Positions 1 through 64,000 of a stretch of 64,000 nt of DNA are shown in pieces. Both the position numbers and the translations under genes were made by a program. The notes below the pieces were generated by a model that did no database searches, was not told where the DNA came from, and saw only the letters and a list, made by a program, of their open reading frames with translations. Origin of the DNA: a virus; IMG/VR virus record IMGVR_UViG_3300049016_000031, positions 7,362-71,361 of that record. One strand, written 5' to 3'. The stretch's first letter is position 1. Each line of letters starts with the position of its first letter.

Positions 1-425
1 GCGTTCTTCGCAATTTTTACCCCGGTCCTCCGGTTTAGGGTCGACTTCAAGTTAACCGAAACGTCCCTCCGGTCTGTGGATAATATACAAAGTTCAGCAA
101 GCATGGAATCATAAACTGCTGGTGTGAATACATCGACTCCGTAGTTATTAAGAAATAGTAGGTCGAATGCGGCAAGGTTGTGACCTATTATTAATTTTCG
201 AGTACCGATAAATTTCTTTAGGGCAGGGGACATCTTCCCGCGATTGTGAATTACGACCCCGGTTTTAGATTTCAGACCGTAGAGTGAGGTAACAGCAATC
301 TTATCCCTGAAGGGGCTAAGACCACTGGTTTCGAGATCAAGGACTATCTCATCGTCACCCTGAAGCGCGCCTAAATTATCCTCACCAAGGAGCCGAATAT
401 GTATTGATTTCTTTTTTCTTGACAT
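1..425 (-). CDS. DEDD-type 3'-5' exonuclease domain protein, N-terminal part. The ORF runs off the window start and may be the proofreading N-terminus of a family-A DNA polymerase.
   Basis: Minus-strand translation from ATG 425-423 gives MSRKKKSIHIRLLGEDNLGALQGDDEIVLDLETSGL...LIIGHNLAAFDLLFLNNYG. Exo I (DxE in VLDLETSG) and Exo II (HNxxFD) motifs are present. There is no stop before position 1. The ATG overlaps the TGA of the upstream gene (ATGA). It is absent from the ORF track because no stop lies in the window. Confidence 0.55.
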   Translation of the reverse strand, partial: MSRKKKSIHIRLLGEDNLGALQGDDEIVLDLETSGLSPFRDKIAVTSLYGLKSKTGVVIHNRGKMSPALKKFIGTRKLIIGHNLAAFDLLFLNNYGVDVFTPAVYDSMLAELCILSTDRRDVSVNLKSTLNRRTGVKIAKN

Positions 426-1186
426 CACGCCACCTCCGCAATCCACGTATCATCCTTCTTAAACCAGCATGTGTGTGTGATTCCAGAAGGTGCCGGTTTC
501 CAGCACATCTCTACAAGCTCCCTTCGCCATTCAGAGCACGCCCTGAAAAAGCCGTACTGGATGGCGTATGACATCCATTGGTGCTCTATTGGTACCATTG
601 GAGCTGTTGAGTCGTAAACATGCGCCGACCCCTGATGGATGGTTACATTCCCAAGACTGAGACCTAACTCAGTGGCAACGACTTGGGCAAGACCGCCGAA
701 CATTACCAGGTCATAAGGCAGACCAAGGACTAAGTCCTGAGAGCGCATTGAGACGATGGTAATGAGGAGACCCTGGCGGATAAGGAACTGGATAGAGGTC
801 GTACATGGCTGACGCCACATTTCTACCGGGGACCGATTTCCTATTACAAGGATCGCTTCCCGGGTATCCCTATCCCTAACCAACAGGTTGAGAACAGACT
901 CCATCTGGTTAATTATAATGGGTCCATACATGAGATCACGGTGATAGAGGGATAAGTCAGCTGAGGGCGCCGCGTACTTGATGACGTTGGGATTGTACAC
1001 CCCGGCGACCATCATCATAAGTTCGGCCCAAGCTAGCTGAAGATTAAATTTGGGTCGGTAGAAGACATACCGGGGGTCGTAAGAGAACTCAGTTCCAAGA
1101 ATTTCTCTTGTCCCAAAACCCCTCGGAGACACCGGCTCCCCTAACGTTGTAACACGATTAACAAAATCACAATACGTCGGCAACAT
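425..1186 (-). CDS. Thymidylate synthase (ThyA/PF00303) family enzyme. Predicted cytosine-specific dCMP hydroxymethylase or dCMP methylase rather than canonical dTMP synthase.
   Basis: Aligns to the ThyA core: PC(T) nucleophile Cys, QF, MRSQD (Arg166/Ser167/Asp169 in E. coli numbering), LGLPYD and GSAHVY (His207/Tyr209). The specificity Asn177 of ThyA (GLPFN) is Asp here (GLPYD), as in T4 gp42 dCMP hydroxymethylase. The folate-side motifs (TTK, ELLWF) have diverged. Confidence 0.7.
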   Translation of the reverse strand: MLPTYCDFVNRVTTLGEPVSPRGFGTREILGTEFSYDPRYVFYRPKFNLQLAWAELMMMVAGVYNPNVIKYAAPSADLSLYHRDLMYGPIIINQMESVLNLLVRDRDTREAILVIGNRSPVEMWRQPCTTSIQFLIRQGLLITIVSMRSQDLVLGLPYDLVMFGGLAQVVATELGLSLGNVTIHQGSAHVYDSTAPMVPIEHQWMSYAIQYGFFRACSEWRRELVEMCWKPAPSGITHTCWFKKDDTWIAEVA

Positions 1187-1188
1187 AA

Positions 1189-1620
1189 TTAATACTCCCT
1201 TTCCATAAACATGCTCATAATTCCAGGACCACCTTTAAGCCAAGATAGCAACCTCTCCCGGGTCGCCTGCTCCATAGCCTCACGCACCGACCCGTCATAC
1301 CCCGGGTAGTCGAAATCGAACTTAGGCATTCCAATACCTGCAGCAACTTCATACTCCGCTACCGACCCGGGGGAGTTATGCCAACCCGGTATTAACAAGA
1401 TGGCGTCGCAGCGTTTTAGAAGTTCAATGTCACCTTCAAGCCAAACCGTATCGGGGGCAGCGCCGGTAAAAAACACTGTATTTGCATGCGGACATAATGC
1501 AGCACCCCCATTATTCCACACCAGAAGGGACCACTTCATGGCTTCCATAATGTTTTGTTGAACCTCGAACATATTGCCGGTCTTTGACCTGAACGGTCCA
1601 GCGATATAGACGACTTTCAT
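1189..1620 (-). CDS. DUF4406 / nucleoside 2-deoxyribosyltransferase-like protein (Rossmann fold shared with DNPH1/Rcl and MilB)
   Basis: Starts MKVVYIAGPFRS and has a C-terminal CDAILLIPGWHNSPGSVAEYEVAAGIGMP block typical of the DUF4406 / N-deoxyribosyltransferase-like family. Its stop lies 3 nt from the start of the ThyA-like gene. Confidence 0.55.
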   Translation of the reverse strand: MKVVYIAGPFRSKTGNMFEVQQNIMEAMKWSLLVWNNGGAALCPHANTVFFTGAAPDTVWLEGDIELLKRCDAILLIPGWHNSPGSVAEYEVAAGIGMPKFDFDYPGYDGSVREAMEQATRERLLSWLKGGPGIMSMFMEREY

Positions 1621-1805
1621 AACATTTCCCTCAACTTCTCCATTTCATCAATAAATTGTTGCGCCAATAAGATAAGGCTGTTGATACATTCTCTAGCCTC
1701 CTCTAAATTTGCAATATGATGATCCTCAGTGAAATCGTAAATTACTCCACCACCTAGGGTCTCACATTCACCTGTAATTTTATCTTTTATCTGTTCTAAA
1801 GTCAA
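1617..1805 (-). CDS. small hypothetical protein (62 aa)
   Basis: ORF with 4-nt overlaps to both neighbours (operon-style coupling). No recognisable motif. Confidence 0.35.
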   Translation of the reverse strand: MTLEQIKDKITGECETLGGGVIYDFTEDHHIANLEEARECINSLILLAQQFIDEMEKLREML

Positions 1806-3910
1806 CGTTTAATTCCCCAACTCACTGACGATCTACCCCCGGACATTTCTATTCCAACAATTCGTAGATCATCTGAAATGCTATAACTACGGCGCCTGAA
1901 TTCCTCAGGAAACCAAGCACCAAACTCCCGGGTCGGATGACCCATATTCTTTGAAAATTCATTGAACGACATGTACGCTTCCCTAAGCGTCACCGACTCG
2001 TTCTTAGCTTGCCGCATTTCTTCCTTTATGAACAAATCCACGATCTCAGAGAAATCTCGGTAGCGAGCAACCGCTTGCATCGACCCCTCGGGAACTGCCC
2101 ACGCTCCCTTATTTATAAATTTCTTGACCCTCGCGTTGCCCTCAAGCGACCAGTTGAGCACGCCGGAAATCTCCCTCATAATCTTAGACCTAAGCATCAC
2201 ATCCTTATGCTTTGGCATATTCTTAAACTCAATCATCACAATCCTCGCCCACACCCCTTCAGCCTCATCAATTGTTGGAAGTGTATTTGAAGACCACATC
2301 AACTTTCCGTCGAACTCTATGTCAAAAGGCCGACCGTACGGGTGACGACCTGTTATGGGGTCCCCGCTAACCAATGCCTTGAACACCCCGGTTCGGAACC
2401 TTTGGGTCGAAAGCTCCGTGCATACAGCGAGATACGCGTCTGAAAGGGTCGCAATCTGGTACTGTGAGATGTTTTGGGATGAAATTGTAACCGCCCGAGG
2501 ACCGAACATCTTAAAGATCGTACTCAGAAAAGTAGATTTACCAGTACGTTGCTGGCCGTAGAGCCATGTCATTCGCTCGAAGAAATTTCCGGGTTGGAGG
2601 CAGTACCCGACCCACTCCTGGAGAAATTTAGCAGCGTCAGGAACAGCTTCCTCAAGAAATCGCAACCAGTTATCCGCCTTCGCCTTCGGGTCATATTCAA
2701 CAGGCATCACTCTCTTTATGTGGTCGTCTATTTCAGCGGGCCGGAACTCCTTAGTCTCTAAATTCAACACACCATTAGTGAAGCCTACAAGATTGGCGTC
2801 GGGTTTGGAGAATCCCCGGGTCGCAAGTGTGCCTTTGACCATCCTTGCAATCCCCTCCGCGTTCTTTGGCAGAGCCGGGAGACGCTTCTCTATCCCATTT
2901 TTAAGTAGGACCAACTCGTCGAGGATGTTAAAAATTCCGGAAGCAAGTGATGACAGCTCGCGAGGGTGCCAAAGTCCGTCGAAGAATTCCATCAACTGTC
3001 CCTCTTCCCAAGCCCAGCTACATTCCCCATCGACAAAGTAAGTCACAACATCCTGAATAATCGTAGCCTGCTCCCCAATGACTTCTTCCCGATACTTAAC
3101 CTCACCATCCTTGACATTGTACCTCATCAATTCAAGGAGCAATTTCTGCTTCCGACCCAGGCATTCGGAGAATTCCTTGAACGTAACCGCATCGCCGTTG
3201 ATGTGCCTCTCGTACGTCGACTTTACGACTTTAACACGATTGGAAGTCTCCTCATCCTTCATAGCGGAGCATACCAAACGGATGACCTTCTCAATCCGAA
3301 CAGGGGACCAGTCACACCTCGACGCAATCGTTGAAAACCCCAGGACAACGTTGTTGCGATTACCTGAAAACCAATACGGTATAAGGAGGCACGCCAGGAG
3401 GTGCTCCTCAATTTGCTGCGGGTCGTATCGCACGTGGTTTCCCCCGACCCATTCACAAGGAACATGCGGAACCGTTTTAATGTTCATCGACCCTGGAATG
3501 CGGAGCAAGCGGGTTATGTCTACTGCTTGCTTGTCTCCGTCTAGGCATACCTGCGCTAGACGTATAAGTCTCATAGCCTCGGGAGCCGGTATCTCCTCCT
3601 TAAGGTACATGTAGACATGAAAGCCATGCCCGGAATTTATTATAGCACTTGGCTTAAGGGCGGTCTTAGTCTCCTTAGAAATTTCAGAAATGCCGTCTAG
3701 GTCCGAAAATATTGCAGTGGCAGAGAGCACCTTGGTCGCCTCGCGTGGGCAGGCTCCGAAGTACCAATTTGATCTCGGACTCAGTTTTGGAAGTTTAGGA
3801 TTAGAACATTTAGTTTCAAATGTGCCTGTATTTTCTCCGCCGACCGACCTAATAAGTATGTTTCTTGACGAAACTGAGAACAGTTCTTTAAGAAAATCAA
3901 CTGAATTCAT
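1802..3910 (-). CDS. DNA primase-polymerase (prim-pol) / D5_N / SF3 (P4-type) helicase
   Basis: 702 aa. N-terminal prim-pol signature ...SDLDG...SGHGFHVYMYL. Central D5_N-like region. Walker A GQQRTGKSTFLS and downstream Walker B/sensor motifs typical of phage/plasmid primase-helicases. Confidence 0.8.
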   Translation of the reverse strand: MNSVDFLKELFSVSSRNILIRSVGGENTGTFETKCSNPKLPKLSPRSNWYFGACPREATKVLSATAIFSDLDGISEISKETKTALKPSAIINSGHGFHVYMYLKEEIPAPEAMRLIRLAQVCLDGDKQAVDITRLLRIPGSMNIKTVPHVPCEWVGGNHVRYDPQQIEEHLLACLLIPYWFSGNRNNVVLGFSTIASRCDWSPVRIEKVIRLVCSAMKDEETSNRVKVVKSTYERHINGDAVTFKEFSECLGRKQKLLLELMRYNVKDGEVKYREEVIGEQATIIQDVVTYFVDGECSWAWEEGQLMEFFDGLWHPRELSSLASGIFNILDELVLLKNGIEKRLPALPKNAEGIARMVKGTLATRGFSKPDANLVGFTNGVLNLETKEFRPAEIDDHIKRVMPVEYDPKAKADNWLRFLEEAVPDAAKFLQEWVGYCLQPGNFFERMTWLYGQQRTGKSTFLSTIFKMFGPRAVTISSQNISQYQIATLSDAYLAVCTELSTQRFRTGVFKALVSGDPITGRHPYGRPFDIEFDGKLMWSSNTLPTIDEAEGVWARIVMIEFKNMPKHKDVMLRSKIMREISGVLNWSLEGNARVKKFINKGAWAVPEGSMQAVARYRDFSEIVDLFIKEEMRQAKNESVTLREAYMSFNEFSKNMGHPTREFGAWFPEEFRRRSYSISDDLRIVGIEMSGGRSSVSWGIKR

Positions 3911-4002
3911 TGCTCCCCACTCTTAAGATATGTGTATAACTTTCGGCACACCAGTCAGTCGGAGGAATGATGACTGGTGCGCCGTTGAGCGACGTGGGTC
4001 GC

Positions 4003-4725
4003 CTAGAAGGAGGACATTTCAGCGGCTTGCTGAAGAACCGAGTCCTTAACTTTGATCTGCTTGATGACCGGGGTGTACCACGTATTCTTTCCGGCAACGT
4101 TCTTGTTAGAAGTTACCTCAATGGCGAAGTTCCCCATCTTCAATTTCTGGATAAGCGTGTTCAGTCCGGTTGCAGGTCGCAGGCCAGCGCCACGGACGTC
4201 CCAGGCAGCTATCGACCCGTGAGTTTCTGAGTACACGCCGTATGAGTAGTAGAAGGTGCATTGCGGTTTGATGTTGTTTCCCTTCTTATCCTTTGTCCAC
4301 TGATTGAATGGGCAACGGGCACAATTGCCGCCAGGATCTCCCTCGCCGTGAATGGAATCACCACTCTGGCAAAGAATCCCGTCGTCGTCCGTGGAATAGA
4401 TTCGCCCCTTTCCAAACACAAGGGGCACCAAGATCACACTATCTACTGGGTCGGACCCTGGGAAGATGAACTGGCCCGCTTGAGCAGCACCATCTAAAAC
4501 CTCGGGTGTGCCAGGTTGCCCGATCTTAAGGCGGGGCATCTGGAGGTCTGAGCGGTCAAATTCTGGAGTTGAACTATATCGGCGTTGACTTGCTGGTACG
4601 CCGTCCTCAGTTGTTGATAATTCACCAGAAGATTGTCGAACCAAAGCTGTGCTCCCAGCAGAGTCGGCAAGATTCGCCTTCCGGGCAGCCTTGGGAGCGG
4701 GTTTTTGTGGTACTTGTTTTCTCAT
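4003..4725 (-). CDS. hypothetical Cys-cluster protein (240 aa)
   Basis: Long ORF coupled (ATGA-type overlap) to the downstream kinase gene. Contains C...CARCPFNQW...C, which is consistent with zinc binding. No family recognised. Confidence 0.45.
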   Translation of the reverse strand: MRKQVPQKPAPKAARKANLADSAGSTALVRQSSGELSTTEDGVPASQRRYSSTPEFDRSDLQMPRLKIGQPGTPEVLDGAAQAGQFIFPGSDPVDSVILVPLVFGKGRIYSTDDDGILCQSGDSIHGEGDPGGNCARCPFNQWTKDKKGNNIKPQCTFYYSYGVYSETHGSIAAWDVRGAGLRPATGLNTLIQKLKMGNFAIEVTSNKNVAGKNTWYTPVIKQIKVKDSVLQQAAEMSSF

Positions 4726-5669
4726 ATTAAATTTTTCCTTTGCAATTCTACTTTTAGACTTGAAATAGAGCTAGCATACTTTACCGACTGCGAACCCCAG
4801 CGGTAGCCGTAGGCGGGGTGCTCAATCCGCAAAGCATGCAGCTTAAGTTTCATACAAATGTGGGCGGCTACCGCTCCCACAGCAATTATTTGCTTATTCA
4901 GGAGGAATTCAGCAAAAAAATCTATGTTTGCTGTTACGTGGTCGGAGTTGGTCCATCCCCACCTCAGTGCGGAGTCACCGAACTCTCGACCAAATCGAGT
5001 CGTATAAGAACTAGTAAAGGGAAGCCAGTTATGCGACCCGTCAGGGAGGCTCCGCCGGTCGCCGATGACAATTACCGGGGCTGGGGTCGGACCGCAATAA
5101 TTCGGTGGGAGGAGTTCTGGAACCGTTTGATTCTTAAAAATCAATCTGTTAAAAGTTGTTTCAACAAGCGCTTTTAAGCTTGATTCAGTGTGGTTGTTAT
5201 TGAACACACGCCAGCCAAATTTAATACCGTACCCCTCATACTCAGCTCTCTCATCGAACGGCTCGACTGGGTGATCAGTTGCATCCCTGTGCGACCTAAG
5301 GGACTCAACGGATGGGCCGAGGAGCATTAAGCGCTCACCAGAAGATATGAGGGCGCGGTCGTAGTGCCACGCGGCAAGCCAGGGGTCATCCCAGAACACT
5401 CGTTTTGAAGAACGGGTCTCAGGCATAAGCTTAGGGTACACATACTCCGACGCCCAGGAACGGTCCCAAATTATCGCGTCGTTTGCCTGCGATGCATAAA
5501 TTTCAGACATCGGTTTGGTGTACACAAATGAGTGATGCGAGGCGTCAGGCATCCCCCAGTGAAACGCCTTTGCTTGAACGCCATTCGCAGCGCAGTGCTG
5601 CATCAAAGCATGAATAAACGTGGTTTTTCCCGCCTTTTCACAACCGTCAACTACCAGTAATTTTGACAT
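4722..5669 (-). CDS. P-loop nucleotide kinase (thymidylate-kinase-like) fused to a C-terminal uracil-DNA-glycosylase-like domain
   Basis: Probable start is MSKLLVVDGCEKAGKTTF (RBS AGGAACGAAGGA upstream); the longest ORF would start at 5723. The DRSWASEYVY block is TMPK-like. The C-terminal ~130 aa carry PVIVIGDRRSLPDGSHNWLPFTSS and IEHPAYGYRWG, resembling UDG motif A ([21 protein letters not shown]) and motif B (HPSPLS). Confidence 0.6.
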   Translation of the reverse strand: MSKLLVVDGCEKAGKTTFIHALMQHCAANGVQAKAFHWGMPDASHHSFVYTKPMSEIYASQANDAIIWDRSWASEYVYPKLMPETRSSKRVFWDDPWLAAWHYDRALISSGERLMLLGPSVESLRSHRDATDHPVEPFDERAEYEGYGIKFGWRVFNNNHTESSLKALVETTFNRLIFKNQTVPELLPPNYCGPTPAPVIVIGDRRSLPDGSHNWLPFTSSYTTRFGREFGDSALRWGWTNSDHVTANIDFFAEFLLNKQIIAVGAVAAHICMKLKLHALRIEHPAYGYRWGSQSVKYASSISSLKVELQRKNLI

Positions 5670-6033
5670 TCTTAGTCCTTCGTTCCTCAGTTCTAATTCG
5701 ATGACAATTTGCACAAACAACATCGCAACTCTTCATTTCATTTTTTACTCTATTCAAACTTCCAGTTGAAATCAACGCTCCAACATTAGCTGTTTTTATT
5801 TCTCCCGGTCGATGATCAAACTCCATGCAGCATATTGGATACATATTTTGACAATCCATACAAGGTTGATTTCGTACAGAATTAACGTAGTCTCGTAATT
5901 TTTGAATTCTTTTTGCGTGATAAACTTTATACTGCGCAAGAGCCTTTGGAGTACGCCTATACTCCTTCTTTTTTAGAGGATTATTTTTCCACCAATCTTG
6001 TTGAGCTTTTTTATGTCTCTCATCTCTAGCCAA
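5647..6033 (-). CDS. HNH / His-Me finger endonuclease (endonuclease VII-like zinc-binding nuclease)
   Basis: CMDCQ...CCMEFDHRPGE...N...CANCH, i.e. the CxxC-DH-N-CxxCH arrangement. Confidence 0.6.
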   Translation of the reverse strand: MARDERHKKAQQDWWKNNPLKKKEYRRTPKALAQYKVYHAKRIQKLRDYVNSVRNQPCMDCQNMYPICCMEFDHRPGEIKTANVGALISTGSLNRVKNEMKSCDVVCANCHRIRTEERRTKNVKITGS

Positions 6034-6196
6034 AGTGTTTTACCTAGAGAAGTATATCACGTGTAAGAGTAAAAGTAAACTAACAAGTCCAACCGACCCT
6101 GGGACTTGGTCCCACTTCCTGGGTAGTCGTTACACATGCGCAACGAAGGTCCTGTTTTTATTACCAGCGGACTTGGAAAACTTCTGGAAAACTAAA

Positions 6197-6285
6197 TGCC
6201 CGTAGAAGGACTCGAACCTCCAAACATTGACTCTGAGCCTATTTCATATCGGCGCCAACCGCTATACCAATTTGCGTACTCGGGC
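6197..6285 (-). tRNA. tRNA-like gene, about 89 nt, type II (long variable arm); possibly tRNA-Ser(UGA)-like. The anticodon assignment is tentative.
   Basis: The minus strand carries a canonical T-arm GGAGG-TTCGAGT-CCTTC followed by a 3' acceptor strand TACGGGC + A. The 5' acceptor strand GCCCGAG pairs 5 of 7 positions. A D-loop with the TTGG (G18G19) signature is present. A candidate anticodon stem GCCGA/TAGGC has loop TATGAAA. Several features are non-canonical (A33, an A-A mismatch in the acceptor stem). Confidence 0.5.
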
Positions 6286-6324
6286 AACGAGGTGGGGGGT
6301 CCGTGAGAGGACCCCTGCCACAAA

Positions 6325-6927
6325 CTACTTATATTTTTCGAGTTTCGAAGGGTCGTGACGGAGGTAATACGCCACATTGCTGACCCAAGATACTGACTTT
6401 TTGAACTCGGGCACCTCCCTAAGGATCTGCGTATGCATATCAGCGTACGTCAGCGTGTTCTCCTCGATGAGGCGCTTGGCGACTTTGAACGCCGCCTTAT
6501 CGGTTAGCTTCTCGGCGTCCCTAGCCTGCTTGGCTGGGTCGATTGTGTTAGATTTTTGTGCGGGTAGCGGCGCAACAGCCCTGCCCTTCGATTTTTGTCT
6601 CACAGCTGTACTACTCATACTTTCTCCTTTTGGCGAAGCCAGTCTTTCCGGCTCCACGTTCTGCGTGTTCTTTTTCGGCTTTGCGATGTACGACGCTGCG
6701 TCGAACCCCTCAACCGGTTTCTTGGTCACCTTGACCACGGTAGCAAGTGATACGCGTTCGACCTTATCATAATCAATTGTCCGGTTGAACATCTTTCCTG
6801 TTTTCTGTGTACACACGACCGCCGACCCAGGTGTTTTGTAAAGCAAAATCATGACCTGATTTGTTAACTCTACAGAGACCGTGGAACCTGGTCTTACTTG
6901 CTTAATTTCAACATAACCTGGTGTCAT
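6325..6927 (-). CDS. hypothetical protein (200 aa), Lys-rich central region
   Basis: Long ORF with no competing frames. Lys/Ala-rich linker; possibly nucleic-acid binding. Confidence 0.5.
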   Translation of the reverse strand: MTPGYVEIKQVRPGSTVSVELTNQVMILLYKTPGSAVVCTQKTGKMFNRTIDYDKVERVSLATVVKVTKKPVEGFDAASYIAKPKKNTQNVEPERLASPKGESMSSTAVRQKSKGRAVAPLPAQKSNTIDPAKQARDAEKLTDKAAFKVAKRLIEENTLTYADMHTQILREVPEFKKSVSWVSNVAYYLRHDPSKLEKYK

Positions 6928-6979
6928 TTATTTTTCCTCACGTTTAGATTCTACTACGATAAATTGTCAAAGTAAACAA

Positions 6980-7333
6980 TTATTTTACCTGCTGACCCAA
7001 ATGTTTTTCTAATTCCTCGAGTGCTAAAAGTACGCGTTTAATCATACAGTACTCGAAAATTCCGGAAGTAGTTCGGTGTGTGGTAAAGGCAGACCAAACT
7101 TGGTTTAATAACTCGCTGGCCGCCTTCAAGAAAAGAACTACTTGACCATCAAGCAAGTTGCTTTCTTTCAAAAATACTTCAAGCTCAACAACAGCAACTT
7201 GAGCTGACTCTATCCTACTAAATGCTCTAATCAATTGCTGATTTATAAGCGCGCTCTCAATTGACTTTACTGCCAGAACAGTATTTCTACAGTTTATTTG
7301 CACTTTACAACTTAATTGTTGAGATTCAATCAT
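6980..7333 (-). CDS. hypothetical protein (117 aa)
   Basis: ORF with a 4-nt overlap to the upstream gene. Confidence 0.4.
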   Translation of the reverse strand: MIESQQLSCKVQINCRNTVLAVKSIESALINQQLIRAFSRIESAQVAVVELEVFLKESNLLDGQVVLFLKAASELLNQVWSAFTTHRTTSGIFEYCMIKRVLLALEELEKHLGQQVK

Positions 7334-8157
7334 AAATCCTCCAGTTCCTCGATTTCCCGAATCGACCGGCGAATAAACTCAGCCGGGTTTGTTAACAACT
7401 CATCGTGTAAGTGGATGGGAGGGATGAAGCGAAAGTGATTATCACCACCAAGGGCGACCCGCATAGCCTTGCCGTACTTCTCCCGACCCTCACCGGCCGG
7501 GTGGATTCCCCACGCCCAACCACCGGTCGTACCGGCTTTCTGATTCAAGTAGTTATACCCGAGTCCACGGCACACGCCTTGCGATGTTAAAGCATAGCAT
7601 GCCATAGCAAGGTCGAGCGGGGTGGTGCCGACGCGAATTGCATTTATCCCGGTTTTTCCACCCCAACCACTTAGTGCCGATAAAACGTAGAGTTCCATGG
7701 GTCGGATCGCCGAGATCGCCATCGCCATGGCCAACAAATTGATACCACGGGTCTGAAGAGATCGAACATCAATACCCCCTGAGGAAGTGACATCCACGGC
7801 AATGACGACAGGAGCGCGGTCAGACTCGACCTCTATTCGCCGCATCATGGAGTCTGGACGGCCCACAAGAGCGGACGGTATGCAGGGTCGAACGCCGCTG
7901 ACGGAATGACCCCACTCCATTGTGGGGGTCTCGATCTGGAGGACGAGATCCTCGAGAAGTCCCTCAGCGCGGTGGACATTGGTTGAGTCTCCAAATTGTA
8001 CCTTGCGCCGAACCTCTTGTGCGGTTTCACCGGTCCACGACCCACGGAGCTTGTCCTCGGTAATTAAAGGAATAGCGGCAGCGCCAAACTCGGTTAAGGA
8101 GTCCCACCAAAATACTTTGGTCTCGTGCTTTAGGATTTGTTTGGTCTCAGTTCTCAT
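7330..8157 (-). CDS. hypothetical protein (275 aa), possible vWA-like (MIDAS-like DxTxS) domain
   Basis: VVIAVDVTSSGG resembles the vWA MIDAS motif DxSxS. The assignment is weak. Confidence 0.45.
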   Translation of the reverse strand: MRTETKQILKHETKVFWWDSLTEFGAAAIPLITEDKLRGSWTGETAQEVRRKVQFGDSTNVHRAEGLLEDLVLQIETPTMEWGHSVSGVRPCIPSALVGRPDSMMRRIEVESDRAPVVIAVDVTSSGGIDVRSLQTRGINLLAMAMAISAIRPMELYVLSALSGWGGKTGINAIRVGTTPLDLAMACYALTSQGVCRGLGYNYLNQKAGTTGGWAWGIHPAGEGREKYGKAMRVALGGDNHFRFIPPIHLHDELLTNPAEFIRRSIREIEELEDL

Positions 8158-8411
8158 CTCGCTATCCTCTTACACGCCATTAGGACATCCCTCGGTCTCA
8201 CTACGATGACCCCTCGGTCAACCAACTGGTGAACTGTAACCGACTTAGGCTTATTGTAGTGGGGATGACCACGCTTGAGTCCCTCGAACCAGTAACGTCC
8301 GATCCCGATTCTACTCATACAAGAGTGGAGCTCGTCGAGCGACTCGGTTGATGTTATGTGAATTCCGTCCGTGATAATCATATAGATATAAGAGCAATTG
8401 GTGTGCCACAA
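8154..8411 (-). CDS. hypothetical protein (85 aa)
   Basis: ORF coupled to the upstream gene by a 4-nt overlap. Confidence 0.4.
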   Translation of the reverse strand: MWHTNCSYIYMIITDGIHITSTESLDELHSCMSRIGIGRYWFEGLKRGHPHYNKPKSVTVHQLVDRGVIVVRPRDVLMACKRIAR

Positions 8412-8454
8412 CTAAGTTGTTGATTATATTACACACCTGGGTCGGATGTGACAG

Positions 8455-8477
8455 AATTTGGCAACCACTTTGTGACA
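8455..8477. repeat. AATTTGGCAACC-NN-TTTGTGACA motif, copy 1
   Basis: AATTTGGCAACCACTTTGTGACA. Confidence 0.4.
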
Positions 8478-8709
8478 TGTTGTGTCATTGAGAACACTAG
8501 TTTGAATTCTTGGATCTCTATTATTTCAATCTCCAATATGCTTGACACGTTCTTACACCGCCTCAAAAACGTGTCTCGGTCAGACAGCGTCTCAACAGTG
8601 GATTGCATAACAATATCACCATGCTTATTCTTAGCAATAACTTTGTAAATTGTAGGCATCTTGTTTCCAACTGTTGGGTCGGTTGGCTTTCCCGACCCCC
8701 CTCTATAAA

Positions 8710-9744
8710 TTAATGCCCAGCAAATGGATTTGTTGGAACCGACCGGGGCCTTGGACCCTTGAAGAACAGGTTACTTGCAACGACATTCAGTGCTGTGCGA
8801 TCCGCGACCTCGAGGTTGTCGTTGTGTGACGCCATATCGGTTGCGTAATTGAAGATGTCGTAGGCTGGAACGCCGGTCGACGCGAGGTCTTTCCAGGTAC
8901 TGGGTTGGCTGAAGATGTCATCTAACTCAAGGTGCTCCGACTTGAGGTACGCCGCGTTTATTTTCGAGGTATTAAACTTACGGTCGAACTTCTCCAAATT
9001 AACCAGAGACCGAACAGACTGCATCTCGCCGACTGTTGCCGGGGTGTCCATGAGCCTCTTGGAGTTAGCGACGACCATGGAGGCGAGCTCACGGTCACGG
9101 AGCCTTAATTGGCGACGGACTAGAGCACCGACCCCGACCAACCAACGCTTAGCAGACTGCTCAACGGACGTCATACCGTTGGTGCAAATCATCCTCAGGA
9201 AGGAGGGGCTGTACCACCCATTCTTCTGACCGAGGTTGAGGCCGATACCGGTCTTCCAAAAGTCCTTGGCGCCGACCCTGACGTTGGTTGTCTCATCTAT
9301 AAGCAGAGCAGAGATAGTAAGCTTGTCGATATCAAAGTAGCATCGGTTGAGGGTCGTGTCCTTTTTCTCAGAGAGGTAGGCATCGATGAAGTCGAGTTGT
9401 GAGTCGAAGTTGAGGCGATTGCCGTCCGACTTCTCAGGAATAAGCACACGCTTAACAGTATCGTCCTCCCGGTCGATTACTGCAACTAGCTCCTGGCGAT
9501 TTCTGAACTTGGCAACCGCTGATGAGAATTGACGCCACTGCTGCGCAAGATCGGACTCCTCCTTCTTACCGACCGAAAGGGCACCGTATTGTAACTTGAA
9601 GATGTTGCAGAGGTCGGTCGCGGATTGACCAACAAGTTTGCGTTCCCCCATTTGGAGCCCCGAGGACTTGGAAAGTGAGAGCTGGGTCGCGTCCAGGGGT
9701 ACGACCCGGAGATTCTCGATTTCTTTACGAACTGCGTTTAACAT
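8710..9744 (-). CDS. hypothetical protein (344 aa)
   Basis: Long clean ORF. No motif recognised. Confidence 0.5.
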   Translation of the reverse strand: MLNAVRKEIENLRVVPLDATQLSLSKSSGLQMGERKLVGQSATDLCNIFKLQYGALSVGKKEESDLAQQWRQFSSAVAKFRNRQELVAVIDREDDTVKRVLIPEKSDGNRLNFDSQLDFIDAYLSEKKDTTLNRCYFDIDKLTISALLIDETTNVRVGAKDFWKTGIGLNLGQKNGWYSPSFLRMICTNGMTSVEQSAKRWLVGVGALVRRQLRLRDRELASMVVANSKRLMDTPATVGEMQSVRSLVNLEKFDRKFNTSKINAAYLKSEHLELDDIFSQPSTWKDLASTGVPAYDIFNYATDMASHNDNLEVADRTALNVVASNLFFKGPRPRSVPTNPFAGH

Positions 9745-9826
9745 TTTGTTTCCTCCTAGAATTTTTAACTACCCTATAGTACGACAAACCGGATGTCAAG
9801 TAAACATTTATTTTATCAGCTTTGGA

Positions 9827-10276
9827 TTATTTTTCTCCAATCGTTATTCCAATATTGCCATCTTGATTTTTGTATAAGACGCCCTGCCGCAGCATGTAAT
9901 GGAAAACACCCCAAACACGGTTCCTCTTAACATCTGGATGCATCTTAATTACTGAGTCAAACGCTTCTGTCATCTTTTTTGGACCATGTTGCAATTCAGT
10001 AAGAAGTTGCTGCCGGATGACCTTAGACGGCGTTTTATACTGACCAAGGGTTGGTTTTGGATCCTTGGTAGTTTTATTAGACACAAGCCTCTCCTCCCTC
10101 GGAAAGATACAGAAGGTATGATCCCAATTTCCGACCGGGAGCGAGTCGAGTCGGCAAATCAAACCCCGCTCAATTTCCGTCGCAATGCCGATTTGAATCC
10201 ACCTCTCCCGGACCTCACCATCTGGCTCGGTCCAATGAGATTTTGTTACAATATTATGAACTACACTTTTTGACAT
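9827..10276 (-). CDS. hypothetical protein, probably about 150 aa starting at MSKSVVHNIV
   Basis: A strong RBS (AAGGAGAA) lies 7 nt upstream of ATG 10276. The N-terminal 56 codons of the longest ORF (to 10444) are low-complexity and overlap the next gene. Confidence 0.45.
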   Translation of the reverse strand: MSKSVVHNIVTKSHWTEPDGEVRERWIQIGIATEIERGLICRLDSLPVGNWDHTFCIFPREERLVSNKTTKDPKPTLGQYKTPSKVIRQQLLTELQHGPKKMTEAFDSVIKMHPDVKRNRVWGVFHYMLRQGVLYKNQDGNIGITIGEK

Positions 10277-10526
10277 CTCGCTTCTCCTTATGGTCGGCAT
10301 TCTGTTCATCAATAAAGGCGGTGAGCTCCCCGAGGCACTTGGCATCAAAAATAGTGCCAGCCGAAGTTGTGCAAAAGACGTACACCCGCCAGGGAGTATA
10401 CCACCCGACACGGCCCAACTCGTTATGGCTACCAACTGAGACAATCTTCCAGACCTTAGTCTTCCCGGTGTCGTTGACCTGATGGAACTCGAGAAAACTC
10501 TGCTGAATTTTTAATTCTCTATTCAT
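10254..10526 (-). CDS. small hypothetical protein (about 90 aa)
   Basis: Starts MNRELKIQQ, preceded by a GGAGG RBS. Confidence 0.4.
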   Translation of the reverse strand: MNRELKIQQSFLEFHQVNDTGKTKVWKIVSVGSHNELGRVGWYTPWRVYVFCTTSAGTIFDAKCLGELTAFIDEQNADHKEKRDVKKCSS

Positions 10527-11034
10527 TATTAAAAACCTCCCCAAATTTCAAAGGCAATACTACTACGTGCGTTGCACCCTTGGCTTCCAAAGCCTTCCGA
10601 CATTCGTCTTCAGTTTGACCTACGACACTCGCTTGCTCAAAACCATTAATTACTGCACCTCCGAGAAAGAGGGCCGGGGGCGAAACAGGGGTCGCCACTT
10701 GAAACCACTGATCTGAAAGAAGAAGTTCAGCGGATACAGAAAGGACGCGGTGGTAGTTGCCATAGGCAAACATCTTAAGGGTACCGGTTCCACCACACGC
10801 CCGGTGTATGTACGACCCCTCCGACCAAGAGGGGTGTGACACATATCCCCCTCGGTTCATTACGTACATTGTCTGGGTCCAATCCATGTTCTGGTTCAAT
10901 GGAATGTCTTCGTTTGTGAATTTAATCATTTTTTCTCCCTTATGCCTCTCCCCGCGGCGCCCTCTGGAAGTTCTTGGCAGACGTCCAAACGCCGCGGGAG
11001 AGGGGTGTTCAGTCCCACAGGGGACCAAAATCAA
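10519..11034 (-). CDS. hypothetical protein (171 aa)
   Basis: ORF overlapping the upstream ATPase gene by 4 nt. Confidence 0.5.
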   Translation of the reverse strand: MILVPCGTEHPSPAAFGRLPRTSRGRRGERHKGEKMIKFTNEDIPLNQNMDWTQTMYVMNRGGYVSHPSWSEGSYIHRACGGTGTLKMFAYGNYHRVLSVSAELLLSDQWFQVATPVSPPALFLGGAVINGFEQASVVGQTEDECRKALEAKGATHVVVLPLKFGEVFNNE

Positions 11035-12011
11035 AAAGCCGTTACGACATATTCAGCCAACTCCTGCCAATTCTCCGGGTTAGCGTGCTGAATCTCCAAG
11101 ACTTTCAAGAAGGTGCGAATGTTGAGATCCCCGATGTTCTCCTTATGCTTGTCAATGAGGTCAAGTGCAGCGGTCTTGTCATCCGGGGCAATGTCCGGCC
11201 GGATGGCTCCGGATATTTGCTTGATGCGGTCAATCTTTTCTTGAGGGGTCATTGAGACGTCAACGAAGAGGCAGCGGGATATGACTGCTTGGTCTAACTC
11301 CGCGAGGCTAAGATTGGAGACAAAGATGATTTTCCCCTTAAACTCAAACGACATCGGCAAGTCATCATCCTTCCGAGCGAGTTCGGTGAGCCACGAAATG
11401 CGACGGGTATCGTAGGAGTCCAGGGCGCCCTTGAGGATTGATACAGTCGTGGGGTTATCCCAAACCGAGTCACAGTCATCAAATATAATGATCTTGTCCT
11501 TACAATTCCATAAAAGTCTGTAAAGACTTTTAGGGGTGGTGAAACCCTTGACGACCTTGAAGTGGCCGGGGATCTCCATTCCAAGTTCCTGCAACTCCTC
11601 GGCGCCCTCAACGTCATCAACGTTGTCGAGGCCCGCGGCGGTGAGGCGCTTGAAGACGGTGTAGGACTTTCCGAGCCCTCCCGACCCGGTAATAATTACG
11701 GATTTTGACTCACCGGTGACAACCATATCGACCACAGCTTCAATAAAGTCAAAGCGGGTATTAACGTCAAAGCGGGATTGCTTGACCTCGAGGCCGTGGT
11801 CCTTGCGCGCCGAACGCTGTTGACTGGCTCGCATACCGTCAACCGAAATGATTTTGCGATAGAGGCGCTTGGCGCCGACATAAACGACCGGCATGTTGTA
11901 CCTATCAGACCAAGAGTCGTAGGTCGCTTGGACCTCCTCACCGTCAACCTTAACGGTAACCGGCGTTCCCTGACCGGCACTCTCCAAGAGTGATTTTATC
12001 GAACTTGACAT
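11031..12011 (-). CDS. P-loop/AAA-type ATPase (replication- or recombination-associated)
   Basis: Walker A ITGSGGLGKSYT, Walker B IIIFDDCD and a sensor-like FVSN. Confidence 0.6.
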   Translation of the reverse strand: MSSSIKSLLESAGQGTPVTVKVDGEEVQATYDSWSDRYNMPVVYVGAKRLYRKIISVDGMRASQQRSARKDHGLEVKQSRFDVNTRFDFIEAVVDMVVTGESKSVIITGSGGLGKSYTVFKRLTAAGLDNVDDVEGAEELQELGMEIPGHFKVVKGFTTPKSLYRLLWNCKDKIIIFDDCDSVWDNPTTVSILKGALDSYDTRRISWLTELARKDDDLPMSFEFKGKIIFVSNLSLAELDQAVISRCLFVDVSMTPQEKIDRIKQISGAIRPDIAPDDKTAALDLIDKHKENIGDLNIRTFLKVLEIQHANPENWQELAEYVVTAF

Positions 12012-12181
12012 TGATTTCCTCCACCTATTTTAATTTTGAAAACATAAACTTGCGCACACCTATATAGATGCAAACGATGTACCACTCCTCACTTCGCTTG
12101 GACTTATTTTAAGCCCTTTGGTTGTAATAGTTAGCCGGGTTGCCCTAATGCCTAGTGCGGATCCGACCCAGAAGGTAACAC

Positions 12182-12203
12182 AATTTGGCAACCGTTTGTG
12201 ACA
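12182..12203. repeat. AATTTGGCAACC-NN-TTTGTGACA motif, copy 2
   Basis: AATTTGGCAACCGTTTGTGACA lies in the 200-nt gap upstream of the ATPase gene. A related GTGACAAAGTTTGTGACAACATG lies at about 16003-16025. Confidence 0.4.
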
Positions 12204-12210
12204 AAGTGTG

Positions 12211-13161
12211 TTACTTCTTAAACCATTCTGGAATCAGCGCCTCGTCGTCACCGCTACAGTCATCGCAGATGATGTTGAACAAATCGAGACCTAATTCTTC
12301 CATCTCGTACTTAACAAAGTGGGTATAGGTGAAGGATGATGCCACGATCACTAAGCCGTTTGGATGATTGTCAGCCCACTTAACAATCTCTCTGGCGTTG
12401 TCCTCCATCAGCGACGTACCGGGCATCATCCCACCAAAATCAAAAATGACCAACTCCGTGGTTTCCTTAATTCCATAATCCCCACCCGTCCCGGCGTGCT
12501 TTGGGGTATGGATGTCAAGTACCGCAGGTGCCAGCAATTGGCTGAACCGTTCAGTATGGTCCTCAATCTCTTCCTCCGGCGTTTGATCCATGCAACCCAT
12601 CATGTCAACAATGATCGCCGTGACGATTCGCCTCGGCTTTACGCCGGGTGGTAGCGTTGAGATTGGTTTAGATTTTGGCGTTTTCAGCCGCTTCTGTTTG
12701 TTCTTACTTTGTTTCATTTTTCTCCTTATAAGGTACACAACTTCGTGTTCGTGTCCTGCATTTTCCATTACGAATTCAACATCGTACTTAAGTTCAAGTG
12801 GTCGTATATCAAGATCAAGATTTCGATGAATTCCAACATACACAATTTCAGCCCCTCTCCTGATTGCTAGTTCAACAATTTTATCCACGCCCATTACACG
12901 ATTTGGTCGACAAATAAGAACTAGCATACCAGGTAAGAATGGAAAGTGGTGAGCATCTATTACATATGGGTTGCATTCAGGATTTTCCCTCATATACAAA
13001 TCAACACCACAAGCCTTGAGCCCGCACTCATTGAAAACCCGTACTACCCTCCCCACCCCACAACCAACATCAATCACAACTCGGTCATTGCAAATAGACT
13101 TTACCCAATCGATGAACTTGGGAAGAGGGTCAAAAAATACCTGATTTGGTAATACATCCAT
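12211..13161 (-). CDS. class I SAM-dependent methyltransferase fused to a C-terminal domain of unknown function
   Basis: Motif I VIDVGCGVGR near the N-terminus. A Lys-rich linker (KQSKNKQKRLKTPKSKP) is followed by a roughly 150-aa acidic domain. Confidence 0.6.
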   Translation of the reverse strand: MDVLPNQVFFDPLPKFIDWVKSICNDRVVIDVGCGVGRVVRVFNECGLKACGVDLYMRENPECNPYVIDAHHFPFLPGMLVLICRPNRVMGVDKIVELAIRRGAEIVYVGIHRNLDLDIRPLELKYDVEFVMENAGHEHEVVYLIRRKMKQSKNKQKRLKTPKSKPISTLPPGVKPRRIVTAIIVDMMGCMDQTPEEEIEDHTERFSQLLAPAVLDIHTPKHAGTGGDYGIKETTELVIFDFGGMMPGTSLMEDNAREIVKWADNHPNGLVIVASSFTYTHFVKYEMEELGLDLFNIICDDCSGDDEALIPEWFKK

Positions 13162-13164
13162 TTG

Positions 13165-13323
13165 TTACCTACTCCTCTCCACATTCTGCTCATTTGGTTC
13201 CCGGTCTACGACCTCCGGGACGGGTCGCTTAAGGTCTGCAAGCCGCTTGGCGGCAATTTGAACCTGCTCCCCGACCCGTTGGAGATACTCCTCCTCGGTG
13301 ATGTACGACTCTAGGGTTTTCAT
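13165..13323 (-). CDS. small hypothetical protein (52 aa), below the track cutoff
   Basis: ATGA overlap with the upstream gene's stop. Translates as MKTLESYITEEEYLQRVGEQVQIAAKRLADLKRPVPEV... It fills an otherwise 160-nt gap. Confidence 0.3.
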   Translation of the reverse strand: MKTLESYITEEEYLQRVGEQVQIAAKRLADLKRPVPEVVDREPNEQNVERSR

Positions 13324-13814
13324 TCCTGTTCCTTCTTAACTATGGAAATGTTGAAATCACTTAGAAGGATTTCTTTCACAATTTCCTTGAAACTTTTAGA
13401 GATTTGCCCATACTCAAAAACGGTTATTTTTACTAACTCAGCCACCTTATTTTGTACAAGTTTCTCCATATTAATCTGACCGACTATTTTCTCAACCTTA
13501 ATGGCAACTGCCTTCTGGGTCCATTCCTCAATATCTGCGCGTGTAATGCCAAGTTCATTCACCATATAGTTGCGAAATGTCTTGTACCTTGAGTCGCCAC
13601 CCTGGAGGTGTACCACCTTACCAATTTGTGGAACGCCGTTGAGCTGATCAAGAATAAATTGATTGCGTTCCATGTATTTGTGGTAATCCTCCTTACTACA
13701 GCTACTGGCTTGATTAGTTGTCAACACATGCTGATCACGCGCATCAACAATATACGCGCCACCCTCCTCATGTTCACCGAGGTGCGACGCAATTCTGAAT
13801 GGTTTTTGATACAT
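13320..13814 (-). CDS. hypothetical protein (164 aa)
   Basis: Clean ORF. No motif. Confidence 0.5.
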   Translation of the reverse strand: MYQKPFRIASHLGEHEEGGAYIVDARDQHVLTTNQASSCSKEDYHKYMERNQFILDQLNGVPQIGKVVHLQGGDSRYKTFRNYMVNELGITRADIEEWTQKAVAIKVEKIVGQINMEKLVQNKVAELVKITVFEYGQISKSFKEIVKEILLSDFNISIVKKEQE

Positions 13815-13840
13815 TTAAGTTTTCTCCTTTACACTTATTT

Positions 13841-14518
13841 TCATCTCACCTCCCTCGGGTCCCTTGACCCCACCTCCGCATCAATCGACCCAGGGCGATA
13901 GCCCGCAAAGTTGCCGAAGGCATTACCAATTTCCCACTCTACTATGGAGTTGAGACCGATCATGTAAGAGTTCCTCGGATCGGAATTAAACCCCGCAGCG
14001 TAGAGGCATAGGGATTTAATGTGGAGGCCATCTGCCGAGCCGGCGTAGTATGATCCCTGGGGATACCCCCGGACCTCGAATGGGCCCTCCGCAACTTCGA
14101 CGAAGAGCTGATTTGGTGAGAGTTGAGAGGCGACCTGCACACAGGTGCGCGAAGCGCCTGGAAGGCTATACGACCCGGCCTGGGTCCATTTCTGGCGTAT
14201 ATTAATCAGAGCCTGATCAATCCAAACCGGAATGTAATCCTCGACGGTCATTAGCTGTGCTAGAGTCGTAAACGGCTGCACTAAGTGCTCCGCGCGCCGG
14301 TCACGCATTCGGGCCTTAGTCTTCTTCACCCTATTCGGCCTGGGTCTATCGAATCCGCTAGACTGGTAAGGTACACCAAGTGGGGTGACCTTAGTTGGCG
14401 TGTAGGGATCCGTGGAGCCAAGGAATGGCCACAAGATTTCAGCTTGGGCGCTTGGTATTAACAGACCAACGGTCGACCCTAGTGCGGAGCCTAAAAACAC
14501 TCTGCGATTAATTTTCAT
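13841..14518 (-). CDS. secreted protein with twin-arginine (Tat)-like signal peptide
   Basis: N-terminus MKINRRVFLGSALGSTVGLLIPSAQA, i.e. RRxFLG followed by a hydrophobic core and AxA cleavage site. Confidence 0.55.
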   Translation of the reverse strand: MKINRRVFLGSALGSTVGLLIPSAQAEILWPFLGSTDPYTPTKVTPLGVPYQSSGFDRPRPNRVKKTKARMRDRRAEHLVQPFTTLAQLMTVEDYIPVWIDQALINIRQKWTQAGSYSLPGASRTCVQVASQLSPNQLFVEVAEGPFEVRGYPQGSYYAGSADGLHIKSLCLYAAGFNSDPRNSYMIGLNSIVEWEIGNAFGNFAGYRPGSIDAEVGSRDPREVR

Positions 14519-14587
14519 ACCTCATCCTCCTTTGAAGTTTTGTACTTAAATCCAAGAGACTCGAGAATCTCCATTCATACTTAGACA

Positions 14588-15871
14588 TCATCCCCCCATT
14601 AAAGCCTTGCGGCTCTCGACTGAAATTTTTGCAAAAATTGTCGCCTCTAGGGCTTCCTGGTGAGTGAACCCATTCTCAAGCATCAGGGCACCGTTCACGG
14701 TAGCCCGGGGGCTGATTACGACCTTCAGGCCACGGTTTGAGGCTCGGAGCCGGAATTGTTGGACGGACTCGACCCACTGGGGAAAATTGGGAACCAAGCG
14801 TCGCTCGAGAACCTCGTCGTACGGCCAAGCGAGCTGGACGAAACGGTCGAGGAAGGCGGCGTCCATCTTTGAGCGTCCCACGTACTCGGTACCTCCGCCG
14901 TAACCCCACGTGTTTGCCGCGGCGACGCAGCGTAAATTTTTGTGCCGAGGGGTTGGCTTTGAGCAACCGGGAAAATCAGCGACGTCACCGGCCAGAGCTG
15001 CATTGAACGCAAGGACGGCGGAGGGAAGTGAGGCGTCGACTTCATCGAAGAGGTACAAGCCGCCGTTTGTATATGCCTCCCGGAAGGCAGTGGAGACGAT
15101 GCGACCCTGGGCGTCAATGAAGCCGGACAGTTTGTACTCTGAGTCTATTGCGCCGTTAAAGTAGAAGTCTAGGCCGAGGGCATCGGCGACCTGGCGGGCG
15201 GCTGTGGTCTTACCAGAACCGGCCGGGCCTGCGACCCAGACATTGATTCCGCAGGACACCATCCGGAGGAGATGGTCGAAGCACTCGTGGACCGACCCGG
15301 ATATGACCTTGGTCTTCTTATTAATGATTACGTGGTGCTCTACGACCTGGACCTTGAGGAGTTCTTCCTTGACCGCCTCGCGGGCTAGTTCAATGAATTC
15401 TTTTCCATTAAACTCATACTGGTCCGCTACAAGTTCGCGAACTGGTTTGTCGAGCTTTTCAAGAATATCAAGAACCATCGCCTTAGTGTCCACGACTTGG
15501 AGTTTGGACTTGTCCACGTGCTCGTCTGCCGACGTCCAAGCGGACTTGAGACGCCTATCAGCTTCTTTTAATTCTGTAGCAGCAATTTGTGTTCGCACAA
15601 TTTCATACCGGAGGTCCATATCATCCTTAAATTTAGCACCGTTTAATGTATCAATTCCAAAGCGCTCAGCGCGAGACCTTAGGGAAGAACCCTTCAAAAC
15701 GCGCACGAGGCGCCACGCTTCTACAAAAGCTGGTGGAAATTTGTGCGATAAGCACTCAGTATGGATGAAGTCCCCGTCAAGGTTACCAGACCTAGAGATG
15801 GTAGAGACGTTCGGTGAGAAGCGATTGCCACACGCCGGACATATTGTTGCAAACTTAGCTATGACACTCAT
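14588..15871 (-). CDS. AAA_5 (MoxR/CbbQ/McrB-like) ATPase with N-terminal zinc ribbon
   Basis: CPACGNRF...HTEC zinc ribbon at the N-terminus. VWVAGPAGSGKTT Walker A and LYLFDEVD Walker B, typical of AAA_5. Confidence 0.7.
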   Translation of the reverse strand: MSVIAKFATICPACGNRFSPNVSTISRSGNLDGDFIHTECLSHKFPPAFVEAWRLVRVLKGSSLRSRAERFGIDTLNGAKFKDDMDLRYEIVRTQIAATELKEADRRLKSAWTSADEHVDKSKLQVVDTKAMVLDILEKLDKPVRELVADQYEFNGKEFIELAREAVKEELLKVQVVEHHVIINKKTKVISGSVHECFDHLLRMVSCGINVWVAGPAGSGKTTAARQVADALGLDFYFNGAIDSEYKLSGFIDAQGRIVSTAFREAYTNGGLYLFDEVDASLPSAVLAFNAALAGDVADFPGCSKPTPRHKNLRCVAAANTWGYGGGTEYVGRSKMDAAFLDRFVQLAWPYDEVLERRLVPNFPQWVESVQQFRLRASNRGLKVVISPRATVNGALMLENGFTHQEALEATIFAKISVESRKALMGG

Positions 15872-15911
15872 TAGTATTCCTCCGACCCTATAGATGCAAT
15901 TCCTATGCCAT

Positions 15912-16388
15912 TCAGTTTTTCTTGCGTTGAGTCTTTCGTTTCAACACCTTAGCCTTAGCTAGCTTCCCGGGTTTACCAAGGGGTTGACAAGAATTGTCAG
16001 AGGGACGTGACAAAGTTTGTGACAACATGCTTGGTGTTAAGAAGGACTGGGGGACGCAGAGAGGGTTGCCTCGGACCTTGGAGAGTTCAGCCATCCGGGT
16101 CGCCTCCCACGTCTGCTCTTTTGCTTCCTGCCTCTTTATTTTTTCATCCATTCTTCTAATTTCTTGTGCAGTTTTAGTGATGGGGTCGAAACTCCAATTT
16201 TTCCAAACAACTCCAGTATTTGCATTCAATGGGATTGGAACATGGCACCCGTGGGTACAATTCGGCTTTCGGCACGCAGTGCATTCGTTCACCTTACATC
16301 GACCCGAAATCGGGTGGCAATCACACTCGCAATTCGGATACTCACAATTCACATACTCACGCGTAGCACAATAAGATGATTTATTCAT
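15912..16388 (-). CDS. Cys-rich (zinc-finger-like) protein
   Basis: CATREYVNCEYPNCECDCHPISGRCKVNECTACRKPNCTHGCH. The ORF contains a TTTGTGACA repeat copy, so its true extent is uncertain. Confidence 0.4.
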   Translation of the reverse strand: MNKSSYCATREYVNCEYPNCECDCHPISGRCKVNECTACRKPNCTHGCHVPIPLNANTGVVWKNWSFDPITKTAQEIRRMDEKIKRQEAKEQTWEATRMAELSKVRGNPLCVPQSFLTPSMLSQTLSRPSDNSCQPLGKPGKLAKAKVLKRKTQRKKN

Positions 16389-16422
16389 AAAGGTTTCCTT
16401 CCGACTGGAGGGTCGCGGAGCG

Positions 16423-17277
16423 CTAATTTTTTACCGTTTCATCATCACTTTGGAAGTTGGACGGCATCGGGTCTTTGTCGTATTGGATCCAAAAATCGTC
16501 CTCGATGTCACCTGCAATTATTGCTTTACCTCTAGGCGCCTTACTCAAGTTATTTTTCAAATCCGCGAGTTCTGATTCAGATAACGGCCGAAAGGCTACA
16601 GGCCGGGGTGGCGGCGGGCCGAACTGCTCGAGGATGGCACAGCCCACGGCTGTAATCTCGAGGATGTTATGAATTGATTTTCTACCCGGATCTTGGGCCT
16701 CTTGAAGAAGACGCTGAAGGATGTCTAGCCATTCTGTCATCGAATGGTAGTGAACATCCAGGGTACCCCATTTGTGATCCTGGTACCGGCGCTCCTCGTT
16801 GATTGCCAAGAGGGCGGTCCGCCGAGCATCGGTAAGCCGATCGACAATTGAGGAAAGAGGTTCGACCCAGGAGGGGAACTCCTTTGAGAGGTACCGAACC
16901 CCCTTGCCGTGCCGCTTTGCGTAAGCAATCTCCGACCTGGTTGAATCGCCGATGTAGCCAGAGACGTCGAGGACGAATATCTCATCCGAGGCGCGGATTT
17001 TCTCCTTATGGATACGGTCTAATTTTTGCTTATTTCTCTCCGTTGGGTTATCATACTTATACGTTGAGACTGAATACACGAGCGCCGTCTCATCCAGCGT
17101 TAAGCGCTGATTCCAGTACTGGTAGGCGCTAGTGAAGCGGGTCGACCCACAGAGGGTGATGCGCTTAGGATGCCGCCTCATCCATGGGAGTTTGCATTTC
17201 GGTGCCACTCCAACCCACTGGAGTACGAGGCTAGTTGTAAGAGCGAGAATTCCTAAAATTAGTAGGAAGTAGATCAT
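16423..17277 (-). CDS. membrane-anchored protein: N-terminal TM helix + Rossmann-like deoxyribosyltransferase/SLOG-type domain + C-terminal helical domain
   Basis: N-terminal TM segment MIYFLLILGILALTTSLVLQW. Then ITLCGSTRF ... SDEIFVLDVSGYIGDSTRSEIAYAKRHGKGV, matching the YxAGP...D.GTA.E.G.A...GKPV pattern of this fold. Confidence 0.45.
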   Translation of the reverse strand: MIYFLLILGILALTTSLVLQWVGVAPKCKLPWMRRHPKRITLCGSTRFTSAYQYWNQRLTLDETALVYSVSTYKYDNPTERNKQKLDRIHKEKIRASDEIFVLDVSGYIGDSTRSEIAYAKRHGKGVRYLSKEFPSWVEPLSSIVDRLTDARRTALLAINEERRYQDHKWGTLDVHYHSMTEWLDILQRLLQEAQDPGRKSIHNILEITAVGCAILEQFGPPPPRPVAFRPLSESELADLKNNLSKAPRGKAIIAGDIEDDFWIQYDKDPMPSNFQSDDETVKN

Positions 17278-18251
17278 TTGGTCTCCTTTTTGCGGCCCAG
17301 GCCGGAGGCCGAGAGTCGCTTTTGAAATACTGATTGCGTATCGACGAGGACGGGGTCGTCTTGGAAGAATCCGTCAGCCTGTAACTTGGAACGCATCTCC
17401 TCATCTGTCATCTCATGGCCGGATTGCTGGTCCACAAATGTACCGTCCTCCCGGAGGCTGACGCCTACCACATCGGCTTCAGCCGGGGGCTGCGGAGTAG
17501 GCGGTTTCCGACGCTTGGAGAAGAAGATAGAGGAAATGCCGTCTTGGTGGGAGAAGGCGCAGGGCTTGAAGACGAGGTCGGAGAGGGCGGGGTCCGGGGA
17601 CCACATTCCGATGCAGAGGTATGAGTCCATACGGCTCGGGCCATACGCCTGTGCAGTGCCGCCCTGATCCTGGTGCATAAAATTGAGGCACTCTTCGACC
17701 TCGCGCTGGAAAACGTGGGTCCGACCGTTGAGGAGGCGGAGTGCGATGTAGACGTCGAGGATCTTAGAAACTTGATACTGGACCGGGGTCTGTGATTCTC
17801 CAAACTCGTTTTTGGTAATACCGGCGCGACGACCCCCAGGGGGACCGAAGAAAGCGTCGGAGAGGCCGAAATTATGGAGGAACCATGGAACACGACCGTC
17901 GGGGAGCTGAAAGAGGATACCGGGTTGAAAGCTGCGCCTTACAAGTTTTCGACCGTGGCGCATTAGGGGCCGACCCGACCCACGAAGGTTCTTGAAGGAG
18001 CCTGTGCAATCCATGAGGACGGTGAATTCCTCAGCGCGGAGCTCACCAAGCTTGGGGTCCAGGAACTTGCTCACGGACAGGATGGGTTTAGAAAACGGCT
18101 TCGACCCCTTCTGGTACGGATTCTTAAGGGGCTCGTTGTCCTGAGTGTCGAGAATTTCATCTATTGTTTTTTGACTCTTCATACTGTCTAACCCTTTCTT
18201 CATACCACTCCCGAATTGAGATGTCTGGACCGGCGTACGAGGCGTACTCAT
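17274..18251 (-). CDS. hypothetical protein (325 aa)
   Basis: Long ORF coupled by a 4-nt overlap. The internal opposite-strand ORFs look like GC-driven artefacts. Confidence 0.5.
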   Translation of the reverse strand: MSTPRTPVQTSQFGSGMKKGLDSMKSQKTIDEILDTQDNEPLKNPYQKGSKPFSKPILSVSKFLDPKLGELRAEEFTVLMDCTGSFKNLRGSGRPLMRHGRKLVRRSFQPGILFQLPDGRVPWFLHNFGLSDAFFGPPGGRRAGITKNEFGESQTPVQYQVSKILDVYIALRLLNGRTHVFQREVEECLNFMHQDQGGTAQAYGPSRMDSYLCIGMWSPDPALSDLVFKPCAFSHQDGISSIFFSKRRKPPTPQPPAEADVVGVSLREDGTFVDQQSGHEMTDEEMRSKLQADGFFQDDPVLVDTQSVFQKRLSASGLGRKKETK

Positions 18252-18591
18252 CCGGTGTCATGTAATCCCGGATCAGCGGCCAGTCTATGTCACCGTTGTC
18301 ATTAAGTTCGAGGTCGACGCCGAGGGCGTGCCCGGCGAGGTCAAACCGGAGTGGCGACCCAGAGGGGCTGAGTTTTGTTATTGGTGTCTCTATTAAAGAA
18401 TAGAGGAGGGCGGATTCAGAGATGCCGAGGCGCTTTGCGTACGCTGCGACCCGAAGTTTGAATGGGAGGCTTACACACACCTGCATTGTAGCATCTTTAA
18501 CCACAGACCTTAAGCGCTCAGAGTACGTTCTAGGCGGCTTGTTGCTTTTTCTTTTCTTCCTCATGCCTCTCCCTTTCCCGACGCAAGACAA
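18157..18591 (-). CDS. hypothetical protein (up to 144 aa; start uncertain)
   Basis: ORF overlapping the downstream gene by about 95 nt. An internal start is likely. Confidence 0.35.
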   Translation of the reverse strand: MSCVGKGRGMRKKRKSNKPPRTYSERLRSVVKDATMQVCVSLPFKLRVAAYAKRLGISESALLYSLIETPITKLSPSGSPLRFDLAGHALGVDLELNDNGDIDWPLIRDYMTPDEYASYAGPDISIREWYEERVRQYEESKNNR

Positions 18592-18775
18592 TCAGCGCCC
18601 ATGAAGAATCGGACAAGTTTGCGTCGGACGCCAATTGCTGAAAGAGTCTCTTCTCGCTCGTGGACATCAATACGACGATCCTGTTGACTCGGGTGGCGCC
18701 CTTGTTACGCCGTTGCCGAACAGCTCCAAACTCTGGTTGCAAGTCATCTGCCATGATACAGGTCTCCTTTTTCAT
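18530..18775 (-). CDS. small hypothetical basic protein (81 aa)
   Basis: First ORF downstream of the large iteron-rich intergenic region. Confidence 0.35.
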   Translation of the reverse strand: MKKETCIMADDLQPEFGAVRQRRNKGATRVNRIVVLMSTSEKRLFQQLASDANLSDSSWALIVLRRERERHEEEKKKQQAA

Positions 18776-18889
18776 TTAATTATCTAAGTGTTTTAGGTTT
18801 TCACTTTTCGATGAAATAATACCAAGCCTTTTATTAAATGTACATATTTATTTCGTCAGCATTAAAACTATTTTCATCTACGTTCTAAA

Positions 18890-19010
18890 AAAGTGAAAGC
18901 TAATAGCTAGCTAATAGCTTTCCGGGTCACTTTTTACTTATAGAAAACAAAACTACTTATTGGTGGAGGTGAAAGCTATTACATGGCTAATAGCTTTCAC
19001 TTTTGATGCG
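18890..19010. repeat. iteron-like repeats (A)GCTAATAGCTTTC, direct and inverted copies
   Basis: GTGAAAGCTAATAGCTAGCTAATAGCTTTCC, and GTGAAAGCTATTACATGGCTAATAGCTTTCAC (13-bp inverted arms). A degenerate copy AGCTAGTAGCTTTC lies at about 19306. Confidence 0.5.
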
Positions 19011-19439
19011 CAGTAAGTCGTAATTTTGTCACCTTTCGAAACAACTGTCACCTTTTTATACACCAATTGGTATCTTAACAAAAGCAAAATTTTTCTGGTG
19101 ACTTCGACGCTGTGCCTAGGTTGTGTCAAGCCCGGGTTGGTCCCGACGCCCGACGCCCGACCCGGAAATGAGTAAAAAGAGATACATACAATACTAAAAA
19201 ACTGTACTTGACAAGTTTTCACTTCTGGAGATTTGGACATTTTTATTATTTCTTAATTTTCGAAAAAAGAAAGTATGTTTGGGTGAGGTTTTTTAGTATT
19301 TCATGCATTTTAGCTAGTAGCTTTCGAAAAAGTCAGCGCGCGCCGTCGTCAGCATTCCACGATTTGCGACCCACAATTCACTCTGCAGCGAACGTTGTTC
19401 GGCATACTGAACTGTAAGTATATGTAAAGGTCGGCGCGC

Positions 19440-19545
19440 GTCTGGTGCTCCGCGATCGCAGATCAGCGTATGATGTTCCAAGATCGCTGATAATCGCTCT
19501 GCGAACGGCAATCAGCGGTCGGGGATCGGCAATCAGCGATCAATG
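19440..19545. repeat. GATC-dense block with 4x (G/C)ARTCAGCG repeats
   Basis: Six GATC sites in about 100 bp. Repeats GCAGATCAGCG, GGCAATCAGCGG, GGCAATCAGCGATC and GATAATCGC. Confidence 0.5.
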
Positions 19546-19674
19546 ATCGACCCACCGGCAAGCGGCGCGGCACAGCGCCTGGTAAAAATTGCGCCATTAT
19601 CCCCTCCGCTATGCGGTCGAGCCTGTCGGCGCTTCGGCTTGTAATTGGGTCGGAAGTGGGAGGGGCCGGAGCCC

Positions 19675-19914
19675 CTATTCGTCCTCGAGTTCAAAGCAAT
19701 CCCACGGCGGAAAGATATTCGTGCAGATTCTACGGATCCAGTCTTGTATAGGTTCTGGCTCCCCGGCTATCGGGTCGTAGTTGATGTGGGTCTCCCGGTT
19801 CAGGATTAGCCGAAACACCTTGGAGTCATCTACAGCCGTAGTATTATTTGTGATAGTGATTTCGTCGTTGTCCTCGTCTAGTTGAACGACGGTGATGTCT
19901 AGCAATTTTCTCAT
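19675..19914 (-). CDS. small early protein
   Basis: Start MRKLLDITV with an AAGGAGGAG RBS. ATGA overlap with the upstream gene. Confidence 0.45.
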   Translation of the reverse strand: MRKLLDITVVQLDEDNDEITITNNTTAVDDSKVFRLILNRETHINYDPIAGEPEPIQDWIRRICTNIFPPWDCFELEDE

Positions 19915-20201
19915 TTCTCCTCCTTTGCAATAGCGGCGCAAGCCGCGCAGGGGTCGTTACCGAGGGGGTACCCCACCCGGAATTCTTTGTAGTGGCCGCA
20001 ATCTGCGAGGATTTTGGCTCGCCGAATGGGCCACCACCTCTCCTTGGTTACGCCGACCTCAGCGTAATTATCATGAAAGACGATGTCCGCCTCCTGCTCC
20101 CGGTGGTATGCCGATTTGGCGGGCTGGTAGAAGACCTCACCGGTCTCCCGGCTCCAGACGTACCGTTTCCGGTACTGGTCAGTTTCGATCGACAAAATCA
20201 T
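19911..20201 (-). CDS. small early protein (96 aa), Cys/His-containing
   Basis: TAAGGAGATAA RBS. Contains CGHY...CAAC. Confidence 0.45.
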   Translation of the reverse strand: MILSIETDQYRKRYVWSRETGEVFYQPAKSAYHREQEADIVFHDNYAEVGVTKERWWPIRRAKILADCGHYKEFRVGYPLGNDPCAACAAIAKEEK

Positions 20202-20314
20202 TGATTATCTCCTTAGATGTCACAAGGTCACCCTACCCATAGGGCGGATGACCCGGACCGGTTAATTGTTACTTGTGACCCTACGGTTTCACCGGAGGGT
20301 GTCTCTGATGTCAT

Positions 20315-20545
20315 TTAGATGTTCCATCCTCCGTTTTGGGTGATAAGTACCCGGGTTTTTGTCCTGCGAATCACAGGACGGCGGTAGTAGGTTGAGCCGG
20401 GTCCGTTAGAGCCCACTGGCATTGTGAACTGATCAATCAATTCGCAGTCCTCGATTGATGTATCATGAATCACGGTGTAGTCAGTCCAATTTTCATCAGT
20501 CTGCCTTCTTGACATATTCAAATCTCCTTCAGTAATCCAATCCAT
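20315..20545 (-). CDS. small early protein (76 aa)
   Basis: AAGGAGGAATT RBS 4 nt from the ATG. Confidence 0.45.
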   Translation of the reverse strand: MDWITEGDLNMSRRQTDENWTDYTVIHDTSIEDCELIDQFTMPVGSNGPGSTYYRRPVIRRTKTRVLITQNGGWNI

Positions 20546-20560
20546 AATTCCTCCTTAAAT

Positions 20561-20797
20561 TTACTGCCTGCGCGGGTTCCACATTCTACGCCTCTCGAGG
20601 TCAGCGTACGCCCCCTCGACCAGTTTTGAGACTCCGGCTTCCCGAACTTCGTGGTGCGCTTTGCACCACTCCCGGATGTCCTTCAATGAGATGCGCCCGG
20701 CGCCGACCTGCTGGAGCAATTCGTGAGCGCGCTCGAGCATGAAGAGGGTCGGGGAGTCGGCGCTGAGTGCCTCCTCAGTTAGTGATTTTTTGGCCAT
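20561..20797 (-). CDS. small early protein (78 aa)
   Basis: TTAGGAGGAATC RBS, preceded by intergenic element A1. Confidence 0.5.
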   Translation of the reverse strand: MAKKSLTEEALSADSPTLFMLERAHELLQQVGAGRISLKDIREWCKAHHEVREAGVSKLVEGAYADLERRRMWNPRRQ

Positions 20798-20825
20798 GAT
20801 TCCTCCTAAGATGTTTTCCGGAACC

Positions 20826-20873
20826 TGATCCCCGGTAAGGTTGGGCCGGGATTCGCGCTCCCGGCGGGCGGCT
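20826..20873 (-). promoter_or_regulatory. intergenic element family A, copy 1 (conserved flanks GGTTGGGCC / GGCGGGCGG around a variable hairpin)
   Basis: GATCCCCGGTAAGGTTGGGCC-[GGGATTCGCGCTCCCGG]-CGGGCGGCT. Lies in the 5' leader (minus orientation) of gene 20561..20797. Confidence 0.45.
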
Positions 20874-21354
20874 ACCGGTTACTTGGGTCGGCGTGGTTGT
20901 ACGTGGTGTCCTCCAGGCTCGGGGAGTCGAGCCGGTCGTCGTTCTTTTTGGTGGAGTCCTCAATTGCCTCAGAGCAGGCTTCGAAGACCCAGTCGTAGAT
21001 TTCGTCACGATCGTTCTTTAGGTTTCCGATCGGATCGAGTTCGGCTAAGTGGTAGGCAAGGACGTCTTGATCCGGGTCGACGCCCTCAGCGATGGCTTCG
21101 GTTGCGCTGTCGACCACTGATCTATAGATTGGCTCAGATGATACATCTAGTTGACCTTCCATGTTTCTGAGTAAATCGTTCAGGTCCTGGTCGTACGGGT
21201 TGGATTTGTTGATTATCCCACGGAGATGTCCGATTGGGTACGCTTCTGCCCAGGAGTCTCCCCTGGTAATGTCCTCAAGCTTGGAGAGCAGATCCTCAAG
21301 CTCTGTTTTAATTTCCTTAACATCCTTGATGTCCTGCATTGTGTAAGTTTTCAT
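20872..21354 (-). CDS. small acidic early protein (160 aa)
   Basis: TTAGGAGGAAAT RBS, preceded by element A2. Confidence 0.5.
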   Translation of the reverse strand: MKTYTMQDIKDVKEIKTELEDLLSKLEDITRGDSWAEAYPIGHLRGIINKSNPYDQDLNDLLRNMEGQLDVSSEPIYRSVVDSATEAIAEGVDPDQDVLAYHLAELDPIGNLKNDRDEIYDWVFEACSEAIEDSTKKNDDRLDSPSLEDTTYNHADPSNR

Positions 21355-21392
21355 TATTTGATTTCCTCCTAAGATTTTAGTATTACCGGCGC

Positions 21393-21436
21393 TGATCCCC
21401 GGTTGAGTTGGGCCTGTTGACGCACAGGCGGGCGGT
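21393..21436 (-). promoter_or_regulatory. intergenic element family A, copy 2
   Basis: GATCCCCGGTTGAGTTGGGCC-[TGTTGACGCACAGGC]-GGGCGGTT. The hairpin sequence differs from copy 1 but the flanks are conserved. Confidence 0.45.
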
Positions 21437-21440
21437 TGGG

Positions 21441-21683
21441 TTAGTTGTTAACCATAAATCTCATGTACATTCTTTGAGCACCTATAATTTGATTGGACAA
21501 TCCGCTACAACTACCGTTTGATAGCCGCCTGTCAGATTTGAACACCAACTGATGGGTTTTTCCGTTGTAAATAATTGGGACATATAACTTTACTTCCCAG
21601 TTATCGGACCCAAGTGCCTCGGCGATTGCCTTATACATTGGAATTTTGTCCTCACAAAATGTTGCCATTGTTGATTCTATCAT
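21441..21683 (-). CDS. small early protein (80 aa)
   Basis: AAGGAGGAAAG RBS, preceded by element B1. Confidence 0.5.
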   Translation of the reverse strand: MIESTMATFCEDKIPMYKAIAEALGSDNWEVKLYVPIIYNGKTHQLVFKSDRRLSNGSCSGLSNQIIGAQRMYMRFMVNN

Positions 21684-21686
21684 TTT

Positions 21687-21746
21687 CTTTCCTCCTTAAA
21701 TTTAGACTCAAGCCCCTGGGAGGGTGTGACCCTCCCAAATCTCATT
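21687..21746 (-). promoter_or_regulatory. intergenic element family B, copy 1
   Basis: TTTCCTCCTTAAATTTAGACTCAAGC-[CCCTGGGAGGGTGTGACCCTCCC]-AAATCTCATTT. Confidence 0.45.
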
Positions 21747-21754
21747 TAGGGGTG

Positions 21755-22129
21755 TCAGTTCAATTCAGCCTGGAGTGCCTTGACCAACTCGGTCTTGGCC
21801 TTTGACCATCTCTTGATGGGCGTCAGCCCCCGTTCCGTTCTCAGGAAGTTCAGCTCGCTGAGCATGGATCCGGTGTTGGTCCAGTCGACCTCCGCCCTTG
21901 CGGGCGCTTCCGGGAACGCCATCTTGATCAGCTTGCTGACCGTGTACGCGTGCCGTCCGCCCTCGACCTCTTTCGAAGCCAGAATTACAAACGGCGAGTT
22001 CGTATTGGGCCGGCCCCAGGCTACGATGTTGCCCTTTCTGGTGTTCCGGACACGTCCTTCACGGTTGATCTCATAGAGACTCGCGAATTCAGGAATCGGA
22101 ACTGGAACCCATTGTGATGTATTGTTCAT
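21755..22129 (-). CDS. small early protein (about 124 aa from MNNTSQW)
   Basis: GGAGGAAAATCAA RBS before ATG 22129, preceded by element A3. Confidence 0.5.
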   Translation of the reverse strand: MNNTSQWVPVPIPEFASLYEINREGRVRNTRKGNIVAWGRPNTNSPFVILASKEVEGGRHAYTVSKLIKMAFPEAPARAEVDWTNTGSMLSELNFLRTERGLTPIKRWSKAKTELVKALQAELN

Positions 22130-22152
22130 TTGATTTTCCTCCGACATGATTT

Positions 22153-22195
22153 GTGCTGCACCGATCTCAGCTACGGTTGGGCCTCGATACGCCGA
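22153..22195 (-). promoter_or_regulatory. intergenic element family A, copy 3
   Basis: GATCTCAGCTACGGTTGGGCC-[TCGATACGCCGAGGC]-GGGCGGTT. Confidence 0.45.
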
Positions 22196-22331
22196 GGCGG
22201 GCGGTTATTTTGTTGTGTAAACAACTTTGGGATTCCGGACACCCCTCGTCACGCGAACGGGGTGTCCCCTCTTTTCCAGGTCGGATACCAGATTTCGCCA
22301 TCCGAAATCTGGTATTATCGACTCGAAGACC

Positions 22332-22611
22332 TTAGACCAGCCCGTCGATGACTGGATCTCCACTCGATGTTGGACTTTCCGGCTGGTGCATGATTTCATA
22401 TTTTTCCTCCCATCCCATTTCTTGACCGACTTCTAAAATTCTAGAGAGCAGCAAGAATGTCATTCGGTTATGTTGAATCACGGATTTCCAGGATTCGGGA
22501 TACTGCTGTTTCCATTCGTACACCAGCCTCCACATTCTTTCCGATCCCTCGTAACTCGGGTCGGTCATTAGATTTTGCAGGTCGTCTGCTAATCTGTCTG
22601 TAAATGTCATA
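22332..22611 (-). CDS. small early protein (about 93 aa from MTFTDRL)
   Basis: AAGGAGGAAAACT RBS, preceded by element B2. Confidence 0.45.
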
Positions 22612-22612
22612 G

Positions 22613-22675
22613 TTTTCCTCCTTAAATTTAGACTCAGGCTGGAAGGGGACTTTGAGTCCCCAAATCTCATTTTTC
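22613..22675 (-). promoter_or_regulatory. intergenic element family B, copy 2
   Basis: TTTCCTCCTTAAATTTAGACTCAGGC-[TGGAAGGGGACTTTGAGTCCCC]-AAATCTCATTTTT. Flanks are identical to copy 1; the hairpin is different. Confidence 0.45.
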
Positions 22676-22678
22676 CAG

Positions 22679-22887
22679 TTATTCAAGTTCGGCGTCTTCA
22701 AATGCTGTTTCCCGGATTCCGTCGTCGAATTCGTCTCTCTTGAATTTTTCATCGAGATTAATTGTCAGCACTTCATGTTCTTCTTGAATGCCGATAATTG
22801 TTCCAAATTCTTCATTCCATCCTTCCTCCTGGTTTTCCGGAAGTCGGACTCGTTTTCCAATATCAGATTGTGTGAATTTCATTTTCA
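22679..22887 (-). CDS. small early protein (about 69 aa from MKMKFTQ)
   Basis: GGAATAGGAAA RBS. Confidence 0.4.
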
Positions 22888-22972
22888 TTTTCCTATTCCT
22901 CCGAATTAATTTTACTGCAAAACCTGTGATAGTCTTTGAAACTATAAATCTAAATTTCACAGGTTATTTTAA

Positions 22973-23269
22973 TTATAATTCTTGAATTTTGCGTTTGATT
23001 ATATCTAATCCATAACTGATTGCAACGTCGGTTAATACATCGCCAATTTCCTGAAGTATAATTAATCTTACTTCTTCTGAAATTTCTTGTGCAGTAGTAA
23101 ATTGCGCATCCCACTTGTAGCTTTTTGGCTGTGCATTTACTTCTTTTTGCAATTCACTGTATAAATCCAAGTCTTGCAAGATACCACCGTGTGCAAGTAT
23201 TTTAGCATCTTGCTCTTTTTGTAAATCCATTGCTGCATTTACTCTGTTGCTAAATTCTTTTTTATTCAT
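22973..23269 (-). CDS. first gene of the leftward operon (98 aa), helical
   Basis: Sits at the edge of the divergent control region. GAAGGAATAGGAAA RBS. Confidence 0.45.
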   Translation of the reverse strand: MNKKEFSNRVNAAMDLQKEQDAKILAHGGILQDLDLYSELQKEVNAQPKSYKWDAQFTTAQEISEEVRLIILQEIGDVLTDVAISYGLDIIKRKIQEL

Positions 23270-24520
23270 TTTCCTATTCCTTCAACTTAAATTTCAAACA
23301 AAGTGATTGCAACCTATGAGATTGCAAATCTAAATTTAATCACCATTTGCTATATTCTGTAGGTAGGTCATTCAACATCACTACAGGTTGATTGCGCTGA
23401 TTACGATATGCAATACACTTAGGACACATACACTTTGTTGTATTGCGTTCCGCTAAAATAATTGCACTGGTTGAATCACTAACATTTTCTATTTGCATAA
23501 TTCCTCCATTGAGTTAAAAAGTGGAAAGCACTGTTGCTAATACTTTCCTGAGTTGGCTTTTTACTAACAAGCACTATGACTACCTATGAGATAGTAAATC
23601 ATATTTCATAGTGCAATAATAAATTGAATATAATTACTTAGCGGTATGTACTCGGTTTATATAAACATACTGTACTCATAGCCTTTCATTATACCCATTA
23701 TAAAACAACTAAAAGGAAAATTAAAATCACATTATTAATCACATAATCAAGCGACATTGCCGCTTTACCTATTGCCTTACTCCGTCAAGAGTAACCAGTC
23801 TGCCTAGCTTGGATTTATTTAATAGATGCTTATTAATTAGATAAGCCTTTCGCAATACATCGTTTTGCTCAAAGGTGATTAACCTTACTTGTAGCAGTAT
23901 GACAGATTCAACATTCTAGCGTGTTACGATGGCATAGGCATTCACATTCCTATTCGCTAACCTTCACACATTGCTATTGACCGTACATTAAACTCTTGGA
24001 TATTGCAAAGCATTTAATAATTGCTTTATGTATTGCAATACTGTTCTACCCATACACTCATACTGTATTGACGTACTAACTAAGCGAGTATGTTTGATGG
24101 CAAGCAATATACCTCTGCTTGAACAAGGTGTTACAACGTCTTTGGACTTGCAACGTGCTGTATCCGTTTCGCTGTTCGCGTACAACGTGGTTGTAGTGAG
24201 TGCCATTCCTTGCGCTTGCAAGTGGCTCGCTGCACATACCTACTATATAGCAATCATTGTGCCACAGATACAATGACTGTAACTGTTGCAAACAAAGAAA
24301 GTGTATGGTTGCAATGACAAATAGTGTTAAAAGGCAGTGACAAATAGTGTTTTCCTAACAGTAATTGTTAAATTGGTCTAAAAAGAGCCTTTTCTAGTAT
24401 TACGCACCGCCGCCTTCGGTGTAAAATTTATATTTAGTGAGACTGATAAAATAAGGTGTACATCTACGCAATCCCAATATACAATATCCACGTATCGAAA
24501 TTCACGTTCAAGGAGACAAT
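23270..24520. promoter_or_regulatory. divergent AT-rich control region between the leftward and rightward operons
   Basis: 1.25 kb without credible ORFs. Two copies of ACCTATGAGAT(T/A)G(C/T)AAATC (about 23316 and 23584). Many TTGCAA/ATTGCAA hexamers. A near-palindrome TATTGCAAAGCATTTAATAATTGCTTTATGTATTGCAATA at about 24001-24045. Conserved promoter copy 1 sits at its right edge. Confidence 0.55.
24441..24485 (+). promoter_or_regulatory. conserved promoter copy 1 (A-rich UP-like tract + TGTACA -35 + 17 nt + TACAAT -10)
   Basis: GATAAAATAAGGTGTACA-tctacgcaatcccaata-TACAAT, 37 nt upstream of gene 24522. Confidence 0.5.
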
Positions 24521-24521
24521 T

Positions 24522-25067
24522 ATGCCGTATGACAAAAACAATGCCCCGCTTAAGGTCGGGGATCGATGCTCTCTCGAGCTTATCGTAACTAGCATTCAGG
24601 AGGGCGAGGAGTATTGTAACCTCGAACTCCAAACCGTTGAGGGCATGCACCCCTCCGGTGGAAAGTCGATGCTGGTCCTTAACTCCAAGCAGGTCGTCAA
24701 ACTTGCCTCGACCCAACGTATCCTCTACACAAAGAATCCGATTGCCCTAGGGGTCGGCGACGCTGGTTACACCGTCCGTAAGGGTAACAAGTGGCTGAGC
24801 GCCTCAGGCCGGGTCGAAATTCGCCAGGTGCTGCCCGGCAATCAGGGTGTCCGCGTCCCTGTTGAAGACCATCCGTGCCTAGGTCGCGGCCAAATCATCA
24901 AGACCTTCATGCTCCCCTTCTCCAAGCTTTCACCCCAGGTCGTTGAGGAGAATCACGTTGCCTCTGCCCGTACTCGGCAAGGACTCCTAGAAGCAATGCA
25001 AGAGGCGTACCCAGATTTCCGTGAAGACGATCTCTGCACCGTTATCTATTACCAGCGCCTCGACTAG
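24522..25067 (+). CDS. hypothetical protein (181 aa), first gene of the rightward operon
   Basis: AAGGAGACAATT RBS. A conserved promoter copy lies 45-80 nt upstream. Confidence 0.55.
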   Translation: MPYDKNNAPLKVGDRCSLELIVTSIQEGEEYCNLELQTVEGMHPSGGKSMLVLNSKQVVKLASTQRILYTKNPIALGVGDAGYTVRKGNKWLSASGRVEIRQVLPGNQGVRVPVEDHPCLGRGQIIKTFMLPFSKLSPQVVEENHVASARTRQGLLEAMQEAYPDFREDDLCTVIYYQRLD

Positions 25068-25089
25068 GCCGCTTCACTTGCTCAAATTT

Positions 25090-25536
25090 ATGAAGATGCT
25101 GCTCCTCACAACGCTTCTCCTAATTGCCCCGCAAACGGGTCGGCCGCCGGTTGAGTGCCTCAACTCCGCTCTCCCGGCGTCCACCCTTCGTATCCTCGAA
25201 CCCTGTGCCTTTCTTTACGCCCAACTCGTCTTCACCGCTCGCTACCCAGCGTACTCTTCCTCGGTCAAAAAAATTCCGCTCCCCGGAGGGGTCGAATACG
25301 TCCATAAAAAATTCAAGGTTCTGGGTACCCTGAGCGTTGGGGAGACGTCACCGGATAATAGAATTAAAGTTTGCCTGACTGGTGACTTGGAGTATGACAT
25401 CGACACTCTGGTGCATGAATATCTTCACTACCTCGCAAATTGCCTCTACTACTCAGACCTCCTGTCCTCCTTCGAACACGACCGAATTACTGAGTGGATT
25501 GAGTCAGTTGAACGCCACTATAAAAGGAACAAATAA
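25090..25536 (+). CDS. secreted HExxH zinc-metallopeptidase-like protein
   Basis: Signal peptide MKMLLLTTLLLIAPQT. HEYLHY (HExxH) motif near the C-terminus. Confidence 0.5.
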   Translation: MKMLLLTTLLLIAPQTGRPPVECLNSALPASTLRILEPCAFLYAQLVFTARYPAYSSSVKKIPLPGGVEYVHKKFKVLGTLSVGETSPDNRIKVCLTGDLEYDIDTLVHEYLHYLANCLYYSDLLSSFEHDRITEWIESVERHYKRNK

Positions 25537-25920
25537 ATGGATTACACGGAACTTAAAGTTGACAAAAACGTCCCACTTCCAGAGGGAGGGGGTCGTAAGG
25601 GCTCAGGACTCGCCCACCTCCTCAAGTCCCTCGCATTCGGGGATTCGGTCTTCATCCCTTATCACGAAAACCAAAAACCTTCCTCGCTATCCAGTAATTG
25701 TCATACGGCGAGTCGCTCCGCGGGCGTTCGCCTAACAATTCGGAAGTGGAACTCTTGCCTTAATCCCGGATGCGGCTTGCCCTCAGTCGAAATCGTGGGG
25801 CACGACAAGCAACACTGTGTGTGTAAGAAACCGAAACCCCAACCTGGGGTGAGAGTTTGGCGCATTGATGGCGCACCTAACGGCTCGCCAACTCCTAAGA
25901 GTAAGAAACCGAGGGTCTGA
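25537..25920 (+). CDS. hypothetical protein (127 aa), Cys/His-containing
   Basis: ATG overlaps the upstream stop (TAAATG). Contains C..C...H..C.C. Confidence 0.45.
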   Translation: MDYTELKVDKNVPLPEGGGRKGSGLAHLLKSLAFGDSVFIPYHENQKPSSLSSNCHTASRSAGVRLTIRKWNSCLNPGCGLPSVEIVGHDKQHCVCKKPKPQPGVRVWRIDGAPNGSPTPKSKKPRV

Positions 25921-26022
25921 CCTCGTTTCACTTTCGGACCGCTTATGAACAATGCAACACTTGTTTTTGTATGCATACTTTATTTAATTCTTATTTTGTA
26001 CGCCCTGAATGATGAGGTGTGA

Positions 26023-26841
26023 ATGTTATCACTCCGCGAATTCATCCTTGAATACGACCACCTGAACACTCGGCGCCTCCTGGGTCGGCCCTCCCCGTGG
26101 TCCCAGGACATAGTCCTCCAAAGTTACCGCTTCGGTAACTTCCGCCGGGAGCTCGACCGCACGAATCGCCTCCTCACCACCTTCTTCGGGTCGTCTCGGC
26201 TCACCGGTACACTGGTCGGCAACTTGGTGTCACACCGGATGGTCTCGCAGCCCTCCTTCACCTCCGCCTACGGCATCTTTGGGTCGTACTCGGATTTTGA
26301 ACGGGTGTATAACGACGCCATGAAAAGCGGAATACCCACCCGGCCGTCATCGTTCATGTCTTGCCGGTCTGCAGACCGGTTTCTTGACGCAATTCAAGAC
26401 TCCTGGGACAACTCTCTCACACTCACAAACAAGATTCAGCAGAAGCCGACCCTCGAATCCGTGTACCGCCTCTTTGCCCCCGTCCTCGGCAAATTCACCT
26501 CGTGGCAGCTCGCCCTGGACTTCCTTATGCTCCACCTGGTCGGCAATCCAGGGGAGTGGGCGCACATCGGCCCAGGGTCGGGAACGGCCCTCCTCGCTCT
26601 TGGGCTAAAGCCTGACCTTCGGTCGATCCTTGACCTCCTCCTTATTATCAATGAGTCACCAAAGCAACTCGACCTCCGGGTCGACGAGCTGGAGGGGGCA
26701 CTCTGCGAATACTCGAAGTACATTCGCCTTTGCAACACTCAGTTCCCGGGCAAGTTCCGAAACTTCACCCCCTCCTCGGAACACTTATTCCCTGTCCCCA
26801 CGGACTCGGTCTTGAAGGAGTTTTATGCTTCGCATATTTAA
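26023..26841 (+). CDS. hypothetical protein (272 aa)
   Basis: Clean ORF. No motif recognised. Confidence 0.5.
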   Translation: MLSLREFILEYDHLNTRRLLGRPSPWSQDIVLQSYRFGNFRRELDRTNRLLTTFFGSSRLTGTLVGNLVSHRMVSQPSFTSAYGIFGSYSDFERVYNDAMKSGIPTRPSSFMSCRSADRFLDAIQDSWDNSLTLTNKIQQKPTLESVYRLFAPVLGKFTSWQLALDFLMLHLVGNPGEWAHIGPGSGTALLALGLKPDLRSILDLLLIINESPKQLDLRVDELEGALCEYSKYIRLCNTQFPGKFRNFTPSSEHLFPVPTDSVLKEFYASHI

Positions 26842-27184
26842 CATTTCATTTTTTATTTTTATTTTAGTACCTTTGGCCACGTATAATATGTGGTTAGCCT
26901 TGGATACATTTACTCATGTTGTGTGGCCGATGTCTTGGAAGGGGCACTGGGTCGGCTTTGAGTGGTCTTGGGGTGATGTTCCTGGGGATCCAGTTCGTCA
27001 CACGGCCGTCATTGCGTCGTGGCACCATCCCCAGTCGCACAATTGGCGCTGGTGCATCTTATGGTCTAAGCCATCTGGATGGAAAAAATTTTGGTACCAA
27101 TCTACACCCTCCTGCTACTATCTCAGCATGCCCTGGGTCGGGTCCTTTCAATTACAACACTTCCCCCACACCTGGAGGACTTGA
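26825..27184 (+). CDS. Trp-rich membrane/secreted protein (119 aa)
   Basis: GAAGGAG RBS 5 nt upstream. N-terminal hydrophobic segment ISFFIFILVPLA. Preferred over the overlapping frame 26916..27254, which has no RBS. Confidence 0.4.
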   Translation: MLRIFNISFFIFILVPLATYNMWLALDTFTHVVWPMSWKGHWVGFEWSWGDVPGDPVRHTAVIASWHHPQSHNWRWCILWSKPSGWKKFWYQSTPSCYYLSMPWVGSFQLQHFPHTWRT

Positions 27185-27255
27185 TGCCTCGCGCATCTCA
27201 AGATTCAAAGTTCTCGTGTTAGGAGGTAAATTTGATTACTTTAAGGAGAATTAAA

Positions 27256-27762
27256 ATGAAAAAATTTCTATTATTGCTATGCGTCGTTCTCTGCTTCGGG
27301 TTTACCCAAAAGCCTACGGATAAGAAGGTGTACGTCACCATGTACACCGAGTTGGTCGAGAAGATGTGGCTCGGCACGGTCGGTGATGCTAAGGACGCAA
27401 ATTGGATTCTCGTCCATCACCTCGTCGCTCAGCGTACCACCTATCGACCCAACAACGTTCAGGGCACCCTGGTCCTCGTTCTCGACTCCGGAGACGCCGC
27501 TCTCTGGGAATCCCTCCTCGCCAACCCGGATCTGAAGGTCTCCTCTCAGAGGCGGACTCTCCTCGACGCTAACCTTGGTGAGTCAGTTATTCACGCTCTG
27601 GGGCTCCAGCTATACCTCAACCAGCTCAACCCCTGCACATTTGAGATGAACCTCCCGGCCGGATATGACTCGGGTCGCATCGGTTGGAACTGTCCCTACT
27701 CAGCCGCCGCTCGCAAGCGAATCTTGGAGATGTGTAAAGATGGAATTCAACCGAATAATTGA
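27256..27762 (+). CDS. secreted protein with N-terminal signal peptide (168 aa)
   Basis: AGGAGAATTAAA RBS. N-terminus MKKFLLLLCVVLCFGFTQ. Confidence 0.55.
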   Translation: MKKFLLLLCVVLCFGFTQKPTDKKVYVTMYTELVEKMWLGTVGDAKDANWILVHHLVAQRTTYRPNNVQGTLVLVLDSGDAALWESLLANPDLKVSSQRRTLLDANLGESVIHALGLQLYLNQLNPCTFEMNLPAGYDSGRIGWNCPYSAAARKRILEMCKDGIQPNN

Positions 27763-27865
27763 CGCTTCTAAAACAATCACGCTCCCTGGCGCTCTCGTCC
27801 TTTGCTGCCTAATTATTTGCGTAGAGTGGATTGCCGGGGAGTGGATTAGGGGACTCTTTAAGTGA
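27740..27865 (+). CDS. small membrane protein (about 41 aa)
   Basis: Sequence MEFNRIIDASKTITLPGALVLCCLIICVEWIAGEWIRGLFK. Overlaps both neighbours. Confidence 0.3.
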   Translation: MEFNRIIDASKTITLPGALVLCCLIICVEWIAGEWIRGLFK

Positions 27866-28995
27866 AAATAATTGATTGCCAACTCCTAGCCGGTTCCGGA
27901 CTTGTGGCTGCTAAATCTCTTGATTTTCAAATACAGGGTCGGATGTCCAATGGCTTCGGCGACGACGTTGTCCAGGCCAACAAGCAACTGTTAGGGGACA
28001 TTCCAATTTGGGGTGCCAATTTCTGGAAACCTCTTAACGGTGACGTCGTCGCGGGCTGTCCGCCCTGCTCAGGTTGGTCTCAGCTCAACTTCCGGGGTCG
28101 AGGTGCGCATGCTGCAGCTCATAAGTATACCTGGGACCTGATCCGGTATGCCGCTTCCTGCAATAACGGAAAGGGTCCCAAAGTAGTTGTCTGGGAATGC
28201 GTTCAGGCCGCGTACCGCGAGGGCTCCGCCCTTATGCAAGAGTATTTCGATTACCTTTGCTCCGCGACAGGGTCGAAGTACACTCTCACTAATGTCCTGA
28301 TGTCCGGTGCCTCAGTAGGCTCGGCATCTGAACGCAAGCGCTACTTCTGGGTCGCCTCAAAGGTCCCATTCGGTGTGTCGGTCCCGGACCTCGTTCGACC
28401 AGTCACAGTCGGAGATCGCCTCTACACCGACCCGGTGTTCACCCCCGACGTTCTGGGTACCTGGCCGCATTCTACCATCCTCCACTCCGACCAGCCCTCA
28501 AAGATTCTTCAAATGGTAGTAGACACGCATAGAGCGGCGGGTTGGCACGAGGGTTGGACCCTCCGGGACGCTGCGTTCCACCTCCTCAAATCGGATAAAC
28601 TTAGTGGAGCCCAGAAGCGACGGTACTTCGACGACCATGGTTGCTGGATCGGCTTCCCAGGCCCAAAGATTCTGGATTCCTCAAAACCCTGCCCTGTAAT
28701 TACTGGAGGTGCGGCTGCGGACTTTCTTCACCCCACTGAGCATCGCTTTTTGACTGTTTATGAATTCGGGCGGCTCATGGGGTATCCAAAGGATTGGGTG
28801 TGGCCCGGGACCTCGGTCCGAAAAACGGTCGAGCTTATTGGCAAGGGAGTGCCGGTGGAAAGTTGGCACTGGGTTCTTAACAATATTAAACAGTCCCTAG
28901 AGGGAAATCCAGGCGCCCTGCGTGGGTCGGTCGTCGATGTGACGTACGCCTGGCAGGGTTTGCGTAAAATAAAAATATCAGAGCAGATAAAATAA
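27862..28995 (+). CDS. C5 pyrimidine methyltransferase-family protein (DNA cytosine-5 MTase-like)
   Basis: GTG start. Motif I-like LLAGSGL, motif IV GCPPCSGWSQ (PC catalytic Cys), motif VI WECVQ (ENV-like), motif VIII SERKRYFWVAS, motif X LIGKGVPV. Confidence 0.65.
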   Translation: MKIIDCQLLAGSGLVAAKSLDFQIQGRMSNGFGDDVVQANKQLLGDIPIWGANFWKPLNGDVVAGCPPCSGWSQLNFRGRGAHAAAHKYTWDLIRYAASCNNGKGPKVVVWECVQAAYREGSALMQEYFDYLCSATGSKYTLTNVLMSGASVGSASERKRYFWVASKVPFGVSVPDLVRPVTVGDRLYTDPVFTPDVLGTWPHSTILHSDQPSKILQMVVDTHRAAGWHEGWTLRDAAFHLLKSDKLSGAQKRRYFDDHGCWIGFPGPKILDSSKPCPVITGGAAADFLHPTEHRFLTVYEFGRLMGYPKDWVWPGTSVRKTVELIGKGVPVESWHWVLNNIKQSLEGNPGALRGSVVDVTYAWQGLRKIKISEQIK

Positions 28996-29027
28996 AGGTG
29001 TACAACCCTCTCTATTCTTAGTATAAT
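28983..29027 (+). promoter_or_regulatory. conserved promoter copy 2
   Basis: AAAATAAAGGTGTACA-accctctctattcttag-TATAAT. Overlaps the stop of the C5-MTase-like gene and precedes the HNH gene 29131. Confidence 0.55.
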
Positions 29028-29130
29028 CAAAAGGTAAGTTGGTCCTGGAATTGATCACTTGCAATAATCACTTCTATTGTTTTCTTCAAGCAGACGCAAA
29101 CCTTAGGAGCCGGGACCAACTAGAAATCTT

Positions 29131-29406
29131 ATGCAATACGATGATTGGGACCGGGACATTATCCCGGACAGCACTTCAATTTACAAACCGGTTCGGTACC
29201 CAAGGGTTGCTGACCTTAGGGACGAGCGTGGAAACAGGTGCGAGGAGTGTCAATCACCGGATAATTTGGAGTTTGCGCACGTAAAGGAAACCAGGCTCCG
29301 CTTTAAGGGTCGGGGGCAAACTCAAAGGTACTATGACATTAAGAAAAATCCGGACTCGTATAAATTGCTTTGCAAAAAGTGTCACCGAAAGTTGGATAGG
29401 AGATGA
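29131..29406 (+). CDS. HNH endonuclease (91 aa)
   Basis: CEECQ...LEFAHVKE...N...CKKCH. Preceded by conserved promoter copy 2. Confidence 0.65.
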   Translation: MQYDDWDRDIIPDSTSIYKPVRYPRVADLRDERGNRCEECQSPDNLEFAHVKETRLRFKGRGQTQRYYDIKKNPDSYKLLCKKCHRKLDRR

Positions 29407-29407
29407 A

Positions 29408-29599
29408 ATGCCTAGACGCGGTCTTAAAATTGATAAAAATAGGTACAAAAACGACCCCGTTTATCGGGTTGCTATTTTATCAGAAGTTGAGAAAAGATTG
29501 AATAAAAGATTGCTGCGCATTAAAAAACAGTGTCGCCGGTCTTTAAGGCAAGTTATTCTGATCTATTCAAAGAAGGTAAGGGATGCAAGTTCAAAATGA
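29408..29599 (+). CDS. small basic protein (63 aa)
   Basis: ATG immediately follows the HNH stop. Lys/Arg-rich. Confidence 0.35.
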   Translation: MPRRGLKIDKNRYKNDPVYRVAILSEVEKRLNKRLLRIKKQCRRSLRQVILIYSKKVRDASSK

Positions 29600-29984
29600 A
29601 AAATTTATTGTGACCTTAAATAGCAAGGGCGTTTTTGTAATGATCAAAGAAACTGCGGATGTTTTTGAAACCCTTGAGAGCCTGCAATATTTTATTTTTG
29701 CACTTGAGCAGGCTCGAGATGAAAAATTTCCACGCCGAAATAGTAGTAAATTATCTATTTTTTCATTTGATCCTGATATGAACGACCTTCTTTTGATTTC
29801 CGGAGCGCGGGTCGTAAACGGCGCTTATGATGTTACAATAAGCGATGATGGAATGCAAGCCCTGTTTGAAGACCACAGTACTCATGCTAATTGGGTTTGT
29901 GATGTAGACGGTCCAGAAGCTGAAGGAGATTATAACGCAATATTAAATCGTTTTAAGGAGAAATTTCAAAAGGAGAACAGGTAA
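29583..29984 (+). CDS. hypothetical protein (133 aa)
   Basis: Clean ORF coupled to its neighbours. Confidence 0.45.
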   Translation: MQVQNEKFIVTLNSKGVFVMIKETADVFETLESLQYFIFALEQARDEKFPRRNSSKLSIFSFDPDMNDLLLISGARVVNGAYDVTISDDGMQALFEDHSTHANWVCDVDGPEAEGDYNAILNRFKEKFQKENR

Positions 29985-29985
29985 A

Positions 29986-30519
29986 ATGCCTGGGTACTAT
30001 AGTTGGAAACCTAAAAAGAAGTTGCGTCAAGATAATTCGTCAGTTTGGGTTGTCCTTGGAACTGAATTATGCAATTCTTTGGTTGATGATGTTTTGTCTC
30101 TTTTGAATGTATGGTCTGGAATGAACGGTCGGTGTAATAAACCAAGCCAGCGAGGATACGAATTATACGGTGGCAAAGGCAAAAAACTCTGTAAAGAATG
30201 GACAGGTCGTCAAGGTCAAATTAAATTTGTAAAATGGGCTATATCTCGTGGTTGGAAGCACGGACTGGTAATAGATAGAATAAATGGAAGGTTTGGATAT
30301 TCACCGCATAATTGCAGAGTTGTTACTCAGCAGGAAAATTCTAGAAATAAGTCAAATAATGTAATGCTTACCTACGCAGGTGAGACTAAATGCTGCGCGG
30401 AGTGGGGAGATGACCCGCGATGCGTAGTTCCAAATAATCAATTCCAACAACGAATAAAATGTGGCTGGAACATTGAACGAGCATTGAGTACGCCGCTTAG
30501 ACGTTGTAAAAGGAGCTGA
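29986..30519 (+). CDS. HNH homing endonuclease (HNH_3-like)
   Basis: W..M..RCNKP...YELYGGKG...C.EW...F..W...GLVIDRINGRFGYSPHNCRVVTQQEN.RN, the characteristic phage HNH_3 pattern. Confidence 0.65.
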   Translation: MPGYYSWKPKKKLRQDNSSVWVVLGTELCNSLVDDVLSLLNVWSGMNGRCNKPSQRGYELYGGKGKKLCKEWTGRQGQIKFVKWAISRGWKHGLVIDRINGRFGYSPHNCRVVTQQENSRNKSNNVMLTYAGETKCCAEWGDDPRCVVPNNQFQQRIKCGWNIERALSTPLRRCKRS

Positions 30520-30683
30520 AATGGCTGGTAGAAAAGACAGAGAGATAGACAAAACGCATCTTTCGTTGGACCTGGCTGAGGAGCGCGGAATTATTCACCG
30601 CGATTATCTTTAGCCATTGCCATCGTTGGTCTCACGTCGTCAAACAACTCCAAAAATCCGGGTCGTATAAAAGTGCTCGGATT

Positions 30684-31403
30684 TTGGACATCGGTTGTGG
30701 CAAAGAGGTTCCCCTCGCTAAGTTGCTGTACGTTAATAAGATGTCCCCTGCCTCGTACCTCGGCATTGACGCTAACAAGCTGGAGGTTCCGGAAATGCTG
30801 ACTACGACCCCAAAGCCGTGGCTTTCGCTTATGTCAGCTGACGTTACCAAAATAAACGCAAAACAATTTTATGAGAATGTCTTAAAGCCAAACGTAATCG
30901 TTTCATTTGAAATGCTGGAGCATGTCACTCCGCGAAAAGCCACACAGACCCTCCGGTTCATTCACTCGGTTCTCGATCCGGCCGGAAGGGCGTACATTTC
31001 CACTCCGTGTTTCAACGGGTCGGCTGCGGGTAACCACATCAACGAGATGACGTACCACGCCCTCGGTGCACTTATTGAGGATTTGGGTTTCGCAATCGTG
31101 GAACACTATGGGACGTTTGCCTCCATCCGAGATTATCACACCCAGTTAGCCTTAGATAGTCATGAGGATGAAAATCCGCAGTGTATGACGGCGTATCAGG
31201 CCTTTTTGAGGCTTCGTGATTATTACGACACCAACGTCCTCGCGACGATTTTCGCACCCCTTTACCCCCAATTTTCCAGGAACTGCCTCTGGGTCCTCTC
31301 GAACCAAATTCCGGTCGGGTACCAGCGGAGGTTCCCTTCCCTCAAGAAGGTCCCAGGACCCTGGTCGTCATCTGAGCAGTGGCGGCAATTAGGAGGAAAA
31401 TAA
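30684..31403 (+). CDS. class I SAM-dependent methyltransferase
   Basis: TTG start. Motif I LDIGCGKE at the N-terminus, plus acidic motif II/III-like blocks. Confidence 0.55.
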   Translation: MDIGCGKEVPLAKLLYVNKMSPASYLGIDANKLEVPEMLTTTPKPWLSLMSADVTKINAKQFYENVLKPNVIVSFEMLEHVTPRKATQTLRFIHSVLDPAGRAYISTPCFNGSAAGNHINEMTYHALGALIEDLGFAIVEHYGTFASIRDYHTQLALDSHEDENPQCMTAYQAFLRLRDYYDTNVLATIFAPLYPQFSRNCLWVLSNQIPVGYQRRFPSLKKVPGPWSSSEQWRQLGGK

Positions 31404-31435
31404 AGGTGTACATCCCTCCCAGATTAAAGTAAGAT
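31391..31435 (+). promoter_or_regulatory. conserved promoter copy 3 (head of the morphogenesis operon)
   Basis: AAAATAAAGGTGTACA-tccctcccagattaaag-TAAGAT. Overlaps the stop of the MTase gene and lies about 125 nt upstream of TerS. Confidence 0.5.
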
Positions 31436-31561
31436 AGAAGAGTGAACAGCGTGTTGGTTTCCTTCGACAAGCCGCCCCGGCCCTGCATATCGGTCGGGGC
31501 GGTCCTCATTTCGGCCACATTTAAGTGTTCAAGCCGATAATTAAGTGATACGATAGTCCTT

Positions 31562-32329
31562 ATGGAAAGAGGACGACCCAAAAATTCCAAACATCCAATC
31601 CTTGCACCTTTCCCCACCGGAGTCTCAATTATTCACCAGGACGGCACAAAGCCATGGCTCCCCCAAGTCGATGAGCCTGTCCTCGACTACTATCGCTTCA
31701 AGTTCTACTTAGACATGGGCGTGGAACGCACCCTCTCCCGGGTCGCCTCCGAAATGCGGGTCGGTATTGTCACAATCAAGCATATTGCTAAGGACCGGGA
31801 GTGGGACCGCCGAGTAATGTCTTACGAGAAGCACCTTTTGGAGATCGAGTTCGAGGGTCGAGATTCCACTGCATCGGCCGACGGTGCTGACTGGGAGAAG
31901 CGCCGCTCTGCAATCCGCGAGGGTGCCTTCCTCCTTTCTAACAAACTTCTTTCTAAGGCTGAGAAGATGCTGGACTTCCCCCTGGAAACTATTACCGAAT
32001 CTGAGGTAGAGCAGGAGGGCGAGGAGGGTGGGACTCAAATTATTAAGACGACAGTTCGAATGCCAGCCAAGTGGACCTTTCGCGATGCGGCTGCAATTAT
32101 ACAGACCGCCAACCAACTCCAGCGTCTCGCAGCTGATATGTCGACCTCGAATACTGCCATCACTGTCCAACAGCGCAAGGTGGACTTGACGGTCCAGCTG
32201 GTCTTAGATATGACTTCCAAGGGTAAGACTATCGATGAGGCAAAGCAAAAGCTACTCGATGTCGGAATAGAGGAACAAGATTTAGAATTAGCTATTCAAA
32301 AAATCGGAACGGAGGTTAAGAATGTTTGA
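31562..32329 (+). CDS. terminase small subunit (putative), HTH-containing
   Basis: First gene after conserved promoter copy 3, immediately upstream of TerL. HTH-like TLSRVASEMRVGIVTIKHIAKDR. Confidence 0.5.
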   Translation: MERGRPKNSKHPILAPFPTGVSIIHQDGTKPWLPQVDEPVLDYYRFKFYLDMGVERTLSRVASEMRVGIVTIKHIAKDREWDRRVMSYEKHLLEIEFEGRDSTASADGADWEKRRSAIREGAFLLSNKLLSKAEKMLDFPLETITESEVEQEGEEGGTQIIKTTVRMPAKWTFRDAAAIIQTANQLQRLAADMSTSNTAITVQQRKVDLTVQLVLDMTSKGKTIDEAKQKLLDVGIEEQDLELAIQKIGTEVKNV

Positions 32330-32861
32330 TCGCCTCTTTGATTTCATTTTTGACATTCTCAAATTATTTAAGTTTTGTAAAATTTTACAACCTCAACAAC
32401 GAGGTGTTCGCGTTCGTTTGGGATTAAAAATTAAGAAAATAGGGCCGGGTTTTCACTTATATTTGCCATTTGGCTTGGATACCCTTTATTGGGAAAATGT
32501 CATGACCGAAACCATGACCACCAATCCGCAATCTTTAACTACATCTGACGGTATCTCTGTTGCAATAAGTTCAGTCATTACATTTTCTATTTTTGACGTA
32601 AAAATTTTTCTCCTCGAGGTGGAAGGTCGAAATGCAGTAATTGGCGATACCGCTTACGGTGTTACCGCTGATTTTATAAGGTCGAAGACTTGGAACGAGC
32701 TGAATGATCCTAAATTTAATTTAAGTTTTGAGATGACTCAAGCAATTCGTAATCAAGCTGAGAAGTATGGGGTTAAAATAATTTCTGTTAAGCCAGTTGA
32801 CTTTCAAAAATGTGAAGCAATTCGTATTTTAGGAAAACCGATTTGGGTGGATGTACGCTAA
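32322..32861 (+). CDS. SPFH/band-7 (HflK/C, stomatin-like) domain protein
   Basis: RGVRVRLGLKIKKIGPGFHLYLPFGLDTLYWENVMTETMTTNPQSLTTSDGISVAISSVITFSIFDVKIF matches the band-7 core (E.GVV.RFG...PG.HF.PF...V..V..R.....T.D...V.VD.VV.YRI.D). Overlaps the TerS end and the TerL start. Confidence 0.5.
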   Translation: MFDRLFDFIFDILKLFKFCKILQPQQRGVRVRLGLKIKKIGPGFHLYLPFGLDTLYWENVMTETMTTNPQSLTTSDGISVAISSVITFSIFDVKIFLLEVEGRNAVIGDTAYGVTADFIRSKTWNELNDPKFNLSFEMTQAIRNQAEKYGVKIISVKPVDFQKCEAIRILGKPIWVDVR

Positions 32862-34291
32862 TGTCAAATCCTCTTCTTGAGTATCGGGCTCTAAATGTAC
32901 AATCAGCGACAACCACTCAATGGTTTACGTTTCAGCGCGCTTATCGCCATGATCCAGTTGCTTTTTGCCACGACATTCTTGGTCTCAAGACACTGGCGCC
33001 GTACCAAGAAGAAATCATTGGGTCAAAGGCAATCCGCTTGGCGGTACGTGGTCCGCGTGGTTTGGGTAAGACGACAATGGCTGCCGTTAAGGTCCTGCAC
33101 ACGGGACTTTGCTACGACGGCGAGGATTGGAAGTGCCCCACAACTTCCGGGTCGTGGCGCCAGGTTGTAAAGTACCTCTGGCCTGAAGTACACAAGTGGG
33201 CGCGTAAGGTGCGGTGGGACCTGGTGGGCAGGGATAAGTTCAATCCAAACTCTGAACTTATGCAAACAGCCCTCAATCTTCGTACTGGTCAAGCGTTCGG
33301 AATGGCGTCAGACCAGCCGGAATTAATTGAGGGTGCTCACGCGGACGTCATGCGTTTCATATACGATGAGGCGAAATCAATTCCCGTAGCCGTGTTCGAT
33401 GCGGTAGAGGGAGCATTTTCGACCGTTGGGGACATGGGCGTCTTCGCCATTTCAACACCCGGTGCCCCTAACGGTCGATTCTTTGACATCCACTCTCGTG
33501 CTGAGGGGTATGAGGATTGGGAGATTCGCCACGTAACCCTTGAGGAAGCTATTAAAGCGGGTCGCATGGATCCAGAGTGGGTCGAAAAGCGTCGTATTCA
33601 GTGGGGTGAAACATCCTCGCTTTTCAAGAACCACGTCCTTGGCGAATTTGCTGCTTCTGAAGAGGATGGCGTAATCCCGTATGAGTGGATAAAGATAGCT
33701 AATGACAGGTGGGCTCAACTCGTTGCTGAAGACAAATTCGACCCCTTCGTTTGTGAGGGAGATGACATAGCTCGCGGCGGTCGAGATAAGACTGTGCGCG
33801 CACGCCGTCATGGTTGGGCTATAAAGGAAATAATTTATCATGACTACGCTGATACTATGGTGACAGCTGGCGTAATTGTTGCAGGTTTGAAGAATGGTGG
33901 TTATGCAGTAGTGGATGTGGCTGGGGTCGGAGCCGGCGTGTATGATAGAATTCAGGAACAGGGAATAGATGTAATCCCGTTTAACGCATCATTTAAGTCA
34001 AACCAGACGGACCAGTCCGGTGAACTTCAGTTTCTAAATTCTAGGTCGCTTGTTTGGTGGCGGTTTCGTGAGATGCTCGACCCCAACAGTGGGATACCGA
34101 TTGCTTTGCCACCAGATCAAAATCTCATAAAGGAACTAGTTGCGCCGACCTGGAGGATGAACTCCTCTGGTAAGATTCAAATTGAGTCGAAGGATGAAAT
34201 TCGAAAGCGAATTGGTAGGTCTACAGACAGTGCGGATGCTGTAATAACTTCTTACTTCGACCCAGATGGGCAGAGTATTGAGTTTTATTAG
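32843..34291 (+). CDS. terminase large subunit
   Basis: Walker A RGPRGLGKTT, ATPase and C-terminal nuclease-like regions; 482 aa. An alternative start at 32861 overlaps the upstream stop (TAATG). Confidence 0.85.
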   Translation: MGGCTLMSNPLLEYRALNVQSATTTQWFTFQRAYRHDPVAFCHDILGLKTLAPYQEEIIGSKAIRLAVRGPRGLGKTTMAAVKVLHTGLCYDGEDWKCPTTSGSWRQVVKYLWPEVHKWARKVRWDLVGRDKFNPNSELMQTALNLRTGQAFGMASDQPELIEGAHADVMRFIYDEAKSIPVAVFDAVEGAFSTVGDMGVFAISTPGAPNGRFFDIHSRAEGYEDWEIRHVTLEEAIKAGRMDPEWVEKRRIQWGETSSLFKNHVLGEFAASEEDGVIPYEWIKIANDRWAQLVAEDKFDPFVCEGDDIARGGRDKTVRARRHGWAIKEIIYHDYADTMVTAGVIVAGLKNGGYAVVDVAGVGAGVYDRIQEQGIDVIPFNASFKSNQTDQSGELQFLNSRSLVWWRFREMLDPNSGIPIALPPDQNLIKELVAPTWRMNSSGKIQIESKDEIRKRIGRSTDSADAVITSYFDPDGQSIEFY

Positions 34292-34327
34292 CTGAACTAA
34301 TAAGATATAATCAGAAAAGGTCAAATT

Positions 34328-35740
34328 ATGAAGATACGTTCGGCTATTAAAAATTTTGCACTTAAGGCTATCTCCTACTTAGGATGGAACACCTCAGAGG
34401 GTCCTATTGGTGGCTGGTTGACAAACGGAAATACTTCAGCGGATCGAAATAAGTACGCGAATGAAATAGGAAATCCTCTTAACACCCCTATGATTATGGC
34501 GGCTGTTGTCTGGCTAATGCGCACTATATACGAAGCGCCATTGTTTATTGTTACCAGAGATGATGCGGGTAAGGAGAAAAAAAGAACGTACAAGCATCAT
34601 GTCCTTAAGCTCTTAAAGAATCCCAATGAGTTTTACAACGGGATGGTAATGATGAAGGGCATTGCTGCGTCATGGGACTTAAACGGCAATGCATACATCT
34701 TAAAGTGGCGAGATCCTAACACCCTCAGGGTCGAAGCCCTGTATTACGAGCCGCATTACAGTATTCGGCCTAGATATTGGAACGATGGTGTGTATTCAAC
34801 AAACAAGGTCGAGAGGGATGGTAAGTTTATTTCTTTTTATGAAATTTACAGGCCTGATGACCGGGGGTCTTCTAATGTTTGGAAACGAATTGAGGTGGAT
34901 GACGTTATTCACTTAAAGGATGGCATGGATCCATTTAACCAGCGTCTTGGCATCAATAAACTTGCATCCTTGTTAGCAGAAATTTATACCGACCTCCAGC
35001 GCGCGCACTTTAGCGCCACTGTTTTGTCTAACATAGGAATGATTCCATTTGTTCTGTCCCCCAGGGAATCGGGGCAGGTTATAACTCAAGCGCAAGCTAC
35101 GAAGTTGAAGGAAGAACTTGAGCTCAGGTCGCAATCGGAGCGTGGTAAGGCCATTGTGGCTGGTAGGGCAATTCGAATAGATGAGCTAGGCTTCAGTCCT
35201 GCGGATATGGATTTGAGTGCTATGGCATCCATTCCGGAGGAGAGAGTCGCAGCTGTTATAGGACCGAACTCCTACGTCTTGGGATTTATTCCTGAAAACT
35301 CTCAATATACAAATTTTCTTGAGGCGCGTCGCGATGCTTATGAATCATTCTTAATACCCCTTCAGTCGTACATTGCTGCACAGCTTACTGAGGACCTCCT
35401 TCGAGAGTTTATAGATGATGAGTTTGCAAACTTGGAGTACGATTACTCAGGAGTCTACGCCATGACTGAGTGGAGGGTTAAGATATTCGATATGTGGGGA
35501 AAGGCGTTCCGAGATGGTATTGCCAGGCGGTCCGACGCGCGTTCTGCTGTTGGATTGAAGGTTGAAAAGGAAGATGATGGTTATTACGAAGATTTTAACA
35601 AAAAAGAAGAGACTCTTCCGAACCCTGGAAACCCGGGACCCAATGGGTCGCAGCCTGGAAAAGAACTGATTGATGATGGCAATGAACGGCTGAGTCAACG
35701 AGAAGATAAGGGTCCGGTTGCTGGCGGCAAAAAGAAGTAA
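34328..35740 (+). CDS. portal protein
   Basis: 470 aa, immediately after TerL. An acidic/basic C-terminal tail is typical of portals. Confidence 0.7.
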   Translation: MKIRSAIKNFALKAISYLGWNTSEGPIGGWLTNGNTSADRNKYANEIGNPLNTPMIMAAVVWLMRTIYEAPLFIVTRDDAGKEKKRTYKHHVLKLLKNPNEFYNGMVMMKGIAASWDLNGNAYILKWRDPNTLRVEALYYEPHYSIRPRYWNDGVYSTNKVERDGKFISFYEIYRPDDRGSSNVWKRIEVDDVIHLKDGMDPFNQRLGINKLASLLAEIYTDLQRAHFSATVLSNIGMIPFVLSPRESGQVITQAQATKLKEELELRSQSERGKAIVAGRAIRIDELGFSPADMDLSAMASIPEERVAAVIGPNSYVLGFIPENSQYTNFLEARRDAYESFLIPLQSYIAAQLTEDLLREFIDDEFANLEYDYSGVYAMTEWRVKIFDMWGKAFRDGIARRSDARSAVGLKVEKEDDGYYEDFNKKEETLPNPGNPGPNGSQPGKELIDDGNERLSQREDKGPVAGGKKK

Positions 35741-35795
35741 AAATTCATTGTTAATTAGCTGAACAAGCATGCTACTATTTTAAGAGAGGTTGAAA

Positions 35796-37268
35796 ATGTA
35801 TAAATTTGTCAGAAAGGATGGAATACTATCGGTCGTCAAGGCATCCGATAATTCGGTAATTGCTCAAATCCCGGAGGCCGAGCGGGTTATCTCATTCGGC
35901 GGAGAAATTAAGGCACTCAGTGACGACGGACAGATTGGTGGCTACGCCGTTATCTTTTCTGACGCTAAGACTCCCGACCTCTTTGGTGATTATTTTACTA
36001 AGTCAACAGACTTCTTCTTTGATGGGAAGAAAGAGTTTCAAATTCCCTTTGTTCTCTACCAGCATGGACAAAATCCTACGATCAAGAGTCGAATCATTGG
36101 AAAGAATGCTGTTGCCACTATTGACGATGTTGGTGTTTTTGTTAAAGCTGAATTAAATAAACGGGACAAGTATGAAAAAGCCATTCTGGATATGGTAAAA
36201 AAGAAAAAGCTTGGCTACAGCACCGGGTCGGTTCCTCACCTGGTCGCGCGCAAGGCTTTAGATGCAGATTCGGAGTCCGGTGAAATTACCTCATGGCCAA
36301 TCATTGAATTGTCATTGACTCCGACACCGGTGGAGCCACGAATTATTGCTGCGACCCTAAAGTCATATACGGATGGGTTTGAGGGTGAAGATGAATTTAA
36401 GGCACTAGTGGTTGTTCCAAGCTCTAAGTTGTTTCATGAGAGACTTAACCAATTTATTCTCGACTCCGAGGAATCCGGCCTCGCGCTTAACGCGGTTATA
36501 AAGGCTGTTTCCGAGCAATCACTTTCTACTACCGAGTCCATTGTTCAAGTTCTCTCGGGAAGTTTGCAACCAACATTGCCGCAGGTCAAGGCATTTAGTC
36601 GGGTGCTTGAAATTGACCAATCCTTGCTTATTGATATTGCAAAGCCGCAGGCGCCGACCAGTGTTAAGGGAATTTTTGAGGACGCCCTTGCTGAGGAGGA
36701 GTATAAGACGTGGGAATTGTGGTCGACCTTCAGTAAGGTAGTTTCTAAAATCGTGGCGGCGGCTAAGGCAGCCCCGCTCGCCGGCGCTTCAGATTTTGAT
36801 TATGGAAAACTTCTCAAGGAGGCCGTTGTGGAATATTCCGCGCGCCTCCTTAGTGTCGTGGATAAACAAGTTAAAACTCACCTTGAGGGTGATTGTGAGT
36901 ACAATTTTTATTTAAGGGCGCTTGCCGACCCTTCAGTCGAAGACTTTGTAAAGGCTGAGAATATGGCAATAGAAGACCACTGCTCCTTGGCGGTTAGCGC
37001 CTTTAAGAGCATTGACTCTCGCGTCCGGAAATCGCATGCCAATAGGCAGTACTCCGGGGGCGAAGTCAAGGCGGGTCGAGTGCTGTCAACAAAGTATCAG
37101 ATCGCCTTTAAGCAACTCCTTGATTCTATAACAGGAGATGTTGCAAAGGCGCATGAGTTTCTTGATTCACTCAAACCTAAAGTAGATTCGGATTCAACTG
37201 AGTCGATAAAGGCAGTTCATGAGCGAACTCAACAACGTGTTCGCAGGTTGAAACTTGAGCTAACCTAA
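35796..37268 (+). CDS. prohead protease fused to scaffold domain (HK97-type prohead serine protease, S78-like)
   Basis: N-terminal GGYAVIFSD...DLFGDYF protease block, followed by a long coiled-coil C-terminus. Confidence 0.65.
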   Translation: MYKFVRKDGILSVVKASDNSVIAQIPEAERVISFGGEIKALSDDGQIGGYAVIFSDAKTPDLFGDYFTKSTDFFFDGKKEFQIPFVLYQHGQNPTIKSRIIGKNAVATIDDVGVFVKAELNKRDKYEKAILDMVKKKKLGYSTGSVPHLVARKALDADSESGEITSWPIIELSLTPTPVEPRIIAATLKSYTDGFEGEDEFKALVVVPSSKLFHERLNQFILDSEESGLALNAVIKAVSEQSLSTTESIVQVLSGSLQPTLPQVKAFSRVLEIDQSLLIDIAKPQAPTSVKGIFEDALAEEEYKTWELWSTFSKVVSKIVAAAKAAPLAGASDFDYGKLLKEAVVEYSARLLSVVDKQVKTHLEGDCEYNFYLRALADPSVEDFVKAENMAIEDHCSLAVSAFKSIDSRVRKSHANRQYSGGEVKAGRVLSTKYQIAFKQLLDSITGDVAKAHEFLDSLKPKVDSDSTESIKAVHERTQQRVRRLKLELT

Positions 37269-37279
37269 GAGGTAGATAT

Positions 37280-38605
37280 ATGGCAGATAAGAGACGTGTT
37301 CGTTTGAATACGCTGCTTGACGAGATTGCTACTAATGACAATACTGTGAAGTCAATCTTTGATGCGGCGGATGCGCGAGATGGCGTAGAAACGCCAGATG
37401 AGAAAGCGCAATTGAAGGCATTGAGTATTAAAAATAATGATCTTTTGAACGAGGCCGAAGAATTGAAGGCGGTCCTCAAAATCCGTGAGGAATCCGAGGG
37501 GCGCGGAACACCGCAAGCTTCTGGACAAGGTCACGCAGGTGCATCAGCATCACAGCAACGCAACGGCGCCTATAAGTCACTTGGTGAGGTCTTCGTAGAG
37601 GATCCTGAATTGAAGGCGTGGTTGGATTCCAAGGGTCACGGGCTCTCTGGCACAGGTCGCAAAAAGATTGAATCCCCGGCAGTTGAGGTCAAGAGCTTTT
37701 TCGGTCGCCACTTGAGAGGTTTGCTTACGTCCAGCGGGGATAACACCGGAGAAGCTGCTGCAAGCGCTGGAGCATTCGTGTTTCCAGAGTTCAAGCCGAT
37801 TGTCGATCAGTTCTATCAGCGACCGCTTACAATTCGTGACCTCATCACCATAGGTGAGACAGGGTCGGATACGATTGAGTATGTTCGGGTGACTGGCGTA
37901 ACGAATGCAGCTGCAGGAGTTGCAGAAGCTGCGAATACAACTGATGGCAATGCATCAGGTCGCAAACCCGAGTCTGATATGGACTTCGAGCGTGTGGTTG
38001 AGAATGTCAAGACTATAGCGCATTGGATTCCAGCGACTTCTCGTGCGCTTCAAGATGCTCCGCAATTGCGTTCTTACATCGACGCATTCTTGAGATATGG
38101 CATAGATGAGCAGCTTGAAGACCAGCTTGTAAATGGTGCTGGCGGTGACGACCTTACGGGTATATTTGAAACCCCAAATATTTTGTCACAAGCATTTTCG
38201 ACAGACATTTTGGAGACAACTAGAAAAGCCCGCACCAAGGTGCGTGTTCAGGGTCGCACAATTCCTACGGCATTTGTTTTGCATCCCAACGATTGGGAAA
38301 TCATTGACTTGACTAAGGATGGTGAGGACCGGTACTACTTCGGAGGCCCCCTTGCTATGGGTACCAAGACCCTTTGGGGGCTGCCAGTGATCGAGTCTGA
38401 GGCGGTTGCAGAAGGCCAGGGACTTTGTGCTAATTTTAAGATGGCAATCCTTTGGGATCGGATGCAATCCGCAATTTCTGTGAGTAACAGTCACAATGAC
38501 TTCTTCATTCGTAATTTGGTTGCAATCCTCTGTGAAATGCGCGCGGCATTCGGCGTCATACGACCCGAGGCATTCTGCGAGATCGAAACTCAGGCAGCGA
38601 GCTAA
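37280..38605 (+). CDS. major capsid protein (HK97 fold)
   Basis: 441 aa, positioned after the protease-scaffold gene, with an N-terminal coiled-coil delta region. An intrinsic terminator follows. Confidence 0.8.
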   Translation: MADKRRVRLNTLLDEIATNDNTVKSIFDAADARDGVETPDEKAQLKALSIKNNDLLNEAEELKAVLKIREESEGRGTPQASGQGHAGASASQQRNGAYKSLGEVFVEDPELKAWLDSKGHGLSGTGRKKIESPAVEVKSFFGRHLRGLLTSSGDNTGEAAASAGAFVFPEFKPIVDQFYQRPLTIRDLITIGETGSDTIEYVRVTGVTNAAAGVAEAANTTDGNASGRKPESDMDFERVVENVKTIAHWIPATSRALQDAPQLRSYIDAFLRYGIDEQLEDQLVNGAGGDDLTGIFETPNILSQAFSTDILETTRKARTKVRVQGRTIPTAFVLHPNDWEIIDLTKDGEDRYYFGGPLAMGTKTLWGLPVIESEAVAEGQGLCANFKMAILWDRMQSAISVSNSHNDFFIRNLVAILCEMRAAFGVIRPEAFCEIETQAAS

Positions 38606-38633
38606 CTCGGTGAGTTGATGTGAAAAGGGACTT

Positions 38634-38668
38634 AGGGCGGCGGCTTATCACCGTCGCCCATTTTTGTA
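38634..38668 (+). terminator. rho-independent terminator candidate after the capsid gene
   Basis: GGGCGGCGG-cttatca-CCGTCGCCC stem-loop followed by ATTTTTG. Confidence 0.45.
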
Positions 38669-38683
38669 TGAAAGGAATCATAC

Positions 38684-40381
38684 GTGAAAACTCTTATTGG
38701 AATAGTTAATTGTCACAAGAATCAGGACCAGGCTGATAGTCAACGCCAAACTTGGATAAAGGACGTGCCTCCTGAAATTGATTATAAATTTTTCTTGGGT
38801 CGGGGGCCGAAGAGAAAGAAGGCGGCTGATGAGGTTATTCTTGATGTTGGGGATAACTACAATGATTTGCCGCTAAAGACTGTAGCAATGTGTGAGTGGG
38901 CGTTGAAGAATGGATATGATTATCTTTGCAAGGTAGATGATGATGTCTACTTACGACCTGAACGAATCTTAACCAGTGATTTTGAAGGCAAAGATTACAT
39001 AGGCCGCCTCCGTGGACCATCAGGAAAATTTTCAGCTCCATATTGTTCTGGTTTTACGTACATTCTCAGTCGAAAAGCAATGGAAATCATCGTAGGATCT
39101 GTACCAACAGACAATGCTGAAGATCGATTTATAGGAAATACGTTGTATGCGGCTGGAATTGTCGCAACTCCGGATTACAGATTTGTAGTTATTAAATCAA
39201 ATAGAAATGCAAATTCCGGAACTGAGGGCCCCCGTGAGGGAAATTTAATCATCAGCGCTGGGGAGTTCGTTCCTAAAGATATGCTGAAAATTCATAATGA
39301 ATTCCTTACTCTTAAATCTAATGTTAAAAGTCTTAGTATTGATGGCAAGTTTCAAAATGTTTCAGTTCTTGTAAAAACATTTCTTCGCGACCCCCACGCG
39401 CTTTTAACAATTCAAGAAATTGAAAGTTTTCTCCCTGGGGCTAAAATTATTATTGTTGACGACGGGTATGAATCTAAGGACAAAATTGAGCTCTACTCTA
39501 AACTCCGGCTACGTGGGCACTCATGTTTATGGATGGAGTTTGATTCAGGATTTTGTGCTAAGTCTAACATAGGTGTCGCAAGCCTCGACCGTCAGTACTT
39601 GTTAATAGCAAGTGATGATTTTGAATTTAATCCCAAGGTAAGTGAGGGAGTCGCTAAGCTTATTGATGTGCTTGACAGTGACCCTTCAGTTGGTGTAGCT
39701 TCAGGAACTGTCGATGGAAATAATTACCAAGGCTTAATTGAGCGCGGGGAGGGGTATATTAAAGAAATTCCACTAGTTCCTAAAGGAGTTTGTAGGACTC
39801 CATCTGGTACTAAGTATGATTATTGTGATATAACAGTAAATTACTGCCTTGTTCGTCAAGAAGTGTTTGAATCAGGAAGGGTCGCCTGGGATGAAGAATA
39901 TAAAATTGGTGGTGACCACTTTGAATTCTTTGATCAAGTAAGGTCTGAGGGATGGAAGGTTGCAATTGTTTCAGGTGTAAACATAAACCAAAGAAAATAT
40001 AAAAGTGCAATGGAGCACCCACAGTACAGGAAGTATCGGGGTCGCGCCAGGCAATCTCTTCCGAGATTTTTTGAAAAATATAACATCACTAGATATATAG
40101 CGTTTGATGGAAGAGAGGACGTGCTTACAGAATCTGGAGAAGTGGTTTCTAAAGCGCCGACCAAGTCCTCGATTCTTATTTCTGCAACCAAACTTCACAA
40201 GTCTGTTAAAGTAACTTCTCGTGGGACATTTGTAACTACAGAGAGATTGTACAGGACACCTTCCGGTGAAATTGTTACAGCTGGACATCCAGACCGCCAA
40301 AAATTATTTGCGGCCAAGGGAATAGGAATTCCTATTGAAATGGCTGAAAAGTATGGTCTCGTAGGAGGAAAAGATGGCTAA
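38684..40381 (+). CDS. two-domain glycosyltransferase: N-terminal GT31-like (Galactosyl_T/Fringe-like) + central GT2-like GT-A domain
   Basis: GTG start with AAAGGAA RBS. Domain 1 has SQRQTWIKD, KVDDDVYL (DDD motif) and AEDRFIG (EDxxxG). Domain 2 has KIIIVDDGYESKD (DxD), DSGFCAKSNIG and LLIASDDFEF. 565 aa. Confidence 0.75.
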   Translation: MKTLIGIVNCHKNQDQADSQRQTWIKDVPPEIDYKFFLGRGPKRKKAADEVILDVGDNYNDLPLKTVAMCEWALKNGYDYLCKVDDDVYLRPERILTSDFEGKDYIGRLRGPSGKFSAPYCSGFTYILSRKAMEIIVGSVPTDNAEDRFIGNTLYAAGIVATPDYRFVVIKSNRNANSGTEGPREGNLIISAGEFVPKDMLKIHNEFLTLKSNVKSLSIDGKFQNVSVLVKTFLRDPHALLTIQEIESFLPGAKIIIVDDGYESKDKIELYSKLRLRGHSCLWMEFDSGFCAKSNIGVASLDRQYLLIASDDFEFNPKVSEGVAKLIDVLDSDPSVGVASGTVDGNNYQGLIERGEGYIKEIPLVPKGVCRTPSGTKYDYCDITVNYCLVRQEVFESGRVAWDEEYKIGGDHFEFFDQVRSEGWKVAIVSGVNINQRKYKSAMEHPQYRKYRGRARQSLPRFFEKYNITRYIAFDGREDVLTESGEVVSKAPTKSSILISATKLHKSVKVTSRGTFVTTERLYRTPSGEIVTAGHPDRQKLFAAKGIGIPIEMAEKYGLVGGKDG

Positions 40382-40913
40382 AATATACACGGATGAAACT
40401 GAAGCAATTGCTCAAGTAAAGAAGAAGTGCGCCTACGCCCATACTCCTACTATTGAGGAGCAAGATATTATTGACTCGCTTGCGGATAACAGAGTAGTGG
40501 AGGTGTGGGAACCTGAGACTAATTATGTTGTTGGCCAAATTGTAGCTCCAACAGAAGATAGCCGCGTGGGTCGATTTCTTAAATGTGTAACTTCAGGTGC
40601 AAGCGGAGCAGAAGAGCCTGATTGGCAAATAGTTGCTGACCGTTCCTCTAGGGTGCTCGGAGGTACAATAGTTGGAAATACTGGATCGGCCCGGATTGTT
40701 GTAAGTGACGGCGATACAGGATGGGTCGACGCCGGACCTGAGACTGATTTTTGGGATATGGAACAAACGTTCTATGATATTTGGATGCTTAAAGCTTCCT
40801 TGGTTGCTGATCTCCCGAATTCCAATAGGTCTGGAAATAATTACGAATTTAATAGAATTTATCAGAATTGCATAGACCAAGCAAACAGATATGGGGGTAA
40901 GTTTATAAAATGA
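40374..40913 (+). CDS. hypothetical head-associated protein (179 aa)
   Basis: Lies between the capsid/GT genes and the head-tail genes. Confidence 0.45.
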   Translation: MAKIYTDETEAIAQVKKKCAYAHTPTIEEQDIIDSLADNRVVEVWEPETNYVVGQIVAPTEDSRVGRFLKCVTSGASGAEEPDWQIVADRSSRVLGGTIVGNTGSARIVVSDGDTGWVDAGPETDFWDMEQTFYDIWMLKASLVADLPNSNRSGNNYEFNRIYQNCIDQANRYGGKFIK

Positions 40914-41266
40914 TAGACCCCACACCAATGCTTGTAAAGCAAATGAACTACACTAGGATGGTGGGAATAGGTCTTAATGCTGTTCTCTTACTCCTAACTT
41001 CAGACACCGACCGTGGTTATGCCCAACTCCTCGAAGTTGATGGTGGTTGGACCTTGGAAGATGGTACTATTGGTCAAGGACAAGTTTTGCATATAATTGA
41101 ACACGGCGATTGTTCGAGGGAAGTTTTACTTCAAACTAAACTTTTTTCTATCAATAATGTAGTTTATGAAATAACTGGTGAAATAAATTTTGAGGCAGCT
41201 CCAGCCGGGTCACGGATAAAGGAGTGGAAATTTGCAGTTAATCCTACTAGTGAGGTGTACCCCTAG
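40910..41266 (+). CDS. hypothetical structural protein (118 aa)
   Basis: Coupled by 4-nt overlaps. Confidence 0.4.
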   Translation: MIDPTPMLVKQMNYTRMVGIGLNAVLLLLTSDTDRGYAQLLEVDGGWTLEDGTIGQGQVLHIIEHGDCSREVLLQTKLFSINNVVYEITGEINFEAAPAGSRIKEWKFAVNPTSEVYP

Positions 41267-41898
41267 TGCCAACAGTAAGTACTGGAAAACAAATATTCTT
41301 CGAGTGGGATGAGGACCGGTACCGGAGAGCTCCAGTAGCTCTGGATCGGATTGTTCGCCAAGAACTAGGCGCACTAGCTAAGTACTTAGTAGAGTGGATG
41401 AAGCAACGCGGTCCTAAGGACACCGGAGTGGCGCTAGAATCACTTATAGGGTATGTAGATAAGTTTGGCGAGGGTTCCTATCAGCTTATTCTAGAGTCGC
41501 GAGTTCCATACGCTTATTGGGGGCTGGAGTACGGCCGAAAACCGGGTGCTGCCCCTCCGTTTGAAAAAATCCTTGGGTGGGTAAATCGGAAGTCATTTAA
41601 TTCTACCCAGCTTGATGACGTGCACAAGGTTGGAAAAAGTATCGGGTCATCGTACGCTGTAAGAAAGTCACCACGAAATCCTGGAAGGAGAATTCAAGAA
41701 GTCACAAGTAATTATTCATTTACGACCTCTGAGAAAGTAAGGGCAGCGTTTATGATTATGAGAAAGATTGCTCTTAGAGGTACAAATGAACAGAGAATTT
41801 TTCTCAGAGCAATTTCCCAAACTAACACAGAACAAAAACTTGCAATTCTAGCGATCGAGAGAAGATTTTTCAGGGCAGTAAACGAAGGAGCATTTTAA
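41266..41898 (+). CDS. putative head-tail joining / neck protein (210 aa)
   Basis: Assigned by position. No confident motif. Confidence 0.4.
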   Translation: MPTVSTGKQIFFEWDEDRYRRAPVALDRIVRQELGALAKYLVEWMKQRGPKDTGVALESLIGYVDKFGEGSYQLILESRVPYAYWGLEYGRKPGAAPPFEKILGWVNRKSFNSTQLDDVHKVGKSIGSSYAVRKSPRNPGRRIQEVTSNYSFTTSEKVRAAFMIMRKIALRGTNEQRIFLRAISQTNTEQKLAILAIERRFFRAVNEGAF

Positions 41899-42431
41899 TG
41901 CCAAACGTAACAATAGCAGATTTATTAGCCGCCCAAGCGGCGCTTGTTTCTCCAATTTCCAATATTGGGTCGGTACTTACCCGTGAGCGATATATTACTG
42001 GTGAATCATATATAAATTTATTCATGGCCTTGAATCATGACCAGAGTCCCAACGGTGTGATGATTTTATTTCAAGAATTTAGTGAACAAATGAAGGGCCC
42101 TCGTATTTGTACTGTTCAACAGCGCATTAGATTTAGCTACGAAGTATTTCATAAATTCGATGATAAACTTCCAAATGATCGTACAAGTCATGAGGAGTTT
42201 ATTGAAAAATTGCAGGCGATAAACGACGCCTTGAACACAGTTGTTGGAACAGCGCAGCCTTGGAACTTAGGGATAACGACTCCTGGGGCGGATGTTGAGC
42301 ATCAATTTCTTCAAGGCGACGGCGTTTTGGACCTACGCCTCTGGGGAACCGGATCTACTGCTATCAAGACTCACTATGTCTCAATGACTCTAGATGTGCT
42401 TGTTGTAAATTCAGTTCATGTCACAGCCTAA
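41898..42431 (+). CDS. hypothetical structural protein (177 aa)
   Basis: ATG overlaps the upstream stop. Confidence 0.45.
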   Translation: MPNVTIADLLAAQAALVSPISNIGSVLTRERYITGESYINLFMALNHDQSPNGVMILFQEFSEQMKGPRICTVQQRIRFSYEVFHKFDDKLPNDRTSHEEFIEKLQAINDALNTVVGTAQPWNLGITTPGADVEHQFLQGDGVLDLRLWGTGSTAIKTHYVSMTLDVLVVNSVHVTA

Positions 42432-42615
42432 TGTTAAATTTTCAGCAAATTGTAAAAAATATGGAGCTCCGCCATCCAGGGTCGTAATTGGAGGAGTCTT
42501 AAGAATTGAATTTAATCCAATAGAGCTGATAAAGGGTATCTATTTGCCGAATAACAAAGTAAAATTATTAGTGAATAATGTTCCTGGATTTAAGAGAATT
42601 GTGAAGAAAGGATAA
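42418..42615 (+). CDS. small hypothetical protein (65 aa)
   Basis: Short ORF bridging its neighbours. Confidence 0.3.
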   Translation: MSQPNVKFSANCKKYGAPPSRVVIGGVLRIEFNPIELIKGIYLPNNKVKLLVNNVPGFKRIVKKG

Positions 42616-42619
42616 ATGA

Positions 42620-43018
42620 ATGAAGATTACTCTTGGACAGCTAGCAGAATCATACCAGGCCTGGAAAAAACTTGGGTCGCATGTAAATCCTAGTGTCGAA
42701 ACAAGGTACCGATTAATTCGCGTTGCTAAAGTCACTGAGCCTCAAATGAAAATATTTGAGGAGCAGCAACTTATAATTTTAATGGAATGCGGGGTAGAGA
42801 CGCAAATTCCTGGAAATTATAATATTAAATTAGACTGTAAAGATAAATTTGAGTCTGAAATGAACAAGCTCAAAGCAATCGAAATAAATGTTCCAGGGGA
42901 AAAATTTTCTTTGGAGTCAATTGAGCCTGCGAAATTATCTGCTCTGGATGTTGTAGCGCTCGATTGGCTTATTATTTTGCCTGAAGATCCCGTAGTTGAA
43001 AAAACTGAAGAGGAATAA
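42620..43018 (+). CDS. hypothetical structural protein (132 aa)
   Basis: Clean ORF directly upstream of the fibre gene. Confidence 0.4.
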   Translation: MKITLGQLAESYQAWKKLGSHVNPSVETRYRLIRVAKVTEPQMKIFEEQQLIILMECGVETQIPGNYNIKLDCKDKFESEMNKLKAIEINVPGEKFSLESIEPAKLSALDVVALDWLIILPEDPVVEKTEEE

Positions 43019-45637
43019 ATGGGCGTTAGTATTGTTCCAAGAATACCTGATAGAATTCAGGACATGCAAGATTTTCAGGGCCCTCCTGTTGATGGCGGCG
43101 CCCTTGTGTACAGTGCTGCGTTGTCAAAGTACGTGTCTGAGAACGTTGCTATTGATGACGAAGTTGTGCATAACACTGGGAATGAGTCTGTAGATGGGAA
43201 TAAAAGTTTTACCGGTAGTACAGTATTTAATACAATAACTCTTGGAAATACTGTTCAGATTGCTCAGCGGTATTTGTACGCTAATGTGGTTTTCAGCAAC
43301 TCCGGTCTGACTTACGGACAAGAGAATATTTATCAAAACAATTTGGCCGCGACAGCAACTGTAGCTGGAAAATTTAATGCTATAGGCAATCATCCGTCAG
43401 GCAATATGATTTTACTGTTTGGACTCAATGGAGCCGTGAGCAATATCAACGCTGGTACAGTCACACAGCTTGTAGCTTTGAGTTATTCGGCAAATTCCAG
43501 CGGCAGCGGAGCGGTTGCTGATTTGAAAGGCGCGGACATTCAAGCTAATCAATCGAGTAGTGGAAATGTTACCCGGCTGAAAGCCGTTGATGTTCAGATC
43601 AACGTTAACACAACCGGTACACTCACTGATTTAATTATTGGTGATTTTCGCGGAGGTATCGTTGCAACCGGTGGTTTGACTAATTTCTACGGAGTTAGAA
43701 TTGGAAATATTACAGGTTCCGCGACTCCAACGAACAGCTATGGAATTTACGTTGACGCAAGCATTGATAAAGGCACTGTCCTAAAATATGCATTATATTC
43801 TCTGTCGACCTCTCCTTCACTTCTCAGCGGTTCGATTCAAGCCACTTCGTTTATTGGTGATGGTTCGAGTCTGACGGCGCTCAACGCTTCCAACATCGCA
43901 AGCGGCACTCTGGACGATGCTCGGTTGTCCTCAAACATTGCGACTAAAGCCTATGCAGATGCACTTGTGGTGGGCTTGATTGATGATCGCGGAAGTTTTG
44001 ATGCAAGTGGAAATGTCTTCCCATCATCAGGTGGTTCTGGTACGGCTGGTGTAATCTTAAAAGGTGATCTCTGGTTTATTTCGGTTGCTGGCATCTTAGG
44101 CGGTGTTGCTGTTACTGCTGGTGATTCGGTTCGAGCATTGGTCGATACACCAGGTCAGACCGCTGGCAATTGGTCGGTTTTGGAAAGCAATTTGACTTAC
44201 GTTCCTGAGAACGTCGCTAACAAAGCAACCGGTTTTGGGGTCCTAAATGATACGCTTTACCCAACCGTCCAAGCGGTTTCGAGTTACGCGCAGCCGCTTA
44301 ATGCTAACCTGACGACCTACGCGGGGATCGCACCCAGTGCTGACGTGCAAACGCTTTTGGGTGCAGCGAATTTCGCAACATTCCGTACAAGTCTTGGCGT
44401 AGCCATTGGCTCAGACGTGCAGGCGTTTTCGGCGCGGCTTGACGAAATTGCGGTGATTGGTTTGGCGCTCCAGCAAATCAGAGTAAATGCAGGTGGGACG
44501 GCTTTAGAATATTTTACGTCATCGGCAAGCGGCGCAAACACTTCGTTATCAAACTTGGCATCAGTCGCCATAAATACCGACCTGCTCCCAGCCTCAACTC
44601 AGGGGCTAGGCAATGCATCGTTTCCCTTCCTTAGCTGTTTTATTGGTAATACAACGCAATATGAAAGTGTGAGTCAAAGCGCGGGATTGATTACTCATTC
44701 AGCGTTAGGCAGCGCAACAAATATTGGGTTTACATTTACTCCTAAAGGGGTCGGTAGTTTTACTATTGGAGGAAGTCAAGCGGCAAATAGTACCGTCCCG
44801 CAACTCCAAATAGGGCCATCAGCGCAAACAGGTTTCAATACTGCTTTTGCGAACCTGGGAGCATCGGGTGGAAATATTGTTGTAATTGCAGCCGGTTCTC
44901 CGGTTATGGGATTCAGTGGTGCAACAGCAAATGCCGTTATTGCTAGCCCGCGAATGTTGGCATTTGCCAGCGGCAGTAATTTTGCTACACCCGATGTCGC
45001 AATTAAGCGAAATGGAATCGGTATTATCGAATTTAATAATGCAACGGCTGGTCAATGGGCATCAATTTTAGTCGGGGTTCGAGATGCCGGCACAACTACC
45101 GTCACCAATGGCTTGACTGTCGGACATCAATCCACAGGGACACCGGCGGCGGGGTTTGGTAGCGCGATTCTGTTCAATATAAATTCCTCGACGACCGCTG
45201 ACCAGAACGCTGGTCAAATCGCCATGCTTTGGACTACAGCGACCCACGCCAGCCGCACGGCAGACTTTGTAGTTTCTTTAGTTAACGCTGGAGCGGCTCT
45301 TGCTGAAAAATTTCGAGTTACTGCTACTGGAAACTTAAATATTGTCGAAGCAGGAAATATCGTGGTTGGAACTTCTACTGGGACAAAGGTCGCGACAGAC
45401 GTATCCCAGAAACTTGGATTTTGGAATGCTACCCCAATAGTTCAACCTTCCGGGTCAGCGCAAGCTGCATTGACGAATTCGACTGGTGGAACTGGGAATG
45501 GCACTCTTGAAGATGTTGCAACTGTTGGAGTAGCTGACCCGGCAAAGATAAATAATAATTTTACAGAGCTGTTCACTTTGCTAGATGCTATGAGAACAGC
45601 GGCAGTAAATTCTGGATTAATTAAAGGTGCAGCATAA
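43019..45637 (+). CDS. tail fibre / fibre-like protein (872 aa)
   Basis: Gly/Ser/Thr/Ala-rich repeats. Conserved fibre motif GSIQATSFIGDGSSLTALNASNIASGTLDDARL. Confidence 0.6.
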   Translation: MGVSIVPRIPDRIQDMQDFQGPPVDGGALVYSAALSKYVSENVAIDDEVVHNTGNESVDGNKSFTGSTVFNTITLGNTVQIAQRYLYANVVFSNSGLTYGQENIYQNNLAATATVAGKFNAIGNHPSGNMILLFGLNGAVSNINAGTVTQLVALSYSANSSGSGAVADLKGADIQANQSSSGNVTRLKAVDVQINVNTTGTLTDLIIGDFRGGIVATGGLTNFYGVRIGNITGSATPTNSYGIYVDASIDKGTVLKYALYSLSTSPSLLSGSIQATSFIGDGSSLTALNASNIASGTLDDARLSSNIATKAYADALVVGLIDDRGSFDASGNVFPSSGGSGTAGVILKGDLWFISVAGILGGVAVTAGDSVRALVDTPGQTAGNWSVLESNLTYVPENVANKATGFGVLNDTLYPTVQAVSSYAQPLNANLTTYAGIAPSADVQTLLGAANFATFRTSLGVAIGSDVQAFSARLDEIAVIGLALQQIRVNAGGTALEYFTSSASGANTSLSNLASVAINTDLLPASTQGLGNASFPFLSCFIGNTTQYESVSQSAGLITHSALGSATNIGFTFTPKGVGSFTIGGSQAANSTVPQLQIGPSAQTGFNTAFANLGASGGNIVVIAAGSPVMGFSGATANAVIASPRMLAFASGSNFATPDVAIKRNGIGIIEFNNATAGQWASILVGVRDAGTTTVTNGLTVGHQSTGTPAAGFGSAILFNINSSTTADQNAGQIAMLWTTATHASRTADFVVSLVNAGAALAEKFRVTATGNLNIVEAGNIVVGTSTGTKVATDVSQKLGFWNATPIVQPSGSAQAALTNSTGGTGNGTLEDVATVGVADPAKINNNFTELFTLLDAMRTAAVNSGLIKGAA

Positions 45638-45660
45638 ATAAACGAGCAAGGGAGAGGTGC

Positions 45661-45981
45661 ATGAGTGAAAAAAGAAGTAGTAAACAACTGGAGGTAAAAG
45701 CAATGGGAAAAGCGCAAGATAACAAACAGTCAGATTTCTTTTCTAATGCTAGGGCGTATTCTAAGATGATATACGACGGTGTGAATGGATTAAAAAATTT
45801 GCAGAATCAATTTAATTACGGAGGGTACGGTCCTGGCGGACCGAATCCGCTTCCTCCTGGAATTGGCGAAAATGATGGAATAACTTCTGCAGAGGTTAGC
45901 GCAGTTGTATTTGATACTGCTGATGCGTTAAGTACAACATTAAATAGTGGTCACGGCGCTAATATTGAAAAATTGTTGTAG
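45661..45981 (+). CDS. hypothetical protein (106 aa)
   Basis: GGAGAGGTGC RBS. Confidence 0.4.
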   Translation: MSEKRSSKQLEVKAMGKAQDNKQSDFFSNARAYSKMIYDGVNGLKNLQNQFNYGGYGPGGPNPLPPGIGENDGITSAEVSAVVFDTADALSTTLNSGHGANIEKLL

Positions 45982-45989
45982 GAAAATAA

Positions 45990-46706
45990 ATGCCTTACAG
46001 AATAACACTTGGTTTACCTCTTGGGACAAGTAACATCGGACTTACCTTATACGCTCGCCTATTTGAAACAGATGATGTTCAGGTAGGTGCGGATATAACA
46101 GAAGGATTCACGGAGCTTGGTCAAGGCGGGTATTCTTGGGATTACGCATCCGTGCCGACAGGATTTCGGGGTTGGATTCGATTTTACCGCGACTCTGATG
46201 ACGAGCAGGTCAGCTCTGCTGTTGTTACTCCAGAGGATGTCGAGCGCATCTTGCACCTTGACGCTGATATAAGTTCTATCTCTAGTGAGGACGTTCCAGA
46301 TCCGTGGACAGTGGACCTTCCTGGTACTTATGACCCGGGAGAAGCTGGATACATTCTCGGCCAGTTATCCGGGGCGACCCAGATTGGGTCGGTAGCGCCA
46401 ACTATAACAGATGCTGGTGATATTCTTTTGATTAAGGGAAATGATTACCTTGGGTCGAGTAAGATTGTAATCACAGATTCAGGGGACTGGCCGAGTCTTG
46501 CGAATGCCACTGTGTGGATGGAAGTATTTGGGTCGGAACTTGAGATGGAAGTTATAAGCATCGGCGACCCGCAGACAGTTGGTCTTGAGCTTGATGACGC
46601 GGTTACTCAAGACCTTCCGTTGAATCGGTACAACTTTAAGATAAGGACGCAGTTGACAAATGGTGATAAGAAGGTCCTTGGAACTGGAAGAATAATATTC
46701 TCCTAG
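45990..46706 (+). CDS. hypothetical structural protein (238 aa)
   Basis: Clean ORF. Confidence 0.45.
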   Translation: MPYRITLGLPLGTSNIGLTLYARLFETDDVQVGADITEGFTELGQGGYSWDYASVPTGFRGWIRFYRDSDDEQVSSAVVTPEDVERILHLDADISSISSEDVPDPWTVDLPGTYDPGEAGYILGQLSGATQIGSVAPTITDAGDILLIKGNDYLGSSKIVITDSGDWPSLANATVWMEVFGSELEMEVISIGDPQTVGLELDDAVTQDLPLNRYNFKIRTQLTNGDKKVLGTGRIIFS

Positions 46707-46752
46707 TGTACTTTGGCTCGGCTTTAATATAAGATTGAATTGGAGGTTTGAT

Positions 46753-47151
46753 ATGTTTACGCACACAATAACTCGAAAGTGGTCTTCTGCTGGAGCATCG
46801 CTATCAAAGGCAGAATCTCTTACAGGTAGCGGCGAGGTGAATGTTGATCAAGCAGTTGATGCAAGTGAACCTGATTTGCTTGTTTCTTACGCAGTTCTTG
46901 TTGACCAGCTTCGCTCGTTATATATCTTGTCGACGACAGATATTGTTATCACACCTCATGACTCTGGGGATTCCCCCTTGGATACTATTGAGTTATCCGC
47001 AAACATTCCATTTGAATGGACCTATACAAGCGGTCTTGATAACCCTTACAGCGATGATGTCGCATCACTTCACGTAGAAAATCTCGACGCGACAGAGGGG
47101 TTGCTTAGCATGCGAACCTTGATTGATGCATCTCCGTTAACGTTGTCGTAA
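46753..47151 (+). CDS. hypothetical structural protein (about 132 aa)
   Basis: TGGAGGTTTGAT RBS before ATG 46753. Confidence 0.4.
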   Translation: MFTHTITRKWSSAGASLSKAESLTGSGEVNVDQAVDASEPDLLVSYAVLVDQLRSLYILSTTDIVITPHDSGDSPLDTIELSANIPFEWTYTSGLDNPYSDDVASLHVENLDATEGLLSMRTLIDASPLTLS

Positions 47152-47261
47152 ATTTTATGGGCAAACCGGGCTATAACCCGTAGTCCTGGCCAGCGCCATG
47201 CGGTTTCCAGTATTTGAGAGAAACGCAGCCGCAGGCCAGGGCGCGCCCCCAAGAGGTAAAA

Positions 47262-48224
47262 ATGAGTAATAGAAGAATACAACTCCGGGTCGCGTATAGT
47301 TCAATTTGGGCTGAGCAATCCGCTTTCGGAGTACCACTTGACAACGCAGACCTTGATGCTGTTATTGTAACTCGTGAAGGTGGGCAATCGCACATTGAGC
47401 CAGTCTTTAAGACTGAGGATCTTAATGATTGTACAACACAGTATCTCTTAGATTTGATTGTCCTTCACAGACTCGGCCGACTTACCCTAGACCTCGAGGT
47501 TGATAAGGACATTCTTGCCGGTCTCTTGAAGTACGCCCTCGGGGTTGAATCCGGATCAAATAGGTTCATGCTTGGACCAACGGTCTTAATTCTTCCAGCT
47601 ACTACATTCATTGTGGGTTTTGCGGATGATGAGGATCCTGGGATTGTGTTATCTGACGCAGTGTGTGAGTCTCTTGTTATCACCGGACAGATAGAACAGA
47701 AGTTTCAGGTGCAAGCAGTATTCGTAGGTCGGGGTGACATGCCTGACGCGGATTATACATTTCCGGATTGCGAGACAATTACGCCGCTCCGATTCGACCA
47801 GAATGCTGAATTCTTTTGGGGAGCTACGGATTATATTGACGAGACCCGGCGGGTTGTGTTAACCTACAATAACAATCTTCCCCTCAACGATTTTCCCTTC
47901 TCCCTGGGGTCGGTAGATATCGCCCGACCTTTAGAACGCGGCGACAAGCGAACTGTTACGATAGACTGGACAGTCACAGGCCGTGAAAATGATACCCTGG
48001 GTCGCCAGGGACTTACGATTCCCCCGACTCATGATGATTGGTCTTTAAGAATCGGCGACCCCGGGGTCGTGTTCCAGGCAGACGATGCCATGATTCGACC
48101 TTCAAGTGGTCAGTACCAAGTATGGGACGGCGAGGTGTCATTAGCATGCTTGGCGATTCAGTTGACGCCTATTCGCGTTCCTGGAGATGTTGCAACTCCG
48201 ATGAACGCTTCTATTGATGCATAA
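47262..48224 (+). CDS. major tail protein (putative, 320 aa)
   Basis: AGAGGTAAAA RBS. Immediately upstream of the chaperone pair and tape-measure gene. Confidence 0.55.
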   Translation: MSNRRIQLRVAYSSIWAEQSAFGVPLDNADLDAVIVTREGGQSHIEPVFKTEDLNDCTTQYLLDLIVLHRLGRLTLDLEVDKDILAGLLKYALGVESGSNRFMLGPTVLILPATTFIVGFADDEDPGIVLSDAVCESLVITGQIEQKFQVQAVFVGRGDMPDADYTFPDCETITPLRFDQNAEFFWGATDYIDETRRVVLTYNNNLPLNDFPFSLGSVDIARPLERGDKRTVTIDWTVTGRENDTLGRQGLTIPPTHDDWSLRIGDPGVVFQADDAMIRPSSGQYQVWDGEVSLACLAIQLTPIRVPGDVATPMNASIDA

Positions 48225-48308
48225 AGGAGTAGTATGAAATATTTTTACGCGTCCAGGCCAAATATGAAGTCCGGCGCGCACCAACTTAAATCTTAAACGA
48301 AAGGAAAT

Positions 48309-48767
48309 TTGTGTATGAAGGATGTGCCAAAGTTTATTGAAGTCGAGCTGGATTATTCCTGGTGTGAAAATCCAATTGTTTTCGTATTCTTGCGCCGGAG
48401 AAAAAAAGATGCAGAATTAGAGGATCGGGAGCGGATGCTTGGAGATGGCAAAAAACTAAAGCCGGCGACTAAGCTTGCGAGACTTGTTGAGAATATTAAG
48501 GGATTTCCGGGTCTCGACCCCCGGGGGCTTGAGGAGGCAGAGGAAGCATATAGGACCAGAGTCGAAACGTTCTTTACCAATGAAGATGGTCAAGAGTTCG
48601 CTGAAGACGCTCTCTTGTATAAGCAGGCGGCAGTCTTCCCGAGGTTACTTTTTCGGGGCACTGAGAATCACAGCTTGGAAGTCAATCCAGTCGGCCAGAC
48701 AGCAGGAAGAGAATCCATTTTACCACTGCTCGAGGTGCCTGCGAGCGGAGAGGGATCTTCCAAATAA
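48309..48767 (+). CDS. tail assembly chaperone (gpG-like)
   Basis: Acidic 152-aa ORF directly upstream of the tape-measure gene, overlapped in the -1 frame by the next ORF. Confidence 0.5.
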   Translation: MCMKDVPKFIEVELDYSWCENPIVFVFLRRRKKDAELEDRERMLGDGKKLKPATKLARLVENIKGFPGLDPRGLEEAEEAYRTRVETFFTNEDGQEFAEDALLYKQAAVFPRLLFRGTENHSLEVNPVGQTAGRESILPLLEVPASGEGSSK

Positions 48768-49047
48768 CTGCCCTAAGTGCCCGTTTACCGATGACATAAA
48801 GCTCTTAAAGAAAAAGATTCGCGCTGAATGCGTTAAGAGATACTCAAGGGCCATGTTGTACGAAATATGGCCCTTTGATTTTGGCATCGAATTTATCCTC
48901 GACGCTTATGGCTCGGTAAGTTCTGCTCTTTCAAACAATGATGAGAAGATAAGTGGTAAGTGGGATGAGACGTTCGCTGGTATGGCAATGGTTGTATTAG
49001 GCGAAAGGGCGCAATTCAGGGCGGAAGAAAAGATATTGCAGGGATAA
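48475..49047 (+). CDS. tail assembly chaperone -1 frameshift extension (gpGT-like C-terminal part)
   Basis: -1 frame relative to 48309..48767 and open across its 3' third. Ends 1 nt before the tape-measure ATG. Confidence 0.45.
   Translation: MRDLLRILRDFRVSTPGGLRRQRKHIGPESKRSLPMKMVKSSLKTLSCISRRQSSRGYFFGALRITAWKSIQSARQQEENPFYHCSRCLRAERDLPNNCPKCPFTDDIKLLKKKIRAECVKRYSRAMLYEIWPFDFGIEFILDAYGSVSSALSNNDEKISGKWDETFAGMAMVVLGERAQFRAEEKILQG
48640..48767 (+). other. region of presumed -1 programmed ribosomal frameshift joining chaperone ORFs 48309..48767 and 48475..49047
   Basis: The second ORF is in the -1 frame and open throughout the overlap. A U-rich stretch CUUUUUC at about 48649 is a possible slip site; the exact site is not determined. 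Confidence 0.35.
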
Positions 49048-49048
49048 T

Positions 49049-51286
49049 ATGTCTTCAAGAAGTGATACAGTTCGAGTTCGGTTCGTGGTTGAGGGAGGCG
49101 CTAACGTCAATAGCGCCCTCTCCGAGCAGAAGTCCCTCATTACATCTCTTGAACAAAAGTATGCTGATGCTGATAACCGTCTTAAGACGCTGAATAAGAC
49201 GATGGAATTTCTCCAGCAAATTGGCGTAAAGGCAAATCAAGCCATAAGTTCTGAATTTATTAAGACTTCTAAGGAGACTGAAAATTTCGGCCGCCAACTT
49301 ATCAAAGCTAGGGAGGAGATGGAAAAGCTTGGTAAGGCCCAAGATAAGTTAAAAACTTCTACTCCTCAAGGAACCGCGCTTCCAATAACTGCAGCAAGTG
49401 GACAAGCTGCTATCGGCGGAAATTTCAACCAAATAATTGGGCAACAGGATCTCCTCCGAAGTCGATTTGAAAGATCCGCGCAAGCATTGACCAAAGTAAA
49501 GGAAGAAACAGATAAGGCAACCGGGTCGATGCGAAGCCTTCAGGGAGCCTCCCTCCTTACAACCTCTATACTTACTAAGGCCGGTGTGCCGGGAGCCGAG
49601 GCAATATCAGTCATCTTCAGACAGTTTGCTGAAGAGGGCTTAACTATTGATAAACTTCTAACCAGTAAAACGTTCGCTTTTGGTGTTATAAGTGCCCTCG
49701 TTATTGGGTCGACCCAAGCATTAAAGAGTGTTGCGGATGACATTAATGCTAGTGCCCAGAGTTTGTTAAAAGCGCAAGAACAATTTTCAAGGGTTAGTCG
49801 AATTGGACAACAGGGAGGGTCTGCACAAGCAGAAGCAGATCTTAGAAAATTAGAGCGCGCGCAAAGAGATGTTAATTTTGAACGCGAGCGTGGTAATGCT
49901 ATACGCGCGGCAGAAATTGCTAGAACTGAAATTGGAGGTGGTGCTAGTGAGCAAGAATTAGGCCGGCTTCAAAATGAACTAAGACGACTTCAACAACAAA
50001 AATCGTTCGCTCCTGCTATATTCGGTGGACCAACAGCAGATGATATTAGAAAAGCTCAGAATGAACTTACGGCGGCTATTGGTGGCAATAGTTCTCCACA
50101 AGTTCAGGATGCTTTACTTGCCAAAGCTCGGAGGGATTTCAGCGAGCGTCAATTAAAATTACTTAAAGATGCAGATCCAAGTAATGTATTTAATCAGACT
50201 TTCAATAGTCTTCAAGACCAAGCAAGAACTACTGGAAGAACCAAAGAGCTTAAAGAATTTATTGATACTCTTAAGCAAATGGCGGAAGCGGGTGCACTTG
50301 GGTACGAAGCACTGGCTAAGGGAACGGATAAATTTAAGCAATCCTTAGAAGATGTTGAAGATCTGCAAAAAAGAATAAGTTTTATTAACCAAAAACTTAC
50401 GAGTGATTTTGCTAAGGTCAATAAAGAATTTGATTTGGCGCGAGACTTTAATTCATCGTTAGCTGAATTACGTAAAGCTTCTTCGGATAATCCACTTGCT
50501 AGAGTGTTTGAGGTTGCCAAAGACAGACAAGATAAGTTTATGGAAAAGTTCTCAACCCTTAGTGCGGAGCGAATTCAAAAATGGAAAGAAGAAAATAAAA
50601 AAGTTTTAGAACTTGACATCTTCAAGGCCAACTTTGGTGAGCAACTCGGTATCTTCAAACTAGGGTCGGAAATTAGTAAACTCGGAGCGTTTGGAGTTTT
50701 TGGAAATACAGAAGCTATTGAGAAGGCTAACCGAGACCGCGTAAACCTTGCGAGACTTAGGGAAGCCCGAGAGACTGGAAACTCAGAAGAGGAGTTTCTA
50801 GCTAAGAATGCAATAAGCGGAGGAATTGCCGGAGAACTTCAGGCTAAGATTAGACAAGCCCGTGACGCTAGGCAATTGGTTAAGGTTGCGGAACTTGAGA
50901 ATGAGCTAGATCAGTTTACCAGGTCGGAGGCTGAGAAACGGTTTGGTCGTTCCGCTCTCGACCAAGAGTTACAATTTTTGAACCAGAGGTCGCTATTAGC
51001 AAAAGACCCGCAGGAACAGCGTCTTGTCCTTGACAAGATACTTGAATTGACCAATAATTTGCAATCGTTAAACTCTGATCAGCGAAACACTAGGCTCAAG
51101 TCACTTCAACAACGGTTAGCGCTTGGTGAGGCTGCTAGGCAGAAGGTGATCATTGAGATAAATAATAGGTCAGATCTAGCAACGACTAGGACTGAAGAAA
51201 TACTTGGACCAGAACCGACCCCACAGTCCGGATCGCAAACAAGTCCGGCGTCAAATTTTGGTGGGTCGTATAGGAATGATTATTAA
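49049..51286 (+). CDS. tape measure protein
   Basis: 745 aa, overwhelmingly helical/coiled-coil (Ala/Lys/Glu/Gln-rich), after the chaperone pair. Confidence 0.8.
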   Translation: MSSRSDTVRVRFVVEGGANVNSALSEQKSLITSLEQKYADADNRLKTLNKTMEFLQQIGVKANQAISSEFIKTSKETENFGRQLIKAREEMEKLGKAQDKLKTSTPQGTALPITAASGQAAIGGNFNQIIGQQDLLRSRFERSAQALTKVKEETDKATGSMRSLQGASLLTTSILTKAGVPGAEAISVIFRQFAEEGLTIDKLLTSKTFAFGVISALVIGSTQALKSVADDINASAQSLLKAQEQFSRVSRIGQQGGSAQAEADLRKLERAQRDVNFERERGNAIRAAEIARTEIGGGASEQELGRLQNELRRLQQQKSFAPAIFGGPTADDIRKAQNELTAAIGGNSSPQVQDALLAKARRDFSERQLKLLKDADPSNVFNQTFNSLQDQARTTGRTKELKEFIDTLKQMAEAGALGYEALAKGTDKFKQSLEDVEDLQKRISFINQKLTSDFAKVNKEFDLARDFNSSLAELRKASSDNPLARVFEVAKDRQDKFMEKFSTLSAERIQKWKEENKKVLELDIFKANFGEQLGIFKLGSEISKLGAFGVFGNTEAIEKANRDRVNLARLREARETGNSEEEFLAKNAISGGIAGELQAKIRQARDARQLVKVAELENELDQFTRSEAEKRFGRSALDQELQFLNQRSLLAKDPQEQRLVLDKILELTNNLQSLNSDQRNTRLKSLQQRLALGEAARQKVIIEINNRSDLATTRTEEILGPEPTPQSGSQTSPASNFGGSYRNDY

Positions 51287-51699
51287 TGGCAGCATTTACT
51301 TGGGCACAGGGATCAATTGAGGGAATTGAGCTAAATGTTAGCGGCGACCCTGTGCTGTGTTTTATTCTTGACGGAGCTAACCTTCAACCGCGGCGTTTTG
51401 TGAACAATAAGACTGCAGCCGATGGGTCGATATACACCCAGGGTTTTGATACCGGGGGTCGCGGGGCGAGGTTCGGTGTTCGGTTTGATAATATTCCAGT
51501 GTCCATGTTGCAGCAAATTATCGAAGCAATTAACACGGCTATTGATAATAATGAAAGCTTTCACGTTGACTTAGAAGATGACTTTCAAGTTGTTGATGCT
51601 GATTGTAAGGTGGATGGATCGGCGTGGCTGTCTTATCCAGAGCAAATAACTAACGAAAGCTTCTTAGCAGAAGTCACAATGCGATTTATTACCACTTAG
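51286..51699 (+). CDS. tail protein (137 aa)
   Basis: Start overlaps the tape-measure stop (TAATG). Confidence 0.45.
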   Translation: MAAFTWAQGSIEGIELNVSGDPVLCFILDGANLQPRRFVNNKTAADGSIYTQGFDTGGRGARFGVRFDNIPVSMLQQIIEAINTAIDNNESFHVDLEDDFQVVDADCKVDGSAWLSYPEQITNESFLAEVTMRFITT

Positions 51700-51706
51700 G
51701 AAAGTT

Positions 51707-52741
51707 ATGGCAGGATTGGTAGCAAAAATTTTAATAAACGAAGTCTGGGTAGAGGTAGGATCCAGGGAGACTGCCCTCGTCGGTACACCACTCACGTCGC
51801 ATGAAGCCGCGATAGACGCCATTGTTCTCTCTGACTCATACCGCTTGACATTCTCTAATGTAATTCCAGGAGTATCCTCTGACGTCCTAGTGACCACGGG
51901 CTCGTCTGCTAATCCATACGATCAGACTAGCATCTCTGTTAACCTAGACGCTTCTACTGAGCACCTAGACCTCATTCCTGGGGTTACTCTTATATTTTCA
52001 GACGATCCAGAGTTCGACGATACCTGGGAAGTGACCCTTCTAATTGGTGTGCCGTTCGGCCTAGTAAATGCATTTCCTCCGGAATCCGGGTCGGCCAGCA
52101 ATCAAACACGAATTCAAGTTGAGAATACCGGGTCGCGATCTGGGTCGTCCTGCTTTGTTACAATTCTAAATATTGTGAAGCGCGTTGTAAAGGTAGGATC
52201 GGTGTTCCAGAGTATGGAGCAATTTTCAGAGGATGCTGAATCAAAAATTACTCTTGGTGTGACGTCTCCGTACTTGGTAGAAGTTTCAAATGTCTCCGGG
52301 ATCGGGCCAGCTAAGACTATGGATCTAGATATTGATGGCTCTCCTGTGGACGTTACGAATTTATCTTCTGGTATTGAAACATCTTCAGTTGGCTTAAACG
52401 TTGTAGATGCGTACAGAGTAACAAGTTCTGGGGACCTAGAGGGCGTAGAATTCAAACTTTCTGAAGATGCGTCTAACGGTGACCAGGAAAACGTGCTTGT
52501 ATTCGATTCAGAGTACGTCCAAATAGCAGCAGACACTGAGGGTGATCCGAGTGACTGGGGAATTGAGGACGTCACCCTTACAGAAGTTGACCAGTCAGAT
52601 GGGGTAATAACCGCCAGTGGGGTCGCGTACTTTCACATAAGACTTGTTGTAGGCGAGTTCGGAAATAAGTTATCAAATCCGTACCCGTGTAGTGTAGCAA
52701 TAAAAGGTTCAGCTATTGCAGATGCTGGTTGGACTGCGTAG
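51707..52741 (+). CDS. tail protein (344 aa), possible distal tail protein
   Basis: Assigned by position after the tape-measure gene. Confidence 0.45.
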   Translation: MAGLVAKILINEVWVEVGSRETALVGTPLTSHEAAIDAIVLSDSYRLTFSNVIPGVSSDVLVTTGSSANPYDQTSISVNLDASTEHLDLIPGVTLIFSDDPEFDDTWEVTLLIGVPFGLVNAFPPESGSASNQTRIQVENTGSRSGSSCFVTILNIVKRVVKVGSVFQSMEQFSEDAESKITLGVTSPYLVEVSNVSGIGPAKTMDLDIDGSPVDVTNLSSGIETSSVGLNVVDAYRVTSSGDLEGVEFKLSEDASNGDQENVLVFDSEYVQIAADTEGDPSDWGIEDVTLTEVDQSDGVITASGVAYFHIRLVVGEFGNKLSNPYPCSVAIKGSAIADAGWTA

Positions 52742-52749
52742 GAGAAAAT

Positions 52750-53202
52750 ATGAATGAATTTAGTGCGGTAAACAATAAGACAAATACCCAAAGCACGACT
52801 GTACCAATGTGGTGCTTGACTGGTGGAACAACCAGGCGCCTGGCTATTTTTGAAATGATGTTTGGGTCGGATGCGACGCCAGATGACCAGGTGGCTAAGT
52901 ACCAGTTGATGAGAACATCGGCCCGTGGGACCCAATCAACTACAATTACTCCAAATCCGCTCAACCCCGCGACTCCGGCTGCTGTTGCTACATTTGACAC
53001 AGCTTGGTCTGTTGATCCAACAATCACTGCTAGCTCGCAGCAGTGGCAGCAGGCTGTTAACCAGCGCGTGTCGTATAGGTGGTTAGCTGGACCAGACGGT
53101 GAGTACATTATTCCAGCTACCGCAGGTGCCGGACTTGCCTTGATTGCTGCCGTAGTAACTACAGCATTTAACGCTGTCTTTTCAACGCATTGGAGGGAGT
53201 AG
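52750..53202 (+). CDS. tail/baseplate protein (about 150 aa)
   Basis: AGGAGAAAAT RBS before ATG 52750. Confidence 0.45.
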   Translation: MNEFSAVNNKTNTQSTTVPMWCLTGGTTRRLAIFEMMFGSDATPDDQVAKYQLMRTSARGTQSTTITPNPLNPATPAAVATFDTAWSVDPTITASSQQWQQAVNQRVSYRWLAGPDGEYIIPATAGAGLALIAAVVTTAFNAVFSTHWRE

Positions 53203-53444
53203 TGCCAAAACAAAGTGGAATACTTATTGCTACATCCATTCATGGGGTCGTAGAGACCCCTACTTACAAGTGCGTTCATTGTGGCAGGCAATTTACTGTA
53301 ATTAGGGGAAGCGGGAAAATGCGGGGATTTTGTCAGCCTTGTGGTGGGGTAACTTGTGGTCAACCACGATGCTTTGATCATTTTCCATTTGAGAAACGCC
53401 TGGACTTGGTTGAAGCGGGCAAGATGCCCTTAATAGAATTGTAG
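53190..53444 (+). CDS. zinc-ribbon protein (84 aa)
   Basis: CVHCG...CQPCGGVTCG. Confidence 0.4.
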   Translation: MEGVVPKQSGILIATSIHGVVETPTYKCVHCGRQFTVIRGSGKMRGFCQPCGGVTCGQPRCFDHFPFEKRLDLVEAGKMPLIEL

Positions 53445-53451
53445 GATATTT

Positions 53452-53934
53452 ATGTCAGATATAAAACAAAAACTTGGCACAACAAATCAAGCTTTGACGC
53501 TTACGATAGCATCACTTGCTAACAATGGGCAGCGTGAAAGCACCGTTGTGGACAACACATCGGATAAGTTTCTTAATGCTCTTGTTCAACTCAAGATCAA
53601 ATCTGGTGCAGCGTCTACCTCTGCGACTGGGTATGTTGAAGTGTATGCCTATGGCACCACAGATGACGGCACCACGTATGGCGATAACGCTACAGGGACT
53701 GATGCTGGTATTACACTTACCGACCCACCAAATCTTCGCCCAATTGGTCGCGTCAACGTGGTCGCCAATGCCACGACCTACAAGAGTAATCCAATGAGTG
53801 TTGCTGCTGCGTTTGGTGGCGTGCTTCCAGCGAAGTGGGGAATTGTTATTGTTAATAAGACTGGTGGAACGTTAGATGCTACTGGTGGTAATCATTCAGC
53901 AATTTATCAGGGAGTAAAAGCAGAGGTTGTATGA
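53452..53934 (+). CDS. tail protein (160 aa)
   Basis: Clean ORF. Confidence 0.45.
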   Translation: MSDIKQKLGTTNQALTLTIASLANNGQRESTVVDNTSDKFLNALVQLKIKSGAASTSATGYVEVYAYGTTDDGTTYGDNATGTDAGITLTDPPNLRPIGRVNVVANATTYKSNPMSVAAAFGGVLPAKWGIVIVNKTGGTLDATGGNHSAIYQGVKAEVV

Positions 53935-54770
53935 TAATCTTCCCAGAAAAAAATCACTCAATAAAACCTGTTCTGGGAGTCCAACTTGATAGAGGGCATC
54001 CATTAGCAGGTGGTCTCGTAGGTTGCTGGCTGTTTAATGAGGGCGGCGGGAATGTTGTTCAGAATCTGGCTGGCTTTTCCAGAGCAACATTTGTTGGGAC
54101 TCCTACATGGGGACAAGGTAGGTATGGACAAGGGTTGAGTTTTCCAGGCGGTTCCGGCTCCTACGTTGGGGTTCCTTTTGAGACTTTACAAAACGCCGGT
54201 CGCATCACCTTAGCAGCTTGGGTTAAGACGGCTAGCGGAGCAGCAAATACCACCATCATTGATAGGGATACAGAATCTGCACCGAATAGAATTTTTCAAT
54301 TTACACTGACCAATAGCAGTGCCAATCTTCGAATCATACCATTCTATTCAGGTGCGCCCGTTACCACCATGATCGGTTCTGCTAGCGTCAATGATGGCAA
54401 ATGGCACCATGTCGCTGCTGTGCTTGATGGCGTCAACGCCAGACTTTACGTTGATGGCGTGTTGGATTTCACGGTTGCTGAAACCCGCGCCCTGGACTCG
54501 GCAGGTACCGCAGGGTTGAGAATTGGCGCGCATTCCGACGGCTCAGCAGTAAACGGTTTTGACGGGCAAATAGATGAGGTGCTGATATGGAATCGCGGGC
54601 TGTCTTATGAAGAAATTCAATGGCTCGTTGTTAATCCATTCGACATGGTCGTAGGAACTACTGAAATAAGCGCAATGGAAGTTCCTCCAATAGTTGCACC
54701 TCCACTTGATTCTTGGCATCCAGCAATAGAACAACCATATCCTGATGTTTTGAAGGTTATACCCTACTAA
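53931..54770 (+). CDS. LamG/concanavalin-A-like lectin domain tail protein
   Basis: GGLVGCWLFNEGGGNVV...LSFPGGSGSYV...KWHHVAAVLDGVNARLYVDGVL is the typical LamG signature. Confidence 0.6.
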   Translation: MIIFPEKNHSIKPVLGVQLDRGHPLAGGLVGCWLFNEGGGNVVQNLAGFSRATFVGTPTWGQGRYGQGLSFPGGSGSYVGVPFETLQNAGRITLAAWVKTASGAANTTIIDRDTESAPNRIFQFTLTNSSANLRIIPFYSGAPVTTMIGSASVNDGKWHHVAAVLDGVNARLYVDGVLDFTVAETRALDSAGTAGLRIGAHSDGSAVNGFDGQIDEVLIWNRGLSYEEIQWLVVNPFDMVVGTTEISAMEVPPIVAPPLDSWHPAIEQPYPDVLKVIPY

Positions 54771-55090
54771 TGATAAAAAAATGGTTATACGAAGAAGCGC
54801 AAGCGCCTCCGCAGGACACTACAGTTCTGCCTCCGGCCCCTGTACCCTTCTTGCCATTTTTAGAAACCTATGTTTGGAGAAAACGCCGACCTCCCCACGA
54901 AACTTATGGTGTGGGCCCATCGGCAGCTACTTTCCAAATTAATGAGTACACCTTTTCCGTAGAGTCATCTGTTGATATTGGGTCGCAACTTGACACAAAT
55001 AATCTAGAATCCTCTGCGTCGGTGCGAGGCGGGAATGGAACAATTGCCCTTTATGATATAATTTCTGAACTATTAGACGAGGCTAGATGA
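54770..55090 (+). CDS. hypothetical tail protein (106 aa)
   Basis: TAATG overlap with the upstream gene. Confidence 0.4.
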   Translation: MIKKWLYEEAQAPPQDTTVLPPAPVPFLPFLETYVWRKRRPPHETYGVGPSAATFQINEYTFSVESSVDIGSQLDTNNLESSASVRGGNGTIALYDIISELLDEAR

Positions 55091-56877
55091 GAGATTATAA
55101 TGTCTACAGCAGAATAATTATTGATGATGTTGAAATTCCTATAACAAATTTTGACTACTCGGCCGAGGCTGGGCAACTCTCCGACCGATTGATATTTGGG
55201 TTAGCGGACATCTCACTTGACTTATCCGACACTGAAGAAATTAGTTTTGAAATTGGAATCGAAGTTGGGGGGTCTATAAATTGGGCAACAATTATTTCAG
55301 GCGGTATATTTGCCGGGGAGTCAAAAGTTATCCGTTGGCCTGGTGACGACCGGACTGTAACTATTTCTGGGTCGCTAGCCGATAAGTGGGACCTCGCCCC
55401 TGAGCAACAAATAGTATTGTACGACCCAGAGGTGGTCGACCCGATTTCCATTTTTGGGTCCGCCCCATCTGAGCTAATTGATGAGAATTACAATACAATT
55501 GAGCCGCTCTTGGTTTCAAAGACTGACTTTGATCTCCACCAGTTACTCAACTATATCTATGTTGATAAACTCGGGTTTAATAGTGTTATAACGAATATTG
55601 AAACGTACAGACTCAATTCAATAAACATAGGAGTCGAACAATCCTTTCACTCAGTAGCCGCGCAAGAAGTTGGAATATTTGAACCTAAGTATCATGTAGA
55701 TGATTTCAATAATATTTGGATAACCGACCCACAAGGAATTTTACCTCCAGCTTTGCCAATTCGCCAATTATCATCCAGTAAATACGCAGAGTTTCAAAAA
55801 TCTTCGCAGCGTTCTAGACTTGTTAATTGCGTAATTTTAGACTTCGGTGAAAATTTTGTTGCTGGGTCGCAAGAACCCACTCCTAGAACAGAGCAAGAAA
55901 CAATTGAAACTGGTACGTATGGTCAGTTAGGGTGGCAGAGAACTACAATTACTAGGTATATTTTTGATTTTTTTGAAGATTTGGACCGCCCGACCCTTGC
56001 GACTAGATCTGTTGTGTATAGGGAAGTCACCAATGTTTCTGCTAGAGCGGATGACCTGGTAAGGGTCGTATCCATTGAAGATAAGGAGGACCTCTTCAAG
56101 TATGACTACAAGCTAAAGGTCGGATACACAAAAACAACGCAATTGTACTGTAAGCTTCCCGGAACAAGTGCAAAAATGAGGTCTGTTCAGACCGAGTCGA
56201 GTAGGATTAATTGGGAATCCTTAAATACGCCCGGCGAGTTTCTTAAGAAGTCAGAGATTCTTGATGTATCAGGAATTGTATTAGAATTTGACGATGGGGA
56301 CGGTAATCTCAGGCGTCAATCATTATTTGATGCTAATAGGCTTAACGAAGTTCCTGAAACAGATGATGACGTAACACTACTTACAGGGCGAGCGATTTCG
56401 ACCAGGATAGATGTATTTAGCAACAGGGGCAGGGATCAGATAGAAGTGATGACCCAAGAAATCAATCACCTCGAGGACCAGGCACCAACAAATCAAAATG
56501 CAACATTCCAGCACACAGGAACTATACAAGTTCGCGGGTCGGGATCCAATGGTCAGAGGCGAAGAATACGAATCCCCAAAGGTGACGGGCCGTTTAGAAC
56601 GCCTGTAGTTATTAACGCAGGAAATTTACCCCTGGGTCGGGCGCGGCAAATTGCTGATCGTATCCTTGACCGCCAAGGGCAGGACCCCTCGATCGTGTCT
56701 ATAGAGCCTGCTGGATTGGACCTCTCTGCCAGGCGGGGTAGTCTTCGGCGTGTTCTGGATAGGGAAGAAGTTGAACACCTAGCAATGATTGCTGGAATTA
56801 GTATCTCAGGGAGAAGTCTTGGAACACCGGAATTTAACGTAGTTATGAGAATGACTGGAGTGATTATAAATGAGTAA
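55087..56877 (+). CDS. large tail/baseplate protein (596 aa)
   Basis: Assigned by position and size. Confidence 0.5.
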   Translation: MRDYNVYSRIIIDDVEIPITNFDYSAEAGQLSDRLIFGLADISLDLSDTEEISFEIGIEVGGSINWATIISGGIFAGESKVIRWPGDDRTVTISGSLADKWDLAPEQQIVLYDPEVVDPISIFGSAPSELIDENYNTIEPLLVSKTDFDLHQLLNYIYVDKLGFNSVITNIETYRLNSINIGVEQSFHSVAAQEVGIFEPKYHVDDFNNIWITDPQGILPPALPIRQLSSSKYAEFQKSSQRSRLVNCVILDFGENFVAGSQEPTPRTEQETIETGTYGQLGWQRTTITRYIFDFFEDLDRPTLATRSVVYREVTNVSARADDLVRVVSIEDKEDLFKYDYKLKVGYTKTTQLYCKLPGTSAKMRSVQTESSRINWESLNTPGEFLKKSEILDVSGIVLEFDDGDGNLRRQSLFDANRLNEVPETDDDVTLLTGRAISTRIDVFSNRGRDQIEVMTQEINHLEDQAPTNQNATFQHTGTIQVRGSGSNGQRRRIRIPKGDGPFRTPVVINAGNLPLGRARQIADRILDRQGQDPSIVSIEPAGLDLSARRGSLRRVLDREEVEHLAMIAGISISGRSLGTPEFNVVMRMTGVIINE

Positions 56878-58345
56878 CTCCAAAGTTACTGTCACTATAA
56901 CCAAGCCCAAAGCGGCAAATAGGTCTAAGTTGCGACCCGTGGAGGGCCGGAGGTACGGCCCATTTTCAAGACTCAGGAAAGAATCAAAGCGCCGACCCAG
57001 AGGTGACTTGCTGGTGTATTTTGTAAATTTACAGGGCAAGTTCAGTAGAACAAATCCATTTTTCGCAACTCCGAGACAGGAATTGAAGTATTTACACGAT
57101 TGGAATAGCACTCCAGCAGCGTTCCCGTTATCTGGCTTTCTTAACCTTGGAAAAGCAACAGACGTGCGCCGTTACTCTGATTCTACCAACTTCGTAGTGT
57201 ATAGACAGGCGTGGGATCGGCATCCTCTGCCATACTCAAATGCGTCGGATTACGGTATTTCATTGCAGTTGGCCGGACAAGAGAAAGTATTGGCGCCAAG
57301 TAACTCAGCCTGGAAGGAGTACTCCCCGTACTTAACTCAAGCTGATTTATTGGAGAGACAAGCCAATGGTGAAGACGTGACTGAAGAGTTGGCTGACAAT
57401 GCCCTAGAGATAGAAGAGTGGGAGGCATTGTATGATACACCGGAAACATTCTGGATAGAACCGAATGTTACATGGCATCGAAATTGGGGTTATTACTCTA
57501 AGAAAATTTCTTCAAAATTAACTTATGCTGTACTAAATACCGGACAGGCATTCGAGCCCTACGACCCTTTCGATACGGACAATTACAAGGTCACTGAGGG
57601 AAACACTTATGGGTCGGATGAAGTCGCTGCCCCAAAGTTGGACCCCTCGGTCGCCAATGACCTGAGAATAGGACTTATCCCGAGAATTTGGGAATACACT
57701 CTTAATTATACTTCATGGCACGCACAGGAGCTATTTAGTCCAAGTGAACTTCGTATTTGGAAACGTTCAGCTAGTTATAATGGGGAACTATGCAGTATAA
57801 CTACTCCATATTTTAGGTATTTAGTTCCAGGCCCGTATCAAGGAATAAATAAATTTACTGTTAATGATCCAGAATACCCTGACGGTGTATTTCATCCATC
57901 TGGTTTTCTTTCAAATGTTCAAAATAATTTTTCGTACGTAGAAACAAACGGTTTGCCAATAAATTTTGATGATGTTCACCTGTTCAACAAAGTAGGAGGT
58001 CCAGACGGCTCATCTGGAGTGTCTACTAGTGGGCTCGGCTTTGCAAATTTAGAAGATGAGGCTTTTGAGGATGATCCAGAAGAACCCGGTCAACCTCGTA
58101 TACTTTTTGAAAGGTCTGATTCAACCATTAGCGTAACAGAAAAAGATTTATCTCCAGGTGATTTGGTTGGATTTTTTAGTTTCAATAGTGCAGGGTATCA
58201 CGTATGGAAAAAAACTGCTGAGTCGAGGGGCGCGTCAATTTATTCAGGAGTTTTCGATAATTACAGCGGAAATATTTGGAAAAGTCGCCAACGAGACTTT
58301 GAAGATTACGACCCTTCAAGTCTTTATGTACATCTTAGCGCATAG
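56870..58345 (+). CDS. large tail/baseplate or receptor-binding protein (491 aa)
   Basis: Assigned by position and size. Aromatic-rich. Confidence 0.5.
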   Translation: MSNSKVTVTITKPKAANRSKLRPVEGRRYGPFSRLRKESKRRPRGDLLVYFVNLQGKFSRTNPFFATPRQELKYLHDWNSTPAAFPLSGFLNLGKATDVRRYSDSTNFVVYRQAWDRHPLPYSNASDYGISLQLAGQEKVLAPSNSAWKEYSPYLTQADLLERQANGEDVTEELADNALEIEEWEALYDTPETFWIEPNVTWHRNWGYYSKKISSKLTYAVLNTGQAFEPYDPFDTDNYKVTEGNTYGSDEVAAPKLDPSVANDLRIGLIPRIWEYTLNYTSWHAQELFSPSELRIWKRSASYNGELCSITTPYFRYLVPGPYQGINKFTVNDPEYPDGVFHPSGFLSNVQNNFSYVETNGLPINFDDVHLFNKVGGPDGSSGVSTSGLGFANLEDEAFEDDPEEPGQPRILFERSDSTISVTEKDLSPGDLVGFFSFNSAGYHVWKKTAESRGASIYSGVFDNYSGNIWKSRQRDFEDYDPSSLYVHLSA

Positions 58346-58352
58346 GTGAATT

Positions 58353-58682
58353 ATGAATTTAGAAGAAGTTGGATATATGTCGTACGACCTTGTGGCAAAT
58401 CAAGTGTCAGACATAGTGGTGCTAGGAGTAAGCATACCAGCCAATGGGTCGGGCCGCCTGGTATCTGGAACTAGTTTGAGTATTAAGATAAAGGCGAGAG
58501 AGACAGGGTCTAGTGACCCGTGGGTCGATCTCTCGGTAGGAATAGATTTGTCAAGCTACCCAGTAAGCACAGAGGTAGATTTTGACTTCAGGGCTGAAGC
58601 ACAAAGCGTAGACACACTTGTAAGAGGTGTAATTGGAATCTCAGTCATAGAGGATATTTTTTCAGCTAATTGGTTAGAATAA
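58353..58682 (+). CDS. hypothetical protein (109 aa)
   Basis: Clean ORF at the end of the tail module. Confidence 0.4.
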   Translation: MNLEEVGYMSYDLVANQVSDIVVLGVSIPANGSGRLVSGTSLSIKIKARETGSSDPWVDLSVGIDLSSYPVSTEVDFDFRAEAQSVDTLVRGVIGISVIEDIFSANWLE

Positions 58683-58744
58683 ATGTGTTAATAAACGCTG
58701 AATCAGTGTAAAATATCTATATATTAAGTAACCAAAGGAATAAG

Positions 58745-59185
58745 ATGGAAATTCAAGTTCTCAACGAATCAGTCCGCGCGCTTACTGAAAGAGTTAACCA
58801 AGAATTTGAGAAACGAAGCCAACAGTTCGGCACGGTTCATGAAAAACTTGATAGCATGGGCGCTGAAATACACAAGAATGTCGTAGAGTTAGCGATCATT
58901 AAGGAAAAAGTTGACCGCGTTCATAAGACTGTTCATGAGGATAACGGAAGACCAGCTATGACTACGCGAATTGTTCAGCTAGAGGACTCAATTAAATTTC
59001 ATGGCGAGTCTATATCATCTGTACGGAATTGGGTAGACAACGAGGGCCGGGACCTTGTAAGTAATTCGACGATTAAATTAGAGTCCATGAGGTCGAGGTG
59101 GACATTTCGCGGTCTTGTTGCTGTGGCAATAATTACTTTGATTGGAACCTTAATTGTATCACTATTAAATTACATAAAGGATTAG
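58745..59185 (+). CDS. XhlA-like / holin-associated membrane protein
   Basis: N-terminal coiled coil plus a single C-terminal TM segment (LVAVAIITLIGTLIVSLL), immediately upstream of the lysozyme gene. Confidence 0.5.
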   Translation: MEIQVLNESVRALTERVNQEFEKRSQQFGTVHEKLDSMGAEIHKNVVELAIIKEKVDRVHKTVHEDNGRPAMTTRIVQLEDSIKFHGESISSVRNWVDNEGRDLVSNSTIKLESMRSRWTFRGLVAVAIITLIGTLIVSLLNYIKD

Positions 59186-59186
59186 T

Positions 59187-60020
59187 ATGAAAAAAATAAG
59201 CCGAGTGGGAATTGAACTTCTTCATTCTAGTGAGGCATGTGTTCTTACGAGGTACAAGGACACAGCTGGTTTATGGACAATTGGTTGGGGTCATCTAATT
59301 AAACCTGGAGAGAGTTATGTTAAGATCACCAAACAGGAAGCCAATGCAATTTTTCTACGAGACCTTATTGCCTTTGAAAACGCTGTTGTTGATGGGGTTA
59401 AGGTTCCAATAGGACAAAATCAGTATGACGCCCTAGTGTCGATTGCCTTTAATATCGGGGTAGGTGCCTTCCTGAGGTCAACCCTACTCAAGAAGTTGAA
59501 CCGCGGTGACTACCTCGGAGCAGCTGACCAGTTTTTAGTTTGGAACAAGTCTGGTGGTAAACTTACAAAGGGACTAGAAAATCGACGCAAACGGGAACGC
59601 GCTCTCTTTCTAAGGTCGGAAACCGGGTCGACCCAAGTGGATGTTCCTGACACTGACGAACCAGTCATCCCCTTGGAAGCGGTAATAGAGCAGCAAAAGA
59701 GTGTTCCTGAACTATCGGCTGTTGAACCTGCCTCCATTATGAAACGACTCGAGGACGCCGCGACCCGGGTTCAAGCTTCACCGCTAACTACAGTTGTCCA
59801 AGCATCAGTAAATTCTGAAAAGCGCACTTGGGTCGTAAGGTTTTTGAGCGGCTTTGCAAGTCTTCAAACTGTAATGACTTGGATCACAGGCCACATTACT
59901 ATTTCAATCCTTATATTTACTGCCCTAGTTGTTGGAGCTGGACTTTTGATATTTTGGCTTTGGGGCAAGTCCGACTCTCAGCGCCGAGAGCTTGCTTCTA
60001 AGGAGGGGGTAATAAAATGA
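59187..60020 (+). CDS. endolysin, GH24 (T4-lysozyme-like) muramidase with C-terminal transmembrane segment
   Basis: E-8aa-D-5aa-T catalytic triad in SEACVLTRYKDTAGLWTIGWGHL. C-terminal TM segment ISILIFTALVVGAGLLIFWLW. Confidence 0.75.
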   Translation: MKKISRVGIELLHSSEACVLTRYKDTAGLWTIGWGHLIKPGESYVKITKQEANAIFLRDLIAFENAVVDGVKVPIGQNQYDALVSIAFNIGVGAFLRSTLLKKLNRGDYLGAADQFLVWNKSGGKLTKGLENRRKRERALFLRSETGSTQVDVPDTDEPVIPLEAVIEQQKSVPELSAVEPASIMKRLEDAATRVQASPLTTVVQASVNSEKRTWVVRFLSGFASLQTVMTWITGHITISILIFTALVVGAGLLIFWLWGKSDSQRRELASKEGVIK

Positions 60021-60436
60021 CGCGGTATAAGATTGCTTCCTTAATTCTTGTAGTTATTTTAGGATTTGTCTTAGCAATTTTTTTGCATAATAAAATCGAC
60101 AAGAGAAAATTAGAGCAATTAAATGATAAAATTAAATCACTTGAAGAGGATGTACTCAGGTCGGAAGCCGCCTCGAGTTCAGCCGAAGCCCAGAGGGATG
60201 AGTATAAAAAGCAAGCAGACGAAATACTTCCAAAGATTCGTGAAGTAGAATCTGGATTAATTCAAATTAATAAGAGTATCGAGAGTACAAATAATTCAAT
60301 TAAGAATGAAAGGAATCGGCATGAAAATATTAAAGTTAACAGGAATCCTAATAACTCTGTTTTGGATGAGTTCAACAGGGCTTGCGCAAGACTCAAGGAA
60401 GCCGGTCTCATCGACCCAAACAGTCCCTGTAACTAA
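60017..60436 (+). CDS. i-spanin-like protein (N-terminal TM + coiled coil)
   Basis: Sequence MTRYKIASLILVVILGFVLAIFL followed by a coiled coil. ATG overlaps the lysozyme stop. Confidence 0.5.
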   Translation: MTRYKIASLILVVILGFVLAIFLHNKIDKRKLEQLNDKIKSLEEDVLRSEAASSSAEAQRDEYKKQADEILPKIREVESGLIQINKSIESTNNSIKNERNRHENIKVNRNPNNSVLDEFNRACARLKEAGLIDPNSPCN

Positions 60437-60803
60437 GTCCTTTGTGACTGGGTGTGCTAATTGTGCAGAAGATCTAATTCATTACAAGAATGAAAATCAA
60501 CTTCTGCTTCAAAAAGTCTCTGAACTTGAATCCAAAGTTATAGGAGAAACAACAAAGACTGGACTAATAAAGTCCAGGTCGGATGCGCTAGAACGCGCAC
60601 TTGAAGCGTCTACCTTAGCCCTAAGCACGCTTAAGGAGGCACTTGCTAGTCAAAAATCAATAACTTTCGCACTAGAGAGTAAGGTCATCATCTTAGAGAA
60701 ACAAAATTCTCGCCTCAAATTCCAACGCAACCTATTCGGCATCGGTGGTTTAGCGATTGGCTTTGGGGCGGGATATTCTTTCGGCGTTCGAATACAATTT
60801 TGA
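60321..60803 (+). CDS. second envelope-disruption candidate (signal peptide + coiled coil + Gly-rich C-terminal hydrophobic segment), overlapping the spanin-like gene out of frame
   Basis: Signal peptide MKILKLTGILITLFWMSSTGLA. C-terminal segment FGIGGLAIGFGAGYSFGV. Overlaps 60017..60436 by about 115 nt in another frame, reminiscent of an Rz/Rz1 arrangement, but no lipobox Cys is present. Confidence 0.4.
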   Translation: MKILKLTGILITLFWMSSTGLAQDSRKPVSSTQTVPVTKSFVTGCANCAEDLIHYKNENQLLLQKVSELESKVIGETTKTGLIKSRSDALERALEASTLALSTLKEALASQKSITFALESKVIILEKQNSRLKFQRNLFGIGGLAIGFGAGYSFGVRIQF

Positions 60804-60813
60804 GGAAATCAAC

Positions 60814-61155
60814 ATGTGGAAATTTATCTGTTTAGTGGCTCTTCTTTTCGGTGTAGTAATAGAATCTCACGGTCAATGCCAACCCGAGCACGCACACCAG
60901 TGGCCGATGGCTGCCCGACCTGTAAAGATTTACTTGATCGATAATTGCGGATTTGATTGGGAGGATAAGTACTTTATAGGTCCGGGAAATAGAATGAACT
61001 TTAGCAAGCACTTCAAACTTTCAATCTGCACAAAAAGAGATGGAATAAATTCATGCGTAATCGCTAAAAGTAACACTCTAAAGCAGGGTGATGAAGTTCT
61101 TGTCTTATACTGTGATAAATGCATGACCGCCATATCTATGACCATTCAAAAATGA
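60814..61155 (+). CDS. secreted Cys-containing protein (113 aa)
   Basis: TGAGGAAATCAAC RBS. Signal peptide MWKFICLVALLFGVVIESHG. Confidence 0.45.
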   Translation: MWKFICLVALLFGVVIESHGQCQPEHAHQWPMAARPVKIYLIDNCGFDWEDKYFIGPGNRMNFSKHFKLSICTKRDGINSCVIAKSNTLKQGDEVLVLYCDKCMTAISMTIQK

Positions 61156-61165
61156 GGTTTCAAAT

Positions 61166-62428
61166 TTGACAAAATCAAAGTCTGACTCATTCGAGTTTAA
61201 TGAATTAGGAAACAAGGCAACTGCCATCTGTTTAACTAGGTCGCCACACACCTTGGAGCAACTAATTAAATTCTGTCAGGTGGACACCAAGGTATGGAGG
61301 GTAGGGAAGTGGAAGGCAATCATACGGGACATGGGGTCGATGCCACGTTCGACCCGGGAAAGTCAGAATGACAAATGGCTCCGACCCTCGAGTAAGCCAA
61401 TCATTACCCCGCTTTACCAGATCAACGCGGAATTTGAGCGAATATCTCCTATTGCTATTAAGTTTCCAGAGGTCCGACCCGTAGAGGTCTCTGTACCAAA
61501 GGCTCCTGCTCTAATCAAAAAGAAGTTGAATAGCGACCTTAGGACAGCACTCATAATACCGGACATGCAGGTAGGATTTCGGCGACACCACAGAACTGGT
61601 GTGCTTACCCCGTTCCACGACCGCCGATGCATGGATATAGTGTGGGCGGTAAACCGGGAGCTTCGCCCGGATAGGGTCGTGCAGCTCGGGGACAACTTCG
61701 ACTTTCCAGAATTTGGTCGCTTTCGAAAACCTCCAGAATTTTACTTCACAGCGCAGCCAGCAATTGCAGAACTCGGAGTCTGGGAAGCAATGCTTGTTAG
61801 AGACAACCCCAAAGCTGAACATGACTATATTGAAGGAAATCACGACGCCCGGTTTGTTAATTCCATTATTGAATACAACACCGCCGCTTACGACCTCCGG
61901 CCCGCAGACGACCTTGATGGTCTTTCACTCTTTTCAGTTCCGCGACTTCTAGGACTTTCAAAGCTAGGAATAAATTACTGGGGTCCCTACCCCGGTGGGG
62001 AAGTTTGGATAAATGACAACCTTATGATGTGCCATGGTCAGGTCGTCAGGTCGGAATCAGGTGCTACGACTAAGACTGTGGTCAAGGATGCGAGGGCGTC
62101 GGAGGGGCAAGGACACATTCATAGGGCTGAGATGGCTTCCAAGACGGTATGGAGTCGAAAGGGTCCTAAGATATACCAGAGCTGGTCTTACGGCACGCTG
62201 GCCAGTCTCGACCCTGGGGCAGTTCCAGGATACAAGCAGAGACAGAACTGGCAGCAAGCTTTTGGTTGGATTGAATATGAAGAAAAAAATGGATTTTTTC
62301 ATTCGCAAGCTCCAATAATTTATGGCAATGTTTCATACTTTAATGGTCGTAAGTGGTATGCTAGAAAAGAAGAACAAATAATAGAAGAAATAGAAGAAAT
62401 TATTGAAGGAAAAGTAAAAATAAGATGA
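61166..62428 (+). CDS. calcineurin-like metallophosphoesterase
   Basis: TTG start. IIPDMQVG, QLGDNFD (GDxxD), EGNHDA (GNHD), CHGQ (GH) and GHIH motifs. Confidence 0.65.
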   Translation: MTKSKSDSFEFNELGNKATAICLTRSPHTLEQLIKFCQVDTKVWRVGKWKAIIRDMGSMPRSTRESQNDKWLRPSSKPIITPLYQINAEFERISPIAIKFPEVRPVEVSVPKAPALIKKKLNSDLRTALIIPDMQVGFRRHHRTGVLTPFHDRRCMDIVWAVNRELRPDRVVQLGDNFDFPEFGRFRKPPEFYFTAQPAIAELGVWEAMLVRDNPKAEHDYIEGNHDARFVNSIIEYNTAAYDLRPADDLDGLSLFSVPRLLGLSKLGINYWGPYPGGEVWINDNLMMCHGQVVRSESGATTKTVVKDARASEGQGHIHRAEMASKTVWSRKGPKIYQSWSYGTLASLDPGAVPGYKQRQNWQQAFGWIEYEEKNGFFHSQAPIIYGNVSYFNGRKWYARKEEQIIEEIEEIIEGKVKIR

Positions 62429-62880
62429 AATTAATCTCTTTAACTCAAGGTTTGTTTGCTAAAATTAGTGACGAAGATTTTGAAATAATAAGTAAATACA
62501 AATGGAAAGCTCACAAAAGTAGAGGAATAACATACGCGTACAGCGGAGATTCTAGAATTTTTGGATCTATGCATAATTTTATTCTTAGTGGCGCTGCAGA
62601 GGTAGACCACAAAAATAGAGACGGATTAGATAATCAAAGAGAAAATATACGACCTTGTACTCATAAACAAAATATGTACAATCAAGGACCTAAAAAATCG
62701 AATTCTACGGGATTTAAGGGAGTATCACAAGATTCTAAAGGAAAATTTATTTCAATGATTAGAACAGATTCTGGAAGATTATATTTAGGTTATTACAACA
62801 CTGCAATAGAAGCAGCTGTAGCTTATGATAAGGCAGCAAAACAGCATCATGGGGATTTTGCGCATCTAAATTTTCCTTAA
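62425..62880 (+). CDS. HNH endonuclease with AP2 DNA-binding domain (homing endonuclease)
   Basis: N-terminal HNH (EVDHKNRDGLDNQRENIRPCTHKQN). C-terminal AP2 (GVSQDSKGKFISMIRTDSGRLYLGYYNTAIEAAVAYDKAAKQHHGDFAHLNF). Confidence 0.65.
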   Translation: MKLISLTQGLFAKISDEDFEIISKYKWKAHKSRGITYAYSGDSRIFGSMHNFILSGAAEVDHKNRDGLDNQRENIRPCTHKQNMYNQGPKKSNSTGFKGVSQDSKGKFISMIRTDSGRLYLGYYNTAIEAAVAYDKAAKQHHGDFAHLNFP

Positions 62881-63170
62881 ACAGTACTCCATTTCAATCC
62901 AGATGACCTGTAACAAGTAACAACTACATTTTGGATGGGGTCAAGAATAAAGATCCAGTCGCTAATTTTTAAGTACTCGTTGCTACCATACGACCTAAGA
63001 AATGCCCGGTTTACCCGATACTCTTTTTTGATCGTGACCGGAATTGCTTTAGACAAAAGTTCTTGAATTTTGGCGCTAGCTTTAACAGTATCAACATGAG
63101 TCCATCCAGCTCTCTCCATAAAGCGTTCAACGCAGTGTGCTGAAATTTCCATTAAAATTCCTCCAAACAT
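62877..63170 (-). CDS. hypothetical protein (97 aa)
   Basis: Minus-strand ORF after the strand switch, with a 19-nt overlap to its upstream neighbour. Confidence 0.4.
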   Translation of the reverse strand: MFGGILMEISAHCVERFMERAGWTHVDTVKASAKIQELLSKAIPVTIKKEYRVNRAFLRSYGSNEYLKISDWIFILDPIQNVVVTCYRSSGLKWSTV

Positions 63171-63514
63171 AGTTTTGCTATTATGACTGGGCAGTCTAAT
63201 TTATGCTCTCCGTCAACTCCATTACACAAGATACAGATTAACGTGGCTCCATGACGTGTGGACTTAATTGATAGCACAGACTGCACCAGAGAATAAAACA
63301 ACTCCCGGCTGGGCGAGCACTCTGCGGCCCTCCAGCTTTCCATTGCGCAAGCTATTTCTACAGCTTCATCAATTTTACGGAGGGGTTGGCACTTGTGAAC
63401 TTCTGAAAAGTGCGCCCACAAGCGCACAACAATAGGCCCAATCGGGTCGCGACCCAAGAGTATAAATTTTGGTTCATTTTCTTTCGCTTCAGCGTGGTAA
63501 TCTTTTCTTTTCAT
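63152..63514 (-). CDS. hypothetical Cys-containing protein (120 aa)
   Basis: ORF with a 4-nt overlap to the dCMP deaminase gene. Confidence 0.4.
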   Translation of the reverse strand: MKRKDYHAEAKENEPKFILLGRDPIGPIVVRLWAHFSEVHKCQPLRKIDEAVEIACAMESWRAAECSPSRELFYSLVQSVLSIKSTRHGATLICILCNGVDGEHKLDCPVIIAKLCLEEF

Positions 63515-63948
63515 CTTAATCCTATTAACTCGACATTTTTTTGCATCATTAGTTCTCTAGCAATTCGAAGTTCCTCTTCCCGACCATACGGAGATAAGTA
63601 GTAAACCCGGACAATCCCGTCCCGAATAAGCTGCTTAGTGCAAAGCAGGCAGGGGGTGTGGGTCGCAAGCATGTAGCACCCTGAAATATTGCCCATAAGT
63701 TTTTTAGCCCAAGCTAATGCGTTATCTTCAGCATGAATTGTGCGAACGCAATGCCCTTCAAGTAATAAATGACCTGCTTCGTCGCAATGCTCTAAGCCCG
63801 GTAGCGACCCATTGTACCCTTGAGAAATTTGCTGATAGTCTGGAGTAAATATCACCGCACCTGCGTGTAATCTGTCACACGTAGACATTTCGGCCCACGC
63901 CAGGGCATTTTTTTCTAGGGCTCTTAATTTGAGATCGCATCTCATCAT
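63511..63948 (-). CDS. dCMP deaminase (cytidine/deoxycytidylate deaminase fold)
   Basis: HAEDNA (zinc-binding H-x-E) and PCLLC (PCxxC) motifs spaced as in ComEB/T4 Cd. Confidence 0.75.
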   Translation of the reverse strand: MMRCDLKLRALEKNALAWAEMSTCDRLHAGAVIFTPDYQQISQGYNGSLPGLEHCDEAGHLLLEGHCVRTIHAEDNALAWAKKLMGNISGCYMLATHTPCLLCTKQLIRDGIVRVYYLSPYGREEELRIARELMMQKNVELIGLR

Positions 63949-64000
63949 ATTTTTCTACACTCCGTTTCGACCCCGAATCCAATTCCGTCCTTGCAGTTTT

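Follow-up and report, generated by a model that had tools for sequence, protein, structure and literature searches.

A dual GT31-like and GT12-like glycosyltransferase in the head module of an uncultivated phage: a candidate enzyme of virion glycosylation

To our knowledge, glycosylation of the phage particle has so far been shown only in some mycobacteriophages, and the accounts available describe only actinobacteriophages. The modification was reported for Che8, Corndog and others (Freeman et al. 2023, Cell Host Microbe 31:1216, as cited in PMC11256854 and PMC12619734) and, as far as that work is summarized in PMC12619734, capsid and tail-tube subunits bear its glycans at their C-termini. 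In the chlorovirus PBCV-1, A064R is a GT-GT-methyltransferase that builds the glycan of the capsid protein Vp54 (PMC7019647). Phage GT-A enzymes have also been described as DNA glycosyltransferases, with some of the gene clusters adjoining structural genes, and DNA is known to bear di- and trisaccharides (bioRxiv 10.1101/2023.12.21.572611). Here we analyze a dual glycosyltransferase (GT) gene of a phage known from metagenomic sequence, within a 64,000-nt stretch of DNA referred to as the window (GC content ~45%).

The extent, strand and length of the GT ORF (Table 1) are exactly those assigned in an earlier sequence-only reading of this DNA, and its proposed location between the capsid gene and the head-tail genes is borne out by the HK97-fold major capsid protein (MCP) gene on one side and the HK97-gp10-like gene on the other. 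The N-terminus is conserved from residue 1, with C10, R21, T23 and W24 nearly invariant in the homologue alignment, and the shorter JGI gene call (P0001, start V28) is therefore truncated. The Kyte-Doolittle maximum over a 19-residue window is only 1.31, which indicates no membrane segment and thus a soluble protein, with a near-neutral pI of 7.9. The terminator-like hairpin that separates the two genes probably attenuates transcription from MCP into GT. On the 3' side, there is an 8-nt overlap between the GT stop and the ATG of the 179-aa head-module gene, and the 3' end of the GT contains AGGAGG, suggesting translational coupling; this gene is kept after the GT, or after the module X described below, in all relatives.

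Table 1. Positions of the features discussed, numbered from the first nucleotide of the window.
Feature	Position	Strand	Details
SAM-dependent methyltransferase (Methyltransf_23)	30527..31403	+	7 kb upstream of GT; frameshift near 30609 splits gene
HK97-fold MCP	37280..38605	+	Pfam Phage_capsid E=1e-41; phrog_10; ends ...AFCEIETQAAS
Intrinsic-terminator-like hairpin and T-run	38635..38669	+	9-bp stem, 8 G-C pairs; between MCP stop and GT start
Shine-Dalgarno-like AAGGA	38672..38676	+	7 nt 5' of GT GTG start
Dual GT gene	38684..40381	+	565 aa, GTG start
Domain 1	38684..39328	+	residues 1-215; GT31/Fringe-like GT-A
Domain 1 motif RQTW	38744-38755	+	residues 21-24
Domain 1 motif DDD	38936-38944	+	residues 85-87
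Domain 1 motif EDRF	39119-39130	+	residues 146-149
Domain 2	39359..40078	+	residues 226-465; GT12/GT2-like GT-A
Domain 2 motif VDDG	39455-39466	+	
Domain 2 motif DSGF	39542-39553	+	
Domain 2 motif SDDF	39611-39622	+	DxD motif
Domain 2 motif GGDH	39908-39919	+	
C-terminal extension	40139..40378	+	residues 486-565; missing from ~485-aa homologues
179-aa head-module gene	40374..40913	+	3' of GT; weak PHROG 'head decoration' match
HK97-gp10-like head-tail gene	41266-41898		
Ser/Thr-rich fibre gene	43019-45637		

The sequence-only reading had described the protein as a GT31-like domain joined to a GT2-like one, and Pfam, PDB matches (Galactosyl_T for domain 1, B4GALNT1 for domain 2) and conserved motifs fully agree with this. 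Domain 1 scores 48.4 bits against Pfam Galactosyl_T (PF01762; E=1.3e-12, cut-off 23) over a match that spans residues 21-97 only, and the hallmarks RQTW, DDD and EDRF attributed to it are all present, with D85, D87 and D147 invariant across 42 aligned homologues. It combines a GT-A fold with the three motifs RxxW, DxD and EDxxxG of GT31; the type II membrane anchor and stem of eukaryotic GT31 enzymes are absent, as there is no hydrophobic segment and the domain begins at residue 1. Domain 2 falls just below the Pfam Glycos_transf_2 threshold (PF00535; 22.0 bits, cut-off 23.3), and many homologues carry a precomputed match to this family. In a phmmer search of the PDB it matches B4GALNT1 (GT12; E=3.9e-5), a resemblance in both fold and sequence with the DxD motif aligned. 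Together with the invariance of D259, D260, D287, D311, D312 and H412 in the 42 homologues, this match supports the second GT-A/GT2 domain that had been proposed from the motifs IIVDDG, DSGF and SDDF. A single polypeptide hence carries two GT-A domains with intact DxD centres.

Downstream of the catalytic domains, residues 512-559 of the C-terminal extension (nt 40217-40360) share homology with a ~110-aa head-module ORF, here termed X, of GT-less relatives (blastp of the extension against the X ORF at L026:8688-9017: 1e-10, 42% identity), which in those relatives stands alone upstream of the same 179-aa-type gene. By this homology, the GT of the capsid-adjacent lineage has a small head-module protein as its fusion partner. 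No Pfam match was obtained for stand-alone X proteins, whose only label is 'hypothetical protein'. The corresponding slot of GT-less relatives is filled by two to three small unannotated ORFs and no GT; neither these ORFs nor X gave anything significant in PHROGs or Pfam, so that calling them 'decoration genes' is a positional guess.

At least 170 homologues of the GT were found, all on metagenomic or viral contigs, with at least 158 representatives at E<=1e-30 after clustering at 50% identity. A search of 185,579 bacterial and archaeal species genomes returned one match, on a 4-kb MAG contig, and tblastn returned none from 50,697 phage isolate genomes, mycobacteriophages included. No PHROGs family was assigned to the GT, and megablast of the 12.8-kb head/neck block (32843-45637) against phage isolates found nothing. 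The family is essentially phage-only, and its loci always lie within structural (virion-gene) modules, either head or tail-fibre, in several lineages of uncultivated phages. The GT is directly 3' of the MCP gene in 11 loci (the window, L001, L004, L005, L011/L012, L106, L107 and L286-L288) and directly 3' of tail-fibre genes (Laminin_G_3) in 13 siphovirus loci, where it follows the major tail protein and a long tape-measure-like ORF. The domains of the family occur fused, split and multiplied, and the window protein is the minimal member. The loci of relatives further contain 28 additional GT31-like single-domain ORFs, eight GDP-mannose 4,6-dehydratase/epimerase genes (best E=6e-137), genes for GT11, GT6, GT17, GT2 and DegT proteins, and genes for Methyltransf_24, O-methyltransferase and RMNT_CmcI rhamnosyl O-methyltransferase proteins; in L005, the sugar cluster also includes, between MCP and the head-tail connector, a fibre gene with collagen and 'SAPTFTG' repeats. 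Some family members (P0042, P0044, P0082, P0086 and P0090) are themselves GT-GT-methyltransferase fusions with a C-terminal SAM methyltransferase of the Methyltransf_23 family. Set against this association with sugar methyltransferases, the window has only the frameshifted Methyltransf_23 gene, which is conserved 5' of the terminase gene in the GT-bearing lineage (window, L001 and L286) and is a possible sugar-methylating partner of the GT. As counterparts of the domain fused in P0044, both the window methyltransferase at 30684-31403 (E=0.08) and that at 12211-13161 (E=0.03) were rejected, the similarity amounting to a generic SAM motif only.

What is new here is the phage-only distribution of the family, its constant placement in structural modules, its clustering with sugar genes and the fusion to a head-module protein. 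These comparative data lend indirect support to the earlier suggestion of a virion glycosylation system, and we tentatively regard glycosylation of virion proteins as the best reading of GT function; the support does not extend to the identity of the acceptor, for which MCP and fibre proteins had been put forward. The last 15 residues of the window MCP end ...RPEAFCEIETQAAS, and a C-terminal Ser is found in 11 of 11 GT-adjacent MCPs and in none of the ~27 closest GT-less relatives (which end ...DLTA and similar), a signal in favour of the MCP that is only partly specific because GT-less members of a distant MCP clade also end ...SGS. The same control on tail-tube proteins failed: nearly all members end in Ser, probable GT-less ones included, and a 10-kb flank did not reach far enough to reveal a GT in several loci. 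The tail-tube candidate of the window ends ...SIDA.

We propose a model for virion-protein glycosylation where the GT is a soluble, late-expressed and predicted inverting bifunctional enzyme, pairing a GT31-like beta-1,3-type domain with a GT12/GT2-like beta-1,4-HexNAc-type domain. Its transcript would be made by read-through of the terminator behind the capsid gene, and the enzyme would act in the cytoplasm during head assembly, presumably with UDP-sugars drawn from the host, as no sugar-nucleotide gene is present among the window ORFs scanned. There a virion structural protein might receive two sugars in succession, or a short repeating unit, the likeliest acceptor being the exposed MCP C-terminal tail (...ETQAAS), with the Ser/Thr-rich fibre as the second candidate. 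A difficulty for this model is that GT31 and GT12 relatives elongate glycans already in place; as Pfam revealed no known Ser/Thr-initiating GT in the window ORFs scanned, initiation would fall to one of the two domains. The X module may dock the GT onto the assembling head, and the product would be a glycan coat functionally equivalent to the decoration-type genes in the same slot of GT-less relatives, a reading of the slot that is positional. The full scenario, in which X recruits the GT to the assembling head, a beta-3/beta-4-linked glycan is built on the MCP C-terminal tail, and the lineage has swapped protein decoration genes for a glycan coat, we consider doubtful.

DNA glycosylation had been named from the outset as an alternative and stays live, though we think it unlikely: the dual GT would add one or two sugars to cytosine that the phage has hydroxymethylated or otherwise modified at C5, in replicated DNA before packaging, as in T-even phages and with the GT-A DNA glycosyltransferases described of late. 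The DNA-modification genes, described earlier as cytosine-related, prove so for a thymidylate-synthase (TS) homologue and a C5-MTase, and are joined by a 5-hmdU-kinase-like (HMUDK-like) gene. The TS homologue keeps the catalytic Cys and Asp169 but carries N177->D, a cytosine-specificity signature (criteria in PMC13326640), and its best PDB match is the CMP 5-hydroxymethylase MilA, suggesting that the window genome probably makes C5-modified dCMP. The late block opens, 10-12 kb upstream of the GT, with the HMUDK-like and C5-MTase genes, Pfam revealed no second GT in the window ORFs scanned, and domain 1 has the R...DDD...EDY/F motif in common with phage GT-A DNA glycosyltransferases and JGT (bioRxiv 10.1101/2023.12.21.572611). 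However, the TS homologue is 38 kb from the GT and on the other strand, and within flanks of at most 10 kb, family loci outside the window/L001 lineage lack homologues of the window TS-like, HMUDK-like and C5-MTase genes. Nor do these three families figure among the 25 that Pfam most often assigns to 150 downstream neighbour ORFs. Four of these ORFs are integrases, so that some carriers are temperate, a further point against DNA as the substrate. RB69, DLP3 and RL38J1 have 5hoC/5hmC glycosylases that match cellular glycosyltransferases of GT-B type and adjoin a TS homologue and a nucleotide kinase, and a phmmer search of the PDB, a weak and sequence-only check, found no hidden GT-B DNA glycosyltransferase in three unannotated early ORFs. 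The neighbourhood typical of the enzymes of Pyle et al. (C5-MTase with 5mYOX/TET, or ThyS) is not seen here either, with the C5-MTase 10 kb upstream, the TS homologue 38 kb away and no TET_JBP match among the window ORFs scanned. The near-neutral pI also speaks against a DNA substrate, and the head-module fusion together with O-methyltransferase, GMD and fucosyltransferase partners fits surface glycans better. A portal-based scan of 80 loci, in which GT-less head-module relatives too were without HMUDK, C5-MTase and MT23 homologues within 10 kb upstream, does not discriminate between a DNA and a protein substrate because just one GT-bearing lineage was comparable, and a TerL-based scan of 80 loci was uninformative, the TerL module being mosaic with no shared neighbours. 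Should the GT act on DNA after all, it would define a new class of two-domain DNA glycosyltransferases with a cytosine derivative as substrate.

The partner genes GMD, GT11 and O-methyltransferase are also typical of O-antigen loci, and bacterial GT31, GT2 and GT12 relatives act on lipid-linked glycans; the GT cluster is immediately downstream of tail-fibre (receptor-binding) genes in 13 loci, and integrases occur in some of the phages concerned. The GT could on these grounds extend a lipid-linked or cell-wall glycan of the host (O-antigen, teichoic acid or capsule unit) and alter the phage receptor, which we judge improbable, as we do the consequence that superinfecting phages would be excluded or progeny kept from adsorbing to debris. 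The window GT sits inside the late head-morphogenesis operon, co-oriented with late genes and coupled to the next head gene, a place and time that poorly fit receptor conversion, and scans of the window found no integrase. Neither a membrane segment in the protein nor a flippase, Wzy or GtrA-like partner is seen, the family is virtually absent from the 185,579 bacterial and archaeal genomes, prophages included, unlike classic seroconversion genes, and the head-module fusion would be left unexplained. Finally, the two domains might alternate as in chondroitin synthase, K4CP or LARGE1, polymerizing a repeating beta-3/beta-4 disaccharide that is free or protein-primed. We find this very improbable given low whole-chain TM-scores of 0.25-0.33 and rmsd values of about 17-28 A, which indicate a different domain arrangement, and given the many extra single-domain GTs of different families in relatives, which point to a defined heteroglycan and away from a homopolymeric repeat. 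A polymerase primed by a virion protein would overlap with virion glycosylation.

If X-recruited glycosylation of the MCP were true, virion glycosylation would for the first time be known beyond the actinobacteriophages, here with a targeting domain dedicated to it, and many soil and aquatic phages would be marked as sharing a phage-only GT31/GT12 toolkit. Should enzymes of this family glycosylate virions, phage glycan coats would be far commoner than thought, with consequences for the stability and adsorption of phages, for their immune recognition in therapy and for the annotation of metagenomes, and soluble two-step GT-A enzymes with GT31 and GT12 chemistry would become available for glycoengineering.

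Compared with known enzymes, the two domains find their best structural and sequence matches in animal GT31 (B3GalT5/6, C1GalT1 and Fringe for domain 1, with RxxW, DDD and EDxxxG conserved) and animal GT12 (B4GALNT1 for domain 2, with DxD conserved). The animal proteins are single-domain type II membrane proteins of the Golgi, whereas the phage protein is a soluble cytoplasmic fusion at ~20-26% identity. The combination of beta-4-GalNAc-type and beta-3-Gal-type domains resembles, as we speculatively assume, consecutive steps of ganglio-series synthesis. E. coli K4CP, human CHSY3-CHPF and LARGE1, the top whole-chain Foldseek matches, likewise hold two GT-A domains per chain but differ in the relative orientation of the domains and in the GT families involved. 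With the phage GT-A DNA glycosyltransferases and kinetoplastid JGT of Pyle et al. the window protein shares the GT-A fold and the R...DDD...ED[YF] pattern, the phage enzymes sometimes also lying near structural genes; those are single ~270-aa GT2/TarP/JGT-like domains beside C5-MTase and 5mYOX or ThyS, in contrast to a GT31-like/GT12-like fusion without an adjacent base-hydroxylating enzyme. Like A064R of PBCV-1, it is a soluble viral two-GT enzyme, methyltransferase-fused in some family members and independent of the host ER/Golgi. The mycobacteriophage systems differ in that tblastn against the 50,697 phage genomes found no sequence similarity to the GT there, the sole actinophage match being at the fold level (Gordonia phage Sixama, 13% identity), and in that the present system consists of a GT31-like and GT12-like fusion with a head-module tail immediately after the MCP. 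The likenesses, as far as the mycobacteriophage work is summarized in the citing articles, are GTs encoded by tailed phages whose capsids are of HK97 type, methyltransferases that partner the GTs there and those of relatives here, with a possible partner in the window, and C-terminal glycan sites there set beside a Ser terminus on every GT-adjacent MCP here.

The best explanation of the dual glycosyltransferase (GT) gene, which we favour tentatively, is a head-module-associated two-step enzyme acting on virion proteins. The 565-residue ORF lies exactly where the sequence-only reading had placed it and begins at a GTG codon with AAGGA 7 nt upstream; since its N-terminal 27 residues are kept among homologues (C10, R21, T23, W24), this long start is correct, and P0001, the JGI protein call beginning at V28, is a truncated version. 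Domain 1 (residues 1-215) matches Galactosyl_T (PF01762) above the Pfam threshold (E=1.3e-12), and domain 2 (residues 226-465) scores 22.0 bits for Glycos_transf_2, slightly below the 23.3 cut-off; for residues 226-336 the sole PDB match in phmmer is human B4GALNT1 (GT12; E=3.9e-5), with the DxD motif aligned. In an alignment of 42 homologues D85/D87 (DDD) and D147 (ED) of domain 1 and D259/D260 (DDG), D287 (DSG), D311/D312 (SDD) and H412 of domain 2 are invariant, indicating that both catalytic centres are under selection. The comparison list comprises, in descending order, B3GalT6 (22.4), B3GalT5 (22.1), B4GALNT1 (21.8), CHSY3 (21.0), B3GNT2 (19.4), C1GalT1 (19.2), Manic Fringe (19.1), ppGalNAc-T1 (17.6), TarP (16.6) and PBCV-1 A064R domain 1 (13.2). 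Whole-chain Foldseek retrieves the two-GT-A enzymes LH3, CHSY3-CHPF, LARGE1, K4CP and mimivirus R699 with large rmsd, so that the domains are arranged differently in GT. The Pfam, phmmer/PDB, motif and fold comparisons thus bear out the proposed fusion of a GT31-like and a GT-A/GT2-like domain, the latter being more precisely GT12-like. The protein has a pI of 7.9 and contains no hydrophobic segment.

Within the C-terminal extension (residues 486-565), residues 512-559 (SRGTFVTTERLYRTPSGEIVTAGHPDRQKLFAAKGIGIPIEMAEKYGL; nt 40217-40360) are homologous to a free-standing ORF of ~110 aa, here called X (blastp, 1e-10, 42% identity), which in GT-less relatives of the same head module (L026:8688-9017, L028:8684-9028 and L033:8142-8639) lies immediately 5' of the homologue of the window's 179-aa protein gene. 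X has the core motif ERLYL..dG.VV...DP....LLVAKG..iP...A..YGL, a Cys-rich N-terminus in L026 and L033, and, in all three free-standing copies examined, an acidic tail with a basic patch at its end. No Pfam domain is found in stand-alone X proteins (72-192 aa), which their sources label at most 'hypothetical protein'; PHROGs and Pfam gave no family for X or for the ORFs between it and the major capsid protein (MCP) gene. This interval holds 2-3 small ORFs of 118-296 aa in GT-less relatives and, in the window lineage, the dual GT in an in-frame fusion with X. This fusion is no assembly artefact, since all of at least ten homologues of 44-63% identity keep it. Judging by position, the interval would be a variable 'capsid surface' slot, and X could be a head-associated module able to tether the enzyme to the assembling head.

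Features of the late block and of the DNA-modification genes in the window
Feature	Position	Strand	Remark
Thymidylate synthase (TS) homologue	425-1186	-	
DUF4406 gene	1189-1620		nucleoside deoxyribosyltransferase-like; adjoins TS homologue
5-hmdU DNA kinase (HMUDK)-like gene	26023-26841	+	HMUDK_hel, E=9e-21
C5-cytosine methylase (C5-MTase)	27862-28995	+	
Methyltransf_23 gene	30527-31403	+	frameshift near 30609
SPFH/Band 7 domain protein	32322-32861	+	E=6e-19; overlaps TerL start
TerL	32843-34291		
Portal	34328-35740		
Protease/scaffold-like	35790-37268		
HK97-type MCP	37280-38605		
Terminator-like hairpin	38635-38659	+	T-run to 38669
GT	38684-40381	+	
179-aa protein	40374-40913	+	
Head-tail genes	from 179-aa protein to 42431		HK97-gp10-like at 41266-41898
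872-aa fibre	43019-45637	+	
Tail genes	3' of 872-aa fibre gene		
Lysozyme	59187-60020		

The strong hairpin between the MCP stop and the GT start (9-bp stem, 8 G-C pairs) with its T-run probably fixes how much capsid protein is made relative to downstream gene products. GT would be produced in low amounts, by read-through within the head operon. The ATG of the 179-aa gene overlaps the GT stop, and AGGAGG lies within the GT 3' end, which suggests translational coupling to this next head gene. The 179-aa protein has a weak PHROG 'head decoration' match (residues 34-89, E=9e-8), and its segment WEPETNYVVGQIV...RFLKC...GAEEPDW may be a CBM5/12-type carbohydrate-binding motif. The fibre is Ser/Thr/Gly/Ala-rich (20% Ser+Thr) with an N-terminal BppL_N lower-baseplate motif, and its gene has an unusual location between the head-tail joining and the tail-tube/tape-measure genes. 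Directly 5' of TerL, the SPFH/Band 7 gene occupies the slot where a small terminase is expected. Relative to its intact 296-aa homologue in the related locus L001, the Methyltransf_23 gene encodes residues 7-34 in frame 2 and 34-293 in frame 3, which could reflect sequencing error, a pseudogene or programmed frameshifting; L001 and L286, both GT-bearing, also have this gene 5' of the terminase.

Across 22 IMG/VR loci and several contigs fetched by exact protein look-up, GT lies within the structural module in every case. It is directly 3' of the MCP gene in 11 loci (about four capsid sub-lineages), and in 13 siphovirus loci directly 3' of the last tail-fibre gene (Laminin_G_3), where GT and fibre follow the major tail protein and a long tape-measure-like ORF; a Glucosaminidase-type gene, read as an endolysin, lies 3' of the sugar cluster in at least three of the latter (L013-L015). 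Companions of GT in these relatives include 28 extra GT31-like single-domain ORFs and six split domain-2 ORFs, eight GDP-mannose-4,6-dehydratase/epimerase genes (best E=6e-137), Methyltransf_24, O-methyltransferase and RMNT_CmcI rhamnosyl O-methyltransferase genes, GT11, GT6, GT17 and GT2 genes, and a DegT aminotransferase. The L005 locus reads MCP, GT, a fibre with collagen and 'SAPTFTG' repeats, epimerase, GT31-like GT and gp6-type head-tail connector. This collagen-triple-helix protein (L005:11435-12622) has 46 G-x-y repeats followed by ~10 Ser/Thr-rich 'SAPTFTG'-type repeats, and a second collagen-like ORF lies two genes 5' of GT in L009 (8795-9337); both are candidate glycosylated head or tail fibres. 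Large glycosylation islands occur on the 64-112 kb contigs L021-L025, where the two GT domains form separate ORFs and as many as six GT31-like paralogues are present. The genes confirmed for L022 are GT11 (fucosyltransferase-like), GT6 (blood-group-transferase-like), GT2 and GDP-mannose dehydratase/epimerase. In L288 an Endonuclease_7 gene and an opposite-strand 386-aa gene are inserted between MCP and GT (8123-9930), suggesting mobile-endonuclease traffic in the head module, and the 907-aa large terminase (711-3434), with a faint LAGLIDADG match, may contain an intein.

All of at least 170 homologues in a large protein database are on metagenome or viral contigs; most have ~485 aa, some (560-625 aa) include the C-terminal extension, and others (~700-800 aa) are fusions with a Methyltransf_23 domain. 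When 1.84 billion cluster representatives were searched exhaustively, 158 matched the GT family at E<=1e-30, with the two domains fused, alone, in reverse order or within multidomain proteins of 700-1500 aa. None of 50,697 sequenced phage isolates carries the family, and among 185,579 bacterial/archaeal species genomes it occurs once, on a 4-kb MAG contig. It is thus phage-specific and known from uncultivated viruses only.

A possible acceptor signature lies at the capsid C-terminus. All 11 GT-adjacent MCPs end in Ser (...ETQAAS, ETQEPS, TQDPS, ETVSGGS, GGFPFGS, GGFPYGS), as do none of ~27 closest GT-less relatives (43-53% identity; ...DLTA, ...ITL and similar), echoing mycobacteriophages, whose capsid and tail-tube subunits are reported to bear their glycans at the C-terminus (Freeman 2023, cited via PMC12619734). 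Major tail proteins of GT-bearing siphoviruses (L007-L018, e.g. L008:497-1072) likewise end in a small residue plus Ser/Thr (VAS, GAS, SGS, AGS, FGT, EAS); Ser is also terminal in probable GT-less homologues (VAPHS), so this may be just a family trait. Given these tail proteins, a distant GT-less MCP clade ending ...SGS, the few GT-bearing lineages and the window's tail-tube candidate ending ...SIDA, the terminal-Ser signal is weak.

DNA glycosylation is a less likely role for GT. The window encodes a dCMP-type TS homologue, an HMUDK-like gene and a C5-MTase. Aligned to E. coli ThyA, the TS homologue keeps the catalytic Cys146 and Asp169 and carries N177->D, a substitution that marks cytosine specificity. 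In the PDB it matches the CMP 5-hydroxymethylase MilA best, and published criteria (PMC13326640) indicate an enzyme that modifies dCMP, probably a hydroxymethylase, rather than a 5-hydroxycytosine synthase. This suggests that 5-hydroxymethyl-dCMP, or some comparable C5-modified dCMP, is made by the phage. The HMUDK-like and C5-MTase genes open the late block just 5' of the packaging genes, as in L001, where an Endonuclease_7 gene lies in between; the pairing of this kinase with a dCMP-type TS homologue is unexplained. Known phage GT-A DNA glycosyltransferases include enzymes with an R...DDD...ED[YF] motif, some in clusters neighbouring structural genes, and what keeps this role in play is that GT is the sole glycosyltransferase recognised among the window ORFs scanned. 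However, no GT-family locus outside the window/L001 lineage has TS-like, HMUDK-like or C5-MTase homologues within the up to 10 kb covered on each side, none of these families ranks in the top 25 Pfam families among 150 neighbouring ORFs located downstream, and the integrases encoded by four neighbour ORFs mark some carriers as temperate. The DNA GT-As characterised so far consist of one GT2/TarP/JGT-like domain each, and the enzymes of RB69, DLP3 and RL38J1 (5hoC/5hmC) match GT-B-type cellular glycosyltransferases and are encoded beside the TS homologue. Domain 1 here is clearly GT31-like, the pI is near neutral and the head-module fusion has no obvious role in DNA modification.

Modification of receptor or host envelope glycans would accord with the adjacent tail-fibre genes in relatives and with integrases in some GT-bearing lineages; it is rather more doubtful, as a soluble enzyme inside the head operon fits poorly and the family is nearly absent from prophages of sequenced genomes. 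Least probable is a processive chondroitin-synthase-like polymerase. The two-GT-A architecture would allow it, but the numerous accessory GTs of relatives do not favour it, and with a virion protein as primer it would coincide with the main model. The virion glycosylation proposed by the sequence-only reading stands in part, as a tentative preference, with DNA glycosylation keeping a minor share.

The gene sets of relatives are toolkits for defined heteroglycans with methylated or 6-deoxy sugars, of which the window holds a minimal version, the dual GT alone, no other glycosyltransferase or sugar-nucleotide gene being recognised among its ORFs scanned against Pfam. Glycans of this chemistry occur on mycobacteriophage virions and on the Bacillus BclA collagen-like glycoprotein, and have been reported for chlorovirus glycoproteins. 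No description of a GT31-like/GT12-like fusion, of its head-module tail or of a phage-only family was found in the literature searched; virion glycosylation by phage-encoded GTs has been established in actinobacteriophages alone, where the enzymes are unrelated to this one.
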